IMG/VR virus record: IMGVR_UViG_3300045391_005044 | Length of the DNA stretch: 64,000 bases | From: a virus | Reading direction: 5' to 3' (one strand) | Shown: positions 1 through 64,000 of the stretch, in pieces | Position numbering within the stretch: position 1 is the stretch's first letter | Layout of the letters: the number at the start of each line of letters is the position of its first letter | The notes under the pieces: generated by a model | Told to the model about the DNA's origin: nothing | Databases searched by the model: none | Seen by the model: the letters and a program-made list of their open reading frames with translations, nothing else | Position numbers and translations under genes: made by a program

Positions 1-348
1 CAGGGTGCCAACAATGAGGAGGACAATCATGCTGATCGTGGATGGAGGAGAAGGCGTCAGAAAGCTATCGACTCCATAGTGCATGACTACAAGTGCGAAG
101 CAGAGAAGTTCAACAAGGGTGTCTATTCTCACATCGACAGCATCATCAACCAGATGGGCGGTAAGGCGAAGTTGGGCTTCGACAACTACGCCACGGGAGC
201 CGCCAAGATGATTGAGGAATACGTAAAGGCGGGCAATACGGTAGAGATCCTTACGGTGTGCCAGCTGTACAACCAAGGCTTTATGCGGGAGGTGTTTGAG
301 ACGTTAAAGAAAAGCGAACAGGCGGAAAACATTCAGGATACTGAATAA
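1..348 (+). CDS. hypothetical protein, 5'-truncated by window edge
   Basis: The frame is open from nt 1 (QGANNEEDNHADRGW...) to TAA at 346-348. The tracked start at 79 is only an internal GTG. TAATG overlap with the next start at 348. Confidence 0.5.
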   Translation, partial: QGANNEEDNHADRGWRRRRQKAIDSIVHDYKCEAEKFNKGVYSHIDSIINQMGGKAKLGFDNYATGAAKMIEEYVKAGNTVEILTVCQLYNQGFMREVFETLKKSEQAENIQDTE

Positions 349-1292
349 TGTTCAAGCCCCACTACGGCATATGCAGCGAATGCAAAGAACAAAGGCTACT
401 GGTAGTTAAAAAATTACTCTGTAAAAAATGTAATCATGGAAGAAAAGAAATCAAAGACGATCCTAATTCCAAGCTGGAAGGACGTAGAGAAAGCAACAGG
501 AGAGGAAATATCGGAAAGCACAGGAATTCAAACGACGGAATGGTTGTCTCCAGAAGAGGCTGTAGAAAAGTATGGCAAGAACCAGATAAAAACATATCCT
601 CCAGCACTGAGCCACATTACTGGAGGAGTGGTTATAAAGCCTCGGTCTGGATCAGCGACCCAAGGCTGGGGCATTCTGGGACTGAACAAAAGAACTCCAT
701 CGGATTTCGAAGTAGCAATGGGAATGAGCATGGCAGCACAAAATCAAGACAGAACACTGGAAATAACCAGACCAGAAGGAGCAAAAAGCTGGATCATGGA
801 GCAGGAAATGGAGGAATGGAAAAATCTACAAAACAATCTCTTGGCCTCCAGCGCATCCCCTCTTCCCCCATGGATGCGAAAAGATTTTCTCCTCACCCCA
901 AAGGCTCTACGAAAAAAGAAGTTGCGCCAGGCAAAAAGAAAAAACCGTTACAGTACCGCAGGAAACCTACTGGCGAAGCGGAGGTCTTTAAGAAAATGTT
1001 TCAAGAGAGCCTACAAGCGCATCCAGAAGGTGTCCCATGTCGATGCTGTAAGCTCAGTTTGGGAACAGAACCCATGGCCCATTTCTTTTCCCATGTATTA
1101 CCAAAGAGCACATATCCCGAGTTCAGACTCAATCCCAGAAATATATGGATCGTCTGCTTCGAATGCCATGCAAGATGGGAGAACGGCGGTAGAAATAGCC
1201 CACAATTTAACGAAAAACGAAAGGCTGCCGATCAACTTCGGCAAGAGTCCAATTTACATAGATCCAAGCCAAGTATAAACACTCAAGAGTAA
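348..1292 (+). CDS. NinG/HNH-like zinc-finger nuclease-family protein
   Basis: N-terminal CxxC..CxxC ribbon (CSECKEQ...CKKCN). K/R/S-rich linker ending KKKKPLQYRRKPTGEAEVFKKMF. C-terminal Cys/His block PCRCC..HFFSHVLPKSTYPEFRLNPRNIWIVCFECHARWENG. This architecture resembles lambda NinG and phage HNH proteins. Confidence 0.5.
   Translation: MFKPHYGICSECKEQRLLVVKKLLCKKCNHGRKEIKDDPNSKLEGRRESNRRGNIGKHRNSNDGMVVSRRGCRKVWQEPDKNISSSTEPHYWRSGYKASVWISDPRLGHSGTEQKNSIGFRSSNGNEHGSTKSRQNTGNNQTRRSKKLDHGAGNGGMEKSTKQSLGLQRIPSSPMDAKRFSPHPKGSTKKEVAPGKKKKPLQYRRKPTGEAEVFKKMFQESLQAHPEGVPCRCCKLSLGTEPMAHFFSHVLPKSTYPEFRLNPRNIWIVCFECHARWENGGRNSPQFNEKRKAADQLRQESNLHRSKPSINTQE
436..1278 (+). other. fully overlapping +1-frame ORF (280 codons) inside the NinG/HNH-like gene; coding status unresolved
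   Basis: ATG-initiated and stop-free for 843 nt. Between ~440 and ~830 this frame has G-first codon periodicity and balanced composition (KTILIPSWKDVEKATGEEISE...), while the annotated frame is low-complexity there. Confidence 0.3.
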
Positions 1293-1343
1293 GGAAAGCC
1301 AATGCCTTTTTCAAGTAGGTCGTAACCCATAAACTCAATTTTT

Positions 1344-1571
1344 ATGAAGCAAATTGTTGCATCAATTTTGACGTTTATTTTGAATGCACTGCTCTTTTGC
1401 GTGTCATTCGTGCTATACCACTTCGAGCCCGTCAGGGATCGCGTTAAGGGTATCATGAACCACGTATCTGGCCAGGTGAGCAAAATTGTATACAGCGCGA
1501 AAGCGTGGATGTATGCAGAGAGAGCTCGCCTGCGCGTGTATATGTGGGATAGTCCACTTTCTATTCAATAA
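1344..1571 (+). CDS. small membrane protein, hypothetical
   Basis: 75-aa ORF with an N-terminal hydrophobic helix (IVASILTFILNALLFCVSFVLY). Followed directly by a strong terminator. Confidence 0.4.
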   Translation: MKQIVASILTFILNALLFCVSFVLYHFEPVRDRVKGIMNHVSGQVSKIVYSAKAWMYAERARLRVYMWDSPLSIQ

Positions 1572-1591
1572 TAAACATGTCGAAAATCCGG

Positions 1592-1626
1592 ACCATCCCC
1601 AGAATATTTTGGGGATGGTTTATTTA
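1592..1626 (+). terminator. rho-independent terminator
   Basis: 10-bp stem ACCATCCCCA / TGGGGATGGT with an 8-nt loop, followed by TTATTT. Lies 20 nt after the stop at 1571. Confidence 0.55.
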
Positions 1627-1627
1627 C

Positions 1628-1755
1628 GGGGAGATGGCGGAATGGTAGACGCGTCGATTCACTTAGGTGTGATAGGCAGGAGAAGCTTAATCGCAAAAGA
1701 GCAATACTTGATCAAGTAACTCAATCCTATGCAGGTTCGAATCCTGCTCTTCCCG
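1628..1755 (+). tRNA. tRNA-like gene, 128 nt, Leu-type D arm, non-canonical or insert-containing central region
   Basis: Acceptor GGGGAGA/TCTTCCC (7 bp, one G-U). D arm TGGCGGAATGGTAGACGCG as in bacterial tRNA-Leu. T arm GCAGG-TTCGAAT-CCTGC. 77 nt lie between the D and T arms. CTTAGGT (possible UAG anticodon loop) is present, but I could not form a canonical 5-bp stem by hand. Confidence 0.5.
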
Positions 1756-1770
1756 CTTAAAACAAACAGC

Positions 1771-2346
1771 ATGAAAATTTACAGTCCACTCACCCTTCGC
1801 CTCGCCGACAACAACCAACTGATGGTTGAGGCTTACACCATGCCTGAACCAATTAACAACGCCAATATGTACAATGGATTAGAACGCATACGGCATGAAA
1901 GCGAATACAACAAAGTATGGAAAAAATGGCTCGCCTCCAAAATAGAGCTGCCGGTAAATGAGGGGAGTAAAGATGAATTTGAAAAGGTAGCCAAAAAATA
2001 CATCATCAATGAATTAAGCAAGCAGGCAAAAGAACCTACTGAATCCGGAATCATATTCTTTTTGTTAAAAGGCATCGACGTCTCCGAACTGGCTGACCGC
2101 ATCGATGTTAGAGATGGATGTTCAGAAGGCGTCAACTGCACAGCACACAAAACAGGTAAATGCATCGGCACAATTGTGAAAAGAGCTCACCTCCTACCCG
2201 AGAAGAAAGAGGGGCAGGATCAATATAGCCTCTGGAATGATTTGTTGCAGCTCTTGTACGATAATGATTTTGAACAGCACACCTATTCTGATAAAACTAT
2301 TATTGAGTTGTTAAGAGCAAAATTTACTATAACCAAAAACCCATGA
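1771..2346 (+). CDS. hypothetical protein, paralog of 13229..13747
   Basis: The tracked ORF start at 1729 lies in the T arm of the tRNA-like gene, so the first plausible ATG is 1771 (MKIYSPLTLRLADNNQLMV). Shares blocks with 13229..13747: RLADNQLMV, SKIELPxxEGSK, SELADRI, LPEKxEGQD. Confidence 0.6.
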   Translation: MKIYSPLTLRLADNNQLMVEAYTMPEPINNANMYNGLERIRHESEYNKVWKKWLASKIELPVNEGSKDEFEKVAKKYIINELSKQAKEPTESGIIFFLLKGIDVSELADRIDVRDGCSEGVNCTAHKTGKCIGTIVKRAHLLPEKKEGQDQYSLWNDLLQLLYDNDFEQHTYSDKTIIELLRAKFTITKNP

Positions 2347-2840
2347 ACGACATATTCTGGAAAGAGCAAACCATCGACGAAGCGAAGACCTTCCTGCAAG
2401 AAAAGGCTTCCAAAGGGGTTATGTGTCCATGCTGCCATCGGTACACGAAAATTTACGAGCGCAAACTCACCAGCTCTATGGCATATGGACTCATAAGGTT
2501 GTACCTGTACGCAGAAAAAACGAATAAAATAGGTCATTACCTACATATAGAAAACATCTTCAAGGACATGGATATTACGTCTTCCATTCGGGGAGATTTT
2601 CCAAAATTGAGATTCTGGGGACTTATAGAGCCTTCTCCGGTGGAGGAAGGCCCTCATGTCCAGAATGGGGAATACCGGATAACTGAGCGCGGATTTCTAT
2701 TTGTTATGGGTTCGATTTCTGTTTACAATAGCGTATGGATCTACAACAACAAGATGATCGATAAAAGCAAAAATATGGTAAACATACACCAGGCCCTCAA
2801 AAATAAGTTCAACTACCAAGAACTCATGTCCTATGCCTAA
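2343..2840 (+). CDS. hypothetical protein with CxCC-type zinc motif, possible DNA-binding protein
   Basis: ATGA overlap with the upstream stop. Motif GVMCPCCHRYTKIYERKL followed by a helix-rich region. No family recognised. Confidence 0.5.
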   Translation: MNDIFWKEQTIDEAKTFLQEKASKGVMCPCCHRYTKIYERKLTSSMAYGLIRLYLYAEKTNKIGHYLHIENIFKDMDITSSIRGDFPKLRFWGLIEPSPVEEGPHVQNGEYRITERGFLFVMGSISVYNSVWIYNNKMIDKSKNMVNIHQALKNKFNYQELMSYA

Positions 2841-2909
2841 ATTCGTAATAGACTTCATGCTGTTCCGCGATCGGAAGGATCCGTACTCAATACTTGCTGG
2901 TGTAATTGG

Positions 2910-3458
2910 ATGGGCCACCTTAGTTCTTATTGCCTCCGTGTTTTCAACATTTTACTACCTATGGTGATAACGATAAATACTGACGCCTCGTTCAGCAACA
3001 AGCACCGCATAGGAGCCTTCGCCTGCTGGGTGGTGAGCAACAGATTCAAAATAAAGTTCGGCGGCATGCTCAAAAAGAAATGCGAGTCCCCAACTCACGC
3101 AGAGTGCATGGCCATCATCAATGCCCTGCATATGGTATTCCTCAATGACATGACCGGAGTGAAAATGATCATCGTCAATACCGACTCCATGAATTCCAAG
3201 CACATATTTGAAAACGACACACAGGCTATAAAGAGATACCGACTGAAGTCCTATTCTCAGCAGTTCTATGGCAGGTTCGTAAAGATGAAGATGGATGCTT
3301 TCCGGCATAACCAGAAGGTAGAGTTCCAATTCAGACACGTGAAGGCCCACCAGGATACCGACACCCCGCGCACATACATCAACGACTGGTGTGATTGCGA
3401 GGCAAAGAGGCACATGGGGCATGCTCTTGATCAATTTAAAGAAAAACAACCAACATGA
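2910..3458 (+). CDS. RNase H-like protein (RNase HI fold)
   Basis: DEDD-type pattern: ITINTDASF, ECMAIINAL, IVNTDS, HVKAHQDTD..NDWCDCEAK. An alternative start is at 2961 (MVITINTDAS). Confidence 0.55.
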   Translation: MGHLSSYCLRVFNILLPMVITINTDASFSNKHRIGAFACWVVSNRFKIKFGGMLKKKCESPTHAECMAIINALHMVFLNDMTGVKMIIVNTDSMNSKHIFENDTQAIKRYRLKSYSQQFYGRFVKMKMDAFRHNQKVEFQFRHVKAHQDTDTPRTYINDWCDCEAKRHMGHALDQFKEKQPT

Positions 3459-4114
3459 CAACAGAAGAGATAAGAGCCGTGATCGGCAAGGTGAAGTTCC
3501 TGGACTTCCAGATAGATGTGGAGGTGAGCCACATCATGAAGACGGTATTGGACCCTTCAGCTGAACTCACATTTCACATCAGGCACTGGGGGCCAAACAA
3601 TGAAACGAGAAGGGGGCGCAGCCTTATGACATTCATCAGCGTACAGCGAGTGTGTCCAGTAGACGAAGGAGAGATTTTGGCATCTTGCTATAGAGCCTTT
3701 ATGGAGAAGCTCAGACACGAAGCGTCGGAGATATTCGAGTATGATGGGAAAAGGGTTTTCAACGAGCACTTCGGGCCAGACATGACTGCCAGGTTCCCAA
3801 TGATCAGTGAAATGGTTAAAACTGAAGAAGTCAAAACAACGATAAGAGGCTTTAAGATCATTGAATTTCAAGACGCGAGAGGCAACGAATGTAACATTCA
3901 AAAGTCTTCGGCAGCTATGGAGGATCGCATATGGATCGGGTCCAAAGAAATAGACCTCATGCATTTCAAAGCCGGTCAGGGATGGAAACAAGTGGATTTG
4001 ATTCATACCGAAGAAGAGCACTATGTGGCCAACAACCGAATGGAGCTCAATCAGGAGCAAGTAAGAGCTATTCTTCCTGCCCTACAAAAATTTGCACAAA
4101 CTGGTGATCTATGA
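3455..4114 (+). CDS. hypothetical protein
   Basis: 219-aa ORF with ATGA coupling at both ends. No motif recognised. Confidence 0.6.
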   Translation: MTTEEIRAVIGKVKFLDFQIDVEVSHIMKTVLDPSAELTFHIRHWGPNNETRRGRSLMTFISVQRVCPVDEGEILASCYRAFMEKLRHEASEIFEYDGKRVFNEHFGPDMTARFPMISEMVKTEEVKTTIRGFKIIEFQDARGNECNIQKSSAAMEDRIWIGSKEIDLMHFKAGQGWKQVDLIHTEEEHYVANNRMELNQEQVRAILPALQKFAQTGDL

Positions 4115-4506
4115 AAACATCAACAACAAAAGAAGGAAACCGACTTATAGCCTCGTACATGGGCCTTGAGTTTAATGAAGATAGTCAGACTTTTGCATAC
4201 ATCGAATCAGACGTTTCCAGTTCTGATTACGGGGCCAGACTGCACGCAAAATCAGAATTTTTAGGCTATAGGACATCCTGGGACTGGCTAATGCTGGTGT
4301 GCAAAAAGATCATCGATTCCTACTATGACAACCGGCAAGAGATTTATGCGGGCTTGAACGAGATCGACCTCGAAAAGACATGGCAAGCGGTGGTTGAATT
4401 CATTGAATTCTGGAATGATCCGAAGCAACCAAAAACGATCTGGAGAAGCACCCCAGAATGGGTATTGCATTATTTCGCCACAAGAGGTCATAAAATACAG
4501 CTATGA
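4111..4506 (+). CDS. hypothetical protein
   Basis: 131-aa ORF with ATGA coupling at both ends. Confidence 0.6.
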   Translation: MKTSTTKEGNRLIASYMGLEFNEDSQTFAYIESDVSSSDYGARLHAKSEFLGYRTSWDWLMLVCKKIIDSYYDNRQEIYAGLNEIDLEKTWQAVVEFIEFWNDPKQPKTIWRSTPEWVLHYFATRGHKIQL

Positions 4507-4976
4507 AAACTACAGAGGCTATATTCCGGGCAACTCCCAAGAACAGCAAGCTCACCTGGCACAACATCTACGATCTGGAGCGCTTCCTCACCGAAAACGA
4601 GGGCATCGAGCTCACGATTACCATGAAGCAGACCTCAAAATTGTCGGAGAAAATACGGATGTTTAATTTCCTTTTTGGTCCCCTGCTTGAATGCGCCGTA
4701 ATTGGATATACCCGCGCCGGTTACGAGGGCATGGACAAGGTGAAGGCCCGGTATAAGCTTCAGGCCGAACTCGCCAAGGGGGAGATCTACAATGCCAAAA
4801 CCGGCAAGACGGAGATTTACCTGCTGGAACTGTCCGGTATGTCAAAGGCGAGATTGCTGCAGTTCATCCAGGATTGCATATTCTATCTGGAGGCGGAACT
4901 GCAGATGGAGGTCCCTGATAGCGACGCCTATAAGCTTAAAAAGCTCACCGGAAGGGAGATGAAAATCGTTAAGTAG
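4503..4976 (+). CDS. hypothetical protein
   Basis: 157-aa ORF with ATGA coupling upstream. Last gene before the tRNA cluster. Confidence 0.6.
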   Translation: MKTTEAIFRATPKNSKLTWHNIYDLERFLTENEGIELTITMKQTSKLSEKIRMFNFLFGPLLECAVIGYTRAGYEGMDKVKARYKLQAELAKGEIYNAKTGKTEIYLLELSGMSKARLLQFIQDCIFYLEAELQMEVPDSDAYKLKKLTGREMKIVK

Positions 4977-4988
4977 AATCATTCTAAA
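4974..4988. promoter_or_regulatory. palindromic box TAGAAT-c-ATTCTAAA (related to the R-box family)
   Basis: Perfect 6+1+6 palindrome 13 nt upstream of the -33 box of the tRNA promoter. The half-site TTCTAAA is shared with the boxes at 62758, 63024, 63272 and 51688. Confidence 0.35.
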
Positions 4989-5000
4989 TTATCGACAAAA

Positions 5001-5033
5001 TTTGTTTTTTATCCATTATTTATAGTACATTTG
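5001..5033 (+). promoter_or_regulatory. Bacteroidota-type promoter for the tRNA cluster
   Basis: TTTG (5001-5004), 21-nt spacer, TACATTTG (5026-5033), matching TTTG/TAnnTTTG. The extended motif AGTAyATTTGCATCAA is shared with the promoter at 19972. Confidence 0.45.
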
Positions 5034-5070
5034 CATCAACAAAAAACGTTCTTTAACACATTGATAAAAT

Positions 5071-5142
5071 GCCTCGGTAGCTCAGTTGGTAGAGCGCCGG
5101 ACTGAAGATCCGGTAGCGGTGGTTCGAATCCATCCCGAGGCA
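5071..5142 (+). tRNA. tRNA-Phe (anticodon GAA)
   Basis: Canonical cloverleaf. Acceptor GCCTCGG/CCGAGGC. D arm GCTC-AGTTGGTA-GAGC. Anticodon arm CCGGA-CTGAAGA-TCCGG. T arm GGTGG-TTCGAAT-CCATC. Discriminator A. No encoded CCA. Confidence 0.85.
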
Positions 5143-5147
5143 CAAAT

Positions 5148-5222
5148 GCCAATGTAAGCTCAAATGGTAGAGCTCGCCCCGAACTGGTGTGCGGGTTATG
5201 GGTTCGATTCCTGTTATTGGCG
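5148..5222 (+). tRNA. tRNA-like gene, 75 nt, irregular anticodon arm (isotype not assignable by eye)
   Basis: Acceptor GCCAATG/TATTGGC. D arm AGCT-CAAATGGTAG-AGCT. T arm ATGGG-TTCGATT-CCTGT. The central CCCG-AACTGGTGTG-CGGG gives only a 4-bp stem with a 10-nt loop. Candidate anticodons GGU or UGG need mismatches or a 1-nt deletion. Confidence 0.5.
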
Positions 5223-5228
5223 CAAAAT

Positions 5229-5344
5229 GGATAAGACGCACATTGGTAGTGCCGGAGTAATTACCGCCGAAGGCTTCAAAGCCTTCTGTATCTCAAAAGG
5301 ATGCATTGTTGGTCTTGGTGCGGGTTCGAATCCCGCCTTATCCA
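5229..5344 (+). tRNA. tRNA-like gene, 116 nt, with ~40 extra nt and a TCA-containing hairpin
   Basis: Acceptor GGATAAG/CTTATCC. D arm GCAC-ATTGGTA-GTGC. T arm GCGGG-TTCGAAT-CCCGC. The centre holds a perfect hairpin GAAGGC-TTCAAA-GCCTTC, readable as a 5-bp stem with an 8-nt loop CTTCAAAG, plus flanking extra sequence. Confidence 0.45.
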
Positions 5345-5345
5345 C

Positions 5346-5364
5346 ATGAGAATTTTAACAAACA
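5346..5364 (+). repeat. 19-nt direct repeat, left copy (ATGAGAATTTTAACAAACA)
   Basis: Identical to 5716-5734. This copy encodes only a 9-codon relic (MRILTNTHS*). Confidence 0.85.
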
Positions 5365-5374
5365 CGCATTCATA

Positions 5375-5719
5375 ATGGACACGAGAGCTGAACACATTTT
5401 CTTAGAAAATTTCTCAAGAGACACTTCATTCACTGGAAAAGAATCCGCTCTTTCTTTAATTTTCGGAGGCAATAAATACAGTCAATCTGAAATGAGAAAA
5501 AATTGGCAAGAGGGGATAAAACTTGGAATAGAAACTGGACTCAGGTGCGCCAGCTTGGAAGGACAAAAAATAGAAATAAACAGCAATGTTAAAAACCCAA
5601 AGCACAAAAAGTTTTTAGAAAAATTCTATGCACTGGCAGAAGAATATAAATGTGCCATACAGTATCATCCAGAATACGGAATATTTGTGGTAGACAGAGA
5701 TTATAACAACTACGAATGA
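5375..5719 (+). CDS. hypothetical protein (cassette bracketed by 19-nt direct repeats)
   Basis: The tracked ORF start at 5306 lies in the tRNA-like gene. The first ATG after it is 5375 (MDTRAEHIF...). The stop overlaps the next start (ATGA at 5716-5719). Confidence 0.5.
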   Translation: MDTRAEHIFLENFSRDTSFTGKESALSLIFGGNKYSQSEMRKNWQEGIKLGIETGLRCASLEGQKIEINSNVKNPKHKKFLEKFYALAEEYKCAIQYHPEYGIFVVDRDYNNYE

Positions 5720-5734
5720 GAATTTTAACAAACA
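5716..5734 (+). repeat. 19-nt direct repeat, right copy
   Basis: Identical to 5346-5364. Forms the true 5' end of the nuclease gene (MRILTNK...). Confidence 0.85.
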
Positions 5735-6762
5735 AGTACAACCTACCCGACACGCTCGCTAAAGCCTGTGCGGTGGACACGCATCGTGTGATGGGAGATT
5801 TGAGCTGCACTACACTGATCGATGCTCCCCAGATCCGCATCTTAAAACGCCTCCACAATTATGAGGAGGACGTTATCGACAACATGTATGCCCTGATGGG
5901 TACGGCGCTGCACCACATCCTGGAGCGGGCCAATATCGTCGAGGAGCGCAAGCGGGCCTTTATGCTCACCGCCGACTTCATCATGACGCAGGCCAAAAAT
6001 TCTAAGGAAACGCACCCCGACCAGTCCGAAAAGCTCACCAAGCTGGGGGATTACCTATTTAAGCTCATTCCTTTTTTCTTCCCGGAGGTGGAGAGCAAGT
6101 ACATCTTCGAAAAGACGCTGATGATCGAGATCGATGGCATGAAGATCTCCGGCACGTTCGACCTGTACGACAAGACCACTGGCATCCTGTACGACTACAA
6201 GTTTTGCTCCGTTTACAACTACATCTTCCCTGAGGCCAGGGACAAGTGGAAGCAGCAACTCAACATCTACGCCTATATGCTGGAACAGCATGGATATAAG
6301 GTCAATGGCATCCGGGTGGTGGCCTTCTTCCGGGACTATAATGTCCACAATTTTATGCGCAATAAGGACTACCCTACCCAGCAGGTGATGGAGATCCCCA
6401 TTGACATGCGCGAACTTCCGGAGATCGAAAGCTTCATTCGTAAGAGGGTACACCTGCACATGCAAGCCGAAGCCGGGATGATGCCTCCATGCAGCGGGAA
6501 GGAGCGATGGGCGAAGGCTGATCAGTTTGCCGTAAAGGTCAAGGAGGGCAAGAAGGTCAGCAAGCGAGCAAAGGCTCTATTCGACAGCCAGGACGAGGCC
6601 AATGGGTATGTGCTGGAGCACAGGCATAAGTTCGAAGACATGTTCGTTGAATTCCGCCCAGGGGAGTCGGTGCGCTGCGAGAAATTCTGCCCGGTATCAT
6701 CAATATGCCCACAGAGAAAGAAGGAACTTGAAGATCGTGAAAAACAAATACAAGAAATATGA
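5716..6762 (+). CDS. PD-(D/E)xK exonuclease, Cas4/RecB-like
   Basis: GTFDLYDKTTGILYDYKF (D...D/E-x-K core), QLNIYAYML (QxxxY), and C-terminal Cys cluster CEKFCPVSSIC plus upstream PPCSG, as in Cas4/AddB-type Fe-S nucleases. Confidence 0.65.
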   Translation: MRILTNKYNLPDTLAKACAVDTHRVMGDLSCTTLIDAPQIRILKRLHNYEEDVIDNMYALMGTALHHILERANIVEERKRAFMLTADFIMTQAKNSKETHPDQSEKLTKLGDYLFKLIPFFFPEVESKYIFEKTLMIEIDGMKISGTFDLYDKTTGILYDYKFCSVYNYIFPEARDKWKQQLNIYAYMLEQHGYKVNGIRVVAFFRDYNVHNFMRNKDYPTQQVMEIPIDMRELPEIESFIRKRVHLHMQAEAGMMPPCSGKERWAKADQFAVKVKEGKKVSKRAKALFDSQDEANGYVLEHRHKFEDMFVEFRPGESVRCEKFCPVSSICPQRKKELEDREKQIQEI

Positions 6763-6989
6763 AAAAACTAATTTTACTGACGGCTGTTATAGCCTCTCTG
6801 TCGTCCTGCGAGACGAAAAATGTCGACATATCATCCACTGACACATCAATATCCGGAAGAGAGATCAAAATTTACACCTTCGATAGCTGTGAATACGTTG
6901 GCTTCGTTATCGGATCACAGTACGATTTCTGGGCTCACAAGGGTAACTGTAAATTCTGCAAGGAGAGAAATAAAACCCAGCAGCCATGA
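6759..6989 (+). CDS. small lipoprotein
   Basis: MKKLILLTAVIASLSSC has a signal peptide with lipobox LSSC. ATGA coupling at both ends. Confidence 0.5.
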   Translation: MKKLILLTAVIASLSSCETKNVDISSTDTSISGREIKIYTFDSCEYVGFVIGSQYDFWAHKGNCKFCKERNKTQQP

Positions 6990-7636
6990 ACAACATCCTT
7001 TTTTTAGACATCGAAACGGTAGCTGAAAAACCGAGCTACGACTATCTGGACGATCGCTGGAAGGCTCTATGGCAAAAGAAATCTGGTGTTGATTCAAATT
7101 TATGGTCAGCATCTTATAAAGCAAAAGCCGCTTTGTACCCTGAATTCGCAAAAATAGTTTGCGTATCTGTTGGCAAGTTGGTTCCTGACGGATCGTTCGT
7201 AACGGAGTCCTTTGCCTCGTACGATGAATTAGAAATACTCACCCTATTCCGCATGCTTCTGGAAGAAGAGAAGTTTCAAATCCTATGCGCTCACAACGGC
7301 AAAGCATTCGATTTTCCGTTCATTGCGAAGCGCCTGACAAAATATGGGCAGAAAGTTCCAAGAATATTGAGCCAGGCAGGTAAAAAGCCATGGGAGATCA
7401 CCAACATAGATACCATGGAAATGTGGAACATGGGCGTATTCGGATCAAAAACATCTCTGGATACCTTGTGTGCATTCTTCAACATCCCGAGTCCAAAAGA
7501 CGAGATTGATGGCGGAGATGTTCACGGTCTGTATTACGGCGATGACCCATTCAGTAACATTAAAATAGCCACCTACTGCGAGAAAGACGTGAAAGCACTT
7601 TACGAAGTTTACAAACGAATAAATTCAAAACTATGA
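6986..7636 (+). CDS. DnaQ/PolB-exonuclease-like 3'-5' exonuclease (RNase H fold)
   Basis: Exo motifs LFLDIETV (ExoI), CAHNGKAFDFPF (ExoII), YCEKDVKALYEVY (ExoIII). Confidence 0.65.
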   Translation: MNNILFLDIETVAEKPSYDYLDDRWKALWQKKSGVDSNLWSASYKAKAALYPEFAKIVCVSVGKLVPDGSFVTESFASYDELEILTLFRMLLEEEKFQILCAHNGKAFDFPFIAKRLTKYGQKVPRILSQAGKKPWEITNIDTMEMWNMGVFGSKTSLDTLCAFFNIPSPKDEIDGGDVHGLYYGDDPFSNIKIATYCEKDVKALYEVYKRINSKL

Positions 7637-8994
7637 TAAATCAATCTGAAGGTCTTAAATTCCTGAGACTTGCGCTCGAAAATTTCAAAAACATTGACCA
7701 GAAGGTCATCGAAATCGGTGGTCAATCCTTCTTTGTGATGGGCAAAAATGGCGCCGGCAAATCTTCCCTGATCCAGGCACTGATGTCCCCGATGGACACC
7801 AAAATAGTGCCTTCTGCCCCAATCAAAAAAGGGGAGGAGCGATCTACCATCTCCGTAACTATCGGAGGTACCGTGAAGGGCGAGCCCAAGCAGTATACCA
7901 TCGACATGTACTTCACGCCCAAGAATCAGTCCGGCAGGATCGTGGTCACCGACCAGAATGGTGAGAACGTGAAGAGCCCGGCCACCTTCCTGAAGTCACA
8001 GATCGGCAACGTATCGTTCGATGTGATGAGATGGATGCAGGACACGAAGGCAAAGAAGCTGGAGACCATAAAAAATCTAACCGGCTGCGGCATGCAGATC
8101 GATCTTATCAATAAGGAGATCAAGGAGACGTCAGAGAAGCGCAAAACGAAGAAGGATCGCGCTGAAGAGCTGGAGGCTATATTAAACAACCACCAGTACA
8201 CCCAGGAGCAGATCGACCGGTACTCCAACCCAAGGGATGTGGAAGCCATTCAGGCGGAACTGTCTGCTATTTCTGCCAACCAGAAAATCTACGATGATTT
8301 TAACATGAAAGTGGAAGGATTGAAAAATCAGATGACAATGATGTACAATCAGGCTTCAAATCACCAAAACGAGGCAGAAAGAAAAAAAGCAGAGATTGTC
8401 AGGCTGCAGGCTGAAGTTCAAGCACATGAGGACAAAATGACTGAAATTCAACAGGGAATAAACGAGTTAGACACCAAATTGTTCACTGGTCAAAACTGGC
8501 TCAATAGCAATCATCGCCCAGTAAGCGACGAGGTAGTATCTAAGCTAAACGAAGCTACTACCCACAATCTGCACTGCGCAAATATCTCCGGTCTTGCCGA
8601 GAAGCAGCGCGAGATGCTCAAATTTAAGGAGGAAGTGCTGCAGGCAGACAATGCCATCAAAAAGCTGGAGGACGACCGATCAACTCTGATCTCCAAGTCG
8701 CAGCTTCCAATCAAGGACCTCACCTTCACGGATGATGAGATTTTCTTAAATGGCATCCCGCTGGAGGAAGGGCAGGTAAATACCGCTAAATTGTTTGAGG
8801 TGGGCGTTGACGTGGCTATAGCCCTCAATCCGGGGCTGAAGACCATATTCCTTCACGATGGCTCGTTATTCGATAAGGACAACCTACGTGTGATCGTCGA
8901 TAAGATCGAATCCAGGGGCTACCAAGCGATCATTGAGGTCGTAGCGGAGAATGACGATGTAGAGGTTAAATTTACAGAGGAGGAATTAAAATAA
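7633..8994 (+). CDS. SMC/RecF/SbcC-like ATPase
   Basis: N-terminal Walker A GKNGAGKSS, long central coiled-coil (K/E/Q-rich), C-terminal Walker B-like TIFLHDGSLFD. Confidence 0.65.
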   Translation: MINQSEGLKFLRLALENFKNIDQKVIEIGGQSFFVMGKNGAGKSSLIQALMSPMDTKIVPSAPIKKGEERSTISVTIGGTVKGEPKQYTIDMYFTPKNQSGRIVVTDQNGENVKSPATFLKSQIGNVSFDVMRWMQDTKAKKLETIKNLTGCGMQIDLINKEIKETSEKRKTKKDRAEELEAILNNHQYTQEQIDRYSNPRDVEAIQAELSAISANQKIYDDFNMKVEGLKNQMTMMYNQASNHQNEAERKKAEIVRLQAEVQAHEDKMTEIQQGINELDTKLFTGQNWLNSNHRPVSDEVVSKLNEATTHNLHCANISGLAEKQREMLKFKEEVLQADNAIKKLEDDRSTLISKSQLPIKDLTFTDDEIFLNGIPLEEGQVNTAKLFEVGVDVAIALNPGLKTIFLHDGSLFDKDNLRVIVDKIESRGYQAIIEVVAENDDVEVKFTEEELK

Positions 8995-8998
8995 GGAA

Positions 8999-10021
8999 AT
9001 GTGGATTATACCAAATACTCACCCGCTGTACTCAGCCTTTGCCCAGGAATGCGTGGACTCGAAAGAGGCGTTGAAAGAGCATTTACCCGACTTGGTTGGA
9101 AGCAGCCAACAACCGCAGCTTATGTGGAAATCGAAGCCTTCATCATCTGGAACCTGGTTAAGCAGATGGAGCAGGGTGTACTGGATCCCGCACCTATTCA
9201 CTCGAACATTAAAACCTTCCCTTGGGAAATCCTTCGAGGAAAAATTGACTTCATATTTGGCGGATACCCCTGCCAGCCGTTTAGTGTCGCCGGTAAATTG
9301 GGAGGAACAGAAGACCCAAGGCATCTATGGCCTTACATCAAATCAGGAATCGAAACAATTAAACCTGTGGGATGCTTTTTTGAGAACGTCAGAAACCACC
9401 TTAACATCGGATACGAGCAAGTCAAAACAGAACTGGAAGAGCTTGGTTACCGAGTTGAGCAGGGAATCTATTCAGCGGAAGAAGTTGGCGCGCCTCACAA
9501 GAGAGACAGGTTGTTTATTCTCGCAATCTTGGCCGACACCTACACTAATGATTCAGGAAACGAGCTTGGAAATATTTCAAGCGAGAGCAAAGAGATTAAA
9601 AGAGAGGAACAACGGACGGAACGGAACCAAGCGCTCTGGCAACGGGGCAGGAATGAATCTAGGAGTTGCAGTAAACAAATGGAGCACTCCAGTTTCGCGG
9701 GATTACAGGAGTCCGGATATAGTAACGTCGGGGAATTTTCAGAGGAAGAAAGAAAAGGGCTGGACGATAGACCTAAACAGTCAGGTGATGAACTGGCCCA
9801 CTCCGGTTGCATCGGACGATGGCCGGAAAGTCACGAAAGCATCGAACCAAAATTCATTGATAAAGGCTACGTGTGGCCCTCTAAACCAGGACAAGAACAG
9901 TTCGGGTGGGAATATCCTCGTACTGAATCCCGCGTGGGTTTTACAGTTGATGGGTACAACTTTAGAGAAGACCTTTTGCGAATGGCAGGGAATGGAGTTG
10001 TTGAACAAACCGCAGAATTAG
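8999..10021 (+). other. fully overlapping +1-frame ORF (340 codons) in the C5-MTase gene; WPTP-repeat region; coding status unresolved
   Basis: ATG at 8999 interlocks with GTG at 9001 (ATGTGG). Stop-free for 1023 nt. nt 9530-9958 read SWPTPT..STPVSRDYRSPD..NWPTPVASDDG..LNPAWVLQLMG. Confidence 0.3.
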
Positions 10022-10065
10022 CATTTTTAGATTTATTGAAAAAACATTTATGGACATCCAATTAA
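9001..10065 (+). CDS. DNA (cytosine-5)-methyltransferase
   Basis: Motif I LSLCPGMRGLERG. Motif IV FGGYPCQPFSVAGK. Motif VI FFENVRN. Motif VIII GAPHKRDRLFILA. Motif X LLRMAGNGVVEQ. Needs the GTG start at 9001, because the first in-frame ATG would delete motif I. Confidence 0.85.
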   Translation: MDYTKYSPAVLSLCPGMRGLERGVERAFTRLGWKQPTTAAYVEIEAFIIWNLVKQMEQGVLDPAPIHSNIKTFPWEILRGKIDFIFGGYPCQPFSVAGKLGGTEDPRHLWPYIKSGIETIKPVGCFFENVRNHLNIGYEQVKTELEELGYRVEQGIYSAEEVGAPHKRDRLFILAILADTYTNDSGNELGNISSESKEIKREEQRTERNQALWQRGRNESRSCSKQMEHSSFAGLQESGYSNVGEFSEEERKGLDDRPKQSGDELAHSGCIGRWPESHESIEPKFIDKGYVWPSKPGQEQFGWEYPRTESRVGFTVDGYNFREDLLRMAGNGVVEQTAELAFLDLLKKHLWTSN

Positions 10066-11858
10066 TTGACGACAGGACCGTGAGGTTCCAAAAAAAGCTG
10101 TGGGCGGAGTCGGAGATCATCCTTGCCAAGTGCTTTGGCTTTGAGATAGACATTGACAGCGGGCGCATGCATGCCAACCTGGCCATGACCTCCAAAAAGT
10201 CTCTCTTCGAATTTATCCGCATAGCCTTCAAAAATTTCAGCGAGTCTCCCACAGAGACGGAGCGCCGGAACATGTTCTTTGGAGAAGTGCAGGGATGTTA
10301 CGATCAGATCGATTATCAGGCCGATCTCCAGATAAAGCCTCGTCTTCCGTATTACGACAGTTTTTACGATCACCAGAAGCAGGGATTGCGGGAAGTGTTT
10401 TACAAAAAACACAACTTTTTGGCCTACGAAATGGGTCTTGGAAAATCGTTGACAAGTGCTTCCATATCCAGAGTATTCCAAATACCACGAACAGTAATCG
10501 TGTGCCCGGCCGCCGTAAAGTGGAACTGGTATCGGGACCTGGTAAAGTTTGGGTATAACGAGCTTTACTTTACTATCCTTGACTCATCGAAGTACAAGAC
10601 CGTTCGTGCCTTCAACGAGCGCTTTGTGATCATCAACTACGACATGTTGCCGAACTTTGAAAAGGAGCTCTGTAAACTTCCGGTAGGCCACTTCATCTTG
10701 GATGAGGCTCACTATCTGAAGAACCACAATTCGGCCCGCTACAAGAACCTGAAGAAGGTAATCGACCAGCACACCGACCCGAGGATTACCTTTCTCTCTG
10801 GCACGCCAATCACCAACCGGGTGAATGACGTATTCGCCTACCTGAAACTCATCGGCCACGAGCTGGGGCAGTCCCATAAAAAGTTTCTTGACGAATACAC
10901 CATAAAGACCACCAACAGAGGAGGGGAGCGCGTAACTGGCGGAAGGAATCTGCAGGACCTGCACATAAAGCTCTCCAACTTCATGATCCGCAAGACCAAG
11001 GAGGAATGCCTGGATCTGCCTGGAAAGATCTTCATGTCCTACCGGTTTGAGATGGATGACTACCGCGATGAGTACAACAAGATCATCGAGGAGATGTCAA
11101 AAAACAAGGACATATCCTCCCTGACGGGCAACATACACTCTTTAAACATCATAACCTCCAAAGCCAAGATACATGGCATAAAGGAGCTTGCAGAGACGAT
11201 TCTGGAGACTGGAAAGAAAGTTGTCATCTTTGGTAGCTACAAGGAGCCTCTGAACGAGCTGGAGGCCTATTTTGGTAAGAAGTGCGTAAAGATCGATGGA
11301 TCTGTAGATTCCTGGATGCGCGATCAGCTGGTGCAGCGCTTCCATAACGATCCGGAGGTTACCGTGTTCCTTGGGAACATGAAAGCCGCAGGCGTAGGTA
11401 TAAACCTCACCAATGCATCGGATGTCATATACCTGAACTTCCCTCTGAGCCCTGCAGACCTGTACCAAAGCATGGACCGCCTTGACAGGATCGGGCAGGT
11501 ATCGTGTGTGAATGTACACTACACCTTCTGCGAGGACAGCATCGATGACGATATCTATGATCTGATCGTGGACAAGGAGAAGGACATTGTAGCGCTGATC
11601 GACCAGGGCAGGGAGGTTATGTTCCGGGAGAATATTGTGGAGACGCTGATGAAAAAGATTTTCAACAGGGGAAGTGAGGAGCAAATAATTGGTGAAATCG
11701 TTACACCGGAGTGGGAAAATGTTCCCGAAACGGTGAAGGCTACTATCTCTGTAGAGCCTTCTGTTGTTCCGAAAGAAGAGAACATTTTTGCCCAAAAGCT
11801 TCGGGAATCTGAATCTAAAGGCACATCAATTCAATCCCTAACCCCACCAGATCTGTAA
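10050..11858 (+). CDS. SNF2-family helicase / DNA-dependent ATPase
   Basis: LAYEMGLGKSLTS (motif I), ILDEAHYLKN (II), LSGTPITNR (III), and a C-terminal helicase domain with KAAGVGINLT and QSMDRLDRIGQ (VI). Confidence 0.85.
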   Translation: MDIQLIDDRTVRFQKKLWAESEIILAKCFGFEIDIDSGRMHANLAMTSKKSLFEFIRIAFKNFSESPTETERRNMFFGEVQGCYDQIDYQADLQIKPRLPYYDSFYDHQKQGLREVFYKKHNFLAYEMGLGKSLTSASISRVFQIPRTVIVCPAAVKWNWYRDLVKFGYNELYFTILDSSKYKTVRAFNERFVIINYDMLPNFEKELCKLPVGHFILDEAHYLKNHNSARYKNLKKVIDQHTDPRITFLSGTPITNRVNDVFAYLKLIGHELGQSHKKFLDEYTIKTTNRGGERVTGGRNLQDLHIKLSNFMIRKTKEECLDLPGKIFMSYRFEMDDYRDEYNKIIEEMSKNKDISSLTGNIHSLNIITSKAKIHGIKELAETILETGKKVVIFGSYKEPLNELEAYFGKKCVKIDGSVDSWMRDQLVQRFHNDPEVTVFLGNMKAAGVGINLTNASDVIYLNFPLSPADLYQSMDRLDRIGQVSCVNVHYTFCEDSIDDDIYDLIVDKEKDIVALIDQGREVMFRENIVETLMKKIFNRGSEEQIIGEIVTPEWENVPETVKATISVEPSVVPKEENIFAQKLRESESKGTSIQSLTPPDL

Positions 11859-11861
11859 CAT

Positions 11862-12245
11862 ATGGCCAAAAAATCATTGCTCAGTGAATCACCCTGGACG
11901 ATGAGCAGGAAGCAGTTTAGTGAGTTCATACCGGTAACCGAGCTTAACAGAAAGAACGCCATTGTGCAGGGCAGGATCATATACGTGATAAGTGAGATGG
12001 GTAAAGTGATCACATACCGGGGATTCAAGGTCATAGATCCTTGTTTTGACAAGGGAAGGTGGAGGATCGATCATCTTCCTTTTGCAAAGAATGTGCCAGG
12101 AAAAGCGTTCGAAACGTACATTTTTACTGGAGTGGATCGCAATGACTGGGCAAAAGACTGGAAGGCTATAATCGATAAAGGCATCAAAGAGAAGGAACTT
12201 TTTATAAAGCCTTCTGATCCAATAATTCAATACTTTAAAATTTAA
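11862..12245 (+). CDS. hypothetical protein
   Basis: 127-aa ORF, tightly packed after the SNF2 gene. Confidence 0.55.
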   Translation: MAKKSLLSESPWTMSRKQFSEFIPVTELNRKNAIVQGRIIYVISEMGKVITYRGFKVIDPCFDKGRWRIDHLPFAKNVPGKAFETYIFTGVDRNDWAKDWKAIIDKGIKEKELFIKPSDPIIQYFKI

Positions 12246-12250
12246 CAACC

Positions 12251-13078
12251 ATGACACTACAACAACTGATCGAGGAGATCAAAGCAGGGAAATTAACAGT
12301 CTCTTTTGAAATTGAGGGAATTATTGCGCACGAACTATCACTAGAAGAATGGGAATATATTCCAGGGAATAATAGGCTTGAAAAAGCCGCTCACCTCCTA
12401 TCGGAGCACGGGCCAAGAATTGATTGGGAAAAAGACAATTATTTTTTTTCCATAAAAACCCAAAAGCCAATCACATCCGACGACATTGAACCGGAGAATT
12501 ACAAAACAAATCTTAGCGATTTGAATAAAAAAGAAATAACCATACCAGCCGGAACCGTGAAGAAGGGAGATGTTGTGTCTATTTCCACGATACACAATAA
12601 AGCCCCAAATCCTTTGACGGCGGAGGAATCAAACGCTTACAAATATTTACAGGATAATTCTGAAAGAGGATTTTGGATCAAAGAACAATTGAAAGAGTTT
12701 GCCATTGGGTATGCGGTCAGAAAACACGAAGAACTATCATCCCAGCAGAACGCGGAGTTGAAGAAAGATAATGAATCGTTCCAGAAATTTAAAGAAAGAT
12801 GCAATGGCCTCGATCCTATAAAGGTAATCGAAGTCGCAGCGAAACATAGTTCTTTTGAACTAATACTGGAACACGTCATGCGCTCCATCGAGATCGAATC
12901 CCTTCGGAAGAAGTCAGCCGAAATGATGCGCATACTGGAACTATGGGAGGTTGCCACAAGAGGCGTTAATATTCCGGATGAGATGAATGATATTGAATTC
13001 TTTGCCGCAGACAAAGCAACGGATCAATTTTTCAAATCACTCACCGGCGACAAAGAGAAGGGAGTGAACAATGAGTAA
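12251..13078 (+). CDS. hypothetical protein
   Basis: 275-aa ORF. No motif recognised. Confidence 0.55.
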   Translation: MTLQQLIEEIKAGKLTVSFEIEGIIAHELSLEEWEYIPGNNRLEKAAHLLSEHGPRIDWEKDNYFFSIKTQKPITSDDIEPENYKTNLSDLNKKEITIPAGTVKKGDVVSISTIHNKAPNPLTAEESNAYKYLQDNSERGFWIKEQLKEFAIGYAVRKHEELSSQQNAELKKDNESFQKFKERCNGLDPIKVIEVAAKHSSFELILEHVMRSIEIESLRKKSAEMMRILELWEVATRGVNIPDEMNDIEFFAADKATDQFFKSLTGDKEKGVNNE

Positions 13079-13232
13079 GGTTATTCACTTGTATCGAAAC
13101 AAACACCTTGTCCATTGTGGAAGAAAAAACAAATTCAAAACAGGCAAATCGACTGACATAAAAAACGTGACATGCAAGACTTGCCTAAAGGTTACGAAAT
13201 CACCAATGTTTAAAATAGAATACTCAATATGA
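13071..13232 (+). CDS. small (53 aa) basic zinc-ribbon-like protein, not in ORF track
   Basis: ATG at 13071 overlaps the upstream stop by 8 nt. Its TGA overlaps the next ATG (ATGA at 13229-13232). HCG...CKTC pattern. It fills an otherwise empty 150-nt gap. Confidence 0.4.
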   Translation: MSKVIHLYRNKHLVHCGRKNKFKTGKSTDIKNVTCKTCLKVTKSPMFKIEYSI

Positions 13233-13747
13233 CCCTACATCCACCCATTCAAATCCGCCTCGCCGACAACCAACTGATGGTTTCGGTTTATACGAAAGAG
13301 AAGCCAGATCCTGATAAATATTCTGATCCAATGGATTTAGCTGATGATTTTATTGAATGGGAAAATTCCAAAATAGAGCTGCCTATTAGTGAGGGGAGTA
13401 AAGAGGCTTTCGAAGATGCAATATTCCCGATAGGTAGGCGCATAATGGAGAAAGAGGATATTACCTGGAGCCAATGTAAAGAGAGAGGATTTGACATCTC
13501 CGAGCTGGCAGATAGGATTTCATGGATCTACGAGTGCGACATGAAAGATCATTGTGATCCTAAAAATTGGCAATTGTGTTCAGAATGCACAATGGAAAGG
13601 AAGGTTGTCACCTTCCTACCAGAGAAGGAAGAGGGGCAGGATGAGTTGTGGAAACAGTTAATTCAGATGGCAAACGACACTGAATGGACAGAAGAACAAA
13701 GGGTTGAGCAATTAAATAAAGTATTCACAATTAACAAAAAGAAGTAA
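13229..13747 (+). CDS. hypothetical protein, paralog of 1771..2346
   Basis: Shares protein blocks and near-identical DNA blocks (cgcctcgccgacaac..caactgatggtt, tccaaaatagagctgcc, gaagaggggcaggat) with 1771..2346. Confidence 0.6.
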   Translation: MTLHPPIQIRLADNQLMVSVYTKEKPDPDKYSDPMDLADDFIEWENSKIELPISEGSKEAFEDAIFPIGRRIMEKEDITWSQCKERGFDISELADRISWIYECDMKDHCDPKNWQLCSECTMERKVVTFLPEKEEGQDELWKQLIQMANDTEWTEEQRVEQLNKVFTINKKK

Positions 13748-13748
13748 G

Positions 13749-14078
13749 ATGGAAATAAGAATACAAATCGATTGCGAGACAATACAGGAGTTTGAGGCAC
13801 ATTTGCATATGTTGCAGGTTCAGATTCAAGATAAGGCAAAGCAATTAAATCTTGACCCCTTAAAAGATGAATTCGATAGCGATGTCGAAAAAGATCTTTA
13901 TGATGATAATTGCTATGGAACGCATTACGTCACTATACAAAACGATGGCGACACGGAAGAAGCTCAAAGACATTTTTTGAATTTCATTGATAGCGAAGAG
14001 CATGGAGAAAATCCAGATGCAGAATTCTTATGGGACTTTTGCTTTTTAAAACGTGAAATTTTACCACCTAAATATTAA
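13749..14078 (+). CDS. hypothetical acidic protein
   Basis: 109-aa D/E-rich ORF, 1 nt after the upstream stop. Confidence 0.5.
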   Translation: MEIRIQIDCETIQEFEAHLHMLQVQIQDKAKQLNLDPLKDEFDSDVEKDLYDDNCYGTHYVTIQNDGDTEEAQRHFLNFIDSEEHGENPDAEFLWDFCFLKREILPPKY

Positions 14079-14081
14079 CCC

Positions 14082-14684
14082 ATGACTAACAACAAAACAC
14101 CGCTGGAAGAAGCGGCAGAGAAACAACTTAAAGAAAGTTTTTCAGGAATAGTTTATCCTTTCATTGGAAGCTCTATGCTTACAAACACAGATGAGCCAGA
14201 AGCTATTGAAAAGAACACGCAAATCTGCTTAGATTTAGCAGTTAAATTCGCAACTTCGGAACCCGTTCGCCAATACTGGCAACAACAGAACCGGGTGGAT
14301 GTGGATAAAGCCGTTGAATCCATCATATATTCTTTGGATAATCGAAATGGTTTTGAGTTCAACAATGTGGATGAAGACATTTTGACTGAAATAAAACAGG
14401 AAATGTCAAGCATCATAAATTCACACCTGCAACAACGACAGGGGGATGGGTGGATAAGCACAAATGATGGTTATCCTGTTTTGCCGCCCGGTCACAAGCT
14501 AAAACCATATTACGTAAACGTATCAATTGATAAACAGGACGACGTGATACTTTTGGCTGAATGGTCAACTATTGAAAATGCTTTTGTATACTTCGGAACA
14601 AAAATAACAAAGAGTGTTACACATTACATGGAGCCCGTATTTCCCCAACCACCAAAGCAGAAGGAGGGGGAAGGTGAGAAATGA
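14082..14684 (+). CDS. hypothetical protein
   Basis: 200-aa ORF in a tightly packed stretch. Confidence 0.55.
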   Translation: MTNNKTPLEEAAEKQLKESFSGIVYPFIGSSMLTNTDEPEAIEKNTQICLDLAVKFATSEPVRQYWQQQNRVDVDKAVESIIYSLDNRNGFEFNNVDEDILTEIKQEMSSIINSHLQQRQGDGWISTNDGYPVLPPGHKLKPYYVNVSIDKQDDVILLAEWSTIENAFVYFGTKITKSVTHYMEPVFPQPPKQKEGEGEK

Positions 14685-14901
14685 AGATATACAATGGGGC
14701 AATGTTTATTGGTACCAGGTATCAATGTTTGTAAAAGGAGAAGACGAATCAAGGCAAGCAAAAGACGTTCGTTTGCCAGCAAGAGCGGTAGGAACAGATA
14801 ATTATACGGACTCAACCACAATCCAATACTTAAATCCTTCGTCGGCTCAAATAGAATATCTGATAGTAAAGAACAGTAGATTGTTTGATAGTCCATTATG
14901 A
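14674..14901 (+). CDS. hypothetical small protein (start uncertain: GTG 14674 or ATG 14725)
   Basis: The only open frame filling the 14685-14897 gap. Its stop overlaps the next ATG (ATGA at 14898-14901). Confidence 0.3.
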   Translation: MRNEDIQWGNVYWYQVSMFVKGEDESRQAKDVRLPARAVGTDNYTDSTTIQYLNPSSAQIEYLIVKNSRLFDSPL

Positions 14902-15053
14902 AACCAACTAACCCCAAACCCCTCCGCGTCCGCTGCACCGATTGCAAACAGCAATTCGTTCTACCCTCTCCCGAATGTAACGGCATAGGACAGCCTTACA
15001 GGTGTAGTGAGTGCGGGAAGAGATTGATAATTAATAAAAACCAAAAACAGTAA
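14898..15053 (+). CDS. small (51 aa) zinc-ribbon protein, not in ORF track
   Basis: MKPTNPKPLRVRCTDCKQQF...YRCSECGKRL has two CxxC pairs. ATGA overlap upstream, and the next ATG follows 3 nt after its stop. Confidence 0.45.
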   Translation: MKPTNPKPLRVRCTDCKQQFVLPSPECNGIGQPYRCSECGKRLIINKNQKQ

Positions 15054-15056
15054 ATT

Positions 15057-15392
15057 ATGATTCCTGAATACATGATAGACTTTGCAAAGCAATTGGAGAT
15101 TTACATTAACTCTGATTACTACAAAGATCAAATTTCAATTGGCGCATTCTCAACCCGGTTTAGAAAATTCTTTTTAGAAAATGAAAGAGCAAAAGACCTG
15201 CTGTTTATGATTGATGTTCTTAACGGCGAAACGGAAGAGAAAAATAAATGCCTGGATCTGCTCGAAAGTATATCAAATGGTTTTCAGTGGCGTATAGATA
15301 ATGAGCCTGAAACAATTGATAAAGGCGACTTTGATATGATGCTTGAAGTAAATGATTGCTTGCGTGAAAACGGACGGCTAAAAGAAGAATAA
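15057..15392 (+). CDS. hypothetical protein
   Basis: 111-aa ORF. Confidence 0.5.
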   Translation: MIPEYMIDFAKQLEIYINSDYYKDQISIGAFSTRFRKFFLENERAKDLLFMIDVLNGETEEKNKCLDLLESISNGFQWRIDNEPETIDKGDFDMMLEVNDCLRENGRLKEE

Positions 15393-15431
15393 TAAACACA
15401 AAACCCCTCCCGAGGGTATCGGGGAGAGAAT

Positions 15432-16568
15432 ATGAAAATACGTATTGATAGAGAATTGTTTCTGGCAAAGCTCCAGAAAGCAATAAAATTCGTTCCCAGC
15501 AAGGCAATGCTTCCGGCATTCCTCAATTTTAAACTCACCGTGCGCGATGGCGTTATGGAGATCATCGGTAGCGATCAGAACAACCAGGTGAAAGTGTACT
15601 GCCCCGTTTCTTCTAAGGACACCGGATCCGTGTGCCTTCCGGCAAAGCTCCTTCTGAAGACCATCTCCCTATTCCGGGAGAATGAGGTGCAGATCACACA
15701 GAAAAACGAAAAGAAGGTTGAGCTGAAGTGCGGCAAGTCCAAGTACAACATCGGCATTGACTGCATGCCGGATGACTACCCGGTTATGGAAGTGCGCAAT
15801 ATCACCTCCGACATCAACATGAACCAGTTCTTCCTCAACTCTGCCGTAAAGATAGCCGAGAAGTTCGTCGATGAGGACTGCAAATATGCCAACCTCATAG
15901 GCATAAAGATCGAGGAGGTAGGAAACAGGATCATCTTCACCGGGGCTCACCAGGTAGGCATGAGCAGGGTATCGATAAAGCCTATCTCAAACACCCGGTG
16001 GGGCATAATCGTTCTGCTGGCTGAAACTGCCAACAAGGTCATGACGCTCCTCGAAGACCAGGGAGAGATCACCGTAGCCCACAACGTAGAAAAGATAAAG
16101 TTCATAGCCGGCTCAGGCTCCGACATGTTCGAAGTGTCGGCGGTGACATCGGCAGTGAAGTTCCCAAACACAGAAACCTTCTTTTCCTCCAGGCCCGACA
16201 AGTTCGTTGTCATAAACACCGAAGAGTTCAAGACCGCCGTTAAGCGCCTCATGCTATATTCATCCAGCGAAGAATCCACATTCTTCACCATGTCTTCGGA
16301 TGGCGGCACGGACCTTACCCTGGTGTCGTCCGACAACAACCTGGACAGAGATGGGGAAGAGATCATGACCATCGTGAACAATGGCGGCATATCCTTCAAC
16401 AAGAGCTTCAGTTCGGATACCATGCTGCAGATCCTGAACAATATCGATGAGCAGGAGTTCCTGTTCATGATTCCAGAAGAAACAAACATGCCATACCCGA
16501 TAGTGCCAAAGATCGACGAGGGCAGAGAAGAGATGCTAAGCTTTCTTATAACCGGTCACAGATCCTGA
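15432..16568 (+). CDS. DNA polymerase III beta (sliding clamp)-like protein
   Basis: 378 aa. The N-terminus MKIRIDRELFLAKLQKAIKFVPSKAMLPAFLNFKLTV..MEIIGSDQN follows the DnaN pattern (MKF.I.R..L...L....V..R...PIL..V......L.L.ATD). Length fits three clamp domains. Confidence 0.6.
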   Translation: MKIRIDRELFLAKLQKAIKFVPSKAMLPAFLNFKLTVRDGVMEIIGSDQNNQVKVYCPVSSKDTGSVCLPAKLLLKTISLFRENEVQITQKNEKKVELKCGKSKYNIGIDCMPDDYPVMEVRNITSDINMNQFFLNSAVKIAEKFVDEDCKYANLIGIKIEEVGNRIIFTGAHQVGMSRVSIKPISNTRWGIIVLLAETANKVMTLLEDQGEITVAHNVEKIKFIAGSGSDMFEVSAVTSAVKFPNTETFFSSRPDKFVVINTEEFKTAVKRLMLYSSSEESTFFTMSSDGGTDLTLVSSDNNLDRDGEEIMTIVNNGGISFNKSFSSDTMLQILNNIDEQEFLFMIPEETNMPYPIVPKIDEGREEMLSFLITGHRS

Positions 16569-16569
16569 C

Positions 16570-17295
16570 ATGGACAACAAAATACTACATGGGGACTGCC
16601 TAAACATCATGAAGGATATAGCCTCTCGTTCCGTCAGGATGATATTTGTTGACTTCCCATATGGATCAACGAACGCAAGGTGGGATATGCCAATAGATCT
16701 TATAAAATGGTGGAAGGAAGCGGAAAGAGTGCTTTTCGACAATGGCGTTGTTGTCGCTACGGCCCAGGTTCCATTCGGAATTCATCTTGGTGCATCAAGA
16801 CTAAAATATTTGAGGTATGAATGGATATGGGAAAAGACAAACGCCACCGGACATTTAAATGCAAGAAGAATGCCAATGAAAGCTCACGAAAATGCTCTTG
16901 TGTTTTACAAAAAACTCCCAATTTATAATCCACAAAAAACAACCGGACACGAGCGAAAAGTATCTCTTAAAAAGCACCAGGTATCTTCAAAAAAAACAGA
17001 AATATATGGTAATTTTGAATTTGAGGGATATGACTCCACTGAGCGTTTTCCAAGAAGCGTATTAAAATTCCCATCGGATAAGCAAAAGACAATGCTACAT
17101 CCAACCCAAAAACCAGTCTCCCTGGTAGAATACTTCATAAAGACATACTCCAACGAAGGCGATACTATTTTGGATCCATGCGCCGGATCGGGAACAACTG
17201 GCGTGGCAGCTAAAAATACAGGTAGAAAGTTCATCTTGATTGAAAAAGATGAGCATTATTTTGAAATTTGTAAAAAAAGAATAGCTGATATATGA
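16570..17295 (+). CDS. DNA N6-adenine/N4-cytosine methyltransferase (beta class)
   Basis: Motif IV variant IFVDFPYG near the N-terminus, HPTQKP, and motif I ILDPCAGSGTTGVAA near the C-terminus. Confidence 0.8.
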   Translation: MDNKILHGDCLNIMKDIASRSVRMIFVDFPYGSTNARWDMPIDLIKWWKEAERVLFDNGVVVATAQVPFGIHLGASRLKYLRYEWIWEKTNATGHLNARRMPMKAHENALVFYKKLPIYNPQKTTGHERKVSLKKHQVSSKKTEIYGNFEFEGYDSTERFPRSVLKFPSDKQKTMLHPTQKPVSLVEYFIKTYSNEGDTILDPCAGSGTTGVAAKNTGRKFILIEKDEHYFEICKKRIADI

Positions 17296-19304
17296 TCATA
17301 TCCCTCTACGAAAACACCTTCTCGAAAGAATACGTCAATGTGCAGGCTCCGGAGCTCATGCAGGCCATACTCATGGGCAAGTGGCAGCAGGATGTGGAGT
17401 ACCTGCGCTCCCTTGACGAGAAGATCTACAAAACAGAAAAAACGAAGCTATACGCCTGCACTTGGTCTGGCACCTTCACCGAACGAATTGACAAAGGCTT
17501 GGAGCTATACTCCGGCCTTGTATGTCTGGACATCGACAATCTCAACCCATCGTCGATTGACCACATGAAATCGAGCCTTTCCCAGGATGAGTATGTAAAG
17601 TACGCCTTTACATCTCCTTCAGGGAAGGGCATAAAAATTGTCGTCCAGGTAAACACCGGGCCGGATGATCACCTTAGCGCCTTCCTGCACCTGCAGCGCA
17701 CCTTCGAAGAGAAGTACTGCTTCAAGGTTGATGACTCCGGGAAGAACATCTCCCGCCTGTGTTACGTGTCATGGGACGACCGGGCAATAATTAAGGAGTC
17801 CCAAATATTCCAGGTGGACACAAAGTACGGCAAGGTGGGCACCTACGTCATGCCGGCAGGCCTGGCAAATGGAACAGCCGTAAACGACAACAAACGGATT
17901 TTTGACCTGTGCCTGAAATGGGTGAACAGAACGAAGCAATACGTCTCCGGGCAGCGCAACGTGTATGTGCATGCCGTAGCATGTGCCCTCAACCGGTGCG
18001 GGATGAACATGAGCGATGCGGAGTTCCTGCTCTGTAATGAGTTCAACGACCTGGAGCAGAAGGAGGTCATGATGTGCTGCAAGTCGGCCTACTTTCGCAA
18101 TGCCGGGGAGCACGGCAGTGTAGAAGTGAAAGATATCGGAGGACTGGAAGACTTCATTGCCCCTCCGTACATTGCCAACTATACGGATGATGTTGTGAAG
18201 AACGATCTCATGCGCATCACGGGCATGCTGTTCCACCACAATGTTCCCAAGCAGGAGATACAGGACCTGGTGGTAAAGATCGCAAAGTATTACAAGTCGG
18301 AGGGCATGATAGACTTTGACCGGGCTACACTGAAGGATCTCATGAATGAGGCGGTGAGGGTGCTGAACCAGAATATAGCCTCTGCGTCGGAGAAGAACGC
18401 CCTGGAATACGAAACTGCCGAAGATATGGGCATGAGCCTGCTGATGTCTGCCGCTGGAGCTGATGCCATAAAAACGGGCATCCGGTCGATCGACGAGGCT
18501 ATCATGGGCGGCATGGTGCCTGGCACATTCCTGGGCATCATTGGCTTCGGTGGTACATTCAAGAGTATCCTGTCCATGTACATTGCTTATATCAACGCCA
18601 TGAACGGCGTTCCGTCTCTGTATTTCAATGGTGAGATGTCCAAGTTGCAGTACTATGAGAGGCTTGCCCTGATGACGCTTAACATCATCTGGAGGAAGGC
18701 TGTAGAGACCGGAGAGATACACTCCGGAAACATATCGGAGATAATCGCCCGGATGATGGAGAAGGTAAAGCGGAACCTGATCGTTTATAACGGCTCCAGC
18801 TTCAACGAGGCCAACATCATATCCACCATTGAAAAGGTGGAGGCCAAAGAGGGGAAGAAGATACGCCTGGTGCTGATCGATGGCATCACACAGATGGATG
18901 CCAAGGGCCGGGAGGAGATCCCTGCTGCCATCATGAACTCCGGCATATGCAAGGAGGTGGCCAAGAAGACCAATACCGTTGTTTTGGGTCTGCTGCACGT
19001 ATCCGGACCGGTAGACAAGACCCACCGGGATACCGGGGAGAAAGTTCGGGGAGGACAGAAGATCATAGCAAACATGGATGGATATTTTTCTACCTCCCTG
19101 CTGATCGACCGGGAGAAAACGGAGGCCCTGGAGAATGATTCCGATATAGCCTTCCTGGAGGGGAAGATGTACCTTCGCTACACAGACAAGAGGAGCGGCT
19201 TTGGCGTCACCAGTGTGATCGTCGATGTGCAGGATAACCTACACCTGCGGGAGGAGATTTGTGATCCCAATAGTTATGAAGTAAAAATAAATAAGAGACG
19301 ATGA
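17292..19304 (+). CDS. primase-helicase fusion (BT4734/VirE-N-like primase domain + DnaB/RecA-like ATPase)
   Basis: N-terminal WSGTF..YSGLVCLDIDNL..FTSPSGKGIKIVVQV..NISRLCYVSWD. C-terminal Walker A GIIGFGGTFKS and Walker B IRLVLIDGITQMD. Confidence 0.7.
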   Translation: MIISLYENTFSKEYVNVQAPELMQAILMGKWQQDVEYLRSLDEKIYKTEKTKLYACTWSGTFTERIDKGLELYSGLVCLDIDNLNPSSIDHMKSSLSQDEYVKYAFTSPSGKGIKIVVQVNTGPDDHLSAFLHLQRTFEEKYCFKVDDSGKNISRLCYVSWDDRAIIKESQIFQVDTKYGKVGTYVMPAGLANGTAVNDNKRIFDLCLKWVNRTKQYVSGQRNVYVHAVACALNRCGMNMSDAEFLLCNEFNDLEQKEVMMCCKSAYFRNAGEHGSVEVKDIGGLEDFIAPPYIANYTDDVVKNDLMRITGMLFHHNVPKQEIQDLVVKIAKYYKSEGMIDFDRATLKDLMNEAVRVLNQNIASASEKNALEYETAEDMGMSLLMSAAGADAIKTGIRSIDEAIMGGMVPGTFLGIIGFGGTFKSILSMYIAYINAMNGVPSLYFNGEMSKLQYYERLALMTLNIIWRKAVETGEIHSGNISEIIARMMEKVKRNLIVYNGSSFNEANIISTIEKVEAKEGKKIRLVLIDGITQMDAKGREEIPAAIMNSGICKEVAKKTNTVVLGLLHVSGPVDKTHRDTGEKVRGGQKIIANMDGYFSTSLLIDREKTEALENDSDIAFLEGKMYLRYTDKRSGFGVTSVIVDVQDNLHLREEICDPNSYEVKINKRR

Positions 19305-19462
19305 AAAGAAGACTTCTAAAAACAAAATGGCTCTGGATAAAGCGCCACGAATGGCACGGAGGCAATATTTACACCAGATATACTCACGCAATATATCGCT
19401 CATACGAATTCTTTTACCCTTGGGGTATAACCAGAGATTTTGTAGTAAAAAATGTAATTTAA
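19301..19462 (+). CDS. small (53 aa) basic aromatic-rich protein, not in ORF track
   Basis: ATGA overlap with the primase-helicase stop (19301-19304). Ends 4 nt before the next ATG. Sequence MKRRLLKTKWLWIKRHEWHGGNIY... Confidence 0.35.
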   Translation: MKRRLLKTKWLWIKRHEWHGGNIYTRYTHAIYRSYEFFYPWGITRDFVVKNVI

Positions 19463-19466
19463 GCCC

Positions 19467-19934
19467 ATGAAAAAACAACAAGACCTGTTCAGTACTGAAG
19501 AGTACAAAAAGACCTTTGTGAAAAACAAAAAAGTGAAGGAGGAGAGCATCCAGCTGCAGGTGTGCGACTACCTACGAAAGAACTACCCGAATGTAATTTT
19601 CACATGCGATCTGGCTTCCGGGTTGAAGCTTCCGATATGGATCGCTGCCAAGCACAAAAAGATGCGATCGTCGAGGGGGCTGCCGGACCTGTTTATTGCT
19701 CACGTCAGGTTAAAACTAAAATCAATGGGAGACAGTGAACATGAACATGTAACCGGCCTATTCATAGAGCTCAAAAAAGATTCGGCCAGGCTCAAAAACG
19801 GTGGTATCGCCAAGTCGGATCACCATGACGAGCAGGAGGCTATATTGTCCAGACTACGGCAGCAGGGATACAGAGCAGAATTTGCCTGTGGGTACGAAGA
19901 GGCCGTGAAGCTCATCGATGAGTACCTATCATAA
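19467..19934 (+). CDS. VRR-NUC-type PD-(D/E)xK nuclease
   Basis: QLQVCDYLRKNYP..., GLPDLFIAH and LFIELKK form the D...ExK pattern typical of the VRR-NUC domain. Confidence 0.6.
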   Translation: MKKQQDLFSTEEYKKTFVKNKKVKEESIQLQVCDYLRKNYPNVIFTCDLASGLKLPIWIAAKHKKMRSSRGLPDLFIAHVRLKLKSMGDSEHEHVTGLFIELKKDSARLKNGGIAKSDHHDEQEAILSRLRQQGYRAEFACGYEEAVKLIDEYLS

Positions 19935-19948
19935 ATTATTCGATATTT

Positions 19949-19979
19949 TTTGCAAAATTCCGAACAAAAAGTATATTTG
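19949..19979 (+). promoter_or_regulatory. Bacteroidota-type promoter
   Basis: TTTG (19949-19952), 19-nt spacer, TATATTTG (19972-19979). Shares AGTAyATTTGCATCAA with the promoter at 5026. Confidence 0.45.
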
Positions 19980-19997
19980 CATCAAATACTTCAACTT

Positions 19998-20288
19998 ATG
20001 AGCGCAAGCGATGTTCAATTTATCGGCATAAAGCGGATTACCCGCGACAAGGATCAGAAAAAAGTGGTACGCGATGAAACGATCCGGATCAAGGACATCA
20101 AAAGCTTTCGCCCATGGCACAAAACGGAGAAGGATGCCGAGATCCCTGGGGACATCACCCTTATTGTTTCTGACAGCATAGATCAGGAGGAAGTTACCGG
20201 TAAAGTTGACAAGGTGACTACCATACTGATCAGTGAGGGATACAAGTCCTTCGAGGAGCGCCTGGGGTCTGTTGTAGTTATCCGGTAA
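19998..20288 (+). CDS. hypothetical protein
   Basis: The tracked ORF start at 19950 lies inside the promoter. The first ATG downstream of the -7 box is 19998 (MSASDVQF...). Confidence 0.5.
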   Translation: MSASDVQFIGIKRITRDKDQKKVVRDETIRIKDIKSFRPWHKTEKDAEIPGDITLIVSDSIDQEEVTGKVDKVTTILISEGYKSFEERLGSVVVIR

Positions 20289-20704
20289 TGCCTCTCCTGG
20301 ACATATACCTGGGCAGCAAGGAGGTCAAGAAAATGCTGGTAGCTCGATCAGCAGAATTTGAGATTCCATTCCGGTATGTGTGTGAGGAGATAGGCGTAGA
20401 CTACATGCATTTCATGTCGAGCTACATAAATGCCATTGAAGCCACAAAGGACCCTATAACAGAGAAGCAGTTCGAGAAGATGCTAGAAATATTCGGGATA
20501 GAGGTAAGAACGGTGTTTGTGATCGACAAGGACTACAACGGGGAGGCGATGAGGCTGCACCTGAAGTCGAAGTATGACAGAGAGAAAATAGAAAAGAGAC
20601 TACGTAAACATGGAAAAGAGACGGGAATTATTACCGATATTGAACAAGGCGATCATAGCGTTGACGAACATGACCCCGGAGGCATCGAATTTGGAGTATC
20701 ATAA
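20288..20704 (+). CDS. hypothetical protein
   Basis: 138-aa ORF with TAATG coupling to the upstream gene. Confidence 0.5.
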   Translation: MPLLDIYLGSKEVKKMLVARSAEFEIPFRYVCEEIGVDYMHFMSSYINAIEATKDPITEKQFEKMLEIFGIEVRTVFVIDKDYNGEAMRLHLKSKYDREKIEKRLRKHGKETGIITDIEQGDHSVDEHDPGGIEFGVS

Positions 20705-20867
20705 TAATGATAAGCTGTCGAGGGCCCTGAAGCAGAAGATCGTAAAATTCAAGGCTGAAGAGCTCGCTGATCTTTTCAGTGCCGTGCAAGAAATTAGAGC
20801 AGACATAAATAAAGTAAAAATCACCAAAAAACAACAGAAAAATGAATCAACAGAGACAGTACACTGA
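20670..20867 (+). CDS. hypothetical small protein (start uncertain: 20610 or 20670)
   Basis: The only ORF covering the 20705-20841 gap. Overlaps both neighbours. Confidence 0.3.
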   Translation: MTPEASNLEYHNNDKLSRALKQKIVKFKAEELADLFSAVQEIRADINKVKITKKQQKNESTETVH

Positions 20868-21561
20868 AGTGACAGGTGGATCCAACAATGAGCGTTGGGA
20901 GCCACAAAAAAGCAACATGCCTATCGATCCTAATAATCCTCCCATGCTGGAAGGATATTACAAAAGGCAGAGGGAGCAAAATGGAGCGAATGGACCATTC
21001 CTGGTACACGAAATCGCAACAGTAAACCCAGACGGCAGTCTTGGAGAAGATCTGGACCTGTCGGGCGGAATGGCATTGGACAGCACAATGGAGCAGATCA
21101 GCATTGGATCATTTGTATGCATCCAGTATCTTGGCAAAAAGCCTTCAAAAACTCCAGGCCGTTCCTACCACAACTGGAAAGTGTTCAAGGACGACAATGC
21201 GATCCCATACCAGAAACTTGCCGGCATGGGGCAATCTCAAGCATCAACACAGGCTCCAGTTAATAAGCCGCAGCAGGGCAATACGCAAGGCAATTTTCAA
21301 CAAAACTCCGGGCAAAATCAAAACTGGAACAACAACCCCAATCACCAGGCAAATCAGCGCCAGCAGGTGAACAATCCTCAACAAAACACTGGCAATTTCA
21401 ATCAGAATTACCAGGGCCAAAACTTCAACCAGACTGGCCAAAATTTTGGCAACGGGCAAAATACCGGATACCAAAATACTGGAGCCCGACAGGGAATGAA
21501 CCAGGGCCAACAAAACAATGGGGTGCACGGCGATCCTTTTCAGGACGATTTGCCCTTTTGA
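20842..21561 (+). CDS. SSB-like protein with Q/N/G-rich linker and acidic DDLPF tip
   Basis: The C-terminal ...DPFQDDLPF matches the bacterial SSB tail (DDDIPF type). It is preceded by a ~110-aa Q/N/G-rich disordered linker. The N-terminal ~120 aa could be an OB fold, but I did not recognise it directly. Confidence 0.45.
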   Translation: MNQQRQYTEVTGGSNNERWEPQKSNMPIDPNNPPMLEGYYKRQREQNGANGPFLVHEIATVNPDGSLGEDLDLSGGMALDSTMEQISIGSFVCIQYLGKKPSKTPGRSYHNWKVFKDDNAIPYQKLAGMGQSQASTQAPVNKPQQGNTQGNFQQNSGQNQNWNNNPNHQANQRQQVNNPQQNTGNFNQNYQGQNFNQTGQNFGNGQNTGYQNTGARQGMNQGQQNNGVHGDPFQDDLPF

Positions 21562-21602
21562 TGTGTATCACGCAATAAAAACCATGGCGGTTTAAAAAGG
21601 TA

Positions 21603-21711
21603 GGAAGTGTATCTCAGCTGGTTAGAGGGTCCGCATCAGGAAACTGAAAAGAGCGGTAAGCGGCCGAATGAAAACAGGCTACATGCGCGGGTTCGACTCC
21701 CGCCACTTCCA
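21603..21711 (+). tRNA. tRNA-like gene, 109 nt, class-I type arms with a ~35-nt central insert
   Basis: Acceptor GGAAGTG/CACTTCC. D arm TCTC-AGCTGGTTA-GAGG. T arm GCGGG-TTCGACT-CCCGC. The centre has CCGC...GCGG enclosing a TCAG-GAAA-CTGA tetraloop hairpin. No canonical anticodon arm found by hand. Confidence 0.45.
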
Positions 21712-21726
21712 CAATTTCAAAATACT

Positions 21727-22176
21727 ATGCAACCAGTAAAATATCTGAAAATAGATTCTTTTGACACTGAGGACACGAACGCACTGTTCGAAGCAATGTG
21801 TGTCAATATCGCGCACCTAACTCCATTTGAAGGGAAATGCCGGATCCTGGATATATCAGGCAGCAAAGAAAAGATCGATGCTTATAAAGCCTCTCTGGCG
21901 GATGTTCTGAAGTTCGTGAAGAAGTATGACATAAAGTTCGACTTCAAGGTCACCTATGTGTCAACGAATCCGGCTGACGAAAAAAAAAAGCCGATTCCCA
22001 ATTTTTCGGCGGGCTTATCAGAAGATTACTCAAAGGTTTTCATGAGAGAGCAGGCCGAGGACATAAAGGATCCAGAATTGAAGGAAACATCCCGACCGGT
22101 CAAGCCAGTGATTGCCGATCCGCCTCCATCCATCAAGATGGACCTCAATAACCTGCCGGAACCACCGGCACTATAA
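21727..22176 (+). CDS. hypothetical protein
   Basis: The tracked ORF start at 21607 lies inside the tRNA-like gene. The first ATG after it is 21727 (MQPVKYLKIDSF...). Last gene of the rightward module. Confidence 0.5.
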   Translation: MQPVKYLKIDSFDTEDTNALFEAMCVNIAHLTPFEGKCRILDISGSKEKIDAYKASLADVLKFVKKYDIKFDFKVTYVSTNPADEKKKPIPNFSAGLSEDYSKVFMREQAEDIKDPELKETSRPVKPVIADPPPSIKMDLNNLPEPPAL

Positions 22177-22180
22177 AAAA

Positions 22181-22200
22181 AGGAGGGCTAATACCCTCCT
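22181..22200. terminator. bidirectional rho-independent terminator between convergent modules
   Basis: AGGAGGG-ctaata-CCCTCCT hairpin, with an A-run on the left and a T-rich tract on the right. Sits between the stops at 22176 (+) and 22188 (-). Confidence 0.55.
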
Positions 22201-22445
22201 CCTAATTTTGGTGCTTCTGCTCCTGGTGCAGATTTCGTATGGCAGAGCTTCCAGAGTTCCTTGAACCGATCAAAGGCTTTATCCAGGCCATCTTCATCTC
22301 CGTCAAAGTCGTAAACTTCCTTTTTGTACTGGTAATCAGTATTTTCGTACTTACCGGTGCCATTCTTTGTTTGGATGTCGTAGGAGATGATCACTCCATT
22401 GTCTGCCGGCTCCATTCTGAGACAGCTGTACTTCGTTGTTGCCAT
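22188..22445 (-). CDS. hypothetical protein
   Basis: 85-aa ORF, last gene of the leftward late module. Confidence 0.5.
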   Translation of the reverse strand: MATTKYSCLRMEPADNGVIISYDIQTKNGTGKYENTDYQYKKEVYDFDGDEDGLDKAFDRFKELWKLCHTKSAPGAEAPKLGGGY

Positions 22446-22464
22446 ATAGGTTATATTTTAAATA

Positions 22465-23232
22465 TTAAGGGAGCCAGGCGTTTATATCGGCTATAGCCTG
22501 GTTTAGGCTGGCGAGTGTTCCCTGGTTCCAGGTAGGCTTGTTCGATACATCCTGCAGTTCAATGTTGAATTTGCGATCGCCTGTTGCCAGAATCTCAATG
22601 ATGGTAATTGTTGGGTATGGATAGATCCATTCCCCTGGGTATGATCTTGGCTGACTGTCACCTTCTGCAACAGCTGTGTCGCCGGTTATTGTAAGCACAA
22701 GATCGTTTGCCGGCGAAGCTCCGCCAAGGTCGGTACCCAAAATGGTAATGGTATCACCCACCTGGTACCCGGTGCCTGCGGTTACAACGGTCACGGTATC
22801 ATACACGCCCGTCGCGTCCGTCACATCAAAAGTGGCACCTGTTCCTGATCCGCTGGTTGTTCCTGATACGCCGTTCCATGTTCCAGGGCCCGCAGATGTG
22901 CCTGCCTTGGAAAATGAACCATTAATGGTCAGGTCTTCTCCGTCTTCAAATTGGCCCACAACATCGTTGAGTTCAAATCCACCAGTTCCAATGAAACCTG
23001 CTATTGTTCCGGTTGCTCCGGATGTAACTCCAGTAACAGTGTCTCCGATAGATGCCGGAGAAGATATTGATGAATAAAACAGATCTGCATTGGAAGGCTT
23101 CTTGTTGAATTTCACAGGATATACGCCAACGATCTCACCCATAGGTATGAGTTCGGTGCTATTGCTTCCTGTTGGGTCTGGCGTGACCTCCATTGCGGTG
23201 GCTCCCAGAATTATGGTAACTGTTTTTGACAT
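22465..23232 (-). CDS. G/T/S-rich virion (fibre-like) protein
   Basis: 255 aa, rich in G/T/S/V beta-type repeats (GVTSGATGTIAGFIGTGG, SGTTSGSGTGATF). Lies in the fibre cluster. Confidence 0.4.
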   Translation of the reverse strand: MSKTVTIILGATAMEVTPDPTGSNSTELIPMGEIVGVYPVKFNKKPSNADLFYSSISSPASIGDTVTGVTSGATGTIAGFIGTGGFELNDVVGQFEDGEDLTINGSFSKAGTSAGPGTWNGVSGTTSGSGTGATFDVTDATGVYDTVTVVTAGTGYQVGDTITILGTDLGGASPANDLVLTITGDTAVAEGDSQPRSYPGEWIYPYPTITIIEILATGDRKFNIELQDVSNKPTWNQGTLASLNQAIADINAWLP

Positions 23233-23236
23233 AACG

Positions 23237-23244
23237 CAAATGTA
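23237..23244 (-). promoter_or_regulatory. -7 box TACATTTG 4 nt upstream of ATG (leaderless-type late promoter)
   Basis: The minus strand reads TACATTTG-cgtt-ATG for the gene starting at 23232. Confidence 0.35.
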
Positions 23245-23256
23245 GTGAATTTTCGA

Positions 23257-24198
23257 TTAAAATGGCCAAATGATCTCCTGACCAGTGTTATAAACAATGG
23301 AAGCGGATCCAGAAGTAGCTGTTTGGATCCGTACCAGTGCATTACCAGGAATAGATCCGGTAAGCTGTGTGGTTTGACCATCGTTGAGCTGCACAGTAAC
23401 CGTCAATGTAACAGAATTAGAATTTCCTATCTGCGGAATACTTATCCAGCTGCTCCCACCATTAGTACTGTATTGAAGAGTTGCTGTAGCTGATGAAGTG
23501 CCTGCAAGCAGCGGATTCGTTGATGTGCAGGAAATAGAATAGCATACAGTCTGAAATTTTGTCGTTGAAATTGTATAATTACTATTCAGTGTCCTGCTAA
23601 CGTTGTTGTTGATAGTTGGCGCCGCAATCGATATTGTATAGTTTGGAGCAGATCCTGTAATCGTAATTCCATTTCCAGCTGTAAAATTAGCATTACTTCC
23701 GTCTGCACCGGCAGGTCCAACTGGCCCCTGCGGTCCAGTTGCTCCGGTAGGCCCCGTCGAACCAGGCATTCCCTGCGGTCCCTGATCCCCTTGTGGACCA
23801 GTAGCACCGGTGGCACCCGTTGGGCCAGTAGGACCTTGTGGTCCAGGATTTGATGAAGCATAAGCTCGTAATATAGATAATGAGTCATTAAGTCCAGACA
23901 CGTCCGATGTTTTCAGGTTTACCGGACGCAGGATACCGTATTTGTCGGCTGCAATTACCCGGTAGTTCTCGGTTAAATAGGAACTCGTTGAATCTAGCGG
24001 AAAGATCCTGAAATACGTGGTGTCGAACTTTATGATCGTATCGAAAAAAGGATCTTCGAATCCTACCATCTGGTAAGAGTGGTGGATGTTTCCTGACCAC
24101 AGCGGATTATCGTTAACTAAGTACCAATCGGATGAAGTGATTTGCGCTCTGATCAGGGTAGTCAGGAGCATGAACGTAAGGACGATTTTTGTTTTCAT
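23257..24198 (-). CDS. collagen-like repeat protein with N-terminal signal-like peptide (fibre protein)
   Basis: 16 consecutive G-X-Y triplets ([49 protein letters not shown]). N-terminus [19 protein letters not shown]. Confidence 0.7.
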
Positions 24199-24205
24199 GA
24201 TTATT

Positions 24206-24406
24206 TTATTTTTGGATTTTCGATTTAATGCTCTCTACGGTGCTGCAGATAACGCCGTTTATTTTCGTGTCACCCGCTAAAAACAGCTTATACTCTCCGC
24301 TCAGTATGATGTGTAGGCTTAGGATATCGATCTCTTCTATTCCATCGAAAGAATACTCCTTGCCTTTGTACAATACCGTTCCGTTTTTCTTTTCTAGTTC
24401 TTGCAT
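24206..24406 (-). CDS. hypothetical small protein
   Basis: 66-aa ORF between two fibre genes. A chaperone role is possible but unsupported. Confidence 0.45.
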
Positions 24407-24410
24407 ATAA

Positions 24411-25442
24411 TCAATATTTTTTTCTGTTCATGATCGATGCTCCTTTTATAAACAGTGTATCGGATGCGCTACCAAGCTGTCCAGCAAATATGATGTAATT
24501 AATTACCGTTGGATCGATTGTAATGTTAGAGCCGTTGGAAGAGGATATAACCACCTCCTGCAAGTTGTTCGTTGTGGTGGAACCATATCCGTACAAATTG
24601 GTTGCACTTGTCATGTAATACGTACGCTGCCCGAACATATACAGGTTAGTAGAAGCTATACCCGTTACACCTCCTATTAATGTTGCTCCGGAAAGGCTAT
24701 TTACAGTATTGATATATACACGCACCGCCATAGTGCCAGCCGTGCCGGTCTTGTCAACTATACACTCCCATCTGAACGAGTCATTGATACCTAATGTATT
24801 AGCTGGAATTGTAAGAGGGTTTGCAAATGCTGTTGACGAGGTTGTTCCTGTTACACTCCCTATGTCAGTTCTTTGATCTATGATATAAGTAACACTTGCG
24901 CTGGTTATCTTTGACCAGGCAAGGGATGTTATCCATGATGGGTTTGCGTAGGAGCCTGCCAAGGCCACGAATGTGGATGCCGCGTTAGTGATGGTGAGGT
25001 ATGTTGAAGCGGCGGTAGAGGCGAGCAAATAGCCTAGGCCCGTTACATATGAAACCACAGCAGACCATACAGGGAACTTCGTAGTGCTGCCAGAGTCGGA
25101 AGTGGAGGTTGATTTGTTTGATGAGTCTTCTTTTGTATTCCACTGCGTTGAGTTTTTGAGTGTAGCTGATGTAACGAACTCATCTGTATTCGTTCCGGAG
25201 TTTACAGTAGCCTGTGATGCCTGATATGGAACCTCACTGTACGTATAAGATGTTCCGTTATCGTAGTAGTATCCTTTACCGTAATATGTGCCACCAAAAA
25301 GACCACCTACCCATTTTGTTCCTTGAGATGCAAGGACAATATAAGTCTGCCCAGGTGCAGTTCCAGCTGGGGGAAGCGCAGAGTAATTAGCAACTTCTAT
25401 TGGGGCTGTTCCGGTGCCTCCTTCTCCACCACCTAAAGGCAT
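24411..25442 (-). CDS. tail fibre-like protein
   Basis: 343 aa, S/T/G/N/Y-rich, in the fibre cluster. No catalytic motif. Confidence 0.4.
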   Translation of the reverse strand: MPLGGGEGGTGTAPIEVANYSALPPAGTAPGQTYIVLASQGTKWVGGLFGGTYYGKGYYYDNGTSYTYSEVPYQASQATVNSGTNTDEFVTSATLKNSTQWNTKEDSSNKSTSTSDSGSTTKFPVWSAVVSYVTGLGYLLASTAASTYLTITNAASTFVALAGSYANPSWITSLAWSKITSASVTYIIDQRTDIGSVTGTTSSTAFANPLTIPANTLGINDSFRWECIVDKTGTAGTMAVRVYINTVNSLSGATLIGGVTGIASTNLYMFGQRTYYMTSATNLYGYGSTTTNNLQEVVISSSNGSNITIDPTVINYIIFAGQLGSASDTLFIKGASIMNRKKY

Positions 25443-25443
25443 G

Positions 25444-27054
25444 TTATGCTAATTTTTCGATTGTTGTACGAACGTTGAGATTTCCCGAATACCTGTATCC
25501 TATACGATCTGTGCCATTTGTCCTTCCGATAATCACATTTGCCGAAGCCGCATCAGAAACGAGATTGTTAGCCACAGCACCCCCTATTGCAGTGTGAGAA
25601 AATGTTTGTTGTAATCCTGCTTCTGGAGTAAAAAACACTTCATGAGGCTTTGGAAGATTTACAATCTTAGATATAGTTTGACCAGTGTTATTTATCAGGA
25701 GAAAATTTCCAACATAATTAAGAGTTGTTGGTATTGTCAACACTCCAGCGGCAAAATCAGTAGACATATTTAATTCTCCTGGAAAATTTGAATATACCGT
25801 GCTTATTTTATTGTCAGAATAAGACAATGATCCGGAAATAGTAATTGTATAATCCTGTGAGAATGAAAGGCCTTCGTGAGCACCAGTTCCATCAAATGTA
25901 ACTTGAGACTGATTATTAAAATCAGAAGATACGAGTGACCCACTGTGCTTATTTGTAAAGTTAATTCCTCCACTTGATGAATTAAACACCTTAGATATTG
26001 TTCCTCTTTGATTTATGCAAGAGATTGATCCATAATAATCTTTGACTCCTCTTGCTTCATTATTACCCCACTGAAAGTTTTCAATGTTCACGTATATCTC
26101 ATTGAATCTTTTATCTGCTCGGTAAATAATTTGATCTCCAGAAAAACGAAACATTATAAAATCAGTTTCTTTTATATATCCAACATTTGAAGCCGTTTTT
26201 GGTAGCAATGTGTATGCAGCTGTATTAGTTGATGGATCTGATCCATCAACTGCTGTAGAGTTCACAAGTTGATAATGAAGTCCATTCCAAAACACAATAT
26301 CTCCATCAGCATATCCAGATTCATCTAAGGTATACCAAACTCCCAAAGGTTCTCCTACTGGAACACCAGTAATGTCTTCAACGCCAGAATAATCTCCATT
26401 TCCATCAAAATCAGGATTCAAAAAAATACCCTCTCCTTCCAATGATAGTTGATTTTCGGAATCTGCAAAAAGAATAAGTCCGAGATCAGCGCGATCTGTT
26501 ATTTTGTAATGATGTCCTGGAATAAACTCGCTTCCTGCAGCCATAGTTACAGCCTCTGCATAGGTTATTTCAATCAGTTCATTCTCTGGTACAGGAACCG
26601 GATTAAGCTGTAAAATAATATCATCAATTGACTCCAGCACTTCATATTCTACCAGTTCAGGATCACCGTCCTCCTGATAAAAGAAAATGGTGTTCCCGCC
26701 TGGGGTAACTTCTTTCAGGTTTTCAGAAATTCTTACAGCAACAAAAATGTAACTTTCATTTGACACATCAACGTTCCTGCGTCTAACGACTGTAAGCAAA
26801 AGGAGAGATGTTGATTTCGCTTTTACATCGGAAAATGAATCTGTAGTTTCATATTCCGTACTTCCAGCGATTCGAGAAGAAGGTGTATTGCCTTTCAGCT
26901 GCCTGGTAGTAAAGTAAAGGTCGCCTGACTGCCTGGCTCGGATGGGCGTTACAATGTCATTGACATCGAATCCAAACTCTTTTTCAGGAGAAAATGTATC
27001 TACTTTTACTCCGCTCGTTCTTTTGCTTATATTAAGGCTGATTAGCTGTCCCAT
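25444..27054 (-). CDS. tail fibre / receptor-binding-like protein
   Basis: 536 aa with beta-rich composition, directly upstream of the other fibre genes. Confidence 0.4.
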   Translation of the reverse strand: MGQLISLNISKRTSGVKVDTFSPEKEFGFDVNDIVTPIRARQSGDLYFTTRQLKGNTPSSRIAGSTEYETTDSFSDVKAKSTSLLLLTVVRRRNVDVSNESYIFVAVRISENLKEVTPGGNTIFFYQEDGDPELVEYEVLESIDDIILQLNPVPVPENELIEITYAEAVTMAAGSEFIPGHHYKITDRADLGLILFADSENQLSLEGEGIFLNPDFDGNGDYSGVEDITGVPVGEPLGVWYTLDESGYADGDIVFWNGLHYQLVNSTAVDGSDPSTNTAAYTLLPKTASNVGYIKETDFIMFRFSGDQIIYRADKRFNEIYVNIENFQWGNNEARGVKDYYGSISCINQRGTISKVFNSSSGGINFTNKHSGSLVSSDFNNQSQVTFDGTGAHEGLSFSQDYTITISGSLSYSDNKISTVYSNFPGELNMSTDFAAGVLTIPTTLNYVGNFLLINNTGQTISKIVNLPKPHEVFFTPEAGLQQTFSHTAIGGAVANNLVSDAASANVIIGRTNGTDRIGYRYSGNLNVRTTIEKLA

Positions 27055-27058
27055 TGTT

Positions 27059-27598
27059 TTATTTGTTTGATGCGATTTTTCTTATTACGTCGCCATTGTT
27101 TTTGGATCCGATTGATGTTCCTCTGTGGAAATTGAGTATAGTTCCAACAAATCCACCCAGGAGCCCGAAGGCAGTATAAAATATCTCCTTGTTTTCAGCC
27201 GGTACAGTTTTGTACACGATCATGATCAACATGATCACAAAAGCTATAACAAAGAAGGCATCTATGCAATATGCGATGTTTTTGGACATCCAGGAGGCTT
27301 TATCGCTAACCTGTATTTCCTTGTTCATATCCCTAGCGTTGGCTACGTCGGCAAGCTTTGCTTTTTCTCCTTCCAGTTCTATCCTCAGAGTCTCGTTGGC
27401 CACCTCTTCCGCCTGGATAGCTATTTTTTGAGATTCAAGGTCTGCGTTAATACGCAGCTTTTCGATATCAGCTTCAGCCTCTGCCACCTTTGTGGGATCA
27501 GCCTTGAACTTACTGATGATATTTCCTGCTGCATCCGCAATGCCGGCAATTCCACCTTTAACTAGGTCCTGTATGTTAGGCAGCTGTATTTTTGACAT
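27059..27598 (-). CDS. holin-like membrane protein
   Basis: N-terminal GGIAGIADAAGNIISKFKADP followed by a coiled-coil, then two or three C-terminal TM helices (IAYCIDAFFVIAFVIMLIMIVY, FYTAFGLLGGFVGTILNF). This layout resembles 3-TM holins of GTA/phage type. Confidence 0.45.
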   Translation of the reverse strand: MSKIQLPNIQDLVKGGIAGIADAAGNIISKFKADPTKVAEAEADIEKLRINADLESQKIAIQAEEVANETLRIELEGEKAKLADVANARDMNKEIQVSDKASWMSKNIAYCIDAFFVIAFVIMLIMIVYKTVPAENKEIFYTAFGLLGGFVGTILNFHRGTSIGSKNNGDVIRKIASNK

Positions 27599-28229
27599 CT
27601 TTCGATTCTATTAGTGTTCCTGTGAATTTTTTGCCGTATCTTTTTACAGCCTTCCTGATCACTGGTAGGATCTTTTTGAACTCCGGCTCTGGAGCTCCCA
27701 TACATCCGAGTGACCAATTGTTGACCTGTCCGGAACCATAAGTGTCAATATGGCTCATGATGTGCCAGTGGGTTCCAAAAATACGATCTTCCTGGTCCTG
27801 TACGTGGTCGATAACAAGATCCTTATCTCCATCTCTCCAGTAATCAACCGGTCCAACCTGGCGGAAGTACGGATATTTGGAAAATTCATCGAATGTATCA
27901 TGAAACTCCCACGCGCCAGGATATTGACCAGGCTTTATAACTGCAGTTCCAGTAACTCCATCAACGGTTACCGGTTCAAGGATAGATCCCTTCAGACCGG
28001 GCTTTGTTGTAGCCGGTATTGTGAGTATCACTCCAGCACCTCCTTCCACTTCCTGGTAGCAAATGTGCAACAGATCGGTGAAGTGGTTCGTAAATTCATC
28101 GGAAGTCCTCTCCCAGATGCAATTTACGTTATTTTCTCCCTCAAACCACTTATGTCCAAGTGCCTTTACTGAGTCCTTTATTTGGGCATAAGTACGAATC
28201 ATATTCCGATAAATTTGTGTTTTATCCAT
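27576..28229 (-). CDS. putative peptidoglycan hydrolase (endolysin candidate; H...SxGC motif)
   Basis: THWHIMSH...VNNWSLGCMG resembles the His/Cys catalytic motif of YkuD-like and other cell-wall enzymes. Flanked by two TM proteins. An alternative ATGA-coupled start is at 28202. Confidence 0.4.
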   Translation of the reverse strand: MDKTQIYRNMIRTYAQIKDSVKALGHKWFEGENNVNCIWERTSDEFTNHFTDLLHICYQEVEGGAGVILTIPATTKPGLKGSILEPVTVDGVTGTAVIKPGQYPGAWEFHDTFDEFSKYPYFRQVGPVDYWRDGDKDLVIDHVQDQEDRIFGTHWHIMSHIDTYGSGQVNNWSLGCMGAPEPEFKKILPVIRKAVKRYGKKFTGTLIESKDVKNTAA

Positions 28230-28420
28230 TCAATGAATGCTCCTACAATTGGCACGCTTATAAATAAGCCTCCGGCTATCTTAGCTTTCAGCTTTTTATC
28301 ACTATCTCTGTAGCTTTCAAGAGCCTTTACTCTTTTTACAATTCCAGGATTATCCGTTGCTGCATTCCCCAGCAAACATTCATGCACCTCGCGCAACATT
28401 TTTTCTTGCTCAACATTCAT
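28199..28420 (-). CDS. small single-TM protein (holin/antiholin/spanin-like)
   Basis: 73 aa with a C-terminal TM helix IAGGLFISVPIVGAFIEWI. Adjacent to the endolysin candidate. Confidence 0.35.
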   Translation of the reverse strand: MNVEQEKMLREVHECLLGNAATDNPGIVKRVKALESYRDSDKKLKAKIAGGLFISVPIVGAFIEWIKHKFIGI

Positions 28421-28421
28421 A

Positions 28422-29039
28422 TTAGCAACCGGTTTGATCTGAGTTGATAGTTACAGTGTCAGTAAAGCCTCCGTCGTCAGTATAGGCGGTTATTGTGCAG
28501 GTTCCTGTTCCCGTTTCGGTAACCAAGCCCGTGTTTATATCCACAGTTGCCACTGCAATGTTACTACTAAGCCATTTCACTTTTTTGTTTGACGCATTGG
28601 CAGGAAGAACAGTTGCAGTGAGTTGCACTGTAGTTCCGCTACAATGCATGGCAATAGGAGATGAGTTATCTATAGACATTCCGGTAACGGCTACGTTTTT
28701 CGTGCCGATCTCCACGGTTGTTGTCTTATTTCCGTTTGTATCAAATCCGGAAGTAGATGTTACAACGAATCCAGTCCCCATAAGGATTCCGAATTCATTA
28801 GACGTGATCATGCCACTGCTGAATGCGCAGGTAACACTATCAACTATTTTTTTCGCAATGTCGCAGGTGCAGCAGTCCGACAAATCACTGCTTGCATCGG
28901 AGTAGGCCCTCACCGATCCATCGGAATACATCAGAGATAGAATGTTGCTGTTCTCTGTGTTGATAAAAAGGGTAGCCTCGCCTGATGGAGGAGCGGTCAA
29001 TGTAGAAGCCGCCGCTACGATTATATTTGCTGTTGCCAT
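28422..29039 (-). CDS. Ig-like (Big_2-type) domain virion protein
   Basis: The C-terminal VTGMSID..TVQLTATVLPANASNKKVKWLSSNIAVATVDINTGLVTETGTGTCTITAYT matches the bacterial Ig-like group 2 pattern. It also has DCCTCD and ends in TGC. Confidence 0.6.
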   Translation of the reverse strand: MATANIIVAAASTLTAPPSGEATLFINTENSNILSLMYSDGSVRAYSDASSDLSDCCTCDIAKKIVDSVTCAFSSGMITSNEFGILMGTGFVVTSTSGFDTNGNKTTTVEIGTKNVAVTGMSIDNSSPIAMHCSGTTVQLTATVLPANASNKKVKWLSSNIAVATVDINTGLVTETGTGTCTITAYTDDGGFTDTVTINSDQTGC

Positions 29040-29040
29040 A

Positions 29041-29388
29041 TTATGCTGGTGGGTTTACTACGTTATACAAATCAGCAAATTCAGATTCCGTAACACAACC
29101 GAGAACCGCTCCGGTGGCATTGTTCACCAGCTTGATGTATCCATCGGCACACGTGAAAGTGTTTTTCTGGTACAACTCCGCATCGTATGGAGTCAGGCAC
29201 CCGGCATGGTTCCCCTTGTCGTCATAAATGGCAACAAGCCCAGGAGGGCAGCAACTGCACTTTGGATCATTACAGTCTCCATTGCATTCTTCGCACGGAG
29301 ATCCATGATGATGCATTTCGCCCATGCATTTGCCTTTCAAGAATTTGAGGTATTCTTTGGGATCGGTATATGAACTCTTTTCTGCCAT
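29041..29388 (-). CDS. Cys/His-rich small protein
   Basis: CMGEMHHHGSPCEECNGDCNDPKCSCCPPG cluster (9 Cys and 3 His in 30 aa). Confidence 0.5.
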   Translation of the reverse strand: MAEKSSYTDPKEYLKFLKGKCMGEMHHHGSPCEECNGDCNDPKCSCCPPGLVAIYDDKGNHAGCLTPYDAELYQKNTFTCADGYIKLVNNATGAVLGCVTESEFADLYNVVNPPA

Positions 29389-29399
29389 TACTGATTATT

Positions 29400-29774
29400 T
29401 TAATTACAACATGGATTACAGATTGAGCACAGTAAACGGACTTGCTCAATTATTTCGCTAATCTCAAAATCAGTAAGGCAGGGTTCTACTTCTTTGCGCA
29501 CACAGATGTGCTTATCCTTCAGTTCCAAAGTTAAAAAAGAATTTTTCTTCTTCAACATGGAAAAGCTAACTATTTGATTTTCAAAAGGAATCTTTTCTTT
29601 TTCGTATACCACTTTTTTCTCATTTCTCTCCAGTATTCGAATGTAAAAGTTTATGCGAAGTAGATTATAGAATGTCTCTTCGGTTCCGTTTCCATATACA
29701 GCCTCTCTTGTCCATTTAAGGGCAAGGTTACCGGAGCAGCATTTTGCTTCGCATATGATGTCGTGAAGGTTCAT
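29400..29774 (-). CDS. small protein with Cys-rich termini
   Basis: N-terminal CEAKCCSG and C-terminal CSICNPCCN. Confidence 0.5.
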   Translation of the reverse strand: MNLHDIICEAKCCSGNLALKWTREAVYGNGTEETFYNLLRINFYIRILERNEKKVVYEKEKIPFENQIVSFSMLKKKNSFLTLELKDKHICVRKEVEPCLTDFEISEIIEQVRLLCSICNPCCN

Positions 29775-30610
29775 TATATTTTTTGAACAAAAATAAGTGC
29801 GTAGTAAGGAGGTCTGTTTTCGTGGGCTTCTCCGGCGCCAGAATTATTGATCGTGATGCCTGTTCCTGAATTCCCGTTTGTGATACCAGTAAATGCAGAT
29901 TGCGTGCTTATACCGGTATTTGAAGAGTTCGTTGTAAGCATGCTCGCCGATGAGTCGGTTGTTCCTGAGTGGGAGTGTTCTCCAGCAATTCCTGATGATC
30001 CATTTGTAACCGGGCTGTTTGCTGCGGTTGCCCCCGTGCCTCCATCGTCAACCAGATCCACCAGTTCGGGAATAGCGTGGGAGTGATTTCCTGCTGAGTT
30101 CGTGGTGAACGTATGATTGTGAGCTGCAGTTGTACCTGAGTGGGTGTGTCCAGGGTCTGTTACCCCGTGGGTGTGTCCAGGGTCTGTTACCCCGTGGGTG
30201 TGTCCAGGGTCTGTTACGCTGTGGGTGTGTGATCCGTTTTGATTGGCTGTAAGAGCCACAGTGTTAAATCCGCCTGTGTCTCCAACTGCATATGTTCCGG
30301 TAGCCATAACTACAAAACGATCGATAAGATTTGGCGTGGTTATCATCTCTTCCGTTTCCGGATTTTCATGTGTTTTGCCGTCGCAAACGGCCCAACCTTC
30401 CCAGCACTTTGATCCCTTTCCGGTTACCAAGTCAAAATATTGAACGTCATTCGGGTTTTGTATCATCAAAATTGGATGACCGCAAAGCAAGAATTTCACC
30501 TGATTCGTAAGATCATCTATTTGGTTCTGAATTTGAGAAATTGTTCCTTCTGATCCAGTAGAAGATCCTTTGCAGCCACAGCTTTTTTTTCCACATTTAT
30601 TGCATCCCAT
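29774..30610 (-). CDS. tail-collar/fibre protein with seven HxH motifs
   Basis: GWAVCDG..TPNLIDRFVV..GG and the C-terminal NRPPYYALIFV are tail-collar-domain hallmarks. Motifs HTH x4, HNH and HSH x2. N-terminus MGCNKCGKKSCGCKG. Confidence 0.65.
   Translation of the reverse strand: MGCNKCGKKSCGCKGSSTGSEGTISQIQNQIDDLTNQVKFLLCGHPILMIQNPNDVQYFDLVTGKGSKCWEGWAVCDGKTHENPETEEMITTPNLIDRFVVMATGTYAVGDTGGFNTVALTANQNGSHTHSVTDPGHTHGVTDPGHTHGVTDPGHTHSGTTAAHNHTFTTNSAGNHSHAIPELVDLVDDGGTGATAANSPVTNGSSGIAGEHSHSGTTDSSASMLTTNSSNTGISTQSAFTGITNGNSGTGITINNSGAGEAHENRPPYYALIFVQKI
30140..30233. repeat. 27-nt tandem repeat, ~3.5 copies (encodes GHTHGVTDP units)
   Basis: gtgggtgtgtccagggtctgttacccc repeats at 30140, 30167 and 30194, with a partial copy at 30221. 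Confidence 0.85.
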
Positions 30611-30612
30611 TT

Positions 30613-31170
30613 TTATACTTTTATGAGGTTTTTTGTTCCGGTTATTATTTTAGCATTTGTTCCAGAAGTGATGCTCCCAGTTTCTACAGACAACAAATCG
30701 GTTGTCAATAGCCCAGAAAGATAAACCATTGACGATGCTGAAATTTTTTGATCTGTTGGTATTTTTATAAATTTTTCAGATAGGACAACATCCGCTCCAT
30801 TTTTCTTCACTTTAAAAGAAAATTCAAGTGCAGCGTCTCCACTATCAATATTTAATTCTACAAAAAGAAAGTAATTTCCGTTAACTGGAGGCGATCCAAC
30901 GCCAGTGGCGAAAAACCCTCCATTAGGAAGTGCAGAATTGCTTGGAATATAAAGCGGAACAGACAAAATAGATCCAGCTGGACCAGGATCTCCTTGTGGT
31001 CCCGGATCACCCTGAGGCCCCGGATCTCCTTGTGGTCCAGGTTCACCATCTTCGCCAGATGGTCCTGGCGGACCCACATCACCTGGTCTTCCAGGAGGTC
31101 CTACTGGACCTCGATCTCCTCTCCTTCCTTTTACAGAAGTGGCTTTATTACAACATTTATCTTTGCACAT
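30613..31170 (-). CDS. collagen-like repeat fibre protein
   Basis: 17 G-X-Y triplets ([52 protein letters not shown]). N-terminus MCKDKCCNK. Confidence 0.7.
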
Positions 31171-31182
31171 TTGGGTTGTATC

Positions 31183-31764
31183 TTAACAACAGCAACACTT
31201 GCACTGACCTTTCAGGTACTCAATAATATCGTTGGCTGAATCCAATAAATCACAATCAATGTGGTACTGCGCAGATTGCAGTAAGTTTTCGAGTTCTATA
31301 ATCTTTTTTTGCTTATCGTCTTTAAAGGCATCCTTTCCTACTTTTTTGCCCAGCTTGTCAATGCAGCAGGAAACGTTTTTGATGAAGACAAAAGACATCA
31401 TAACGCTTTTGGTATAAGATACTCCATTTTTATCCTTACCGGAAACGGTATAACGAATGGTGTATTTTCCACTTTCAATTCCACTATTAGCAGCATGCTG
31501 CCCGATCATTTCTGGAAAGATTTCAAATCCAAACTCCTTGTCGTTGGGCATGTCGGAGTACACTTTTATTTTGTACGGAGCAGCTGTTGCGGAATATGGA
31601 ATGGCTGGGGTATATATCTCCAAAAAAGCATCTTCAACATCCTTTATTTTTGGATTGTAAACCCCATATCCACCTTGGTTATCGGATGAATAGTTACCCG
31701 TGCAATCATAAACCACAAAGGAATTTTTAAGCTCAGAGGTAGATATTTTAAGGATGAGGCTCAT
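31183..31764 (-). CDS. virion protein ending in CKCCCC
   Basis: 193-aa ORF, first gene after a leaderless-type promoter. C-terminus GQCKCCCC. Confidence 0.5.
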
Positions 31765-31768
31765 ATCA

Positions 31769-31776
31769 CAAATGTA
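31769..31776 (-). promoter_or_regulatory. -7 box TACATTTG 4 nt upstream of ATG (leaderless-type late promoter)
   Basis: The minus strand reads TACATTTG-tgat-ATG for the gene starting at 31764. Confidence 0.35.
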
Positions 31777-31788
31777 TGAATTTTTTGA

Positions 31789-34539
31789 TTATTTCGATCG
31801 TTTTTTCTTCCTTCCGTATTTTTTGTAGTTCTTTTTAGCCGAATCTCCTTCATCAACCGAAGACTGGCCTGCGGCTTTGAGATCGCTACCGTATTTCTGA
31901 GCAGTAAGACTTTTTGCTGACTCCAGGCCGTCCTGATACAGCCTCGATAATGTCTGCGATCTCACTTCGTAGCTGTCGTTTTTGAAGTCTTCACTGTTGA
32001 TGTACGGCGTGGCCGCTATCAGCCGGAAAGTGCTGGCTTTGTCGATAAGGAATTCATGCTGTTCCGGCGTAAGTTCCACTGAAATGGCATTCCTGCCTTT
32101 CCCAAAGCTCTGTGTTTTGTCCACAGAACTTGGAAACATCTTCTCTCTTTCCTCTTTTTCTACTTCCCCGGCAGAATCAAGCAGTTTTTTGATAGGCCCA
32201 TCGATCACCTCCTTGGACTTGAACACCCCGAATTCTTCCTGCAGCGCCCGGCCAAGGTAATTATCGAAGAACATGTGATCTTTCTTCTTTAAAGCCTCTC
32301 CTTCACCAGCCAGGGAGTAGTACTTGTTTTTCATGTCCTTGCCTCCCTGAAACAGGAATTTATACCCGAGCATGTTGGCGACGTTTTCTCCAAAGGATTG
32401 ATCACGATCGTATGCCTGCTTTTTGTTTTCATCGGTGGACATCGATAACTTCTGCACCGTAGAAGGCTCTATGCCTCCAAGTGTAGAAGACAGTAGCGAA
32501 AGGGCGTATTTGTTCATCTTGTCATTGTCGGATTTCATTGCTTCCAGCAGCTGATTGGTTCCTGACAGGAACGTGAGATCAAGTGAAGATCCCAACAGAG
32601 ACAGACCTAGTTCTCCGGGGTGAGCCAGAGCTCTCGAAAATTTAACCTGATCCTTTTTCTCCTCTTCGGAGTATTTGTTGTATGTCCTGGCGTATGTTCC
32701 GAGCACTACTCCGAGAATACCCAAAGAGTTTAGATCGACGGTTCGATCTCCTTTTTGCCATTTACCGTCTCCACCTGTCATTATCCGTAGCATAGCACTC
32801 CAATTCACCCGGTTTGCCCCACCCAGCTGCTGCTCGATGACGTCCAGTGTTTTTCTCTTTTCGTCACCAAAGCCGGCTGTTATTGCTCCTGCAGCAATGG
32901 CCTGGAAAGCTACAGATCGGAGGTAATACCCAACCGCCGCATGAGCTATGCCATCAACAAGGATCTGTTGACGCTCATTGCCATTTTTAGCGTTCACCGC
33001 AAGAAATGTGGCCCTTCCGATTTCATATTCCGGTAGCAGGTATCTGGATGCCAATCTTACGATATTAATTGGCGTTTTTATAAACGGCGCCACCATTGTT
33101 ACTGCCCACGCAGATAGACCGGTTCTAACCTTAGCAACAAAAGGACTTGATCCGTCAGCAATGAGTTTTTTGTATCTCTCCCGAGGGTTGTAATTGAGCT
33201 TCTGCACCAATTTATTATCCGACCGGAAGGTTACTTCTTCTGCCAGCTTTGTGGCAACCTCTATGCTTTCCTGATCCGGATTTAGCATAAATAGCTCTTT
33301 TTCTGCCCCGGTAAGGCCTTTCTGCGTGGCGATATTCTCCAGTTCACTCCTCACGAAATTATCGTAGAAAAAGGCATCTGTGGCCCCCAGGGTCCTTTTT
33401 ATGAAGTCGGGTGTAACCTTTAGCGCCAAAGCTACGGCGTTGATCACCTTTTGCTTGCCGTGAGAGTCGATGAATTTTTTGTATGCCGTTACGGAATTCA
33501 GGTAGTCTGATGCTGGGAGGGTGCGGTCAAATTCCGTGCGCCCGTATCCCCAGGATTCCATTGAGTTTTTGAATGACTTGTCGGCATTCATAAGCCCGCC
33601 AATGAACCTGGCGCCGATCCTGCCAGACTTTGTTCCGTATTTTTTCTGGGTAACCGGATTTATCATTGCCGACAATACTCCAGAAACCAGATTTTTGGGC
33701 TGGCGTACAGCGAGATCAAATGCAGCTCCTGTCAAGTTTTTGAGAAGGGAGACCGGCGTCATTAGGTTCATTCGGATATTGTCCGCCAGGTCCCAGGCCC
33801 AGAATGATTTTTCACGCAGGTACTGCGCAAGCTTTGTTTGCGACCGGTTCACCTCAGATTTTGCTTTTTGCTGGCGAATAGCAAGGGCTTTTATCTTTTC
33901 GATAAGCTCCTTGTCCTGCTCCTTCGTCACTTTTCCATCCTGAGCGCCCTTGAGATCATCAATTTCTTTGTATAGAGACTGTATCTCCGAGTCAATCTTG
34001 TCATATTCCTTCATTGCTGACGAACTCTTTTTGATGAGATCTTTTATCTCGTCATTCATTGCAGGAATTCCAACGGCTTCAGCATACGCATCCATGACGT
34101 CATCATGTAAAAGCACGCCTTGGCTTTCAAATTTATCATACATTTTTTTAGCCACAGCCTTCTGCTGATCTTGAGTAAGACCAGTGAATTTGCCAACAGC
34201 TTTTTCTATCTTTCTTTGCTCTCTGAATGCTTCCTGTTCAATCTTTTTTTGTTCGGCTTTAGCTTCAACTGCTTGTTTTTTTTCCTCGTCAGTAAGCCTC
34301 TTTCTTTTGCCGCCAAAAGTATATGATTCATCCAAGATCCCCTTTTCTTTCATGGCAGACACGATCGGATCAACGAAGCTAGAAACTTCGAAATCAAGAT
34401 CCGGGTGTTTATCCTGTATCTCAGAAATTGCATACCTGAAAGATTTAGTGGCATTGCCGGTAAGCATAAATGATCTCTCCAGGGCTTCAATTCCGGTATT
34501 GTACGCTTCAGCACTATCTTTTATATCACACTTTTTCAT
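31789..34539 (-). CDS. large virion protein (916 aa), possible internal/ejection protein
   Basis: Long ORF with a K/E-rich coiled N-terminal third. Sits between the giant proteins and the fibre cluster. No enzymatic motif recognised. Confidence 0.4.
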   Translation of the reverse strand: MKKCDIKDSAEAYNTGIEALERSFMLTGNATKSFRYAISEIQDKHPDLDFEVSSFVDPIVSAMKEKGILDESYTFGGKRKRLTDEEKKQAVEAKAEQKKIEQEAFREQRKIEKAVGKFTGLTQDQQKAVAKKMYDKFESQGVLLHDDVMDAYAEAVGIPAMNDEIKDLIKKSSSAMKEYDKIDSEIQSLYKEIDDLKGAQDGKVTKEQDKELIEKIKALAIRQQKAKSEVNRSQTKLAQYLREKSFWAWDLADNIRMNLMTPVSLLKNLTGAAFDLAVRQPKNLVSGVLSAMINPVTQKKYGTKSGRIGARFIGGLMNADKSFKNSMESWGYGRTEFDRTLPASDYLNSVTAYKKFIDSHGKQKVINAVALALKVTPDFIKRTLGATDAFFYDNFVRSELENIATQKGLTGAEKELFMLNPDQESIEVATKLAEEVTFRSDNKLVQKLNYNPRERYKKLIADGSSPFVAKVRTGLSAWAVTMVAPFIKTPINIVRLASRYLLPEYEIGRATFLAVNAKNGNERQQILVDGIAHAAVGYYLRSVAFQAIAAGAITAGFGDEKRKTLDVIEQQLGGANRVNWSAMLRIMTGGDGKWQKGDRTVDLNSLGILGVVLGTYARTYNKYSEEEKKDQVKFSRALAHPGELGLSLLGSSLDLTFLSGTNQLLEAMKSDNDKMNKYALSLLSSTLGGIEPSTVQKLSMSTDENKKQAYDRDQSFGENVANMLGYKFLFQGGKDMKNKYYSLAGEGEALKKKDHMFFDNYLGRALQEEFGVFKSKEVIDGPIKKLLDSAGEVEKEEREKMFPSSVDKTQSFGKGRNAISVELTPEQHEFLIDKASTFRLIAATPYINSEDFKNDSYEVRSQTLSRLYQDGLESAKSLTAQKYGSDLKAAGQSSVDEGDSAKKNYKKYGRKKKRSK

Positions 34540-34542
34540 AGA

Positions 34543-37500
34543 TTAGCAATCTTTAAGGTCGTTTTTCAATGAAGCGAAAAGAGATGCAGCCTTGTTGGAC
34601 TTTTCTTCTCCAAGCACTGATTTTGATATTTCAGCTATTTTTTCATTCACGGCTTTTTGTAAATTCTGGCTCCATTCGGCTTGAATCTCTTCATTCGCGG
34701 ATTTTATTTGAGACTTTTCTTTTTCAGTAAGCGTTTCTTCCTGAATAGATTTCACCTTCTGATGTACAGCCTCTCTAGTAAGTGCTTCTGAGGAAGAAAC
34801 GGTTCCCAGTTCCTTATTCACAACATCCTGAAGAGACGCTTGCACACCCGCATTGTAACCGAAATCTGTAAATTTGGTGTACAACTTACCGGCGATCGAC
34901 ATCAACATGTCTGCTTCTGCTGGATTTATTCCTTCTCTTTCAGAAAGCTCGGCTATTCTTTTTGCCATGAATCCATAAGCAACTCCATTCACTATGTCAG
35001 GAAATATGCTTTTACCGTTTGCCATGTCCGTTGCCAATTCTACAAGGGAGCCCTCTTTTTGAAACTGATCAAGCTTTTTGGACACATACTCAGCCACTTT
35101 TTTCTTTTTTGTGACATTGTACATGACGTCTTCTTCAGAAACGCTTCCTCTCAGTTTTTTAAATTCAGGATCGTCTTCTATTCTCGCAATTGATTTTTTC
35201 TTTTTCTTTTCTCCATCAGAAAAATCAACACTTTCTGTAGATTTATTTTGTTCACCCGGTTTACTCTCTTCTGTTTCTTGAGTTGATTTTTTTTCGGGCT
35301 CACTCTTTTCTTTTTCAGCAGAAGGCTTTTTCTCCTTATCAACGGAAGGCGTTTTAGGCGTCTCCTCCTCTTTTTTCAAGGTGGCTTCAACTTCTTTTTC
35401 AAAAGTATCTTCATCAATAATTCCGGCATCCACCAGCTTTTGGTATTTTGGATTTTTGACCTTTATGTATGCAACCGCTTTTTTAACGGCTTTCGCCAAG
35501 TCATACCCTCCTTTATCAATGACCAGAACTGTAGCTTTTGATGTAAGATCAATGAGATCAGAAACAACCTTTGGAGTAACACCGGGAGCAGAGAAGGCTT
35601 TATTCATTTTGGTTCCATCTCCAAGTATTTTTTTCTTGACGTCCTCGAAAAACTGTTCAGCCTTTATTTTTGCCTCTTCCTTATCAAGATCAAATTTCCC
35701 ACCAAGCACCTGGGCAGCTTTTCTTTTGTATTCAGTATAAGTAGATCTCGATATTTTGTCCTCGTTGCGCATCTTATACGCGCGTTCTATCATACCCTTA
35801 AATTTTTTCTCTACCTTGTCCTTTTCGGACATCTTCTTCATAACCTCCAGATCGTCGTTTATTTTTTGAAGAGATGCCGGATCTTCTTTTTTTGTGTCGT
35901 CAGACTCTTCTTCAGATAGCTCCTGCTTAGTAGCGGCTTGTTTCTGCGGCTGTTCTTCTACAGCCTCTTCTTCTGAAACTTTCTCTGTCGGCTTTTTGTT
36001 GCGCATCCCCTCAAGAGCATCGTATTTGTCAGATTGAATGGGAAGCTCTGCACCGGTCTTTACGCTGGTGTATTTAGCAACATTTTTGTCATTCACTTCA
36101 ACATAGAAATCTTGACCGGCAACCCTCATCGTCTTTCGCTCCTCTGGCTTAATTTCCGGATTGACATTGTTTTCTTCTGTCGATGCGACCTCTTTTTCGT
36201 TCTCGTATTTATGGGTATCATTGAAGGCCTTATCGGCCTGCTCTTGAACCTGCTTGCTTACCTTTGATAATTCACCGCCTATACTCTGCTTCCACTCTCC
36301 GTTGTCAAACACCATATTCCTTTCCAGTCCTCCTTTTATTTGAGCCGGTAGAGACACTTTCATTTCAATGGGAGCACTTTCTTCCTTAGCAGGGGTTTCT
36401 ACGGACAATTCAACAGGCTTCCTGGCTTCAGTACTGTCGACTTCTGTCAGACCTTCCTGCTGCATTTTGTTGTCTTCATCGGTAGTTAATACTTCGGCTT
36501 CGTTGGTTTTTTTGACTTTTTCATCTTTTTGCTGTTTTTCGTTTAATATTTCCTCTTCAAGTCCATCCAGAATATCGTTGTCATCTACGTCTGGTATTCC
36601 GTTCAGAGCATTTTGTATACGCTCATCAATGCTGGCTACCTCTTCCTTTTTAATGGATTTGAAGTTGCTGTCCACTGACTTCTCCTCCTGCTCTTTGATC
36701 ATTTTGTTGATCATTTCAGGAAGAATATCGATCTGCTTTTCTACGGGAATGTTTTGATCCATTTTCTTTAAAGCCTCTGATGCGATAGTTATATTTTGCA
36801 TCACATCAGCTGCTTTTTGATCGGATATTTGCCCCGACTTAATCATGCTCTCCAAAGAGCCTATTACTTTATCCGGAGCATAGGCAGCCATGTATAAAGA
36901 TTGCTTGTCCAAAGAAGATCTTGTCTTTATGGAGCTTTTGCCACTTATTCCAAGTGTTGTAAGAGCCGTAATAATAGACGTTTCTATCATTTGCTCCCCA
37001 AGACTTTGCCTGGCGGATGACAGTTCACCGGATAATTCCTTTGAGGCATATTTATTGGCTACCTCGTCCAAAAGCTGTAAATTCTCCTGAGCTACTTCTG
37101 GAACAGTCTTCTTTATTATTTCTTTCGTGGTCTCGAGCAGCGCTTCTTTTCTCGTAGCACCGCTGGCAACCTTCTTTGAAAACTCAGCAATGTCGCCTTT
37201 TATTTTGCCAGGAGTGATCAGCTTTTCATTTGGAGACACTAATTCCAAAAGCGCCTGCTGTGTGGCCAGTGATCTTGAAAAGTTTACAGCTTCTCTTTCT
37301 GACATTCCAGCTTCTTTGGCTTCGTCATAGTAACCAGAAGCGCTCATTACGTATCCTGAAACAACAGATCCCATAGATGACGCGGCTTCACCGCTGAGAG
37401 CTGGTGCAGCGATCTCTCCCGTCCCCTTTGTCAGTGCGATCATAATTGCCATGTCGGTAGCTGTTCCGGCAACCTTTCCTGGAAGATACTTTAGGTTCCA

Positions 37501-39102
37501 ATTACCGTCTTCAAGGAGCGGTTTGTCAAGGCCTGTAGGGGCTGTAATATATTCATCGTTGAAGTCGTCAATATTTGACTTCGTTATGTCATATAGCTTG
37601 TCTGTCCATCCATACTCCGAATTAGAAGTAAGAGATTTTGGTATATACGACAGCTTTGATAATGTGTTTGTGATAGCTCTTGACACCGATTCACCAACTC
37701 CGAAATCGGTGACTTTTCCCTCAACAAAATCTTTTTCCTTTTGCTTTTTAGCCTTCTGCTCTATAAGCTTTTTGTATTCAGGAAGATCTTTAAATGCTTC
37801 TGGGTTTTTAGTAGCCAAATCATAATATTGAGAAGAAAGATCGTTGTAATTTTTTTGAACGTCTGACATCAGTTGAGTAGCATCCATGAAATCCTGATCC
37901 TGTTTTATCTCATCCTGTCTTTTTCTTTTTTGTTCAAATGACGTGGCGAGCTCATTTCTTTTAGCGAGTAGAGCCTCTGTTTCTTTTCTGTTGGAAGCAT
38001 TTGGAATTACCTGCCCTTGTTCGTTTTTAGGTAATTTATCAATTTGAGCTTGTATTGAGGCCAACTGATCGTAATCCTTTTGAATATCAGAGTTCAATGT
38101 ATTGAATTCTGACACCTTGTCTTTGTAGTAGTTATTTATATTGTTCTCGGCCATTTGATATTTAGCCTTGAACGCCTTTGTTTTCAATTCAAAAGCTTTG
38201 GATTGTAACTCGGCTTGGTATCTTTCCAGCGCGAGCTGATCCTCTGATGTGTCTTCCTTATCCTCCCCAGTTTTCTTGTCTTTTTCTACTGTTCCCCGAA
38301 GACTGGTTAGTTTCTCCTGGGTATAATTATACTCGTCTGGGTTTTTAGCCTTCAGATATTCCATGTAAAAATCGACAGTGGAATGCTTGTCTGAAATTGG
38401 AAGATTCATTGCAGCCCTCTTTGGAAGAAAATCCTTATCGTAGAAATCCGCCACATCCTTCAGTTCTTCTTCTTTTTTGTCATTAAGATACTGAATTGCT
38501 CCTCGCTGATCGTTGTCGCTCATGGTTAGCGAGTTCAGATACGGTATATTGGAATTATCTGTTTTTGTTGTGGTTGATATTGGGGTAGATCTTCTTTTGC
38601 CAAGAGGAGAAAACGTGGTGTATGAAGATGGCTGATCAATTTTCTTCCCGAAAATTTCATCTTCTGTTGGGATTGAAAGTTTCTGCTTTCCTTCCAGGTC
38701 AATTATCTGCTTCTCGTATTCCTGCTCTTCCTTAGAAAGAGGCTGTACCTTTGCTGGAGTATACGGAACAGATGGCTGCTCTCCAACAGGAGCCAGCGTA
38801 AATGGATTTACTCTTCCTGGAAGATCAAACTGACCTGCAGATGCCGATGGTGTAGCTGTTAATCCTGATGTTCCACCTGCCAAAACTGATGGTGCACTTG
38901 TATTTACGACTGCCGGATTTGAGGTAGATGGTGATGGACCTGCTACACTTTTTTTTTTAACGAGGTCTACCTGGTCGGCATACTCTGGATACTTCTGAAC
39001 CATTTTCGAGGCCAATTCAAAATCATCAACATCCTTGTAATCTGGATATTTTGCTTTTATGGCCTGAGCGAACTCTGTGTATGATTTTCTTCCTTCTGGC
39101 AT
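34543..39102 (-). CDS. giant virion protein (1519 aa), coiled-coil rich
   Basis: Uninterrupted 4.56-kb ORF with extensive K/E/Q heptad-like stretches and S/T/P linkers. Function unknown. Confidence 0.45.
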   Translation of the reverse strand: MPEGRKSYTEFAQAIKAKYPDYKDVDDFELASKMVQKYPEYADQVDLVKKKSVAGPSPSTSNPAVVNTSAPSVLAGGTSGLTATPSASAGQFDLPGRVNPFTLAPVGEQPSVPYTPAKVQPLSKEEQEYEKQIIDLEGKQKLSIPTEDEIFGKKIDQPSSYTTFSPLGKRRSTPISTTTKTDNSNIPYLNSLTMSDNDQRGAIQYLNDKKEEELKDVADFYDKDFLPKRAAMNLPISDKHSTVDFYMEYLKAKNPDEYNYTQEKLTSLRGTVEKDKKTGEDKEDTSEDQLALERYQAELQSKAFELKTKAFKAKYQMAENNINNYYKDKVSEFNTLNSDIQKDYDQLASIQAQIDKLPKNEQGQVIPNASNRKETEALLAKRNELATSFEQKRKRQDEIKQDQDFMDATQLMSDVQKNYNDLSSQYYDLATKNPEAFKDLPEYKKLIEQKAKKQKEKDFVEGKVTDFGVGESVSRAITNTLSKLSYIPKSLTSNSEYGWTDKLYDITKSNIDDFNDEYITAPTGLDKPLLEDGNWNLKYLPGKVAGTATDMAIMIALTKGTGEIAAPALSGEAASSMGSVVSGYVMSASGYYDEAKEAGMSEREAVNFSRSLATQQALLELVSPNEKLITPGKIKGDIAEFSKKVASGATRKEALLETTKEIIKKTVPEVAQENLQLLDEVANKYASKELSGELSSARQSLGEQMIETSIITALTTLGISGKSSIKTRSSLDKQSLYMAAYAPDKVIGSLESMIKSGQISDQKAADVMQNITIASEALKKMDQNIPVEKQIDILPEMINKMIKEQEEKSVDSNFKSIKKEEVASIDERIQNALNGIPDVDDNDILDGLEEEILNEKQQKDEKVKKTNEAEVLTTDEDNKMQQEGLTEVDSTEARKPVELSVETPAKEESAPIEMKVSLPAQIKGGLERNMVFDNGEWKQSIGGELSKVSKQVQEQADKAFNDTHKYENEKEVASTEENNVNPEIKPEERKTMRVAGQDFYVEVNDKNVAKYTSVKTGAELPIQSDKYDALEGMRNKKPTEKVSEEEAVEEQPQKQAATKQELSEEESDDTKKEDPASLQKINDDLEVMKKMSEKDKVEKKFKGMIERAYKMRNEDKISRSTYTEYKRKAAQVLGGKFDLDKEEAKIKAEQFFEDVKKKILGDGTKMNKAFSAPGVTPKVVSDLIDLTSKATVLVIDKGGYDLAKAVKKAVAYIKVKNPKYQKLVDAGIIDEDTFEKEVEATLKKEEETPKTPSVDKEKKPSAEKEKSEPEKKSTQETEESKPGEQNKSTESVDFSDGEKKKKKSIARIEDDPEFKKLRGSVSEEDVMYNVTKKKKVAEYVSKKLDQFQKEGSLVELATDMANGKSIFPDIVNGVAYGFMAKRIAELSEREGINPAEADMLMSIAGKLYTKFTDFGYNAGVQASLQDVVNKELGTVSSSEALTREAVHQKVKSIQEETLTEKEKSQIKSANEEIQAEWSQNLQKAVNEKIAEISKSVLGEEKSNKAASLFASLKNDLKDC

Positions 39103-39112
39103 ATGGTGTTAC

Positions 39113-40684
39113 TTAGAAAAGACCCAGCGGATCATTTTTCTTTTTAGATGATTTCTCTTCTTTAGGTGAAGGCTGAGATTTGCCAATGTTTTTGGCGTGA
39201 TCTTCAACCTCTTTTATCTTTTCATCAAAGCCCTTGCTTAGTTTGCCTTTTACGTCTGCAACAGGAACAACGATTGAAACCGGGTTTCTGTTTCCTTCTC
39301 CTTTTTCATCAGCAGTAGAAACTGAATTCACAACCGCTCCCGGTTCAAACCTTATATTGTGATTATTGTAGTACAGGCCTTTTTCTTTAAGGTCCTTTAC
39401 TTCCTGAGGAGTATAGAATTTCTTGTTGGCAACGTCATATGGCATTACACCAACATATTGAACCTCTCCTTTTATATTACCTGTTTCTTCTGAAAGGTTA
39501 TTCCCACTGAGATCTTTTGTCTTGCCAGAAAGAACAAACGTAAGAGGCTTTGACTGATCCTTTGCCTTCGTGTTATATCCAAACTCAGAGTGAGCTGACT
39601 CTACAGTTGAATTTCCACCTGGATCTGTTTTTGTAAAATTGAACGCCTTATCCGTTTCTGGAACCGAATCGGAGTAGTCGGTGTCGCCATAACCATCTCT
39701 TTTCTGAGATACAGAAACGTTGCTTTTCTTTCTCGTCCAGTTAGTATAGTTGTCCACATTCCTGTTGATGTAGTCGTCAGTGAAATAGTCGCTACCGTGG
39801 TACACCTGCTTGATCCTCTCCTTAATTCCCTGTTTTTGCTCTGGCGTTAGGCTTTCAATAGTGCCTTCGTATGCGGATACCAACTCTGGATTGCTGTCAT
39901 CGTAGTAGGCGTATCCTTTTTGATTAGCTACCATGTTCTTTACGGCATCGTTGTACACGTCACTAAAGTCTCGATCGAGCTTGTACTGTCGGTAATAATC
40001 ACCTACTTTTTTAAAGTCTGGGCTTGACGGGTTCATGGCACTGAGCAATTTTTTTTCAGACGCCTGAAAGCTTGGAGAAGGAACAAAATTGCCTGTCTTT
40101 ATTTCTTCATCAAACATTGCTTTTGTCTGCACAATGTCGTCTCCGTATTTCGCCAGATCCTGCATGGATTTGTTCCATTGCTGGAAATTGGTGTCTTTAT
40201 CCAACAGCTTGTTGGCGATCACCTGATCACCTCCTGCTTTTCGAAGTGCGCTTTTCCTGTAAGACTCCAGGCCCTCATAATATTGCTTGGTAAGCTCCGG
40301 ATTGATGTTTACCAGCTTGCTGGATGGAGCCTTATACATTTTGTTGAACTCATCCAGCTCCTTCACCTTATTCATCGCTGCTCGCTGAATGGCCGACTCT
40401 CTGGCATCAATCATGCCGAGTGGAACAAGTCCTCCACCTGGAGCAAAAAGAGTGAGCGATCCCACCTGACTTCCGCTATAGCCTCCGACTGCTACCTGGT
40501 TGTTAACGTCCGGATAATAGTCAGTTAACGGCAAAGGACCCGTGTTCGGCTTCTGGGTTTCTCTGTATATGGAAAGTTCTTCCGGAGAAAGGCTCGACGT
40601 TACGTCAAAAGAGTTTACGTTCAAGTCAGAAGGCGGCGCCTTTGATTGTATGTTGTTGAGTAATGATTTATCTCCGATTGCCAT
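39113..40684 (-). CDS. virion protein (523 aa), hypothetical
   Basis: Long ORF in the structural block. Confidence 0.5.
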   Translation of the reverse strand: MAIGDKSLLNNIQSKAPPSDLNVNSFDVTSSLSPEELSIYRETQKPNTGPLPLTDYYPDVNNQVAVGGYSGSQVGSLTLFAPGGGLVPLGMIDARESAIQRAAMNKVKELDEFNKMYKAPSSKLVNINPELTKQYYEGLESYRKSALRKAGGDQVIANKLLDKDTNFQQWNKSMQDLAKYGDDIVQTKAMFDEEIKTGNFVPSPSFQASEKKLLSAMNPSSPDFKKVGDYYRQYKLDRDFSDVYNDAVKNMVANQKGYAYYDDSNPELVSAYEGTIESLTPEQKQGIKERIKQVYHGSDYFTDDYINRNVDNYTNWTRKKSNVSVSQKRDGYGDTDYSDSVPETDKAFNFTKTDPGGNSTVESAHSEFGYNTKAKDQSKPLTFVLSGKTKDLSGNNLSEETGNIKGEVQYVGVMPYDVANKKFYTPQEVKDLKEKGLYYNNHNIRFEPGAVVNSVSTADEKGEGNRNPVSIVVPVADVKGKLSKGFDEKIKEVEDHAKNIGKSQPSPKEEKSSKKKNDPLGLF

Positions 40685-40686
40685 AT

Positions 40687-41493
40687 TTATGATATATTTC
40701 CCGGTAAAACTAAAGAGGCATCACCGATTGGAGATTGGTTCATGGTTCCAATGTTTTTCTGCAAATTAAGCAAATCAGTGTATATTCCTGGCTGGTATGA
40801 TCCGGGAGCAGATTGAGTAGATTGCGGTTGAGATTGAGCGGAAGGTTGGTTTCCAGACATGCCCCTTCCAATGCCTGCCAACAGGTTTTGATTAGCCTGC
40901 TGCTTCATTTTTGCCCATTCGGCTCTGTACTGCTGGCTTCTTGCCAATTGCAACTGCATTTTTTTTGCAGAGATCTGGTTCAGCATGTTTTCATACATTG
41001 CGTTATATTGGGTCTGTTGCTGCTGTCCTTGCGCAAGAACTGCGTTTTTTGAGTCACCTGCAGCTCTTTCTGACTGAAGGAGCCCTTGAATAGTTCCTCC
41101 TACATCTCCTCCGGTAGACTTCACAATTGCATCATTGGTGCCAGCATTTGTGGTATCAATGGCGCCCATGCCGGCAGCAAAATCTGCTCCAGTGTCGATC
41201 GATTTTCTCTTTTGTCCCAATTCAGCCAAAAATGCTGCCTGGTTTGGATCTACCAGGTCAGGAAACGCTTGATTTGCTTTCTTTTTTAGGTTTGCCGCCT
41301 GTATCTCTTGTAGAAGGCCAAGACCGGCAGAAAGTCCAGCTGTGGATCCCGATTTCCCACCTGATCCTCCCTTTTTGCTTACAGCTCCTCCCAATGCTTT
41401 ACCCGCAGTTGAGCCAACGGCACCCCCTATTCCCGGAAGAGCAATGTTACCGGCAATTCCACCTGCAACTCCTAATATGCTTGAAAGATCCAT
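40687..41493 (-). CDS. Gly-rich / Gln-rich virion protein
   Basis: N-terminal GGIAGNIALPGIGGAVGSTAGKALGGAVSKKGGSGGKSG and C-terminal Q-rich segment (QGQQQQTQ, SAQSQPQSTQS). Confidence 0.5.
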   Translation of the reverse strand: MDLSSILGVAGGIAGNIALPGIGGAVGSTAGKALGGAVSKKGGSGGKSGSTAGLSAGLGLLQEIQAANLKKKANQAFPDLVDPNQAAFLAELGQKRKSIDTGADFAAGMGAIDTTNAGTNDAIVKSTGGDVGGTIQGLLQSERAAGDSKNAVLAQGQQQQTQYNAMYENMLNQISAKKMQLQLARSQQYRAEWAKMKQQANQNLLAGIGRGMSGNQPSAQSQPQSTQSAPGSYQPGIYTDLLNLQKNIGTMNQSPIGDASLVLPGNIS

Positions 41494-41494
41494 T

Positions 41495-44400
41495 TTACTT
41501 AATTTTTTTGAATTCGACAGAAGAATCTATAACCTTGAACTCCGAGGCTAAATTATGGAAAATCTTGTAAATCAGCAAGCGCTGCTGGAATCTCGGGCGA
41601 TTGGACTGAACGTTGGCAAATATTCTCGGAACAAATCCTTCGAATCCCCTATAATCCTTCAAAAACAATACTCCCTGATCCGGATTAGACGGATCCAGCG
41701 AGCACTGAAGCTGGCCTCCCACAGACTTATAAAACTCCACTCTGGTAGGTTTTTGTCCTTGAGGAGAATTGATCCTCACTCTTATGAACTCTTTGTCCCA
41801 GAATTGATCTGGCGAGGCTCCAGTGAGTATCTCCATCTGCACTGGGAATCCATTTACGATATAGCCCTTTTCAAGGTCCCAGGTTTCCAGGCCACGATGC
41901 CCAAAAATCTGGTTGTGTCGAACGGTGAATCGATCGTACTTGAAGTCATTAGTGCCATACCACCTATTTTCTTTCTGCCCGAACATGAAAGTGTTGTCTA
42001 CGTCCTTTACTTCGTCATTGCTTTGAATGTGTAGCCAGTATTCCTTGTAGTGCTTGTTAAAAATAGCAGTCACATGCGTCTGGTACCCAGGCTTTACAAA
42101 AGCAATACCCTGCTTGAATACCCTGGTGTGATAATTTATTCTTCCGATGTCAACCATCTGGTTATCCATAAACCGGAAAACAGATTCGTTGTTAGCAAAG
42201 AATATAGCCTCTCTTCTGATCTCCGATCCGTCCTCCATTGTTAACGGGATGAATGCTTCGGCGGCGCTTCTCCACATCTCGTCAAACATGCCAACGTCCT
42301 TGTTCAGCCAGTACTGTGATCGCACAAATCCATCGGCAGCCATGTAGCCCAACTCGCCACCATTAAGATCAGAAAGGATCGACTTTTTGGTGATCAGCAG
42401 GCACGTTCCCGTATTCGTGAATGCATACAGGTTCTCTCCCTTTGCCGTTGTGGCGTCCCAGGCCCTCTTTATCTCACCCTGGTCGTCATCAATGTCAAAA
42501 GCATTGTTTGCCGGGAATGTTTTCAGTCCTGGCGCATTTTGAGTGTTTATGGCCCTTGGTAGCGACCACATGATCCTGGTACAGAATTCCGTTTTTTCCT
42601 CAAATCCAAATTGTGGCTTGGAAAAGAATTCGATCCTCGGCTCTACCGAATAATCTGGATTTATTTGCTGCTGGAAGCGAAATCCCCCCCACTTCCAGTA
42701 CGACTTCTCTGTTTCTGTGTAATCATCCACATAGTCCTGATAAATGCCGTTTTCGGTGATGCTTTTATCGTCGTCCCAACGGTTTGGCCTGATTACATAG
42801 TTTATCAGAGGGAAAAATTGATTAGGAGCAGAAGCAAGGTTATATGCTAGGTGGCACGCACTTCTGGACTCCACGGTGAACATGGTACACAGCTGGCGTA
42901 TGTACCCGAGCGTGAACCATTCTTTGTCTTGTATTACATTGAGAGCTGCCCCTGCTTTCCTGATAGTATAGTATCTTGGGTTGATTTTAAACTGCTTGAA
43001 AGGAAGTCCGATGCCAAATGCAAACTGCGTTTCGGCGGCATCATCCTTTGCGCTTCCCTGTTTATCGATCGGAGAGAAAATAGTTTCTCCTATGTACGTA
43101 TCGCCTCCGTATACCCTTATGGGCGCGGTTGAATCGTACTTTACAATAATGAGGCTGTCAGTCGGAGGCACGTAGTCAACATCATTAAAAATGATATTGA
43201 AAAATCTATTCCTTCCCTGAACATTTTCATGAGTATAGATACCCTTCACATCCCCTGCATAAGCACCAAGAGTCACAATATCCACCTTTATTGATGCTAT
43301 TTGAGCCGTTGTCTTAAATGTTACATTTATCCACTTCTCAATGACTCCATTTGGTTTTTTAATGTAAATGTATCTGTCTGTTCCGGAACCAAAAGATACG
43401 GAACTAAGTGCAGGTATAGCATCTTCGTAACGCTCGTCAACCAGGATGAATTTCTGACCCAACTCTCCGGTAGACCTTCCAATGATGGATTCCAGCTTTT
43501 GATAATGATTCGTCTGCTTATATTTTTGGATGTTCTGATCAGAAACATTTGCTCCCGTGCGTATGATGTTTACAATGTAAACGGGTTCTGTCCAATTTTT
43601 AAGGCCTTCGTCTTCAAAATCAGAATCTGAATTCCCTCCGGTAGTTCCACTTCCGTAAAGATTCTGAGGCATCTCAATTTCAATGTAGGTACCCCTTCCT
43701 TCAGAAATCCTTCTCACCACGGAAATGTCAATGATCCTGTTTCCTTTGTTCGGATCTCCATTGAATGTGTTCGGGCTTTGGCTTATGTTCCTGAATTTAT
43801 CATATGCGATGTAGTTGTATCCGTCTCCTCCGGTCACGCCCATGGCTGGGTCCTCTGATGGATTTATTTGAATATTAGCATCCGATTCATGATCCTTTAA
43901 CATTCTCACGTAAGAGATCATGTCTATGCAGCGATCCCTTTCCGGGTTTGTAAGCGAAAACCGATCTTCAGCTGAATACCACTCTGAAAAAAATCCGAGA
44001 GGAGATACAAATTGAAGTTGATAATTCTGTGGATTATCAATGATGTCATTCACCGTATCACTCGACACGATGCCGTTTTCGATGTCAGGAGAAAAAAAGT
44101 GAATTTTATTGAGCTCTTTACCACCGAGGCTGTCGCTGGTTATGAATCGAAAAGCCCCTTTTGTAAGGGCGTAATATCCAAGGCCCTGACAAACTACTCT
44201 CTTTGCGGAATTCGTTCTTACTACTGAAAATGCTTTTGCCCATTTTGGGAATCCAGACACACCTCCAAGCATGAGTCCCATGGAATGGTATACCGGTCCA
44301 AATCCGGCCGGCCGGTAATTATATTGGTTTTCTGGAAGAGGATTTCCTATGGAGATCAACTTCTCTTTTGCGACCTTTGTATTTGCGACATAATTGTGAC

Positions 44401-46030
44401 CTGTTACATCCGAATCATTTTGCCTAACCGGTGTAAATGGCTGATAAGAGACGGACACTGCGGTGCCAAGCGCAGCTACATTTGCCCCGTGATTTTCTAT
44501 TTCCTCATCGGTTTCGTCACAATCATCTTTTACGGCTGTTTTTGTTTTTGTTCCAGTCAGCCCCAGAACTTTACCACTTTGAACTATGTTCTTAAAGTCG
44601 CAGTAATTCTTCTTGAAAGTCGCAGAATCCAAGTCGAAAACCTCGTACGTTGACCCAACATCTCCATCTGCGTTTGTGGTAGCGGCTTTAACAATAGGCC
44701 CAACAGAATAGTCACTTGTCTCTGATGATATAGGATCCCTCCGGTTTGGAAACTGATAGTTCTTCAGAGTTGGGACTTGCTGAACGAATCCTTTTGTGCC
44801 AACTCCATCATACAAGTTAACTCCAAACCCGTACTTTTCGCCACGCATGTAGCTTCTTTTGTACACGTGATTCCACGGATCATTGTAGCCTTCTTTGCCG
44901 ATCTCGTCAACGACTGGGAATCCTTCTTTTTCACCAACCTTGCCAAAGGTAAGATCAGCTTCCTTCGAAGCTACTGACACATTCATAAGCACCAGGCGGC
45001 GATCAAAATACCTGATCGCTTTTGCTCTTTCTACTTCAACGAGTTCTCTTGTTTCGTCTGTTTCGGAAAGAACAATTTCCAGATTGGATTCAGCCGGATC
45101 GATGTAATCCCTCACGCTTATTTCCTGATTTGCAACATCAATTCTTGCTACAATTTTACCAGGAGGAGTGTATTCTATGCCTGCGCCCTGATTGTATTCT
45201 ATGCGCTTTATTTCAATGAAATCGTAATTGTAAATATTGGTTACCCGGAATCTTATTTTGGGGGCGAATGCTGTTTTAGATGAAGGCGCTGGCTGGCCTC
45301 CATACGTTTTCACCCATGGATAATAGTCGCTTTCGCTTGATAAAGCCTGCATAACAGGGATCATTGGCGTAGCTTGCGACCAATTAGTTCTATCTCCAGC
45401 CTCTGAAGCATACCTGATTTGATACTGATAGTGTCCAACAGGTAATCCGCCGCCGCCACCCACGTTTATCAATTCGATAAAAACTGGAATATCCAGCGGA
45501 GACTGCAGGTTGATCTGATACAAAAGCGGATCGAAATTTGCAAAGTATTTTGTTGGGTCAGCAATAAGCGAATCCACCATGTCCTGAATGCTGAATATAT
45601 AGGGAGGAACCCGGTTGTCGGTGATCATTATCTCCCCGCCTATGCACGCTTGATTTTTGTCCCACTGAAGAGGGAAGTCCACCCGGAGTTCAAAATTTAC
45701 CGATTCCAGAACGATCACTCCATTCACCCTTACTATACCAGGGAAGGCAGGATTTACTGGAGCCCAGAATTCTATAATGTCTTCGTTTACCGATTCGGAC
45801 CCGATACACTTGTATCCGGTTTGTCCACCTGTGTTTGGATATAATATCTCCTCACCTCTTATTTTTTCAAAAGATCCTGTATTGCCATCGTTGGAGTTTG
45901 GTCTCCCATTCCTGCCATCTATGTATGTACCGTTGCTCTCTGCAGAACAAATGATCTCCTTGTCGGAGTCATAGTCGGCTCCTTTACCATACGTGTTTAT
46001 GTGCCATGGCTGATGTTCTTGTATTGGCAT
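41495..46030 (-). CDS. giant structural protein (1511 aa), tail/nozzle candidate
   Basis: Uninterrupted 4.5-kb ORF directly downstream of adaptor-sized genes. Beta-rich composition. No motif recognised. Confidence 0.45.
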   Translation of the reverse strand: MPIQEHQPWHINTYGKGADYDSDKEIICSAESNGTYIDGRNGRPNSNDGNTGSFEKIRGEEILYPNTGGQTGYKCIGSESVNEDIIEFWAPVNPAFPGIVRVNGVIVLESVNFELRVDFPLQWDKNQACIGGEIMITDNRVPPYIFSIQDMVDSLIADPTKYFANFDPLLYQINLQSPLDIPVFIELINVGGGGGLPVGHYQYQIRYASEAGDRTNWSQATPMIPVMQALSSESDYYPWVKTYGGQPAPSSKTAFAPKIRFRVTNIYNYDFIEIKRIEYNQGAGIEYTPPGKIVARIDVANQEISVRDYIDPAESNLEIVLSETDETRELVEVERAKAIRYFDRRLVLMNVSVASKEADLTFGKVGEKEGFPVVDEIGKEGYNDPWNHVYKRSYMRGEKYGFGVNLYDGVGTKGFVQQVPTLKNYQFPNRRDPISSETSDYSVGPIVKAATTNADGDVGSTYEVFDLDSATFKKNYCDFKNIVQSGKVLGLTGTKTKTAVKDDCDETDEEIENHGANVAALGTAVSVSYQPFTPVRQNDSDVTGHNYVANTKVAKEKLISIGNPLPENQYNYRPAGFGPVYHSMGLMLGGVSGFPKWAKAFSVVRTNSAKRVVCQGLGYYALTKGAFRFITSDSLGGKELNKIHFFSPDIENGIVSSDTVNDIIDNPQNYQLQFVSPLGFFSEWYSAEDRFSLTNPERDRCIDMISYVRMLKDHESDANIQINPSEDPAMGVTGGDGYNYIAYDKFRNISQSPNTFNGDPNKGNRIIDISVVRRISEGRGTYIEIEMPQNLYGSGTTGGNSDSDFEDEGLKNWTEPVYIVNIIRTGANVSDQNIQKYKQTNHYQKLESIIGRSTGELGQKFILVDERYEDAIPALSSVSFGSGTDRYIYIKKPNGVIEKWINVTFKTTAQIASIKVDIVTLGAYAGDVKGIYTHENVQGRNRFFNIIFNDVDYVPPTDSLIIVKYDSTAPIRVYGGDTYIGETIFSPIDKQGSAKDDAAETQFAFGIGLPFKQFKINPRYYTIRKAGAALNVIQDKEWFTLGYIRQLCTMFTVESRSACHLAYNLASAPNQFFPLINYVIRPNRWDDDKSITENGIYQDYVDDYTETEKSYWKWGGFRFQQQINPDYSVEPRIEFFSKPQFGFEEKTEFCTRIMWSLPRAINTQNAPGLKTFPANNAFDIDDDQGEIKRAWDATTAKGENLYAFTNTGTCLLITKKSILSDLNGGELGYMAADGFVRSQYWLNKDVGMFDEMWRSAAEAFIPLTMEDGSEIRREAIFFANNESVFRFMDNQMVDIGRINYHTRVFKQGIAFVKPGYQTHVTAIFNKHYKEYWLHIQSNDEVKDVDNTFMFGQKENRWYGTNDFKYDRFTVRHNQIFGHRGLETWDLEKGYIVNGFPVQMEILTGASPDQFWDKEFIRVRINSPQGQKPTRVEFYKSVGGQLQCSLDPSNPDQGVLFLKDYRGFEGFVPRIFANVQSNRPRFQQRLLIYKIFHNLASEFKVIDSSVEFKKIK

Positions 46031-46042
46031 AAAAAATATTTT

Positions 46043-46846
46043 TTAGAATCCAGATCCAAACGCCGGCTTGCTCAAATACTCACAAAGCTCCCTGCGCTGA
46101 GATTCATTCATGCTTCTGATGCGGTACTCGGCTTTTGCCCAAGATCCTTCATATGGCTTATTGAGTCTTGAATTGGTGATGTTGTACAGCGCCTGCCATC
46201 TGCGAGGGTCGGAATCTTTTGCTATTTTGTAGCGCAGTATATATTCCATCGTGTAGTCTTCAACGGCTGTCCTGGCAAAAACAGGAATAAGAAGAGCATC
46301 ACCAATTGCAGCTCCGGTTCCATTGTAGTGTATATGTACTTTTGTTCCAGCATTCCTGCAGCTTGACGAGAACATCATTTTGCCCATCTGAATATTGTAA
46401 AACAACCTTCTCTCAAGACTCGCATTGCCCTGCTGGCGAATCAAACTCTTATCTCCGTAAGTATTACCGTAATACGCACTGTCATAAAATGGATCTCCCT
46501 TGTTATCTCCCTTGTTATTGGCTATATATCCCTGTCCGGTGGTGTAATAGTTTTTTTTGTACCAAACCTTGTGGCTGTCTTGGTATGAACACTGGTCACC
46601 TGTAAACATGTACACGTTTTTCACGTTGAAGCATCCGGAAGGAAGATCGATGGTGAGATTTTCTACTGGAAAATCTATGTCCTGTCTCAATTCTTGAAAA
46701 AACGTGTCGATCGCGAGTTCTTCTATAGCCTTCTGAACTATCGACGCGTAGAATCCCCTCGGTAGGGATTTGTAGTCCTTGTCATCTACAAGCGCAGTCA
46801 CAATGGACAGTATTTCATTTATGGATACGTAGGACTCTACTGTCAT
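46043..46846 (-). CDS. structural protein, hypothetical (head-tail region)
   Basis: 267-aa ORF, ATGA-coupled to the upstream gene. Confidence 0.5.
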   Translation of the reverse strand: MTVESYVSINEILSIVTALVDDKDYKSLPRGFYASIVQKAIEELAIDTFFQELRQDIDFPVENLTIDLPSGCFNVKNVYMFTGDQCSYQDSHKVWYKKNYYTTGQGYIANNKGDNKGDPFYDSAYYGNTYGDKSLIRQQGNASLERRLFYNIQMGKMMFSSSCRNAGTKVHIHYNGTGAAIGDALLIPVFARTAVEDYTMEYILRYKIAKDSDPRRWQALYNITNSRLNKPYEGSWAKAEYRIRSMNESQRRELCEYLSKPAFGSGF

Positions 46847-47559
46847 TGCTGCTGAGTGTTTTGATCGTTAACAGATGCTATTTTTGGGATATTTGATGAT
46901 TCTGCGGTGTTGGATCCATCATTCACCGTGTCTGTCTGGCTATTGAACAAGAACGAGAACCTGGCAAGGTCAACAACTCTTCTTTTCAGAGATTCAAGCA
47001 GTTCCTGCGGAAAATGGAATGGAGCATCAATGTCGATCTTCTCCAGTGGATCAATGGTCATGTATATTCCGATCTCCACATGCTTAATTGGTACAGCCTC
47101 TATTCCTACTAGGCGGATGATCTCGCTGGCCCGGTACCAATATGGGTTTTTTGGAGAAGGCTGCGTGTATTTGTTGAGTTCAAGCCACTGCAGTTCTCCA
47201 GGGGAGGTCCTGTGAATAGTTTTTCTCCTCAGCTCCTCAGAACACTCATCATTCTCATTTTGATAAACAATGTACTCTACGCCGTCATCATTGTCAAAAT
47301 CAAAAATGTTGGCCGGCAATTCAAAATACTTTCTTCCTTTTGGCATTATTGTGCCGTCCGATGTGATCACCGGAACGTTGTAAAATGGAGTCAGGAATGC
47401 TCCGGAGTCTCTTTTAGCGATGTGCTGACCCAGCATCGTGTTGGCAACTATGATGGTCCAATACGCGGCCTGCGCCCGACTCACGTCTTTGTCGTCGTAA
47501 GTCTGTTTTATGGTGGTGAGTATTTCGTCTGTGACGATCCTTAGTGTATCCGCAGCCAT
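46843..47559 (-). CDS. structural protein, hypothetical (head-tail region)
   Basis: 238-aa ORF with TAATG coupling upstream. Confidence 0.5.
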   Translation of the reverse strand: MAADTLRIVTDEILTTIKQTYDDKDVSRAQAAYWTIIVANTMLGQHIAKRDSGAFLTPFYNVPVITSDGTIMPKGRKYFELPANIFDFDNDDGVEYIVYQNENDECSEELRRKTIHRTSPGELQWLELNKYTQPSPKNPYWYRASEIIRLVGIEAVPIKHVEIGIYMTIDPLEKIDIDAPFHFPQELLESLKRRVVDLARFSFLFNSQTDTVNDGSNTAESSNIPKIASVNDQNTQQQ

Positions 47560-48314
47560 TATCGTATAAGGTTAACTAGTCTTGTGATATTCCTGTCAGA
47601 AACAGCGTACAGCGTAGTGTTGTCTCCTTGCTTTTCTGAAATAGCGTTTAACGCGATCTCTGTTATCAACTCAGTTAACGATGCCGGGAATTCAATTGAA
47701 TCGGTTATTTGTGATACCTGTGTCGGGTATTTAAGGTATGCTATAGCCACCAGTTCGTTTGGAATCTCTGGTCTTATTTCTATTTCTCCTGCTGTTGCGT
47801 ATGAACTTGAAGAATAGTCCGCGTGATCCAGGTAAGCGTACTCCGAAAGCTCGCCCTTGAGGGTATTATTTCCAGGCATGAATGCGTTCTTTCTATTTTG
47901 ATTCCATTGCTCAAAATTGAGCCTCTTTGCAGAGTTGTCGGATGACAAAAAAGAAAGATCTTTTCTCAGCGCAGAAGTATCTGGATTGGGAAGGGGAACC
48001 CCGGCAACGCCTTTGTTCACGGTAGGCTTTGGATATACACCGAATATGGTCCAGAATGGATGACCAACGTCTGCTTCATCATAATGAACTCTTGAATATT
48101 TGCTTGCCTGCCAGATTTTTATTTTAGTAAGTTCTCTGAGAGATTCAGGAGTGAGTTTGTTTTCAGCAAATGCGGCATTCAGCCAGGTAATGATCACCTC
48201 CATTGCAGAGGCTATAGCAAATTTAAAATCCTGATCAAAAGTATACCTGTCGGAGCCCTCTGCATCGAGATCCGCTTTCATTCTGTTCACTACCGTTTGA
48301 ACTAAAATAGGCAT
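47559..48314 (-). CDS. structural protein, hypothetical
   Basis: The tracked start at 48359 would place a terminator hairpin inside the ORF. ATG at 48314 (MPILVQTVVNRMKADL) sits 4 nt after a -7 box. Confidence 0.5.
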   Translation of the reverse strand: MPILVQTVVNRMKADLDAEGSDRYTFDQDFKFAIASAMEVIITWLNAAFAENKLTPESLRELTKIKIWQASKYSRVHYDEADVGHPFWTIFGVYPKPTVNKGVAGVPLPNPDTSALRKDLSFLSSDNSAKRLNFEQWNQNRKNAFMPGNNTLKGELSEYAYLDHADYSSSSYATAGEIEIRPEIPNELVAIAYLKYPTQVSQITDSIEFPASLTELITEIALNAISEKQGDNTTLYAVSDRNITRLVNLIR

Positions 48315-48318
48315 GAGA

Positions 48319-48326
48319 CAAATATA
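48319..48326 (-). promoter_or_regulatory. -7 box TATATTTG 4 nt upstream of ATG (leaderless-type late promoter)
   Basis: The minus strand reads TATATTTG-tctc-ATG. TATATTTGTCTC is shared with the promoter at 51712. Confidence 0.4.
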
Positions 48327-48327
48327 C

Positions 48328-48360
48328 AAAAAAATGACCCTCTTTTTCGGGAGGGTCATT
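48328..48360 (-). terminator. rho-independent terminator
   Basis: 10-bp stem AATGACCCTC/GAGGGTCATT with an 8-nt loop, followed on the minus strand by a T-run. Lies 3 nt after the stop of 48364..49119. Confidence 0.55.
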
Positions 48361-48363
48361 TTT

Positions 48364-49119
48364 TTATTTCGATGTTTTCAGGAGTTTTTCCTTCATGTTT
48401 TCTTCGAGAATGCTCTGGCTTTTTATGCCCTCGCTTTCCATCTCTTTTTTTGCCATTGCAATGGCCAGGTAATGCCTCATCACCTGGGGATCATCAGATG
48501 GGGTGACGTTGTAGTCTTTGCACATCTTGATGATTGAAGGGAGGTCATAATTCGCCAGCTGAACGGCCATTGCAGACAATTTACGCATCAGTAGCATGTC
48601 GGCATTTGCCGCCTCCGTTGAGGATTCATAGAATTGGATCCTGTAGCCGGTGTGATTGCGCAGCCACTCGATCTCTTTTTTGCTGTGGCTCTTATATTTT
48701 GAGAAGGGAGCAACAAATTGATGCTTTCCCTGAATGATCTTTCTTGTAGCCTCGTATTCAAAGAATATGAGTTTTTTATTGTGAGGTAGTTTTACCCTGC
48801 GACCTTTACGAACATCGTCACAAATCACCCTTCCGGCGCATGGAGAGTAAAAAATGACTCCTGTTTCATCAAAATCTTCAATTGGAATTTCTTCCTCGAC
48901 AAGGCCATCTTCAAATTCGGTTTCTTTTTCTTTTGCGGCCCTTAAAAACAGAGCAAATTGCTCTGGCGACATGCCGCTGGCAACTGACTGTTGTTGCAAT
49001 GGTGAATTTTGCGATAATGATTCAACCTGCTTCTGAAGGGCGCCAATAACCCTGTACAGTTCGTCAATAGATGGTGATGATGGTGTTGATTTTTCTTGTT
49101 CTCCGGATTCAAATGCCAT
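48364..49119 (-). CDS. hypothetical protein downstream of the capsid gene
   Basis: 251-aa ORF between two terminators. Confidence 0.5.
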   Translation of the reverse strand: MAFESGEQEKSTPSSPSIDELYRVIGALQKQVESLSQNSPLQQQSVASGMSPEQFALFLRAAKEKETEFEDGLVEEEIPIEDFDETGVIFYSPCAGRVICDDVRKGRRVKLPHNKKLIFFEYEATRKIIQGKHQFVAPFSKYKSHSKKEIEWLRNHTGYRIQFYESSTEAANADMLLMRKLSAMAVQLANYDLPSIIKMCKDYNVTPSDDPQVMRHYLAIAMAKKEMESEGIKSQSILEENMKEKLLKTSK

Positions 49120-49140
49120 GATTTCAGTTTTTATTTGTTA

Positions 49141-49178
49141 AAAAAAAATAGAGAGGAGACAACCACTTGTCTCCTCTC
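49141..49178 (-). terminator. strong rho-independent terminator after the capsid gene
   Basis: 12-bp stem GAGAGGAGACAA/TTGTCTCCTCTC with loop CCAC, followed on the minus strand by T8. Lies 8 nt after the stop at 49186. Confidence 0.65.
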
Positions 49179-49185
49179 CTTTGGA

Positions 49186-50460
49186 TTATTGTACGTCAAG
49201 ATAGAACGATCCGATTGGGTTGTTGAAACGCATCGAAAGATTTGCTTCAACATATCCATCCTGGAAGTTTTCGCGAGTTCCCATCGTTCCGCGGTCCAAA
49301 GTGGATCCGATGAACATTTCAGGCAGACCTTTCATTTTCACTGGGGCAACCGATTCCTGATCTACAACCAAGATACGACGCTTCCAGTCTTTCGGGAAGC
49401 AAGATGCTTCCTTGAATAACTCGCAAGGCACCGGAACGAAGTTCATTGTACCCATCTGGTACTCCTTCAGTTTCAGGTTTGCGATCTCGTCGCTTGGAGC
49501 GTAGCGAGTTCCAGGATCTTTAAACACCTGCGCCAGGATGTGCAGCATTTCGTCGGTTCCATAAATGAAGCGGGTTGCTCCCACTTTTTTATAGTTCGTT
49601 GCGAATGCCAGCTGTTCGAAGGCTGTTCTGAGACCAGCCACGGTAGGGTTGGCTGTCATAGAGCCTGCTGCTACCATTGTAGGCCAGATTCCACCCATTG
49701 CTTTGGCAATGCTACCATCGCTCAGTCGGAACTCCCCGCGTGTGCCATTGAAGTAAGAAACGAAGAGGTCGGTGCGGATTTGGCGCATCTTCTCGTCACG
49801 GTCCTTCTGCAGGTAGTTGGTGGTACCCAAGTTTTGGTGCTTCAGTCGCTCAATTCTCGCCCAGCGCCATGCACGCAGGAACTGCTGGATGAAGTTGTAG
49901 CGAGTAATAGTCTCCAAACGCTCGTAGTTGGCAAAGAAGTCACGACCATCGGCATCAATGGTGGACTGGATCGCGAAGATGTCGCCTACTGCGATCGCAG
50001 GAAGACCAGCGCTTGTTTGAGATTCCACTGTAACGTTGAGACCAGCAATCGAGCGGATAACGGCAGGCGTTCCGTTCGGATACGTGATGATCAAATCTAC
50101 GGTGATGTGGCTTATTGAAGCAGCAGTCATTGGAATAACCTGAGTAGCAGGTACGCCGGCAACAGCTGGAGCGGCAGCAACGATTGCTGTGGATTCCAGA
50201 GCTGTACGTCCAAAGGTAAACTCCAGGTATTCGAATTCGTCGCTCAGTACTTCTTCGAAGTCTTTTTCGAAAAGCACTTTCAGTGCGTTGTATTGTTCTG
50301 GTGCTGCATCAAAGATGGCTTCTTTGATGGCTTTGCGGATCAGGATTGTTTCCTGAGCGCTGTAACCAGAGATCTGCGAGTATTGAGATCCCTGTGGATT
50401 GGTGTTGAGGTTACCAAACGGCGCGTTACCGACGCCGGGGGTATATGCTCTTTCTGACAT
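49186..50460 (-). CDS. major capsid protein (candidate)
   Basis: 424 aa, immediately after the scaffold-like gene and before a strong terminator. G/C-ending codon bias suggests high expression. No sequence motif recognised directly. Confidence 0.55.
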   Translation of the reverse strand: MSERAYTPGVGNAPFGNLNTNPQGSQYSQISGYSAQETILIRKAIKEAIFDAAPEQYNALKVLFEKDFEEVLSDEFEYLEFTFGRTALESTAIVAAAPAVAGVPATQVIPMTAASISHITVDLIITYPNGTPAVIRSIAGLNVTVESQTSAGLPAIAVGDIFAIQSTIDADGRDFFANYERLETITRYNFIQQFLRAWRWARIERLKHQNLGTTNYLQKDRDEKMRQIRTDLFVSYFNGTRGEFRLSDGSIAKAMGGIWPTMVAAGSMTANPTVAGLRTAFEQLAFATNYKKVGATRFIYGTDEMLHILAQVFKDPGTRYAPSDEIANLKLKEYQMGTMNFVPVPCELFKEASCFPKDWKRRILVVDQESVAPVKMKGLPEMFIGSTLDRGTMGTRENFQDGYVEANLSMRFNNPIGSFYLDVQ

Positions 50461-50473
50461 ATGGGTTTAATTT

Positions 50474-51670
50474 TTAATAAGTTGATGATTTTTTGAATGT
50501 TCCTAAATCAGCAATCAATTTTTTGGTTTCTTCGGATACAGTTTCAGGAACCCCTCTGTGTTGTTTTGTAGGATTCGGCCTGTCTGCTCCTCTTGATACC
50601 ATGTCTTCATTAACCCGGCTCTCAGTAATTTTTGATGCAACCCCCATCACTCTCTGAAGTTCCGTTTCACCATATTTGGCCAGCATAAGCATCTTGGCTG
50701 CTTCAGGCTTAACTGTACCATCTTGGTTGAAAAACAATCCCAATACTCCTTGTGGCCCACCTTCCAATTCACGTCCTGCTTCCTGCAGATCTACGTCTTC
50801 CATGTCGGGGAAGGCCTGTTTGAGGTGGCTCACGGAATCACTGACTGACTTTTTAATGCTTTCCAGTTTTAGCTGGGCATTTTTTTCTGCAGCAACACGC
50901 TGACCATCCTTGGTCTGTTTTTCTACATTAAACTTATCAACGGCTGATGACATTGCGATCTCCAGGGCTGCCGATTTGGTTTCTTCAGTGAAATCCTCAT
51001 CGGTGAATTTGCCTGGGAAGTAATGGTTCACCAACTCTTTAATATCTTGTTTCTCTGCCGGCTTCGAATAATCGAATTTTGGCTTGGAGGTGAAATGTTT
51101 TGTGTAGTCTTCACCTGCAGCATAAGATCTGATTCCATCCAACAGATCATCCGGCAACTCGGAGAGGAAATTTTTGTATTCTTCCGTTTTTTTCTGTGCT
51201 TCTTCGTATTTTTGGGCATCAGCCCTCATTTTCGATACAGATTCAAAGAACTTTGGCATGTCCTGAATTGATTTCAGGTTTTGCCCAAATTTTTTATTTA
51301 CAGCCTCTACCAGTTGATCTGGGTTTTCGATCGTCACTTCTGCGGCGGAAGCTGCTTTTTGTGATTTATCAAACCCGAATTTACTTTTCTTTTCGGTAGA
51401 AGCGTTTTCGGCAATTTTTTCTTCTTTTTCCTTTGCAGGAACCTCTTTTTCTTTGCTTTCGGGCACTGCTTGTTCGCCCTCTTTATTTTCTTCCTTCTGA
51501 ATCTGCTTTTCTGGTTCCTTTTGCGATTCACCTTGTTCTGTTTCCTGCTTTGCGGCTTCCATTTTTTGCAACCCAGCGAGTGTTTCTGGTTTTACCAGGC
51601 CAGCCAGTGCTCCTGCTGCCCCTAAAAGTTCAGGTTGTTCAGCTGGTATTTCGATTACTTCATCAGACAT
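50474..51670 (-). CDS. scaffolding protein (candidate)
   Basis: 398 aa, highly E/K-rich and helical, located between the portal and capsid genes. Confidence 0.5.
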   Translation of the reverse strand: MSDEVIEIPAEQPELLGAAGALAGLVKPETLAGLQKMEAAKQETEQGESQKEPEKQIQKEENKEGEQAVPESKEKEVPAKEKEEKIAENASTEKKSKFGFDKSQKAASAAEVTIENPDQLVEAVNKKFGQNLKSIQDMPKFFESVSKMRADAQKYEEAQKKTEEYKNFLSELPDDLLDGIRSYAAGEDYTKHFTSKPKFDYSKPAEKQDIKELVNHYFPGKFTDEDFTEETKSAALEIAMSSAVDKFNVEKQTKDGQRVAAEKNAQLKLESIKKSVSDSVSHLKQAFPDMEDVDLQEAGRELEGGPQGVLGLFFNQDGTVKPEAAKMLMLAKYGETELQRVMGVASKITESRVNEDMVSRGADRPNPTKQHRGVPETVSEETKKLIADLGTFKKSSTY

Positions 51671-51687
51671 CAGTATATTATTTTTAA

Positions 51688-51719
51688 TTAGACTAATTCT
51701 AAATAACGAGACAAATATA
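51688..51719 (-). promoter_or_regulatory. late promoter -7 box (TATATTTG, 51712-51719) followed by an R-box (51688-51706)
   Basis: The minus strand reads TATATTTGTCTCGTTATTTAGAATTAGTCTAA. The box differs by 1 nt from the copies at 63024-63042 and 63272-63294. Lies 41 nt upstream of the scaffold ATG. Confidence 0.45.
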
Positions 51720-51721
51720 TA

Positions 51722-54007
51722 CTAAGCATTTTGATTTTGCAAATTTTGAGTGTTTTTGATAATCTCATTTTGCGCAATCGGGTTCTGAGGAGCTATTTTC
51801 CCCAGCTGTTTAACGAACTCTTTCTTGAGATCATGCTGCCTGTTTTGCATATCCATTACATCAGCCCTTGCCTGTTGCTCATGTGCCTGGTACTGTTGCA
51901 TTGCTCCTTCTTTTTCTACCTGGCTTGCCAGATCGGCTTCTTTTTTTGCCTGTTCTTTGGCCTGCATGCGGGCAAGTTCTTCTTTCTGCTTGGCGTTTTC
52001 TCGTATTGCATAAGCAATATAATCCGGAGTGGATCTTCCATATAAATTTGCGTACTGTTTCTGATCAATAATCTGCATCTGAAGGAATGCGGAAAGCATT
52101 TGATTACCAGCATTGATGAGCATTTCCTCTGAATTTTCACGTTTTATGAAGCAACGGAAGTCTTCCGGAAGCATGTCTCTGGATATCCTTATGGTCCTTA
52201 CGCCTTCGTCTCCAACGGCAATAGCAAGATTTCTTTCGCTGTCGCAGTATATCCTTTTTCCAATCGTGCACATGCTTTGATAGCATTGTTCTTCAATTCT
52301 GGTTATGGCATGATAAAACGGCTCCTGCATGAGCGATCCGCGTTGTATAAGGAGCTGCGTTACTCCAACAAGCTGGTCTGATCCTGTCGATTCTCCTTTT
52401 AAAGCCTCGTTTACGCCAGTGATCTCCTGCAGGCTATTTTTCATGGCATCCATGATGTTGAAGAGTACCATCGTTCCCTGCTTCACTGTTGTATCATATG
52501 CCCCGATGGCGTTCTGTATTCCCCTGCCTTTAGCATTGATGAATATTGGCTTGGACTGATTTATGCTGTTCAGTACTTCTTCCTTGTTCATAACCATGGA
52601 ATCATCAATTACGGTTCCTGATCCCCTGGAATTGTTGAGCTGATTTTCTGTTATGGACATGATCCTGTTGATGAATCGCTGCGGGCTTATGGCGTCGTCT
52701 ACCGGGCTCAATATCTCGCCATCTACGTATCCCCAGCAATAACACTTGTATGGATATTCTACGCTGTTAAATTCAATATTGTTCGCTTCCTGGTATGGTG
52801 CAATCCCATAATCAAGTACAATGTCAGGAAGGTTTTTCACGGCAAGGTCTGACGATGAGGTGACGATCTCCTGCGGTATGAAATGACAGGTTCGCATAAC
52901 ATCTACATACAACTTCCTTTTCATTTTCCCATTCAATATTTTCTGTGCTCGCTGTGATTTATTTTCAATCAGGTCTTTGTCGGTATATCTCGGCTTGTCT
53001 TCTCCTGGATACACAAAATTGATCCGGGTGAAGTAATCGTACCCATACTCATCTTTCACATATCCATATTCGTAAGTCTCTCCGTCTTTCCAGTAAACCT
53101 GAAACACTGGTACTTTTCCGGAGTTGCTGTACTGCGTGTTCTGATGGTTAGCTGTGCCCGTGATGCCGGTTTGAAACACCATCTTTCTGTATTGATCGGC
53201 GTATGACTGTATTGCCCTGCGCTGATCATCCGTAAGATCCGGATACGCCTCATAAATCTCTGAAGCCTCCATATACACAACCTCTCCCATGAACCCTGCG
53301 TCTTTCAAGTCATATCTTTTTGCGCTTCGATCAAAGAAGAAATTTTCAGATTGCACTACATAAAATTCCTGGTGGCCACCATATTCAAAAGTTTTCTTAA
53401 CTCCCAATCCGGTCAAGGCAAGATTTTCTGCGAGTGGCATTTGGGTGTTTGAAAATTCATTTCTTTCGGAAATGTATTTTAAAAGGTCGTTCATGGTGTT
53501 CACGTACCGGTCAACGTACAGATTTGAGAATATAGCCTCTGTTTCTGCGTCGCTATCGCCGATCGCTTTCTTTTTTTTCAGGTCTTCTCCGAAAGGGTTT
53601 CCTTCTTCGTTTGCAATCTTACTGTACCAAAGTTGCTCGGCCAGATGCTGCTCTCTCCGGTTTATTGCGTGCGGAGAAACGGACTTCACGTCGAAGTTTA
53701 TGCTCATGCGTATCGCGTTACCTCGATACTGCTCAACCATTGGGCGGATGAGGTTTCTCACCACCTTTATCCTGTTCCTGTTCTGGTTGGTTTCGTCCTT
53801 GAAGAATGATTCGGTATCTTCCTGCAGGATCCACTGATTGCCCTTATAGAAATTTTTGTTGAGGCGCACTTTCTCTACAAATTCATTTTGATAGAGATTG
53901 TTTGCCTGCCCAACGCAGAAGCGTCCGAATTTAAGGTGATATTCCTGATCCTTGTTATTTTCAAGGATGCTTGGCCTGGGCTGTCCGTTTGATATAAGAA
54001 AAAACAT
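51722..54007 (-). CDS. portal protein (candidate)
   Basis: 761 aa, between the terminase region and scaffold/capsid. The N-terminal NKNFYKGNQW...RNLIRPMVEQYRGN region is portal-like. Confidence 0.55.
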   Translation of the reverse strand: MFFLISNGQPRPSILENNKDQEYHLKFGRFCVGQANNLYQNEFVEKVRLNKNFYKGNQWILQEDTESFFKDETNQNRNRIKVVRNLIRPMVEQYRGNAIRMSINFDVKSVSPHAINRREQHLAEQLWYSKIANEEGNPFGEDLKKKKAIGDSDAETEAIFSNLYVDRYVNTMNDLLKYISERNEFSNTQMPLAENLALTGLGVKKTFEYGGHQEFYVVQSENFFFDRSAKRYDLKDAGFMGEVVYMEASEIYEAYPDLTDDQRRAIQSYADQYRKMVFQTGITGTANHQNTQYSNSGKVPVFQVYWKDGETYEYGYVKDEYGYDYFTRINFVYPGEDKPRYTDKDLIENKSQRAQKILNGKMKRKLYVDVMRTCHFIPQEIVTSSSDLAVKNLPDIVLDYGIAPYQEANNIEFNSVEYPYKCYCWGYVDGEILSPVDDAISPQRFINRIMSITENQLNNSRGSGTVIDDSMVMNKEEVLNSINQSKPIFINAKGRGIQNAIGAYDTTVKQGTMVLFNIMDAMKNSLQEITGVNEALKGESTGSDQLVGVTQLLIQRGSLMQEPFYHAITRIEEQCYQSMCTIGKRIYCDSERNLAIAVGDEGVRTIRISRDMLPEDFRCFIKRENSEEMLINAGNQMLSAFLQMQIIDQKQYANLYGRSTPDYIAYAIRENAKQKEELARMQAKEQAKKEADLASQVEKEGAMQQYQAHEQQARADVMDMQNRQHDLKKEFVKQLGKIAPQNPIAQNEIIKNTQNLQNQNA

Positions 54008-54633
54008 TATTTACGGTCCTTTTTTTGTTGGTGATACTTATCGATCGCTTTTGTAGAAATCTCTTCTCCCTTCTTGTTCTCGGTGATCCCAAATCCTTCT
54101 TCCAGCTGCTTTATGAGCATAGGGAATGCTTCAGATATTGTCTTTGTGCTGCTCACGTACTGACTGCGGGCGGTATAGTCCGTTTGCATGTTTCCTTCCT
54201 TGTCGGCGTACAAAAATGCGCTATCCACATCTATCTCAATCAGCTTCAAGTAATTTTTCATGATAGACTGCACGCCTCTTTTTGCAAGCATTCTTGCATT
54301 GGGGGAGTACGACTCCATTTTCTTTATAGCCTCTTTCACGGTGTCGTGAATCTCGAAGCTGGCATATCTTGCCTTGGTTTCCTTATCGTCTTTGAAAACT
54401 ATTGAGGCAGCGGTGGTGTACCGCATGCTTTGTGGAATGTCCGGATCTATGGGTGATGATGGATTACCGATCAGCCAGGCGAAGTGAAGTTCTTTGTCGG
54501 TAAGTATTTTTAGTTCCGGCTCCTCCTGCAGTTCCGGATACATTTTTTTGAGAGACTTTCCATTCCTTGGACCAAATAGAGTGATCTCTTCAATGTTGAA
54601 GACTATTTTATCGGTATTGGTTTTTTCTTCCAT
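54007..54633 (-). CDS. hypothetical protein between terminase and portal
   Basis: 208-aa ORF overlapping both neighbours. Confidence 0.5.
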   Translation of the reverse strand: MEEKTNTDKIVFNIEEITLFGPRNGKSLKKMYPELQEEPELKILTDKELHFAWLIGNPSSPIDPDIPQSMRYTTAASIVFKDDKETKARYASFEIHDTVKEAIKKMESYSPNARMLAKRGVQSIMKNYLKLIEIDVDSAFLYADKEGNMQTDYTARSQYVSSTKTISEAFPMLIKQLEEGFGITENKKGEEISTKAIDKYHQQKKDRK

Positions 54634-57001
54634 TTGGTCTTTCTATTACCGGAATTCTCACCAGGTTGTAATCTTTGTCGTATCCCATCTTGAATTTTAC
54701 CTCCGGGCGCTTTTTCGCTTCTTCTACGACATTTACAGGCACAAGTTCAGGGAAGCATAGTTCTGCACAAATATATGAAAAAACGAGAGCGAACAGAACG
54801 TCATCCTTAAAATACTTCTTGTTCATCGGCCCCCAGATCTCATTACCCCTGTCGGAGATCGTACACACGAAAGTTTTGAACTGTTCGAAGATCACCTCAA
54901 AATAGAAGTTATCACCGAATGCCGCTGTCATCTCGTACATTCGGTTTATGATCATAGTGTTCCTGGTGCCCTTATTGTCTATGCCTATACCCTCGTTCTT
55001 TGCGCTCTGGTTTTGAAAAGAGAACGGCAGCTGGTAGTTGAGCACAAACTCATTTCCGTAGCCTTTGGCGTTCTTATACTGGGTATATGATGTTCCCCGG
55101 TTGCTCTCCACGAGATCCTTCACGCCGCGCTTTGTTTCCTCTACGTCATAGTATATTCCAAGCAGGAGTGTCTGCAGGAAAACTTCCGGGTAGTCTTTTG
55201 TCCGGTAGTTGAGTATAGCCGCTGGTGCTTTGTAGTACTTGTCCCAGATGCAGGAGGCCATGTTTGACAAGCCGGTATCTGTGTCGATCGGATCCGTGCC
55301 CTGGAAGTACCTGTTCTTCCATCCGTGCTTGGGGTGCATGAATATTGTCACCGATGCACGGGCATCAATATCTTCCGTTGGCACGAAGTTGGCCCCGATT
55401 ATTTTGTAGGGAACATCGGAATTTTCATCTGCCGGCGCACCGTAATCGTATATCGGTTCAAAGTATCCGGACTGGTGCAATTCAAAATTTTTGTTAAATT
55501 TTGCTTCATTGATTCTTTTGAGAGCGTTTTCGATGTAATCATCATCAAAAAGGGTCTTCGCGCGGGTGCGGAACACGTCCGACAGGGATGACGGATAGGA
55601 TTGGTGGAATTCGGTAATGTGTCTCTTCGCATCCGGATCCTGCTTGTCTTCTCCTTTGGCGTACGCTACCCTTTTCTCGTTGTCAAAGTCTTCCTGGCGG
55701 ATACCTGGTCTGCAGGTCCAATCGAAGAATATCGGTATGATGCTGGATGAGTAGTCTCCTTTATCCCAGGCTGTTTTTATAGCCATGAATTCGGTCTCAA
55801 AGGCTTTACCTCCTTTTTCCATCTCACCACCGGTACCCCAGAACCATAGCCGGCGTTTTACTTCCAGTTTTTTTGTTTTTGGGTTGTACCAGCGCATTGT
55901 TGGCCTGGCGTTTCCGATCATGATACCAAGGATGTTGATGTTACCAGCCTCATCGATCTTCACCTTTTGTGGTGCACCACCGGCAATGGCTGTCCTTTTG
56001 GGTGCCACGACCATGATTTTAGAGCCTACCCCGTCTTTTGTGCCTTTTTCTGGCTTGTTGCCGAGCTTGAAGAGGTTGTCACGTTCATTGAGGACGTTGG
56101 GCTTCATCCACCACGGCAGCTCGGAGAATACGAATTTGAGCTTATCCTCGAAGATCTCCTGCGCTTTTTCGACGTCTTCTGTGATGAACTTCATGAAGTG
56201 ATTGGTCTTGAACACTGCATCGCGTACGTCGAGGGCCATGAGGGTTGTTGTCGCTGCGATCTGGCGTCCTTTGGCAATACCGCAGGAGTATCCGCAGTCA
56301 TCCAGGTAGGCCATAACCTCGTGCACCGGTCGGGCTATGTACTTTATGCGACCCGATTCATCATCGCCTTCTTTGTAGTACACGTATTTGTTGAGGAAGT
56401 ACAGGGCGTTTTCGTCACAGCGCAGTAGTTCCTGCAGCTTGAACTCTTCTCTTTCATCTTCGTCTTCAAAGTCAGTGTAGCTGCTTTTTTCTGACAGCCA
56501 TGTGTATGCTTGCTGGCAGTACAGTGCGAACTTCCGGAAGTTGGTTTTATTCTTGAAGCCGTAGTTGTTGATGGAGTTTACCCACTCCACAAAAGCCGGT
56601 TCATGTTCTGTTGTGGACTTCGGCGCCCAGTCTTCTCTGGTTATTGGCTCCGATCGTCCTTCAAAAACGAGTCCGTGTAGCTTTCGTCGCTCTTCCAGCT
56701 CTTCATCGGTGAGGACTTCAACTTTCGATCCGCCGTGATCACCGATAACGATGTCTACTCTTTTGTCGATCTCCCGGTTTTTGTCTGTGGCAAATGTGAG
56801 CTTGTGCTCGTTGATCTTGTCTTCTTTTAGAGCCTTCTCTGCCGGGGCAGTTTCTCTCTCCTGGATATAGCCTCTCTGTTTGAGTAGGGCGAGGTTATCA
56901 GGGCCGATCTCTACCTGCTGTAGATAGAGGTCGTAGAGGAAGTCGAGGTGATTCTCCCGGATGATCTTACTGCCTTCTCTGCCGTTGTATCTTTTTTCCA
57001 T
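54608..57001 (-). CDS. terL: terminase large subunit
   Basis: Walker A-like GIAKGRQIAATTT, Walker B-like KVKIDEAGN, large size, adjacent to the portal. The start is moved to ATG 57001 (MEKRYNGREG), 2 nt after the upstream stop. The tracked start at 57070 overlaps the upstream gene by 65 nt. Confidence 0.7.
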   Translation of the reverse strand: MEKRYNGREGSKIIRENHLDFLYDLYLQQVEIGPDNLALLKQRGYIQERETAPAEKALKEDKINEHKLTFATDKNREIDKRVDIVIGDHGGSKVEVLTDEELEERRKLHGLVFEGRSEPITREDWAPKSTTEHEPAFVEWVNSINNYGFKNKTNFRKFALYCQQAYTWLSEKSSYTDFEDEDEREEFKLQELLRCDENALYFLNKYVYYKEGDDESGRIKYIARPVHEVMAYLDDCGYSCGIAKGRQIAATTTLMALDVRDAVFKTNHFMKFITEDVEKAQEIFEDKLKFVFSELPWWMKPNVLNERDNLFKLGNKPEKGTKDGVGSKIMVVAPKRTAIAGGAPQKVKIDEAGNINILGIMIGNARPTMRWYNPKTKKLEVKRRLWFWGTGGEMEKGGKAFETEFMAIKTAWDKGDYSSSIIPIFFDWTCRPGIRQEDFDNEKRVAYAKGEDKQDPDAKRHITEFHQSYPSSLSDVFRTRAKTLFDDDYIENALKRINEAKFNKNFELHQSGYFEPIYDYGAPADENSDVPYKIIGANFVPTEDIDARASVTIFMHPKHGWKNRYFQGTDPIDTDTGLSNMASCIWDKYYKAPAAILNYRTKDYPEVFLQTLLLGIYYDVEETKRGVKDLVESNRGTSYTQYKNAKGYGNEFVLNYQLPFSFQNQSAKNEGIGIDNKGTRNTMIINRMYEMTAAFGDNFYFEVIFEQFKTFVCTISDRGNEIWGPMNKKYFKDDVLFALVFSYICAELCFPELVPVNVVEEAKKRPEVKFKMGYDKDYNLVRIPVIERPNGRKNQYR

Positions 57002-57005
57002 ACGG

Positions 57006-57269
57006 TTACCAGCGTTTGTCGGGGCAGTCGTTGAGTAACTGGCGCACTTTTGCGGACAGCAGGCATCCACAGAGGTTACATCCCATTCCTTTTATTTCTT
57101 CGGTAAGTCCTGAAGGTAGTAATTTCTTGAATAAGTGGTCTGGCCGCGCGTGTGGACACGCGGCGCAGACCTTTGCTCTTTCTTTGGCAAGAGTTTCGAA
57201 TGACTCGGAAGGGAAGGTCACATTTTTGAATCCAGAAACAATAGCTCTGAAGTTGGTCCAGGTTGACAT
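57006..57269 (-). CDS. small Cys-rich zinc-binding protein, first gene of the late operon
   Basis: CAACPHARPDH...GCNLCGCLLSAKVRQLLNDCPDKRW. A TerS role is not supported by sequence. Confidence 0.5.
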   Translation of the reverse strand: MSTWTNFRAIVSGFKNVTFPSESFETLAKERAKVCAACPHARPDHLFKKLLPSGLTEEIKGMGCNLCGCLLSAKVRQLLNDCPDKRW

Positions 57270-57274
57270 AGTGA

Positions 57275-57282
57275 CAAAGATA
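57275..57282 (-). promoter_or_regulatory. -7 box TATCTTTG 5 nt upstream of ATG (leaderless-type late promoter)
   Basis: The minus strand reads TATCTTTG-tcact-ATG for the gene starting at 57269. Confidence 0.4.
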
Positions 57283-57371
57283 AAAATTTTATTTTGATGA
57301 ATGAATCAGTAATCGGATTATCGGGCATCCGTGTGAGTTACCTATTTATGTTCCCATAAAAAAGCATACTA

Positions 57372-58016
57372 CTACAAAAAATAAGAATTAGCAAGCCTTT
57401 TGGAGACAAACCCATCTTTAGACACAAAGAGCTCATTATTCCAACGAAGTGCATTTGAAAGCCAGGGCTTGTCATTTATATTACCAAAATTTCTGTAGTT
57501 ATGGAATTTTTGAACGAGTCCAACATCAACAAGCCTTTTCATTATTCTTCCAGCACCGGACAAGGAAGTAGCAAATATTTTTGCTATTTTTTTGATTGAG
57601 ATTGAGAAGCCAAGACTTTCACAGATTTGTATCTCCTTAACATTATAACGTTTGCGCATTCTAATGGTTTTGGGAGATACGTAGTTACCCAAATTTTTGT
57701 CGTCTTGCATCTTCTGCACGTACTCAAACCTGCTCCTGGTCACTTTCAGAATCAGGAGCTGTAATTCTTCTTGTATTTGCTTATAGCCTTTATTTTTGGC
57801 GTCGAAATCCATCCTTACGCCTTTTTTACTGATCTCGTATATCTTTCCGATCGACACGAAGGAAAGGTTACCATCCCTATCCACACACCATCCGTCCTTC
57901 AAGAACATCTTAACGTACCTACCACAGGCTGTACGAGAAAGCCCAGACTTCTTAGCCAGATTTTTGATGGACCAGTTATAGTAACAGGAGTTGGAGTAAA
58001 GATTCTTGAAATGCAT
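57372..58016 (-). CDS. HTH DNA-binding protein (regulator candidate)
   Basis: LAKKSGLSRTACGRYVKMFLKDGW is helix-turn-helix-like. The tracked start at 58091 is TTG and abuts a terminator. The first ATG is 58016 (MHFKNLYS). Confidence 0.45.
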   Translation of the reverse strand: MHFKNLYSNSCYYNWSIKNLAKKSGLSRTACGRYVKMFLKDGWCVDRDGNLSFVSIGKIYEISKKGVRMDFDAKNKGYKQIQEELQLLILKVTRSRFEYVQKMQDDKNLGNYVSPKTIRMRKRYNVKEIQICESLGFSISIKKIAKIFATSLSGAGRIMKRLVDVGLVQKFHNYRNFGNINDKPWLSNALRWNNELFVSKDGFVSKRLANSYFL

Positions 58017-58083
58017 GAACACAGCGAGCTTTTTGATCTCACCGTGAGCGGCTGCGCAGGATAGTATTTCAACGTTTAGTTTC

Positions 58084-58121
58084 AAAAACAAAAAAGCCGA
58101 AGGCGTATGCGGCGCCTTCGG
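58084..58121 (-). terminator. rho-independent terminator (minus-strand orientation)
   Basis: 9-bp GC-rich stem CCGAAGGCG/CGCCTTCGG with a 7-nt loop, followed on the minus strand by CTTTTTTGTTTTTG. Confidence 0.5.
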
Positions 58122-58248
58122 ACTCTTTTAATGTTGTCGCCGCCTCAGCAGCAAAGCGACAGCAATGTCTTTGCGTAATACCGCATATATTACTTCTTGG
58201 CAAATGTAGAAACTTTTTCCCAAAAACAAACATTTCCTGAAAAATATT

Positions 58249-58277
58249 TTTGTGCCGGGGAAATTTTTCTATATTTG
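58249..58277 (+). promoter_or_regulatory. Bacteroidota-type promoter
   Basis: TTTG (58249-58252), 17-nt spacer, TATATTTG (58270-58277), 30 nt upstream of the ATG at 58308. Confidence 0.45.
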
Positions 58278-58307
58278 TGATCTAAATCAACAACAAAGAC
58301 ATTTATC

Positions 58308-58577
58308 ATGAGCGCAATAGCCAAACCTTATGTACACTTTACGAACTCTACTACTCCGAGCCAGTATGTATCCGTAGAGCACGTTCTTTCTGTAGACGCC
58401 CTGGACATCCCTGCGGTGCCGAACCAGCCCAGCTCAACGGCTAAGTACCAGATCGTAGTTACCTATCAGGATCCGGACAACAAAGCCCGCACATCGATCA
58501 TCAACTTTTTAACAAGCGCAGCCCGCAACACCAGTCTTGGTAATTTCAAGACGGCGATGTCTGCGCCGATCGCATAA
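58308..58577 (+). CDS. hypothetical protein
   Basis: 89-aa ORF downstream of the promoter. Confidence 0.5.
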   Translation: MSAIAKPYVHFTNSTTPSQYVSVEHVLSVDALDIPAVPNQPSSTAKYQIVVTYQDPDNKARTSIINFLTSAARNTSLGNFKTAMSAPIA

Positions 58578-58609
58578 TAAAAACATTTTTGCTCCTGACA
58601 CAGCAAACA

Positions 58610-58732
58610 ATGAAAATAGGATTCTCAGCAGCAATGATGGGGACCTTCAAAAGACTTCTAAAGCCTGTGTGTCAGCGGGCAGTAAGAGGTCTTTTGTTTT
58701 TTGTAGAAAACCCTTTAAACCCTGAAATATGA
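58610..58732 (+). CDS. very small (40 aa) ORF, not in ORF track
   Basis: MKIGFSAAMMGTFKRLLKPVCQRAVRGLLFFVENPLNPEI. Its stop overlaps the next ATG (ATGA at 58729-58732). Confidence 0.3.
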   Translation: MKIGFSAAMMGTFKRLLKPVCQRAVRGLLFFVENPLNPEI

Positions 58733-59046
58733 ATAACGAACAACGACTGACAGCTGATCAAAAATTATCCTTCGCCAAAATCATCATGCTATTGCTGGCT
58801 ACGGCACTGGTGTTCATGATATATTACTACGATAAGCAGCGCGATCGAGCTGACGACCTGCAGGCTAAAAAAGACCTGGCCGACTCCACGCTTCAGAAGG
58901 AAAAGAAGATGTTCTGCCAAAAGATGAACGACACGCTCGATCAGTACTACCTGATAAACAAAAAGGATCTGGAGCTGCAGGCCGTGATCCACATCGACAC
59001 AAATTCTCTCGACACAATAACCCTTAAAAATAAAACAGAAAAATGA
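58729..59046 (+). CDS. single-pass membrane protein, hypothetical
   Basis: TM helix FAKIIMLLLATALVFMIYYY followed by a coiled region. Confidence 0.5.
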   Translation: MNNEQRLTADQKLSFAKIIMLLLATALVFMIYYYDKQRDRADDLQAKKDLADSTLQKEKKMFCQKMNDTLDQYYLINKKDLELQAVIHIDTNSLDTITLKNKTEK

Positions 59047-59960
59047 GTACAGAATCAGGATTGCCTGGGCATTCCATCAATGAAGGATACCCATACAACG
59101 AGATCGTAACGCGTGGTGCTATGCCAAACCGGCTGGCGTTCGGCGTAAACGAAAAAGGACAAATCTTAGTCAACTGGAACCCGGAAGTGTTCCAGGTAGA
59201 AGATGCTCCGGAAGCACTGAAGGACTTCTTCATCCACCGGCTGGCGGACTACCACGAAGCGTTGAATACCGCTGAGGGGCAGATCGAGGACATCCTCAAC
59301 GAGATGCCATTCATCCCTGAGGAGTTCGACTTTGAGCTGATCGTGAAGCCAGAGGACATCAGTGACAGTCCGGTAAGGCTATACCAGTCCAAACATTGCC
59401 CGGAGTATTCGCTGTACCGCCCGCTGGGTGATCCGAATGACCTCAACTGGGATCCTGCGCAGTGGGTGATCCTCAAGAAGGAGAGCGACAACACATTTAA
59501 GCCGATACCAGTTAATATCCCGTGCCACCGTATAGCCTATGCGTTGTTCTATGCGCTTGGCATCCGCATTCGCCCGGATATGAGCAAGGTGATGCATGAG
59601 GCGAGCACATCGGCGCCAGTGAGGGAGGAGGAGCAAAAAGTTGTAAACATTACGAGTGATGAAAACGGCAATTATTATCCAGGATTGGGTACAGTGGCTA
59701 TAAAGGAAAGCATTCCTGGTGAAGATTGGCCTGTTCCACCTGCTGATAAAATAACGACTCCTGGACAAGTATACTTCGACGTATCGTATTCCCGTCCTGG
59801 TCAGCACCCGGTGGTGAAATTTGAGAGGATCGCGGCTGAGGACGAAAAGGACGCCATCACCAAGGCCAAGTTCATGGTGGAGACCGATCCGAATAGCGGT
59901 GATCAGGTTCACACGGCAGAGTTCGAGCATTTCAAGGCAATTCAAATCCCAACATTCTGA
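59043..59960 (+). CDS. hypothetical protein
   Basis: 305-aa ORF with ATGA coupling upstream. Confidence 0.55.
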   Translation: MSTESGLPGHSINEGYPYNEIVTRGAMPNRLAFGVNEKGQILVNWNPEVFQVEDAPEALKDFFIHRLADYHEALNTAEGQIEDILNEMPFIPEEFDFELIVKPEDISDSPVRLYQSKHCPEYSLYRPLGDPNDLNWDPAQWVILKKESDNTFKPIPVNIPCHRIAYALFYALGIRIRPDMSKVMHEASTSAPVREEEQKVVNITSDENGNYYPGLGTVAIKESIPGEDWPVPPADKITTPGQVYFDVSYSRPGQHPVVKFERIAAEDEKDAITKAKFMVETDPNSGDQVHTAEFEHFKAIQIPTF

Positions 59961-59963
59961 GCC

Positions 59964-60335
59964 ATGCTAAAAGAAAGAAATCCAACGGAGGAAGAGAGCA
60001 ATTTACTCGCTTCCTCCAGCCTGTTAGCTGCACTGAAGCTGAGATACCCCAAAGACACATCTCTGGTGGAAATAAACGAAAACGGATCAGTAAAAAATTG
60101 GTATGTTATCGGACCGGAAGGAATAATTGAAAGCAAACCCGGATCGGGTCAGTGTTTTTGCCATCCAGGAGCCCACAGGCATTCTGAATTATGGAGAGGT
60201 GATCACATAAGAGCCCAAACCGAATTAGAAGGCTATAAACTGTTGGTGAAGAGCCTGAGTGTAAGGATGATGATCATCGTTATTTTTACGGCGATTATGG
60301 CTACATGCCTTGCTGTTTCGTTAGTTGTAAAGTAA
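59964..60335 (+). CDS. hypothetical protein with C-terminal TM helix
   Basis: 123 aa. C-terminus MMIIVIFTAIMATCLAVSLVV. Confidence 0.5.
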   Translation: MLKERNPTEEESNLLASSSLLAALKLRYPKDTSLVEINENGSVKNWYVIGPEGIIESKPGSGQCFCHPGAHRHSELWRGDHIRAQTELEGYKLLVKSLSVRMMIIVIFTAIMATCLAVSLVVK

Positions 60336-60371
60336 ATTGCCTTGGGAGGGCATCGTAAAACCCAAAAAAAA

Positions 60372-60665
60372 ATGGAACCATCAAACAATAATCCAACACG
60401 TCCAGGAATCGGAAACTCACGGAGAGAAGAATCAGAACAACCTAAGCTAACATTTGGACAGAAAGCTGTAGGAGCGAACTTCAACCCGTCGAATGACTCT
60501 GCGGTAGATCGCATAAAAGCGATTTATGCCAATGCGATCGATGAGATCAACCGCCTGCGTAACGAAACGGAGTCAGGGGAAGTAAAAAGAATGGCATCAT
60601 TAGCCATCACTGAAACTCAAGCGGCTCAAATGTGGGCCGTAAAGGCGATTACCTGGAAGGATTAA
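60372..60665 (+). CDS. hypothetical protein (conserved phage small-protein pattern)
   Basis: The tracked start at 60342 is TTG; the ATG is at 60372. The FNPS..V..IK...A..ID...R..SLAIT..E.A.MWAVKA pattern recurs in small phage proteins of unknown function. Confidence 0.5.
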   Translation: MEPSNNNPTRPGIGNSRREESEQPKLTFGQKAVGANFNPSNDSAVDRIKAIYANAIDEINRLRNETESGEVKRMASLAITETQAAQMWAVKAITWKD

Positions 60666-60667
60666 CC

Positions 60668-60862
60668 ATGAACACTTGTTCCTATTGCGGTCGGCCGGTC
60701 CACGAATCAGCGGATGTCGTGTGTGACTGGCCACCGCATGCGGATAGCCACAAAAAAATGATGAGGTACCAAAAGGATACCTCATTTTTAGTTTCTGTAA
60801 AGCCTGGTGGGCGGATGCCGGTGCTGTTATGCGAGCTGTACCGCGCTATCGTTGGTGTCTGA
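60668..60862 (+). CDS. small CxxC protein (3' end uncertain)
   Basis: MNTCSYCGRPVHESADVVCDWPPH. A terminator hairpin lies inside the ORF ~75 nt before its stop. Confidence 0.35.
   Translation: MNTCSYCGRPVHESADVVCDWPPHADSHKKMMRYQKDTSFLVSVKPGGRMPVLLCELYRAIVGV
60761..60789. terminator. bidirectional terminator between convergent small-gene arms
   Basis: ATGAGGTA-ccaaaagga-TACCTCAT, flanked by A7 upstream and T5 downstream. Confidence 0.5.
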
Positions 60863-61055
60863 TTTCTATTTTTTGAAGACGCAGGAATATTATTTTCAAA
60901 ACGTGAGGGATTTGATCTCTTATCAGGTTCCATTGGTTTTCAGTATAGCCTGTTTCAGCTCTGTATCCTTTTTCGACGACAGATCTCAGTTCTTCGGCTT
61001 TATCTTCAAGCCTTTTTTTCTCAGCTGCCACTAGCCAGTATGTTTTTGATCCCAT
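60846..61055 (-). CDS. hypothetical small protein
   Basis: 69-aa ORF, last gene of the leftward arm. Confidence 0.4.
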   Translation of the reverse strand: MGSKTYWLVAAEKKRLEDKAEELRSVVEKGYRAETGYTENQWNLIRDQIPHVLKIIFLRLQKIEIRHQR

Positions 61056-61082
61056 TATTTTTATTTTATATAAATATGAAAA

Positions 61083-61214
61083 TTAGACATTGTGTTTTGA
61101 AGGTGAAGTCCTTTCATGGATAGAGCCTCGTCTTTGGAAAGCTCCGGGAAGAAACCTGTTCCCTTCTTTTGTAGATGTGTACCAGCTGCCTGGCTTTGGT
61201 GCTTCTTTTTTCAT
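61083..61214 (-). CDS. very small (43 aa) ORF, not in ORF track
   Basis: MKKEAPKPGSWYTSTKEGNRFLPGAFQRRGSIHERTSPSKHNV. Fills the 61056-61227 gap. Confidence 0.25.
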   Translation of the reverse strand: MKKEAPKPGSWYTSTKEGNRFLPGAFQRRGSIHERTSPSKHNV

Positions 61215-61227
61215 ATATGCGTCAGAT

Positions 61228-61590
61228 TTATTCAATTTCTATGAGTAGTTTATTCGGGTAGTCATTTTTTTGATCTACCTTTACTTCAAGCGTTACGCCA
61301 TCAATGGTGTAAAGTTTTGGAGGCAACGATTCGGATGTAGGAACTTGAACTGTGCCAAGAAACTCCCTGTACAGCAAATCATAGGAATACAGATCCAGCT
61401 TCAGAACAGAAGGCTCCATGCCTCTGTCTTTAGCATGATTTATTGCTGCATTTATGAGTTGAAATATATGCGTCATATCCTGTCTTCTGATTTTTTGATG
61501 TGCCAGATGGCACATCTGGTTTAACAATTTCATTTTCTCCGGATCATTCAGGAATTCGGGAGTTGCGTTTACGTGTATGATCTCTACCAT
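61228..61590 (-). CDS. hypothetical protein
   Basis: 120-aa ORF overlapping the upstream gene by 7 nt. Confidence 0.5.
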   Translation of the reverse strand: MVEIIHVNATPEFLNDPEKMKLLNQMCHLAHQKIRRQDMTHIFQLINAAINHAKDRGMEPSVLKLDLYSYDLLYREFLGTVQVPTSESLPPKLYTIDGVTLEVKVDQKNDYPNKLLIEIE

Positions 61591-61898
61591 GGAGGGTTAT
61601 TTTCGCACAACCTGGAGTAGTGCTGGGCTACGTCAATATATTGCTGAGTGTCCGGATGTTTGAAAGATATGTCCGTGGTGGTTATTGTCATCCACATTCG
61701 AAGTCCTCCACCTATGATCCTCATTACCTTGTTTTCTCCATTTTCGCCGAGCTTACACTCAATAACCGGACGATGATCTCCAGGAGTGTTACTCGAAAAT
61801 TGCAGCCAAGATCCGTCACTGGAATGACACCAAAGGCTATACCCAAACTCAGCCATCCACTCGGTGGCTTCTTCTTTGAATGTTTTTTTTGTTGTCAT
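61584..61898 (-). CDS. hypothetical protein
   Basis: 104-aa ORF. Confidence 0.5.
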   Translation of the reverse strand: MTTKKTFKEEATEWMAEFGYSLWCHSSDGSWLQFSSNTPGDHRPVIECKLGENGENKVMRIIGGGLRMWMTITTTDISFKHPDTQQYIDVAQHYSRLCENNPPW

Positions 61899-61910
61899 AT
61901 ACTCTGGTTT

Positions 61911-62183
61911 TTAATTTACTATCCTACTATGTGGCTTCACCGCCTTAGACTCCACTCTCTGATGAAAATCATCCCTGTGAGCATCATGACGAGCATTATT
62001 TCTGAGTTCTTCCGGAATCGTCTTCAGCCACTCTTCAATGAGAAGATTTGTAACCTTCCCGTCCAGAGCACGAGCTTTTCGACCAACCGGAATGTCCAGA
62101 TCAACAAGAAGCCGATCGTGAATCTGAGCCCTCATCTTAAAGCCCAGCCGCATAAGGGCTATATCAATCTCTTTTAATGTCAT
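61911..62183 (-). CDS. hypothetical protein
   Basis: ATG at 62183 is ATGA-coupled to the upstream stop. The tracked start at 62195 is less likely. Confidence 0.5.
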   Translation of the reverse strand: MTLKEIDIALMRLGFKMRAQIHDRLLVDLDIPVGRKARALDGKVTNLLIEEWLKTIPEELRNNARHDAHRDDFHQRVESKAVKPHSRIVN

Positions 62184-62440
62184 GACAACCTCCATACCCT
62201 AACCCCACCTTCAACACTCTTGCAGCGAAAATCCCACTTCCCTCCAGTGTACCTGCTTTTGTAATAAGCAACCAAGGAACAAACGCTCACCATGTGTTTG
62301 CTATAATGCTTCCCTTCTGGTTTTGGAACAAGCACACTATCTCCTGGCTCCATCTGAGGAAGAGCATCATACAAATCGCTCTTTCCCTTCTTGGCTTGCC
62401 CGCGTGGGATAGGAATCCCTTTTTCAATTTTCAGTGTCAT
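62180..62440 (-). CDS. hypothetical protein
   Basis: ATG at 62440 (MTLKIEKGIPIPRG...) is ATGA-coupled to the XRE gene stop. Confidence 0.5.
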   Translation of the reverse strand: MTLKIEKGIPIPRGQAKKGKSDLYDALPQMEPGDSVLVPKPEGKHYSKHMVSVCSLVAYYKSRYTGGKWDFRCKSVEGGVRVWRLS

Positions 62441-62664
62441 ATGGAACCTCCCAATTTTACCACACACTCGCCAGGAACAATCATCACCTGATGGATCCCC
62501 AATATCACAAGAGCCTTCTCCAGGTCATCGATCTTCATCCGGGCATCCCCAGCCTCCCAACGCTGCACATTCCTCTCCGAGGTGCCCATCCTGCCTCCGA
62601 AATCCTTCTGAGTCATGCCCAGCTGCTTCCTCCTTAGTATCATGTAATTTAGTAAACCCGACAT
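62437..62664 (-). CDS. XRE-family (Cro/CI-type) HTH transcriptional regulator
   Basis: LRRKQLGMTQKDFGGRMGTSERNVQRWEAG is a classic HTH_3 pattern. First gene of the leftward operon, next to the control region. Confidence 0.7.
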   Translation of the reverse strand: MSGLLNYMILRRKQLGMTQKDFGGRMGTSERNVQRWEAGDARMKIDDLEKALVILGIHQVMIVPGECVVKLGGSI

Positions 62665-62703
62665 ATTTTTTGTTTTAACCGGCGGTTTGAGTTATATTTT
62701 CGT

Positions 62704-62735
62704 CAAATATAGTCGCTAATCCGCCAATATGCAAA
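62704..62735 (-). promoter_or_regulatory. Bacteroidota-type promoter for the leftward XRE operon
   Basis: On the minus strand: TTTG (62732-62735), 20-nt spacer, TATATTTG (62704-62711), ~40 nt upstream of the ATG at 62664. Confidence 0.45.
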
Positions 62736-62757
62736 TCCAAAACTGTTAAAAACTGTA

Positions 62758-62776
62758 ATTTAGAACCGTTCTAAAT
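62758..62776. promoter_or_regulatory. R-box 1: palindrome ATTTAGAAC-c-GTTCTAAAT
   Basis: Perfect 9+1+9 inverted repeat just upstream of the leftward promoter. Confidence 0.5.
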
Positions 62777-62779
62777 AAG

Positions 62780-63020
62780 GTTTCCCGTAAAATCTACCCG
62801 GTACCTGGGTCCCAAACATCCCCTCCGGGTCTTTATAGAGGAAAGTCTGCCGTCCAGAGATCGTGGTATAGCCTGGTCTTTGTTTTGATGCGGGAAATCG
62901 ACCACATTGAAGCCGTGGAGGGATCTGGATGCATGGATCGCAGTGCAGGGATTCGAAGGATTCGTATGGGTGGGGTATAGTTACCATCAAACCTCCCCTC
63001 CGGGGTCGGTAAATCGGAAG
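62780..63020. other. GC-rich, repeat-containing non-coding segment (possible structured RNA or protein-binding region)
   Basis: Noticeably more G+C-rich than its AT-rich flanks. Two ~19-nt direct repeats CAAAC(A/C)TCCCCTCCGGG(G)TC at 62813-62831 and 62988-63007. Several complementary segments, e.g. TTTCCCG at 62782-62788 with CGGGAAA at 62891-62897. Only ATG-less or implausible ORFs. Confidence 0.35.
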
Positions 63021-63023
63021 TGC

Positions 63024-63042
63024 TATTTAGAATCAGTCTAAA
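63024..63042. promoter_or_regulatory. R-box 2: TATTTAGAATCAGTCTAAA
   Basis: Arms TTTAGA/TCTAAA around ATCAG. Its 19 nt are identical to 63274-63292. Confidence 0.5.
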
Positions 63043-63271
63043 CAAGGGGCCGATTTATTCTATTAGGCCATTGTTTGAGCTTTATCCGGCGCTCATTATG
63101 CCTAGCTAATACATTGACACACAGCGTATTGATTTTATATACAGCGTGTGACCGATCTGCACCGATAGGGTAGGGGAGAGGTGTTGCATTGCCAGTGTTT
63201 ACGCAGTGTGCAGCATGGTGCCACATTGTCTACTTAACATAATGATCATTATAAGACATATCCGGGCGTTC

Positions 63272-63294
63272 TTATTTAGAATCAGTCTAAATAA
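63272..63294. promoter_or_regulatory. R-box 3: TTATTTAGA-atcag-TCTAAATAA
   Basis: 9-nt inverted arms. The core is identical to R-box 2. Confidence 0.5.
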
Positions 63295-63373
63295 TATTGA
63301 GGCAAATGTTAATTTTAACATATTCCACGAACTAATACACATGTATCTTTCGGCAATTGCTACAATTTATAGC

Positions 63374-63386
63374 GATTCTAAATAAG
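63374..63386. promoter_or_regulatory. R-box half-site GATTCTAAATAAG
   Basis: Matches the right arm of R-boxes 1 and 3. No left arm. Confidence 0.3.
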
Positions 63387-63540
63387 CGACTAACTTATTG
63401 ATTATCAGTCATTTAACTATCATCATTTTGATAAAATAGCCGACAACAAACGCTTACTAATGCTTAAATGCACTTGCTATTTGCAAAAGCCCGATTGGTG
63501 CCTTATCTTTACTCCAGTTCCTTCAAACAACGCATCAAAG

Positions 63541-63627
63541 CACACTGCGAAACGCACACGGCACACTTTCTTTCACGCCGCATGCGGGACGCGGCACTGC
63601 ACACTGTTTGTTGGATATGTGACACAC
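63541..63627. repeat. cluster of five CACAC(T/G) iterons around a CCGCATGCGG palindrome
   Basis: CACAC at 63541, 63555, 63562, 63600 and 63623. Palindrome at 63578-63587. Non-coding, GC-rich. Confidence 0.45.
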
Positions 63628-63827
63628 GTTCTATAGTAGGGCGCAGGCTGCCCCGGTAAATAAGGCTGAACTCTGTAACCGCACCAAAAGTGCGAACAAA
63701 AAGGCGCTGACACTGGATTATACGTCCAAGCCTTAGCAGTTAACGTATATGCACCGTCTTGGCGGGGCAGGCCCACAGTGAAATATGTTCGTGTGAGGCT
63801 GTAATACCAATCTTAATCTTACTAAAA

Positions 63828-64000
63828 ATGCAAAAAACAATATCATGTGTTACCGGCCTCCTGCTTCAGGATAGGTTACTGGTATATAAGGATGACTATG
63901 ACCTTATTGTTATGTGGCTTGTTCTTGTTGGTGCTCTGCTTGGTATAGCCCTTCTGCTGATACGCAGGCAGGCTATAAAAAACAGGGAGTTTCAACGGGA
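63828..64000 (+). CDS. membrane protein, 3'-truncated by window edge
   Basis: ATG at 63828, open to the window end. Contains TM helix IVMWLVLVGALLGIALLLI. Confidence 0.4.
   Translation, partial: MQKTISCVTGLLLQDRLLVYKDDYDLIVMWLVLVGALLGIALLLIRRQAIKNREFQR

Follow-up and report, generated by a model that had tools for sequence, protein, structure and literature searches.

Cysteine clusters on a probable tail hub and on the fibres encoded after it suggest a thiol-locked attachment module in an uncultured podophage

The DNA analysed here, hereafter the window, is a stretch of 64,000 nucleotides (IMG/VR record IMGVR_UViG_3300045391_005044). A first-pass annotation had reported six consecutive minus-strand open reading frames with cysteine motifs between positions 28422 and 31764, and all six ORFs and their motifs were found in the window as claimed. 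It had also described the six products as fibre-region proteins, but not all of them are fibres: the first protein of the series is hub-like, two are fibres, two are small proteins and one carries an Ig domain. From the hub-like gene onwards, the features are:

31183..31764, minus strand: hub-like protein, 193 aa, ends QCKCCCC; proposed tail-fibre docking hub
31186..31206, minus strand: C-terminal cysteine cluster QCKCCCC of the hub-like protein, residues 187-193
31363..31368, minus strand: internal CC dipeptide of the hub-like protein, residues 133-134
30613..31170, minus strand: collagen-like fibre, 185 aa, with a cysteine tag, 18 G-X-Y triplets and a globular C-terminal domain
31144..31170, minus strand: cysteine tag MCKDKCCNK at the N-terminus of the collagen-like fibre
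29774..30610, minus strand: HxH-repeat tail fibre, 278 aa, begins MGCNKCGKKSCGCKG, seven HxH motifs
30566..30610, minus strand: cysteine tag MGCNKCGKKSCGCKG at the N-terminus of the HxH fibre
29400..29774, minus strand: 124-aa protein with cysteines at both ends
29736-29753, minus strand: CEAKCC, residues 8-13 of the 124-aa protein
29403-29429, minus strand: CSICNPCCN, C-terminal end of the 124-aa protein
29041..29388, minus strand: 115-aa protein, Cys/His cluster at residues 21-49
29242-29328, minus strand: variable N-terminal Cys/His/Asp/Glu-rich region of the 115-aa protein
28422..29039, minus strand: Ig-like (Big_2) structural protein, 205 aa, DCCTCD at residues 55-60, ends TGC
28860-28877, minus strand: CCxC motif of the Ig-like protein
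28425-28433, minus strand: C-terminal ..TGC of the Ig-like protein

The cysteine pattern of these six proteins is correct, well above chance and conserved. Cysteine makes up 45 of their 1100 residues (4.1%), versus 218 of 19539 (1.1%) in the other 76 proteins of the window (Fisher p = 3e-12), and 9 of the 16 CC dipeptides of the window sit in them. The excess is pronounced at the termini, where the first 15 plus last 10 residues of the six proteins hold 20 cysteines versus 1.7 expected (binomial p = 8e-16), and a run of such neighbouring genes has a probability of 2e-4 under gene-order permutation. In all six families, the window cysteine positions show identities of 0.75-1.00 in homologues, versus 0.29-0.58 elsewhere. 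The first-pass annotation had staked its reading beforehand on such conservation and on the virion status of the proteins, and cysteines are indeed retained in homologues with identities as low as about 27%. At equivalent cysteine positions, TGT and TGC interchange freely among homologues, which indicates selection on the protein and not on a DNA motif.

The 193-aa protein belongs to a large, unannotated family of 655 representative clusters, and its AF2 model (pLDDT 83.6, pTM 0.80) begins with a beta-sandwich (residues 1-127), continues with three helices (129-188) and ends in a disordered cysteine tail. The most conserved positions of the family are the internal CC and a C-terminal CxCxxC. 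Among 72 diverse members, with a mean column identity of 27%, five of the ten positions conserved at 90% or more are cysteines, and C188, C190 and C193 are each kept in at least 90% of these members; the internal CC is at least 90% conserved in alignment A3 and invariant in alignment A1. Likewise, 148 of 149 full-length representatives contain at least two cysteines within their last 12 residues. Outside the tail, the cysteines of the window protein are C21, CC133-134 and C171. The family also includes gp058 of phi17:2, which matches the family HMM (E = 1.1e-6) and is identical to Phi4:1_gp056 of Cellulophaga phage phi4:1, a protein annotated as structural and detected in virions by MS/MS; virion status, the second point staked beforehand, is thus borne out for a hub-family member. 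Fibre genes always lie directly after the hub-like gene in the related loci compared, and we infer that the 193-aa protein is a probable docking hub of the tail fibres.

The collagen-like protein matches Pfam Collagen (PF01391; E = 4.5e-10, 39.6 bits against a cutoff of 27.2) and tail fibres in PHROG, and its G-X-Y run is uninterrupted over 18 triplets (residues 15-68, 30967-31128). The HxH protein, whose seven motifs span 29969-30229, matches the PHROG tail fibre phrog_8469 (E = 6.8e-36) and phrog_31611 (E = 2.8e-15), and a PDB match that covers residues 81-270 is to 8KEC_A, from the long tail fibre of the Anabaena myophage A-1(L) (E = 1.8e-8). These sequence matches establish the fibre identity of both proteins. 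The three cysteines of the MCKDKCCNK tag are 100% conserved in homologues, versus 29% for the remainder of the protein, and in locus L004 this tag is kept on a fibre whose distal domain has been exchanged. Orthologues of the HxH fibre start with MGCGKCKKTKCSC, MCKKCNKSSCGGC, MCNICHKTPCCC, MSCNCSNNC and similar sequences.

Across 11 related loci, at least two cysteines occur in the first 14 residues of 29 of the 146 same-strand proteins, these being 21 products of fibre genes directly after the hub gene and 8 members of the 124-aa family. All 21 fibre genes in that position are tagged, with 2-5 cysteines in the first 14 residues, and none of the remaining 117 same-strand proteins contains at least two. 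For instance, L019 encodes four tagged fibre paralogues, and tagged fibres likewise follow the hub gene in L028, L029 and L030, whose hub relatives show about 27-30% identity. The tag also heads proteins other than collagen-like ones (the HxH fibre and proteins of 359 and 490 aa). CxxC spacing is common in the tags, and their number of cysteines, 2 to 5, does not track the cysteine count of the hub tail. The tags are best read as modular docking peptides that are kept while the distal domain is exchanged; the modularity is apparent from the loci themselves, and docking is the role that we propose.

The three genes that follow the fibres probably encode further parts of the proposed cross-linked assembly, and the individual roles suggested for them are guesses. 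The 124-aa protein, which shows no Pfam, PHROG or THB similarity, belongs to a gene family present in L001-L004, L008, L020, L022 and the distant L030, and may serve as a connector or as a hub partner. In the 115-aa family (alignment A2, 29 sequences), the members share an invariant CSCCPPGL motif and a small alpha/beta domain with three invariant cysteines; the AF2 model of the window member is poor (pLDDT 57, with the N-terminal 44 residues disordered), and no match was found in PDB, BFVD or Pfam. The Ig-like protein matches Pfam Big_2 (PF02368) over residues 117-197 (E = 2.2e-15) and phrog_215 (E = 2.3e-24). Its CCxC...C motif is invariant in five homologues, and its terminal cysteine is found in three of five (window, L001 and L003).

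In our preferred reading, to which we give an even chance, the region encodes a fibre-attachment module, made up of a hub and thiol-locked, tagged fibres, in an uncultured podophage that is a distant relative of the crAss-like phages (no cultured member is known from its close group). The cysteine cluster on the C-terminus of the probable hub and those on the N-termini of the fibres suggest, at the level of sequence, that the fibres are locked to the tail by sulfur chemistry. The hub would comprise the beta-sandwich, the helical domain, the internal CC and, at the C-terminus, a flexible CxCCxC tail, and the genes right after it would give fibres that are trimers, in the window a collagen-like one and an HxH-repeat one. 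Each fibre would open with a short cysteine-rich docking tag, typically M-x-C-x2-C-x4-C(C)C, which would remain the same when the receptor-binding part at the distal end is replaced or copied. Thiols from the hub tail and from three fibre tags would meet in the assembled virion, where disulfides between the chains would most likely form when the particle encounters oxidising conditions after lysis; a shared metal-thiolate cluster is a less likely bond. Either bond would staple the fibres to the hub and hold each trimer in register. We infer both the contact between hub tail and tag and the chemistry of the bond. The cysteine 'clasps' of the first-pass annotation are plausible, as the hub ends and the following fibres begin with a cysteine cluster, and the tag survives domain swaps; their proposed end-to-end joining of fibre segments does not agree with a layout that looks like several fibres on one hub.

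The same hub and tagged fibres could instead use their cysteines to hold metal (Zn2+, Fe or Cu) on the trimer axis, in thiolate clusters that resemble those of zinc knuckles or metallothioneins, which we consider possible but on the unlikely side. This would parallel the HxH repeats of T4-type fibres, whose histidines hold metal ions; the HxH motifs of T4 gp12 and gp37 bind Zn or Fe, and the neighbouring fibre has seven such motifs. In many tags, set in sequence rich in Lys, Gly and Ser, the cysteines follow a spacing that is typical of Zn sites (CxxC...CxC or CxxC...CCC), the variable region of the 115-aa family abounds in Cys, His, Asp and Glu, as in HHHGSPCEECNGDC and KKKHHDHEEDCEC, and metal sites could presumably form in the reducing cytoplasm, where virions are assembled. 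However, the variation from 2 to 5 cysteines per tag among orthologues fits poorly with a fixed tetrahedral site, and the 193-, 124- and 115-aa proteins have no Pfam zinc or metallothionein match at E <= 10. The nearest solved systems, PhicrAss001 and Pam3, report disulfides, and zinc is nowhere mentioned in the PhicrAss001 paper (PMC10172136).

Disulfides could also act within a single protein or trimer, as cystine knots that nucleate and register the triple helix, with no covalent link to the hub or between different gene products. Collagen III and collectins use cystine knots or N-terminal cysteine-rich regions, the tag immediately precedes the G-X-Y repeats in the collagen-like genes, and C21, CC133-134 and C171 of the hub could be intramolecular. 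We nonetheless hold this unlikely, because the same tag is found on the non-collagen fibres listed above, because a constant tag with swapped distal domains behaves as a docking element, and because the hub tail, predicted to be disordered and exposed, is among the best-conserved parts of its 655-cluster family.

A broader reading draws in two genes that lie upstream of the hub gene, outside 28422-31764:

34543..39102, minus strand: giant protein, 1519 aa, cysteine-depleted; its sole cysteine is the last residue (34546-34548)
31789..34539, minus strand: 916-aa protein; its sole cysteine is residue 4 (34528-34530)

Both cysteines are kept in L001, L002, L004, L019 and L020, at the end of the larger protein, presumably an internal or ejected protein, and at residues 3-5 of the smaller. 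The basis of this reading is the conserved terminal cysteine on eight consecutive gene products, which might form a virion-wide, redox-gated system beyond fibre attachment. One C-terminus-to-N-terminus disulfide would chain the 1519-aa to the 916-aa protein, head to tail, and the chained giants, both presumed to be ejected, could thread the tail as a single continuous polypeptide, to be freed when the host cytoplasm reduces the bond; the clasps between fibres and hub could likewise be opened or rearranged by the reducing host environment. If so, the redox state would keep the particle locked while outside the cell and also set the order of protein ejection, a prospect that we think quite improbable.

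It is very improbable that the cysteines have no structural role in the virion and instead signal for assembly, chaperoning or modification, or arise from low-complexity sequence or from a nucleotide motif at gene boundaries: the 124- and 115-aa genes do lie downstream of a fibre gene, as fibre-assembly chaperone genes often do, and their products have no annotated homologue, but synonymous codon variation excludes a DNA motif, position-specific conservation over 655 clusters excludes drift, one hub-family member is an MS-detected virion protein, the proteins have no lipobox or signal peptide, N-myristoylation and prenylation signals have, to our knowledge, no machinery in bacteria, and 10 cysteine-bearing proteins of the window include neither a recognisable thiol oxidoreductase nor a maturase; the shared modification signal proposed at first finds no support.

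Returning to the module of hub and tagged fibres, its hub is probably a remote relative of the crassvirus tail hub protein A (THA) and would play the role of THA. In Foldseek searches against BFVD, the hub model matches a phi17:2 'Structural protein' (E = 2.1e-5, TM 0.57/0.63) and a 206-aa protein of cr111_1 (probability 0.98, TM 0.47/0.45) that has the same length as the THA gene of cr111_1. Against PDB it matches 7qoj_H, a tail barrel chain of PhicrAss001, over 157 columns (TM 0.38/0.39, probability 0.87); the example THA chain of 7QOJ is 7qoj_G, and TM-scores of the hub model to THA are all below 0.5. An hhalign comparison of the hub family with a THA alignment gave a score of 26.2 at a probability of only 13% (P = 0.0022); it spans 107 colinear columns, the C-terminal CxC among them. 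None of 100 column-shuffled controls reached this score (mean 12.2, sd 2.4, maximum 23.0), nor did the reversed control (13.7). The hub-family HMM hits gp38, the THA of PhicrAss001, weakly (E = 0.086), and Pfam PF25724 (crAss_THA), which gives 282 bits with gp38 as a positive reference, matches neither the window protein at E <= 10 nor any of 72 hub-family members at E <= 1.

Beyond these scores, the likeness lies in an N-terminal beta-sandwich followed by C-terminal helices in the hub model, in cysteine richness and in the terminal CxC, which is also conserved at the C-terminus of Crassvirales THA proteins; sizes are similar, 193 aa for the hub-like protein and 215 aa for gp38. Gene order differs, as the hub gene of the window comes after those for the 1519- and 916-aa proteins, whereas in crAss001 THA lies among ring genes and before the muzzle, followed by THB. 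A search for a THB-like protein found none. In the distant relative L029, the hub gene adjoins ring-like genes and a muzzle-like gene; in the window, the portal resembles that of crAss001 and a 1511-aa protein marginally resembles its muzzle.

Within the Lightbulbvirus phages phi4:1 and phi17:2, gp058 is a hub-family member by sequence and by fold, the tail fibre gp047 has all seven of its cysteines within the first 30 residues (MSCKECEEIDNLTCGCEEYCDCS...) and the fibre gp048 starts with MCKKTGCKED. These phages differ in their 145 kb genome, in a hub homologue with a single C-terminal cysteine (..EYNTCN), in tagged fibres encoded apart from the hub gene and in other spikes that share a different, cysteine-free N-terminal adaptor.

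More distant parallels come from collagen III, collectins, C1q and cnidarian minicollagens, in which a cysteine cluster adjoins the triple helix and a globular recognition domain occupies the opposite end; the cysteines link chains to one another, and trimers into higher-order assemblies. These are eukaryotic, secreted proteins, oxidised in the ER, and are not homologous to the phage proteins; the phage tag, moreover, also heads non-collagen fibres. The 278-aa fibre shares its HxH repeats with T4 gp12 and gp37 and is homologous to gp34 of A-1(L) (8KEC); we know of no report of an N-terminal cysteine cluster in these fibres, and neither cysteine nor disulfide is mentioned in the paper on the A-1(L) fibre.

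The closest precedents for the attachment itself are two. In the cyanophage Pam3, trimeric fibres, with one cysteine (Cys28) near the N-terminus of each chain, are disulfide-bonded to cysteine-rich regions of the baseplate wedge and are released by DTT (PMC9942802). The combination found there, of a fibre with a cysteine at its virion-proximal end and a docking protein with a cysteine-rich region, recurs here in the sequences; however, Pam3 belongs to the myophages, has a baseplate wedge and shows no detected homology to the present proteins, and its single Cys28 contrasts with clusters of 2-5 at the extreme terminus, deduced from sequence. In PhicrAss001, residues 1-26 of the trimeric fibre dock in the hub, and the docking hubs are stabilised by disulfides (PMC10172136). 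Given these two systems, the opinion of the first-pass annotation that no described phage fibre module is built this way was too strong, and the present case would be a variant of disulfide-stabilised attachment, not a new principle. The PhicrAss001 fibre gp22 docks without an N-terminal cysteine, and cysteines are thus dispensable for docking in general; what differs from PhicrAss001, judging from the sequences compared, is the poly-Cys tag borne by every fibre after the hub.

Six consecutive minus-strand ORFs at 28422-31764, arranged head to tail, encode a hub-like protein of 193 aa, a collagen-like fibre (185 aa), an HxH fibre (278 aa), two proteins of 124 and 115 aa and an Ig-like (Big_2) protein of 205 aa, and they contain exactly the cysteine motifs that the first-pass annotation had listed for them. 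Their enrichment in cysteine is strong: Cys represents 45 of their 1100 residues (4.1%), versus 218 of 19539 (1.1%) in the remaining 76 window proteins (Fisher p = 3e-12), and their terminal stretches (first 15 and last 10 residues) hold 20 Cys, against an expectation of 1.7 (p = 8e-16). Likewise, nine of the 16 CC dipeptides in the window fall in these six proteins, and permutation of the gene order yielded p = 2e-4 for a run of such proteins. The sole other window protein with at least three terminal Cys is the product of an 820-aa ORF (54608-57070, minus strand), a presumed terminase that adjoins the portal gene and starts, as called, with MDACCPQKC. The order of genes on the minus strand is as follows:

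Terminase-like gene, portal and capsid genes
Four proteins of about 250 aa
A 1511-aa protein
39113-41493, minus: proteins of 268 and 523 aa, with no Cys
34543-39102, minus: 1519-aa protein, whose only Cys is the last residue (..LKDC)
31789-34539, minus: 916-aa protein, the next one, whose only Cys is residue 4 (MKKCDIKD)
28422-31764, minus: the six Cys-rich proteins
27059-28420, minus: lysis-like cassette, directly after the Cys-rich module
Further fibre-like proteins, Cys-free or nearly so

The window derives from an uncultured phage without nucleotide match to sequenced phages, and a megablast comparison of 22 kb with phage genomes did not retrieve any match. The portal (51722-54007) shows weak similarity to crAss-like portals, the 1511-aa protein shows marginal similarity to the muzzle protein of PhicrAss001 (E = 1e-3), and one upstream protein has a faint CrAss_Ring_2 match. 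Searches of PHROG and Pfam gave no match for the 193-, 124- and 115-aa proteins, nor for most of their neighbours. The lysis-like cassette comprises two membrane proteins, of 73 and 179 aa, and a 217-aa protein with a phrog_3000 match and a weak endolysin match. The half of the window with the early genes contains a single tRNA gene, for tRNA-Phe (GAA), at 5071-5143 on the plus strand.

The idea that terminal Cys clusters might join successive fibre segments had been tied beforehand to the conservation of the cysteines, and homologues do keep them: across the six families, the window Cys positions are 75-100% identical, versus 29-58% at other positions. Homologues of the 193-aa protein showing 41-72% identity have invariant C21, C133, C134, C188, C190 and C193, with the consensus C-terminus QCKCCGC, and are encoded in contigs that contain the same gene string. 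In turn, the 29 members of the 115-aa family have eight (nearly) invariant Cys in common.

Profile searches with the 193-aa protein among 1.84 billion representative proteins (E <= 1e-3) retrieved a family of 655 clusters at 50% identity, nearly all of 175-205 aa, none of which is annotated and with no Pfam family match among the members checked. At least two Cys are present in the last 12 residues of 148 of the 149 full-length representatives, and across 72 diverse members, whose mean column identity is 27%, conservation reaches 90% or more at ten positions, of which an internal CC and a terminal CxCxxC account for five. The AF2 model of the 193-aa protein is good (pLDDT 83.6, pTM 0.80), and predicts a beta-sandwich and three helices, the Cys tail being disordered. 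In Foldseek comparisons with predicted viral structures, this model matched an unnamed protein (E = 3.5e-9) and a 'Structural protein' from Cellulophaga phage phi17:2 (E = 2.1e-5, TM 0.57/0.63), and the HMM of the family matches gp058 of this phage (E = 1.1e-6). Phi4:1_gp056, which is identical to gp058, carries a structural annotation from experimental MS/MS proteomics; virion proteomics, named in the first-pass annotation as a possible refutation of its idea, speaks instead in its favour, at least for the 193-aa family. The 193-aa protein had no tblastn match among cultured phages, PDB sequence searches with profiles of the 193- and 115-aa families gave none either, and scans of IMG/VR in which the 193-aa protein, the 916-aa protein and P0109 served as queries did not find relatives.

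The closest known analogue of the 193-aa protein is the crassvirus tail hub protein A (THA). Foldseek also paired the 193-aa model with a crassvirus cr111_1 protein of 206 aa (prob 0.98, TM 0.47), whose length agrees with that of the THA gene in the same phage. There was no PDB match below E = 1e-3, and the sole near-full-length one was 7qoj_H, a tail barrel chain of PhicrAss001 (TM 0.38); an example of a THA chain in this structure is 7qoj_G. The THA of PhicrAss001 (gp38) contains 11 Cys and ends in ..NCKSPTSNCGCYG, and a terminal CxC is common to ten Crassvirales THA proteins. Aligning the 149-member 193-aa family with a THA alignment using hhalign produced 107 colinear columns that reach the terminal CxC of THA, with a score of 26.2, compared to a mean of 12.2 (sd 2.4, maximum 23.0) for 100 column shuffles and 13.7 for a reversed control. 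Nevertheless, because the nominal hhalign probability is 13% and the 193-aa protein has no match to the Pfam model crAss_THA, we consider THA only as an analogue and a probable remote relative, and do not assign the 193-aa protein to the THA family.

The two Cys-tagged proteins encoded directly after the hub gene in the window are bona fide fibres: the collagen-like one contains 18 G-X-Y triplets, and the HxH one has matches to phrog_8469 and to the long tail fibre of Anabaena phage A-1(L), whose structure is solved. One to four fibre genes come after the hub gene in all related loci, and each of them starts with a Cys cluster (for instance, MCKCGKNNCCCEK, MCSTCKKSKCCC, MNCNSCHKNPCCCEK, MACKKCKNNDCCCSEK, MCNICHKTPCCC and MGCGCGGKCC), and the same arrangement is found in three loci whose hubs are related at only about 27-30% identity (L028, L029 and L030). 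Locus L019 contains three collagen-like paralogues and an HxH fibre, all four of them tagged, and the L004 fibre has a replaced distal domain and keeps the tag, given an upstream ATG start. In this last locus, the 297-aa 'fibre' at 7199-8134 was called from a GTG, with the true ATG 14 codons upstream, leading to MCSTCKKSKCCC; also, a homologue of the 124-aa protein at around 9024-9401 is absent from the public gene calls. Of 146 same-strand proteins compared across 11 loci, 29 carry two or more Cys within residues 1-14: the products of the 21 fibre genes that follow the hub, eight members of the 124-aa family, and no others. A constant N-terminal peptide on variable distal domains is characteristic of a virion-proximal docking element.

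Cys-tagged fibres are also present in the cultured phage phi17:2 (NC_021798; 1426-5187 and 8041-15418), where the tail fibre gp047 has all seven of its Cys confined to residues 1-30 and gp048 begins with MCKKTGCKED; its tail proteins gp050, gp051 and gp053 have in common a different, Cys-free N-terminal adaptor (..I.DLPISKV.GL.DAL). The lysis-like cassette of the window is followed by large fibre-like proteins (536 and 343 aa; 22465-27054, minus strand), which are nearly devoid of Cys and have no tag. In L029, a 350-aa SprB-domain protein (4952-6004) is encoded just upstream of the hub gene and contains 13 Cys, with a CGCPC cluster near its C-terminus; some other genes of this locus are ring-like, and one of its proteins weakly matches the Pfam model crAss_MUZ_C.

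The 124-aa protein is found also in the distant L030. Neither this protein nor the 115-aa and Ig-like ones showed a homologue among crassvirus tail hub proteins B (THB), or a PDB or BFVD match, and hhalign gave no support to the 124- or 115-aa protein as a THB equivalent (P = 0.07-0.19). The AF2 model of the 115-aa protein is poor, and Foldseek retrieved no match with it. Upstream of an invariant CSCCPPGL, members of this family contain a stretch of variable length composed of Cys, His, Asp, Glu and Gly (such as HHHGSPCEECNGDC, GCGCGETSTDPCNDCNDC and KKKHHDHEEDCECKECQEC), which looks like a metal-binding segment.

The four proteins of 268, 523, 1519 and 916 aa that precede the module contain two Cys in 3226 residues, versus some 36 expected at the window background, and this depletion was seen also in related loci L001 and L002. 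The single terminal Cys of the 1519- and 916-aa proteins is kept in five other lineages (L001, L002, L004, L019 and L020), suggesting that the two retained thiols may be functional and raising an idea on the ordering of ejected proteins: possibly, if speculatively, a head-to-tail disulfide links both proteins, which are presumed to be ejected. A more distant relative, L008 (GCA_040384165.1, contig JAWVHB010005672.1, 150-7397), contains a single Cys-free protein of 2415 aa in place of this pair, both terminal Cys being missing jointly. Homology to the 1519-aa family covers the N-terminal half of the 2415-aa protein (hhalign probability 98.5%), none being detectable to the 916-aa family, so that its interpretation as a fusion of the two proteins is not supported.

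In the most economical model, three fibre chains would bring their Cys tags to a docking site where these meet the flexible Cys tail of the hub, and tags and tail would then be cross-linked. The original proposal of metal or disulfide clasps is sustained in part, by the conservation of the cysteines and the virion status of one member of the 193-aa family, while the hub-fibre contact and the type of bonding are what we infer. By analogy, two precedents favour disulfides: hubs and ring proteins of PhicrAss001 are disulfide-stabilised (PMC10172136), and fibres of Pam3 are disulfide-bonded to Cys-rich wedge regions and released by DTT (PMC9942802). Alternatively, the cysteines could form metal-thiolate clusters, in agreement with the frequent CxxC...CxC spacing of the tags, the His-, Asp- and Glu-rich segment of the 115-aa family and the HxH repeats of the neighbouring fibre, although the variable number of Cys per tag, from two to five, argues against a fixed metal site. 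Lipoprotein, myristoylation and prenylation signals were ruled out, with neither a signal peptide nor a lipobox, and we know of no machinery for myristoylation or prenylation in bacteria. A DNA-level motif was discarded because TGT and TGC alternate at equivalent positions, indicating that the constraint acts on the protein. We did not find a phage-encoded thiol oxidoreductase among ten Cys-bearing small proteins of the window.

If true, cross-linking of hub tail and fibre tags would define a short, transferable poly-Cys docking tag with a matching hub tail, by which a large environmental group of phages (655 clusters) would mount interchangeable receptor-binding fibres. It would also account for virion integrity outside the cell, provide a simple sequence rule by which metagenomic phages of this group could be screened for fibre genes and their anchor, and suggest a handle for fibre swapping in engineering. 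The first-pass view that no such fibre module had been described needs narrowing, because disulfide-stabilised attachment of fibres is already known from Pam3 and PhicrAss001. Our literature search found no paper on poly-Cys fibre tags, and no description of a modular poly-Cys N-terminal tag on all fibre genes directly after a hub, of a hub-like protein with a corresponding Cys tail or of the breadth of the 193-aa family. In PhicrAss001, residues 1-26 of the fibre gp22 dock in the hub (PMC10172136), and this docking peptide, unlike the tags described here, contains no Cys. The tag and tail pair would add a searchable sequence pattern to what is known of disulfide-anchored fibres from a few structures (Pam3 and PhicrAss001).
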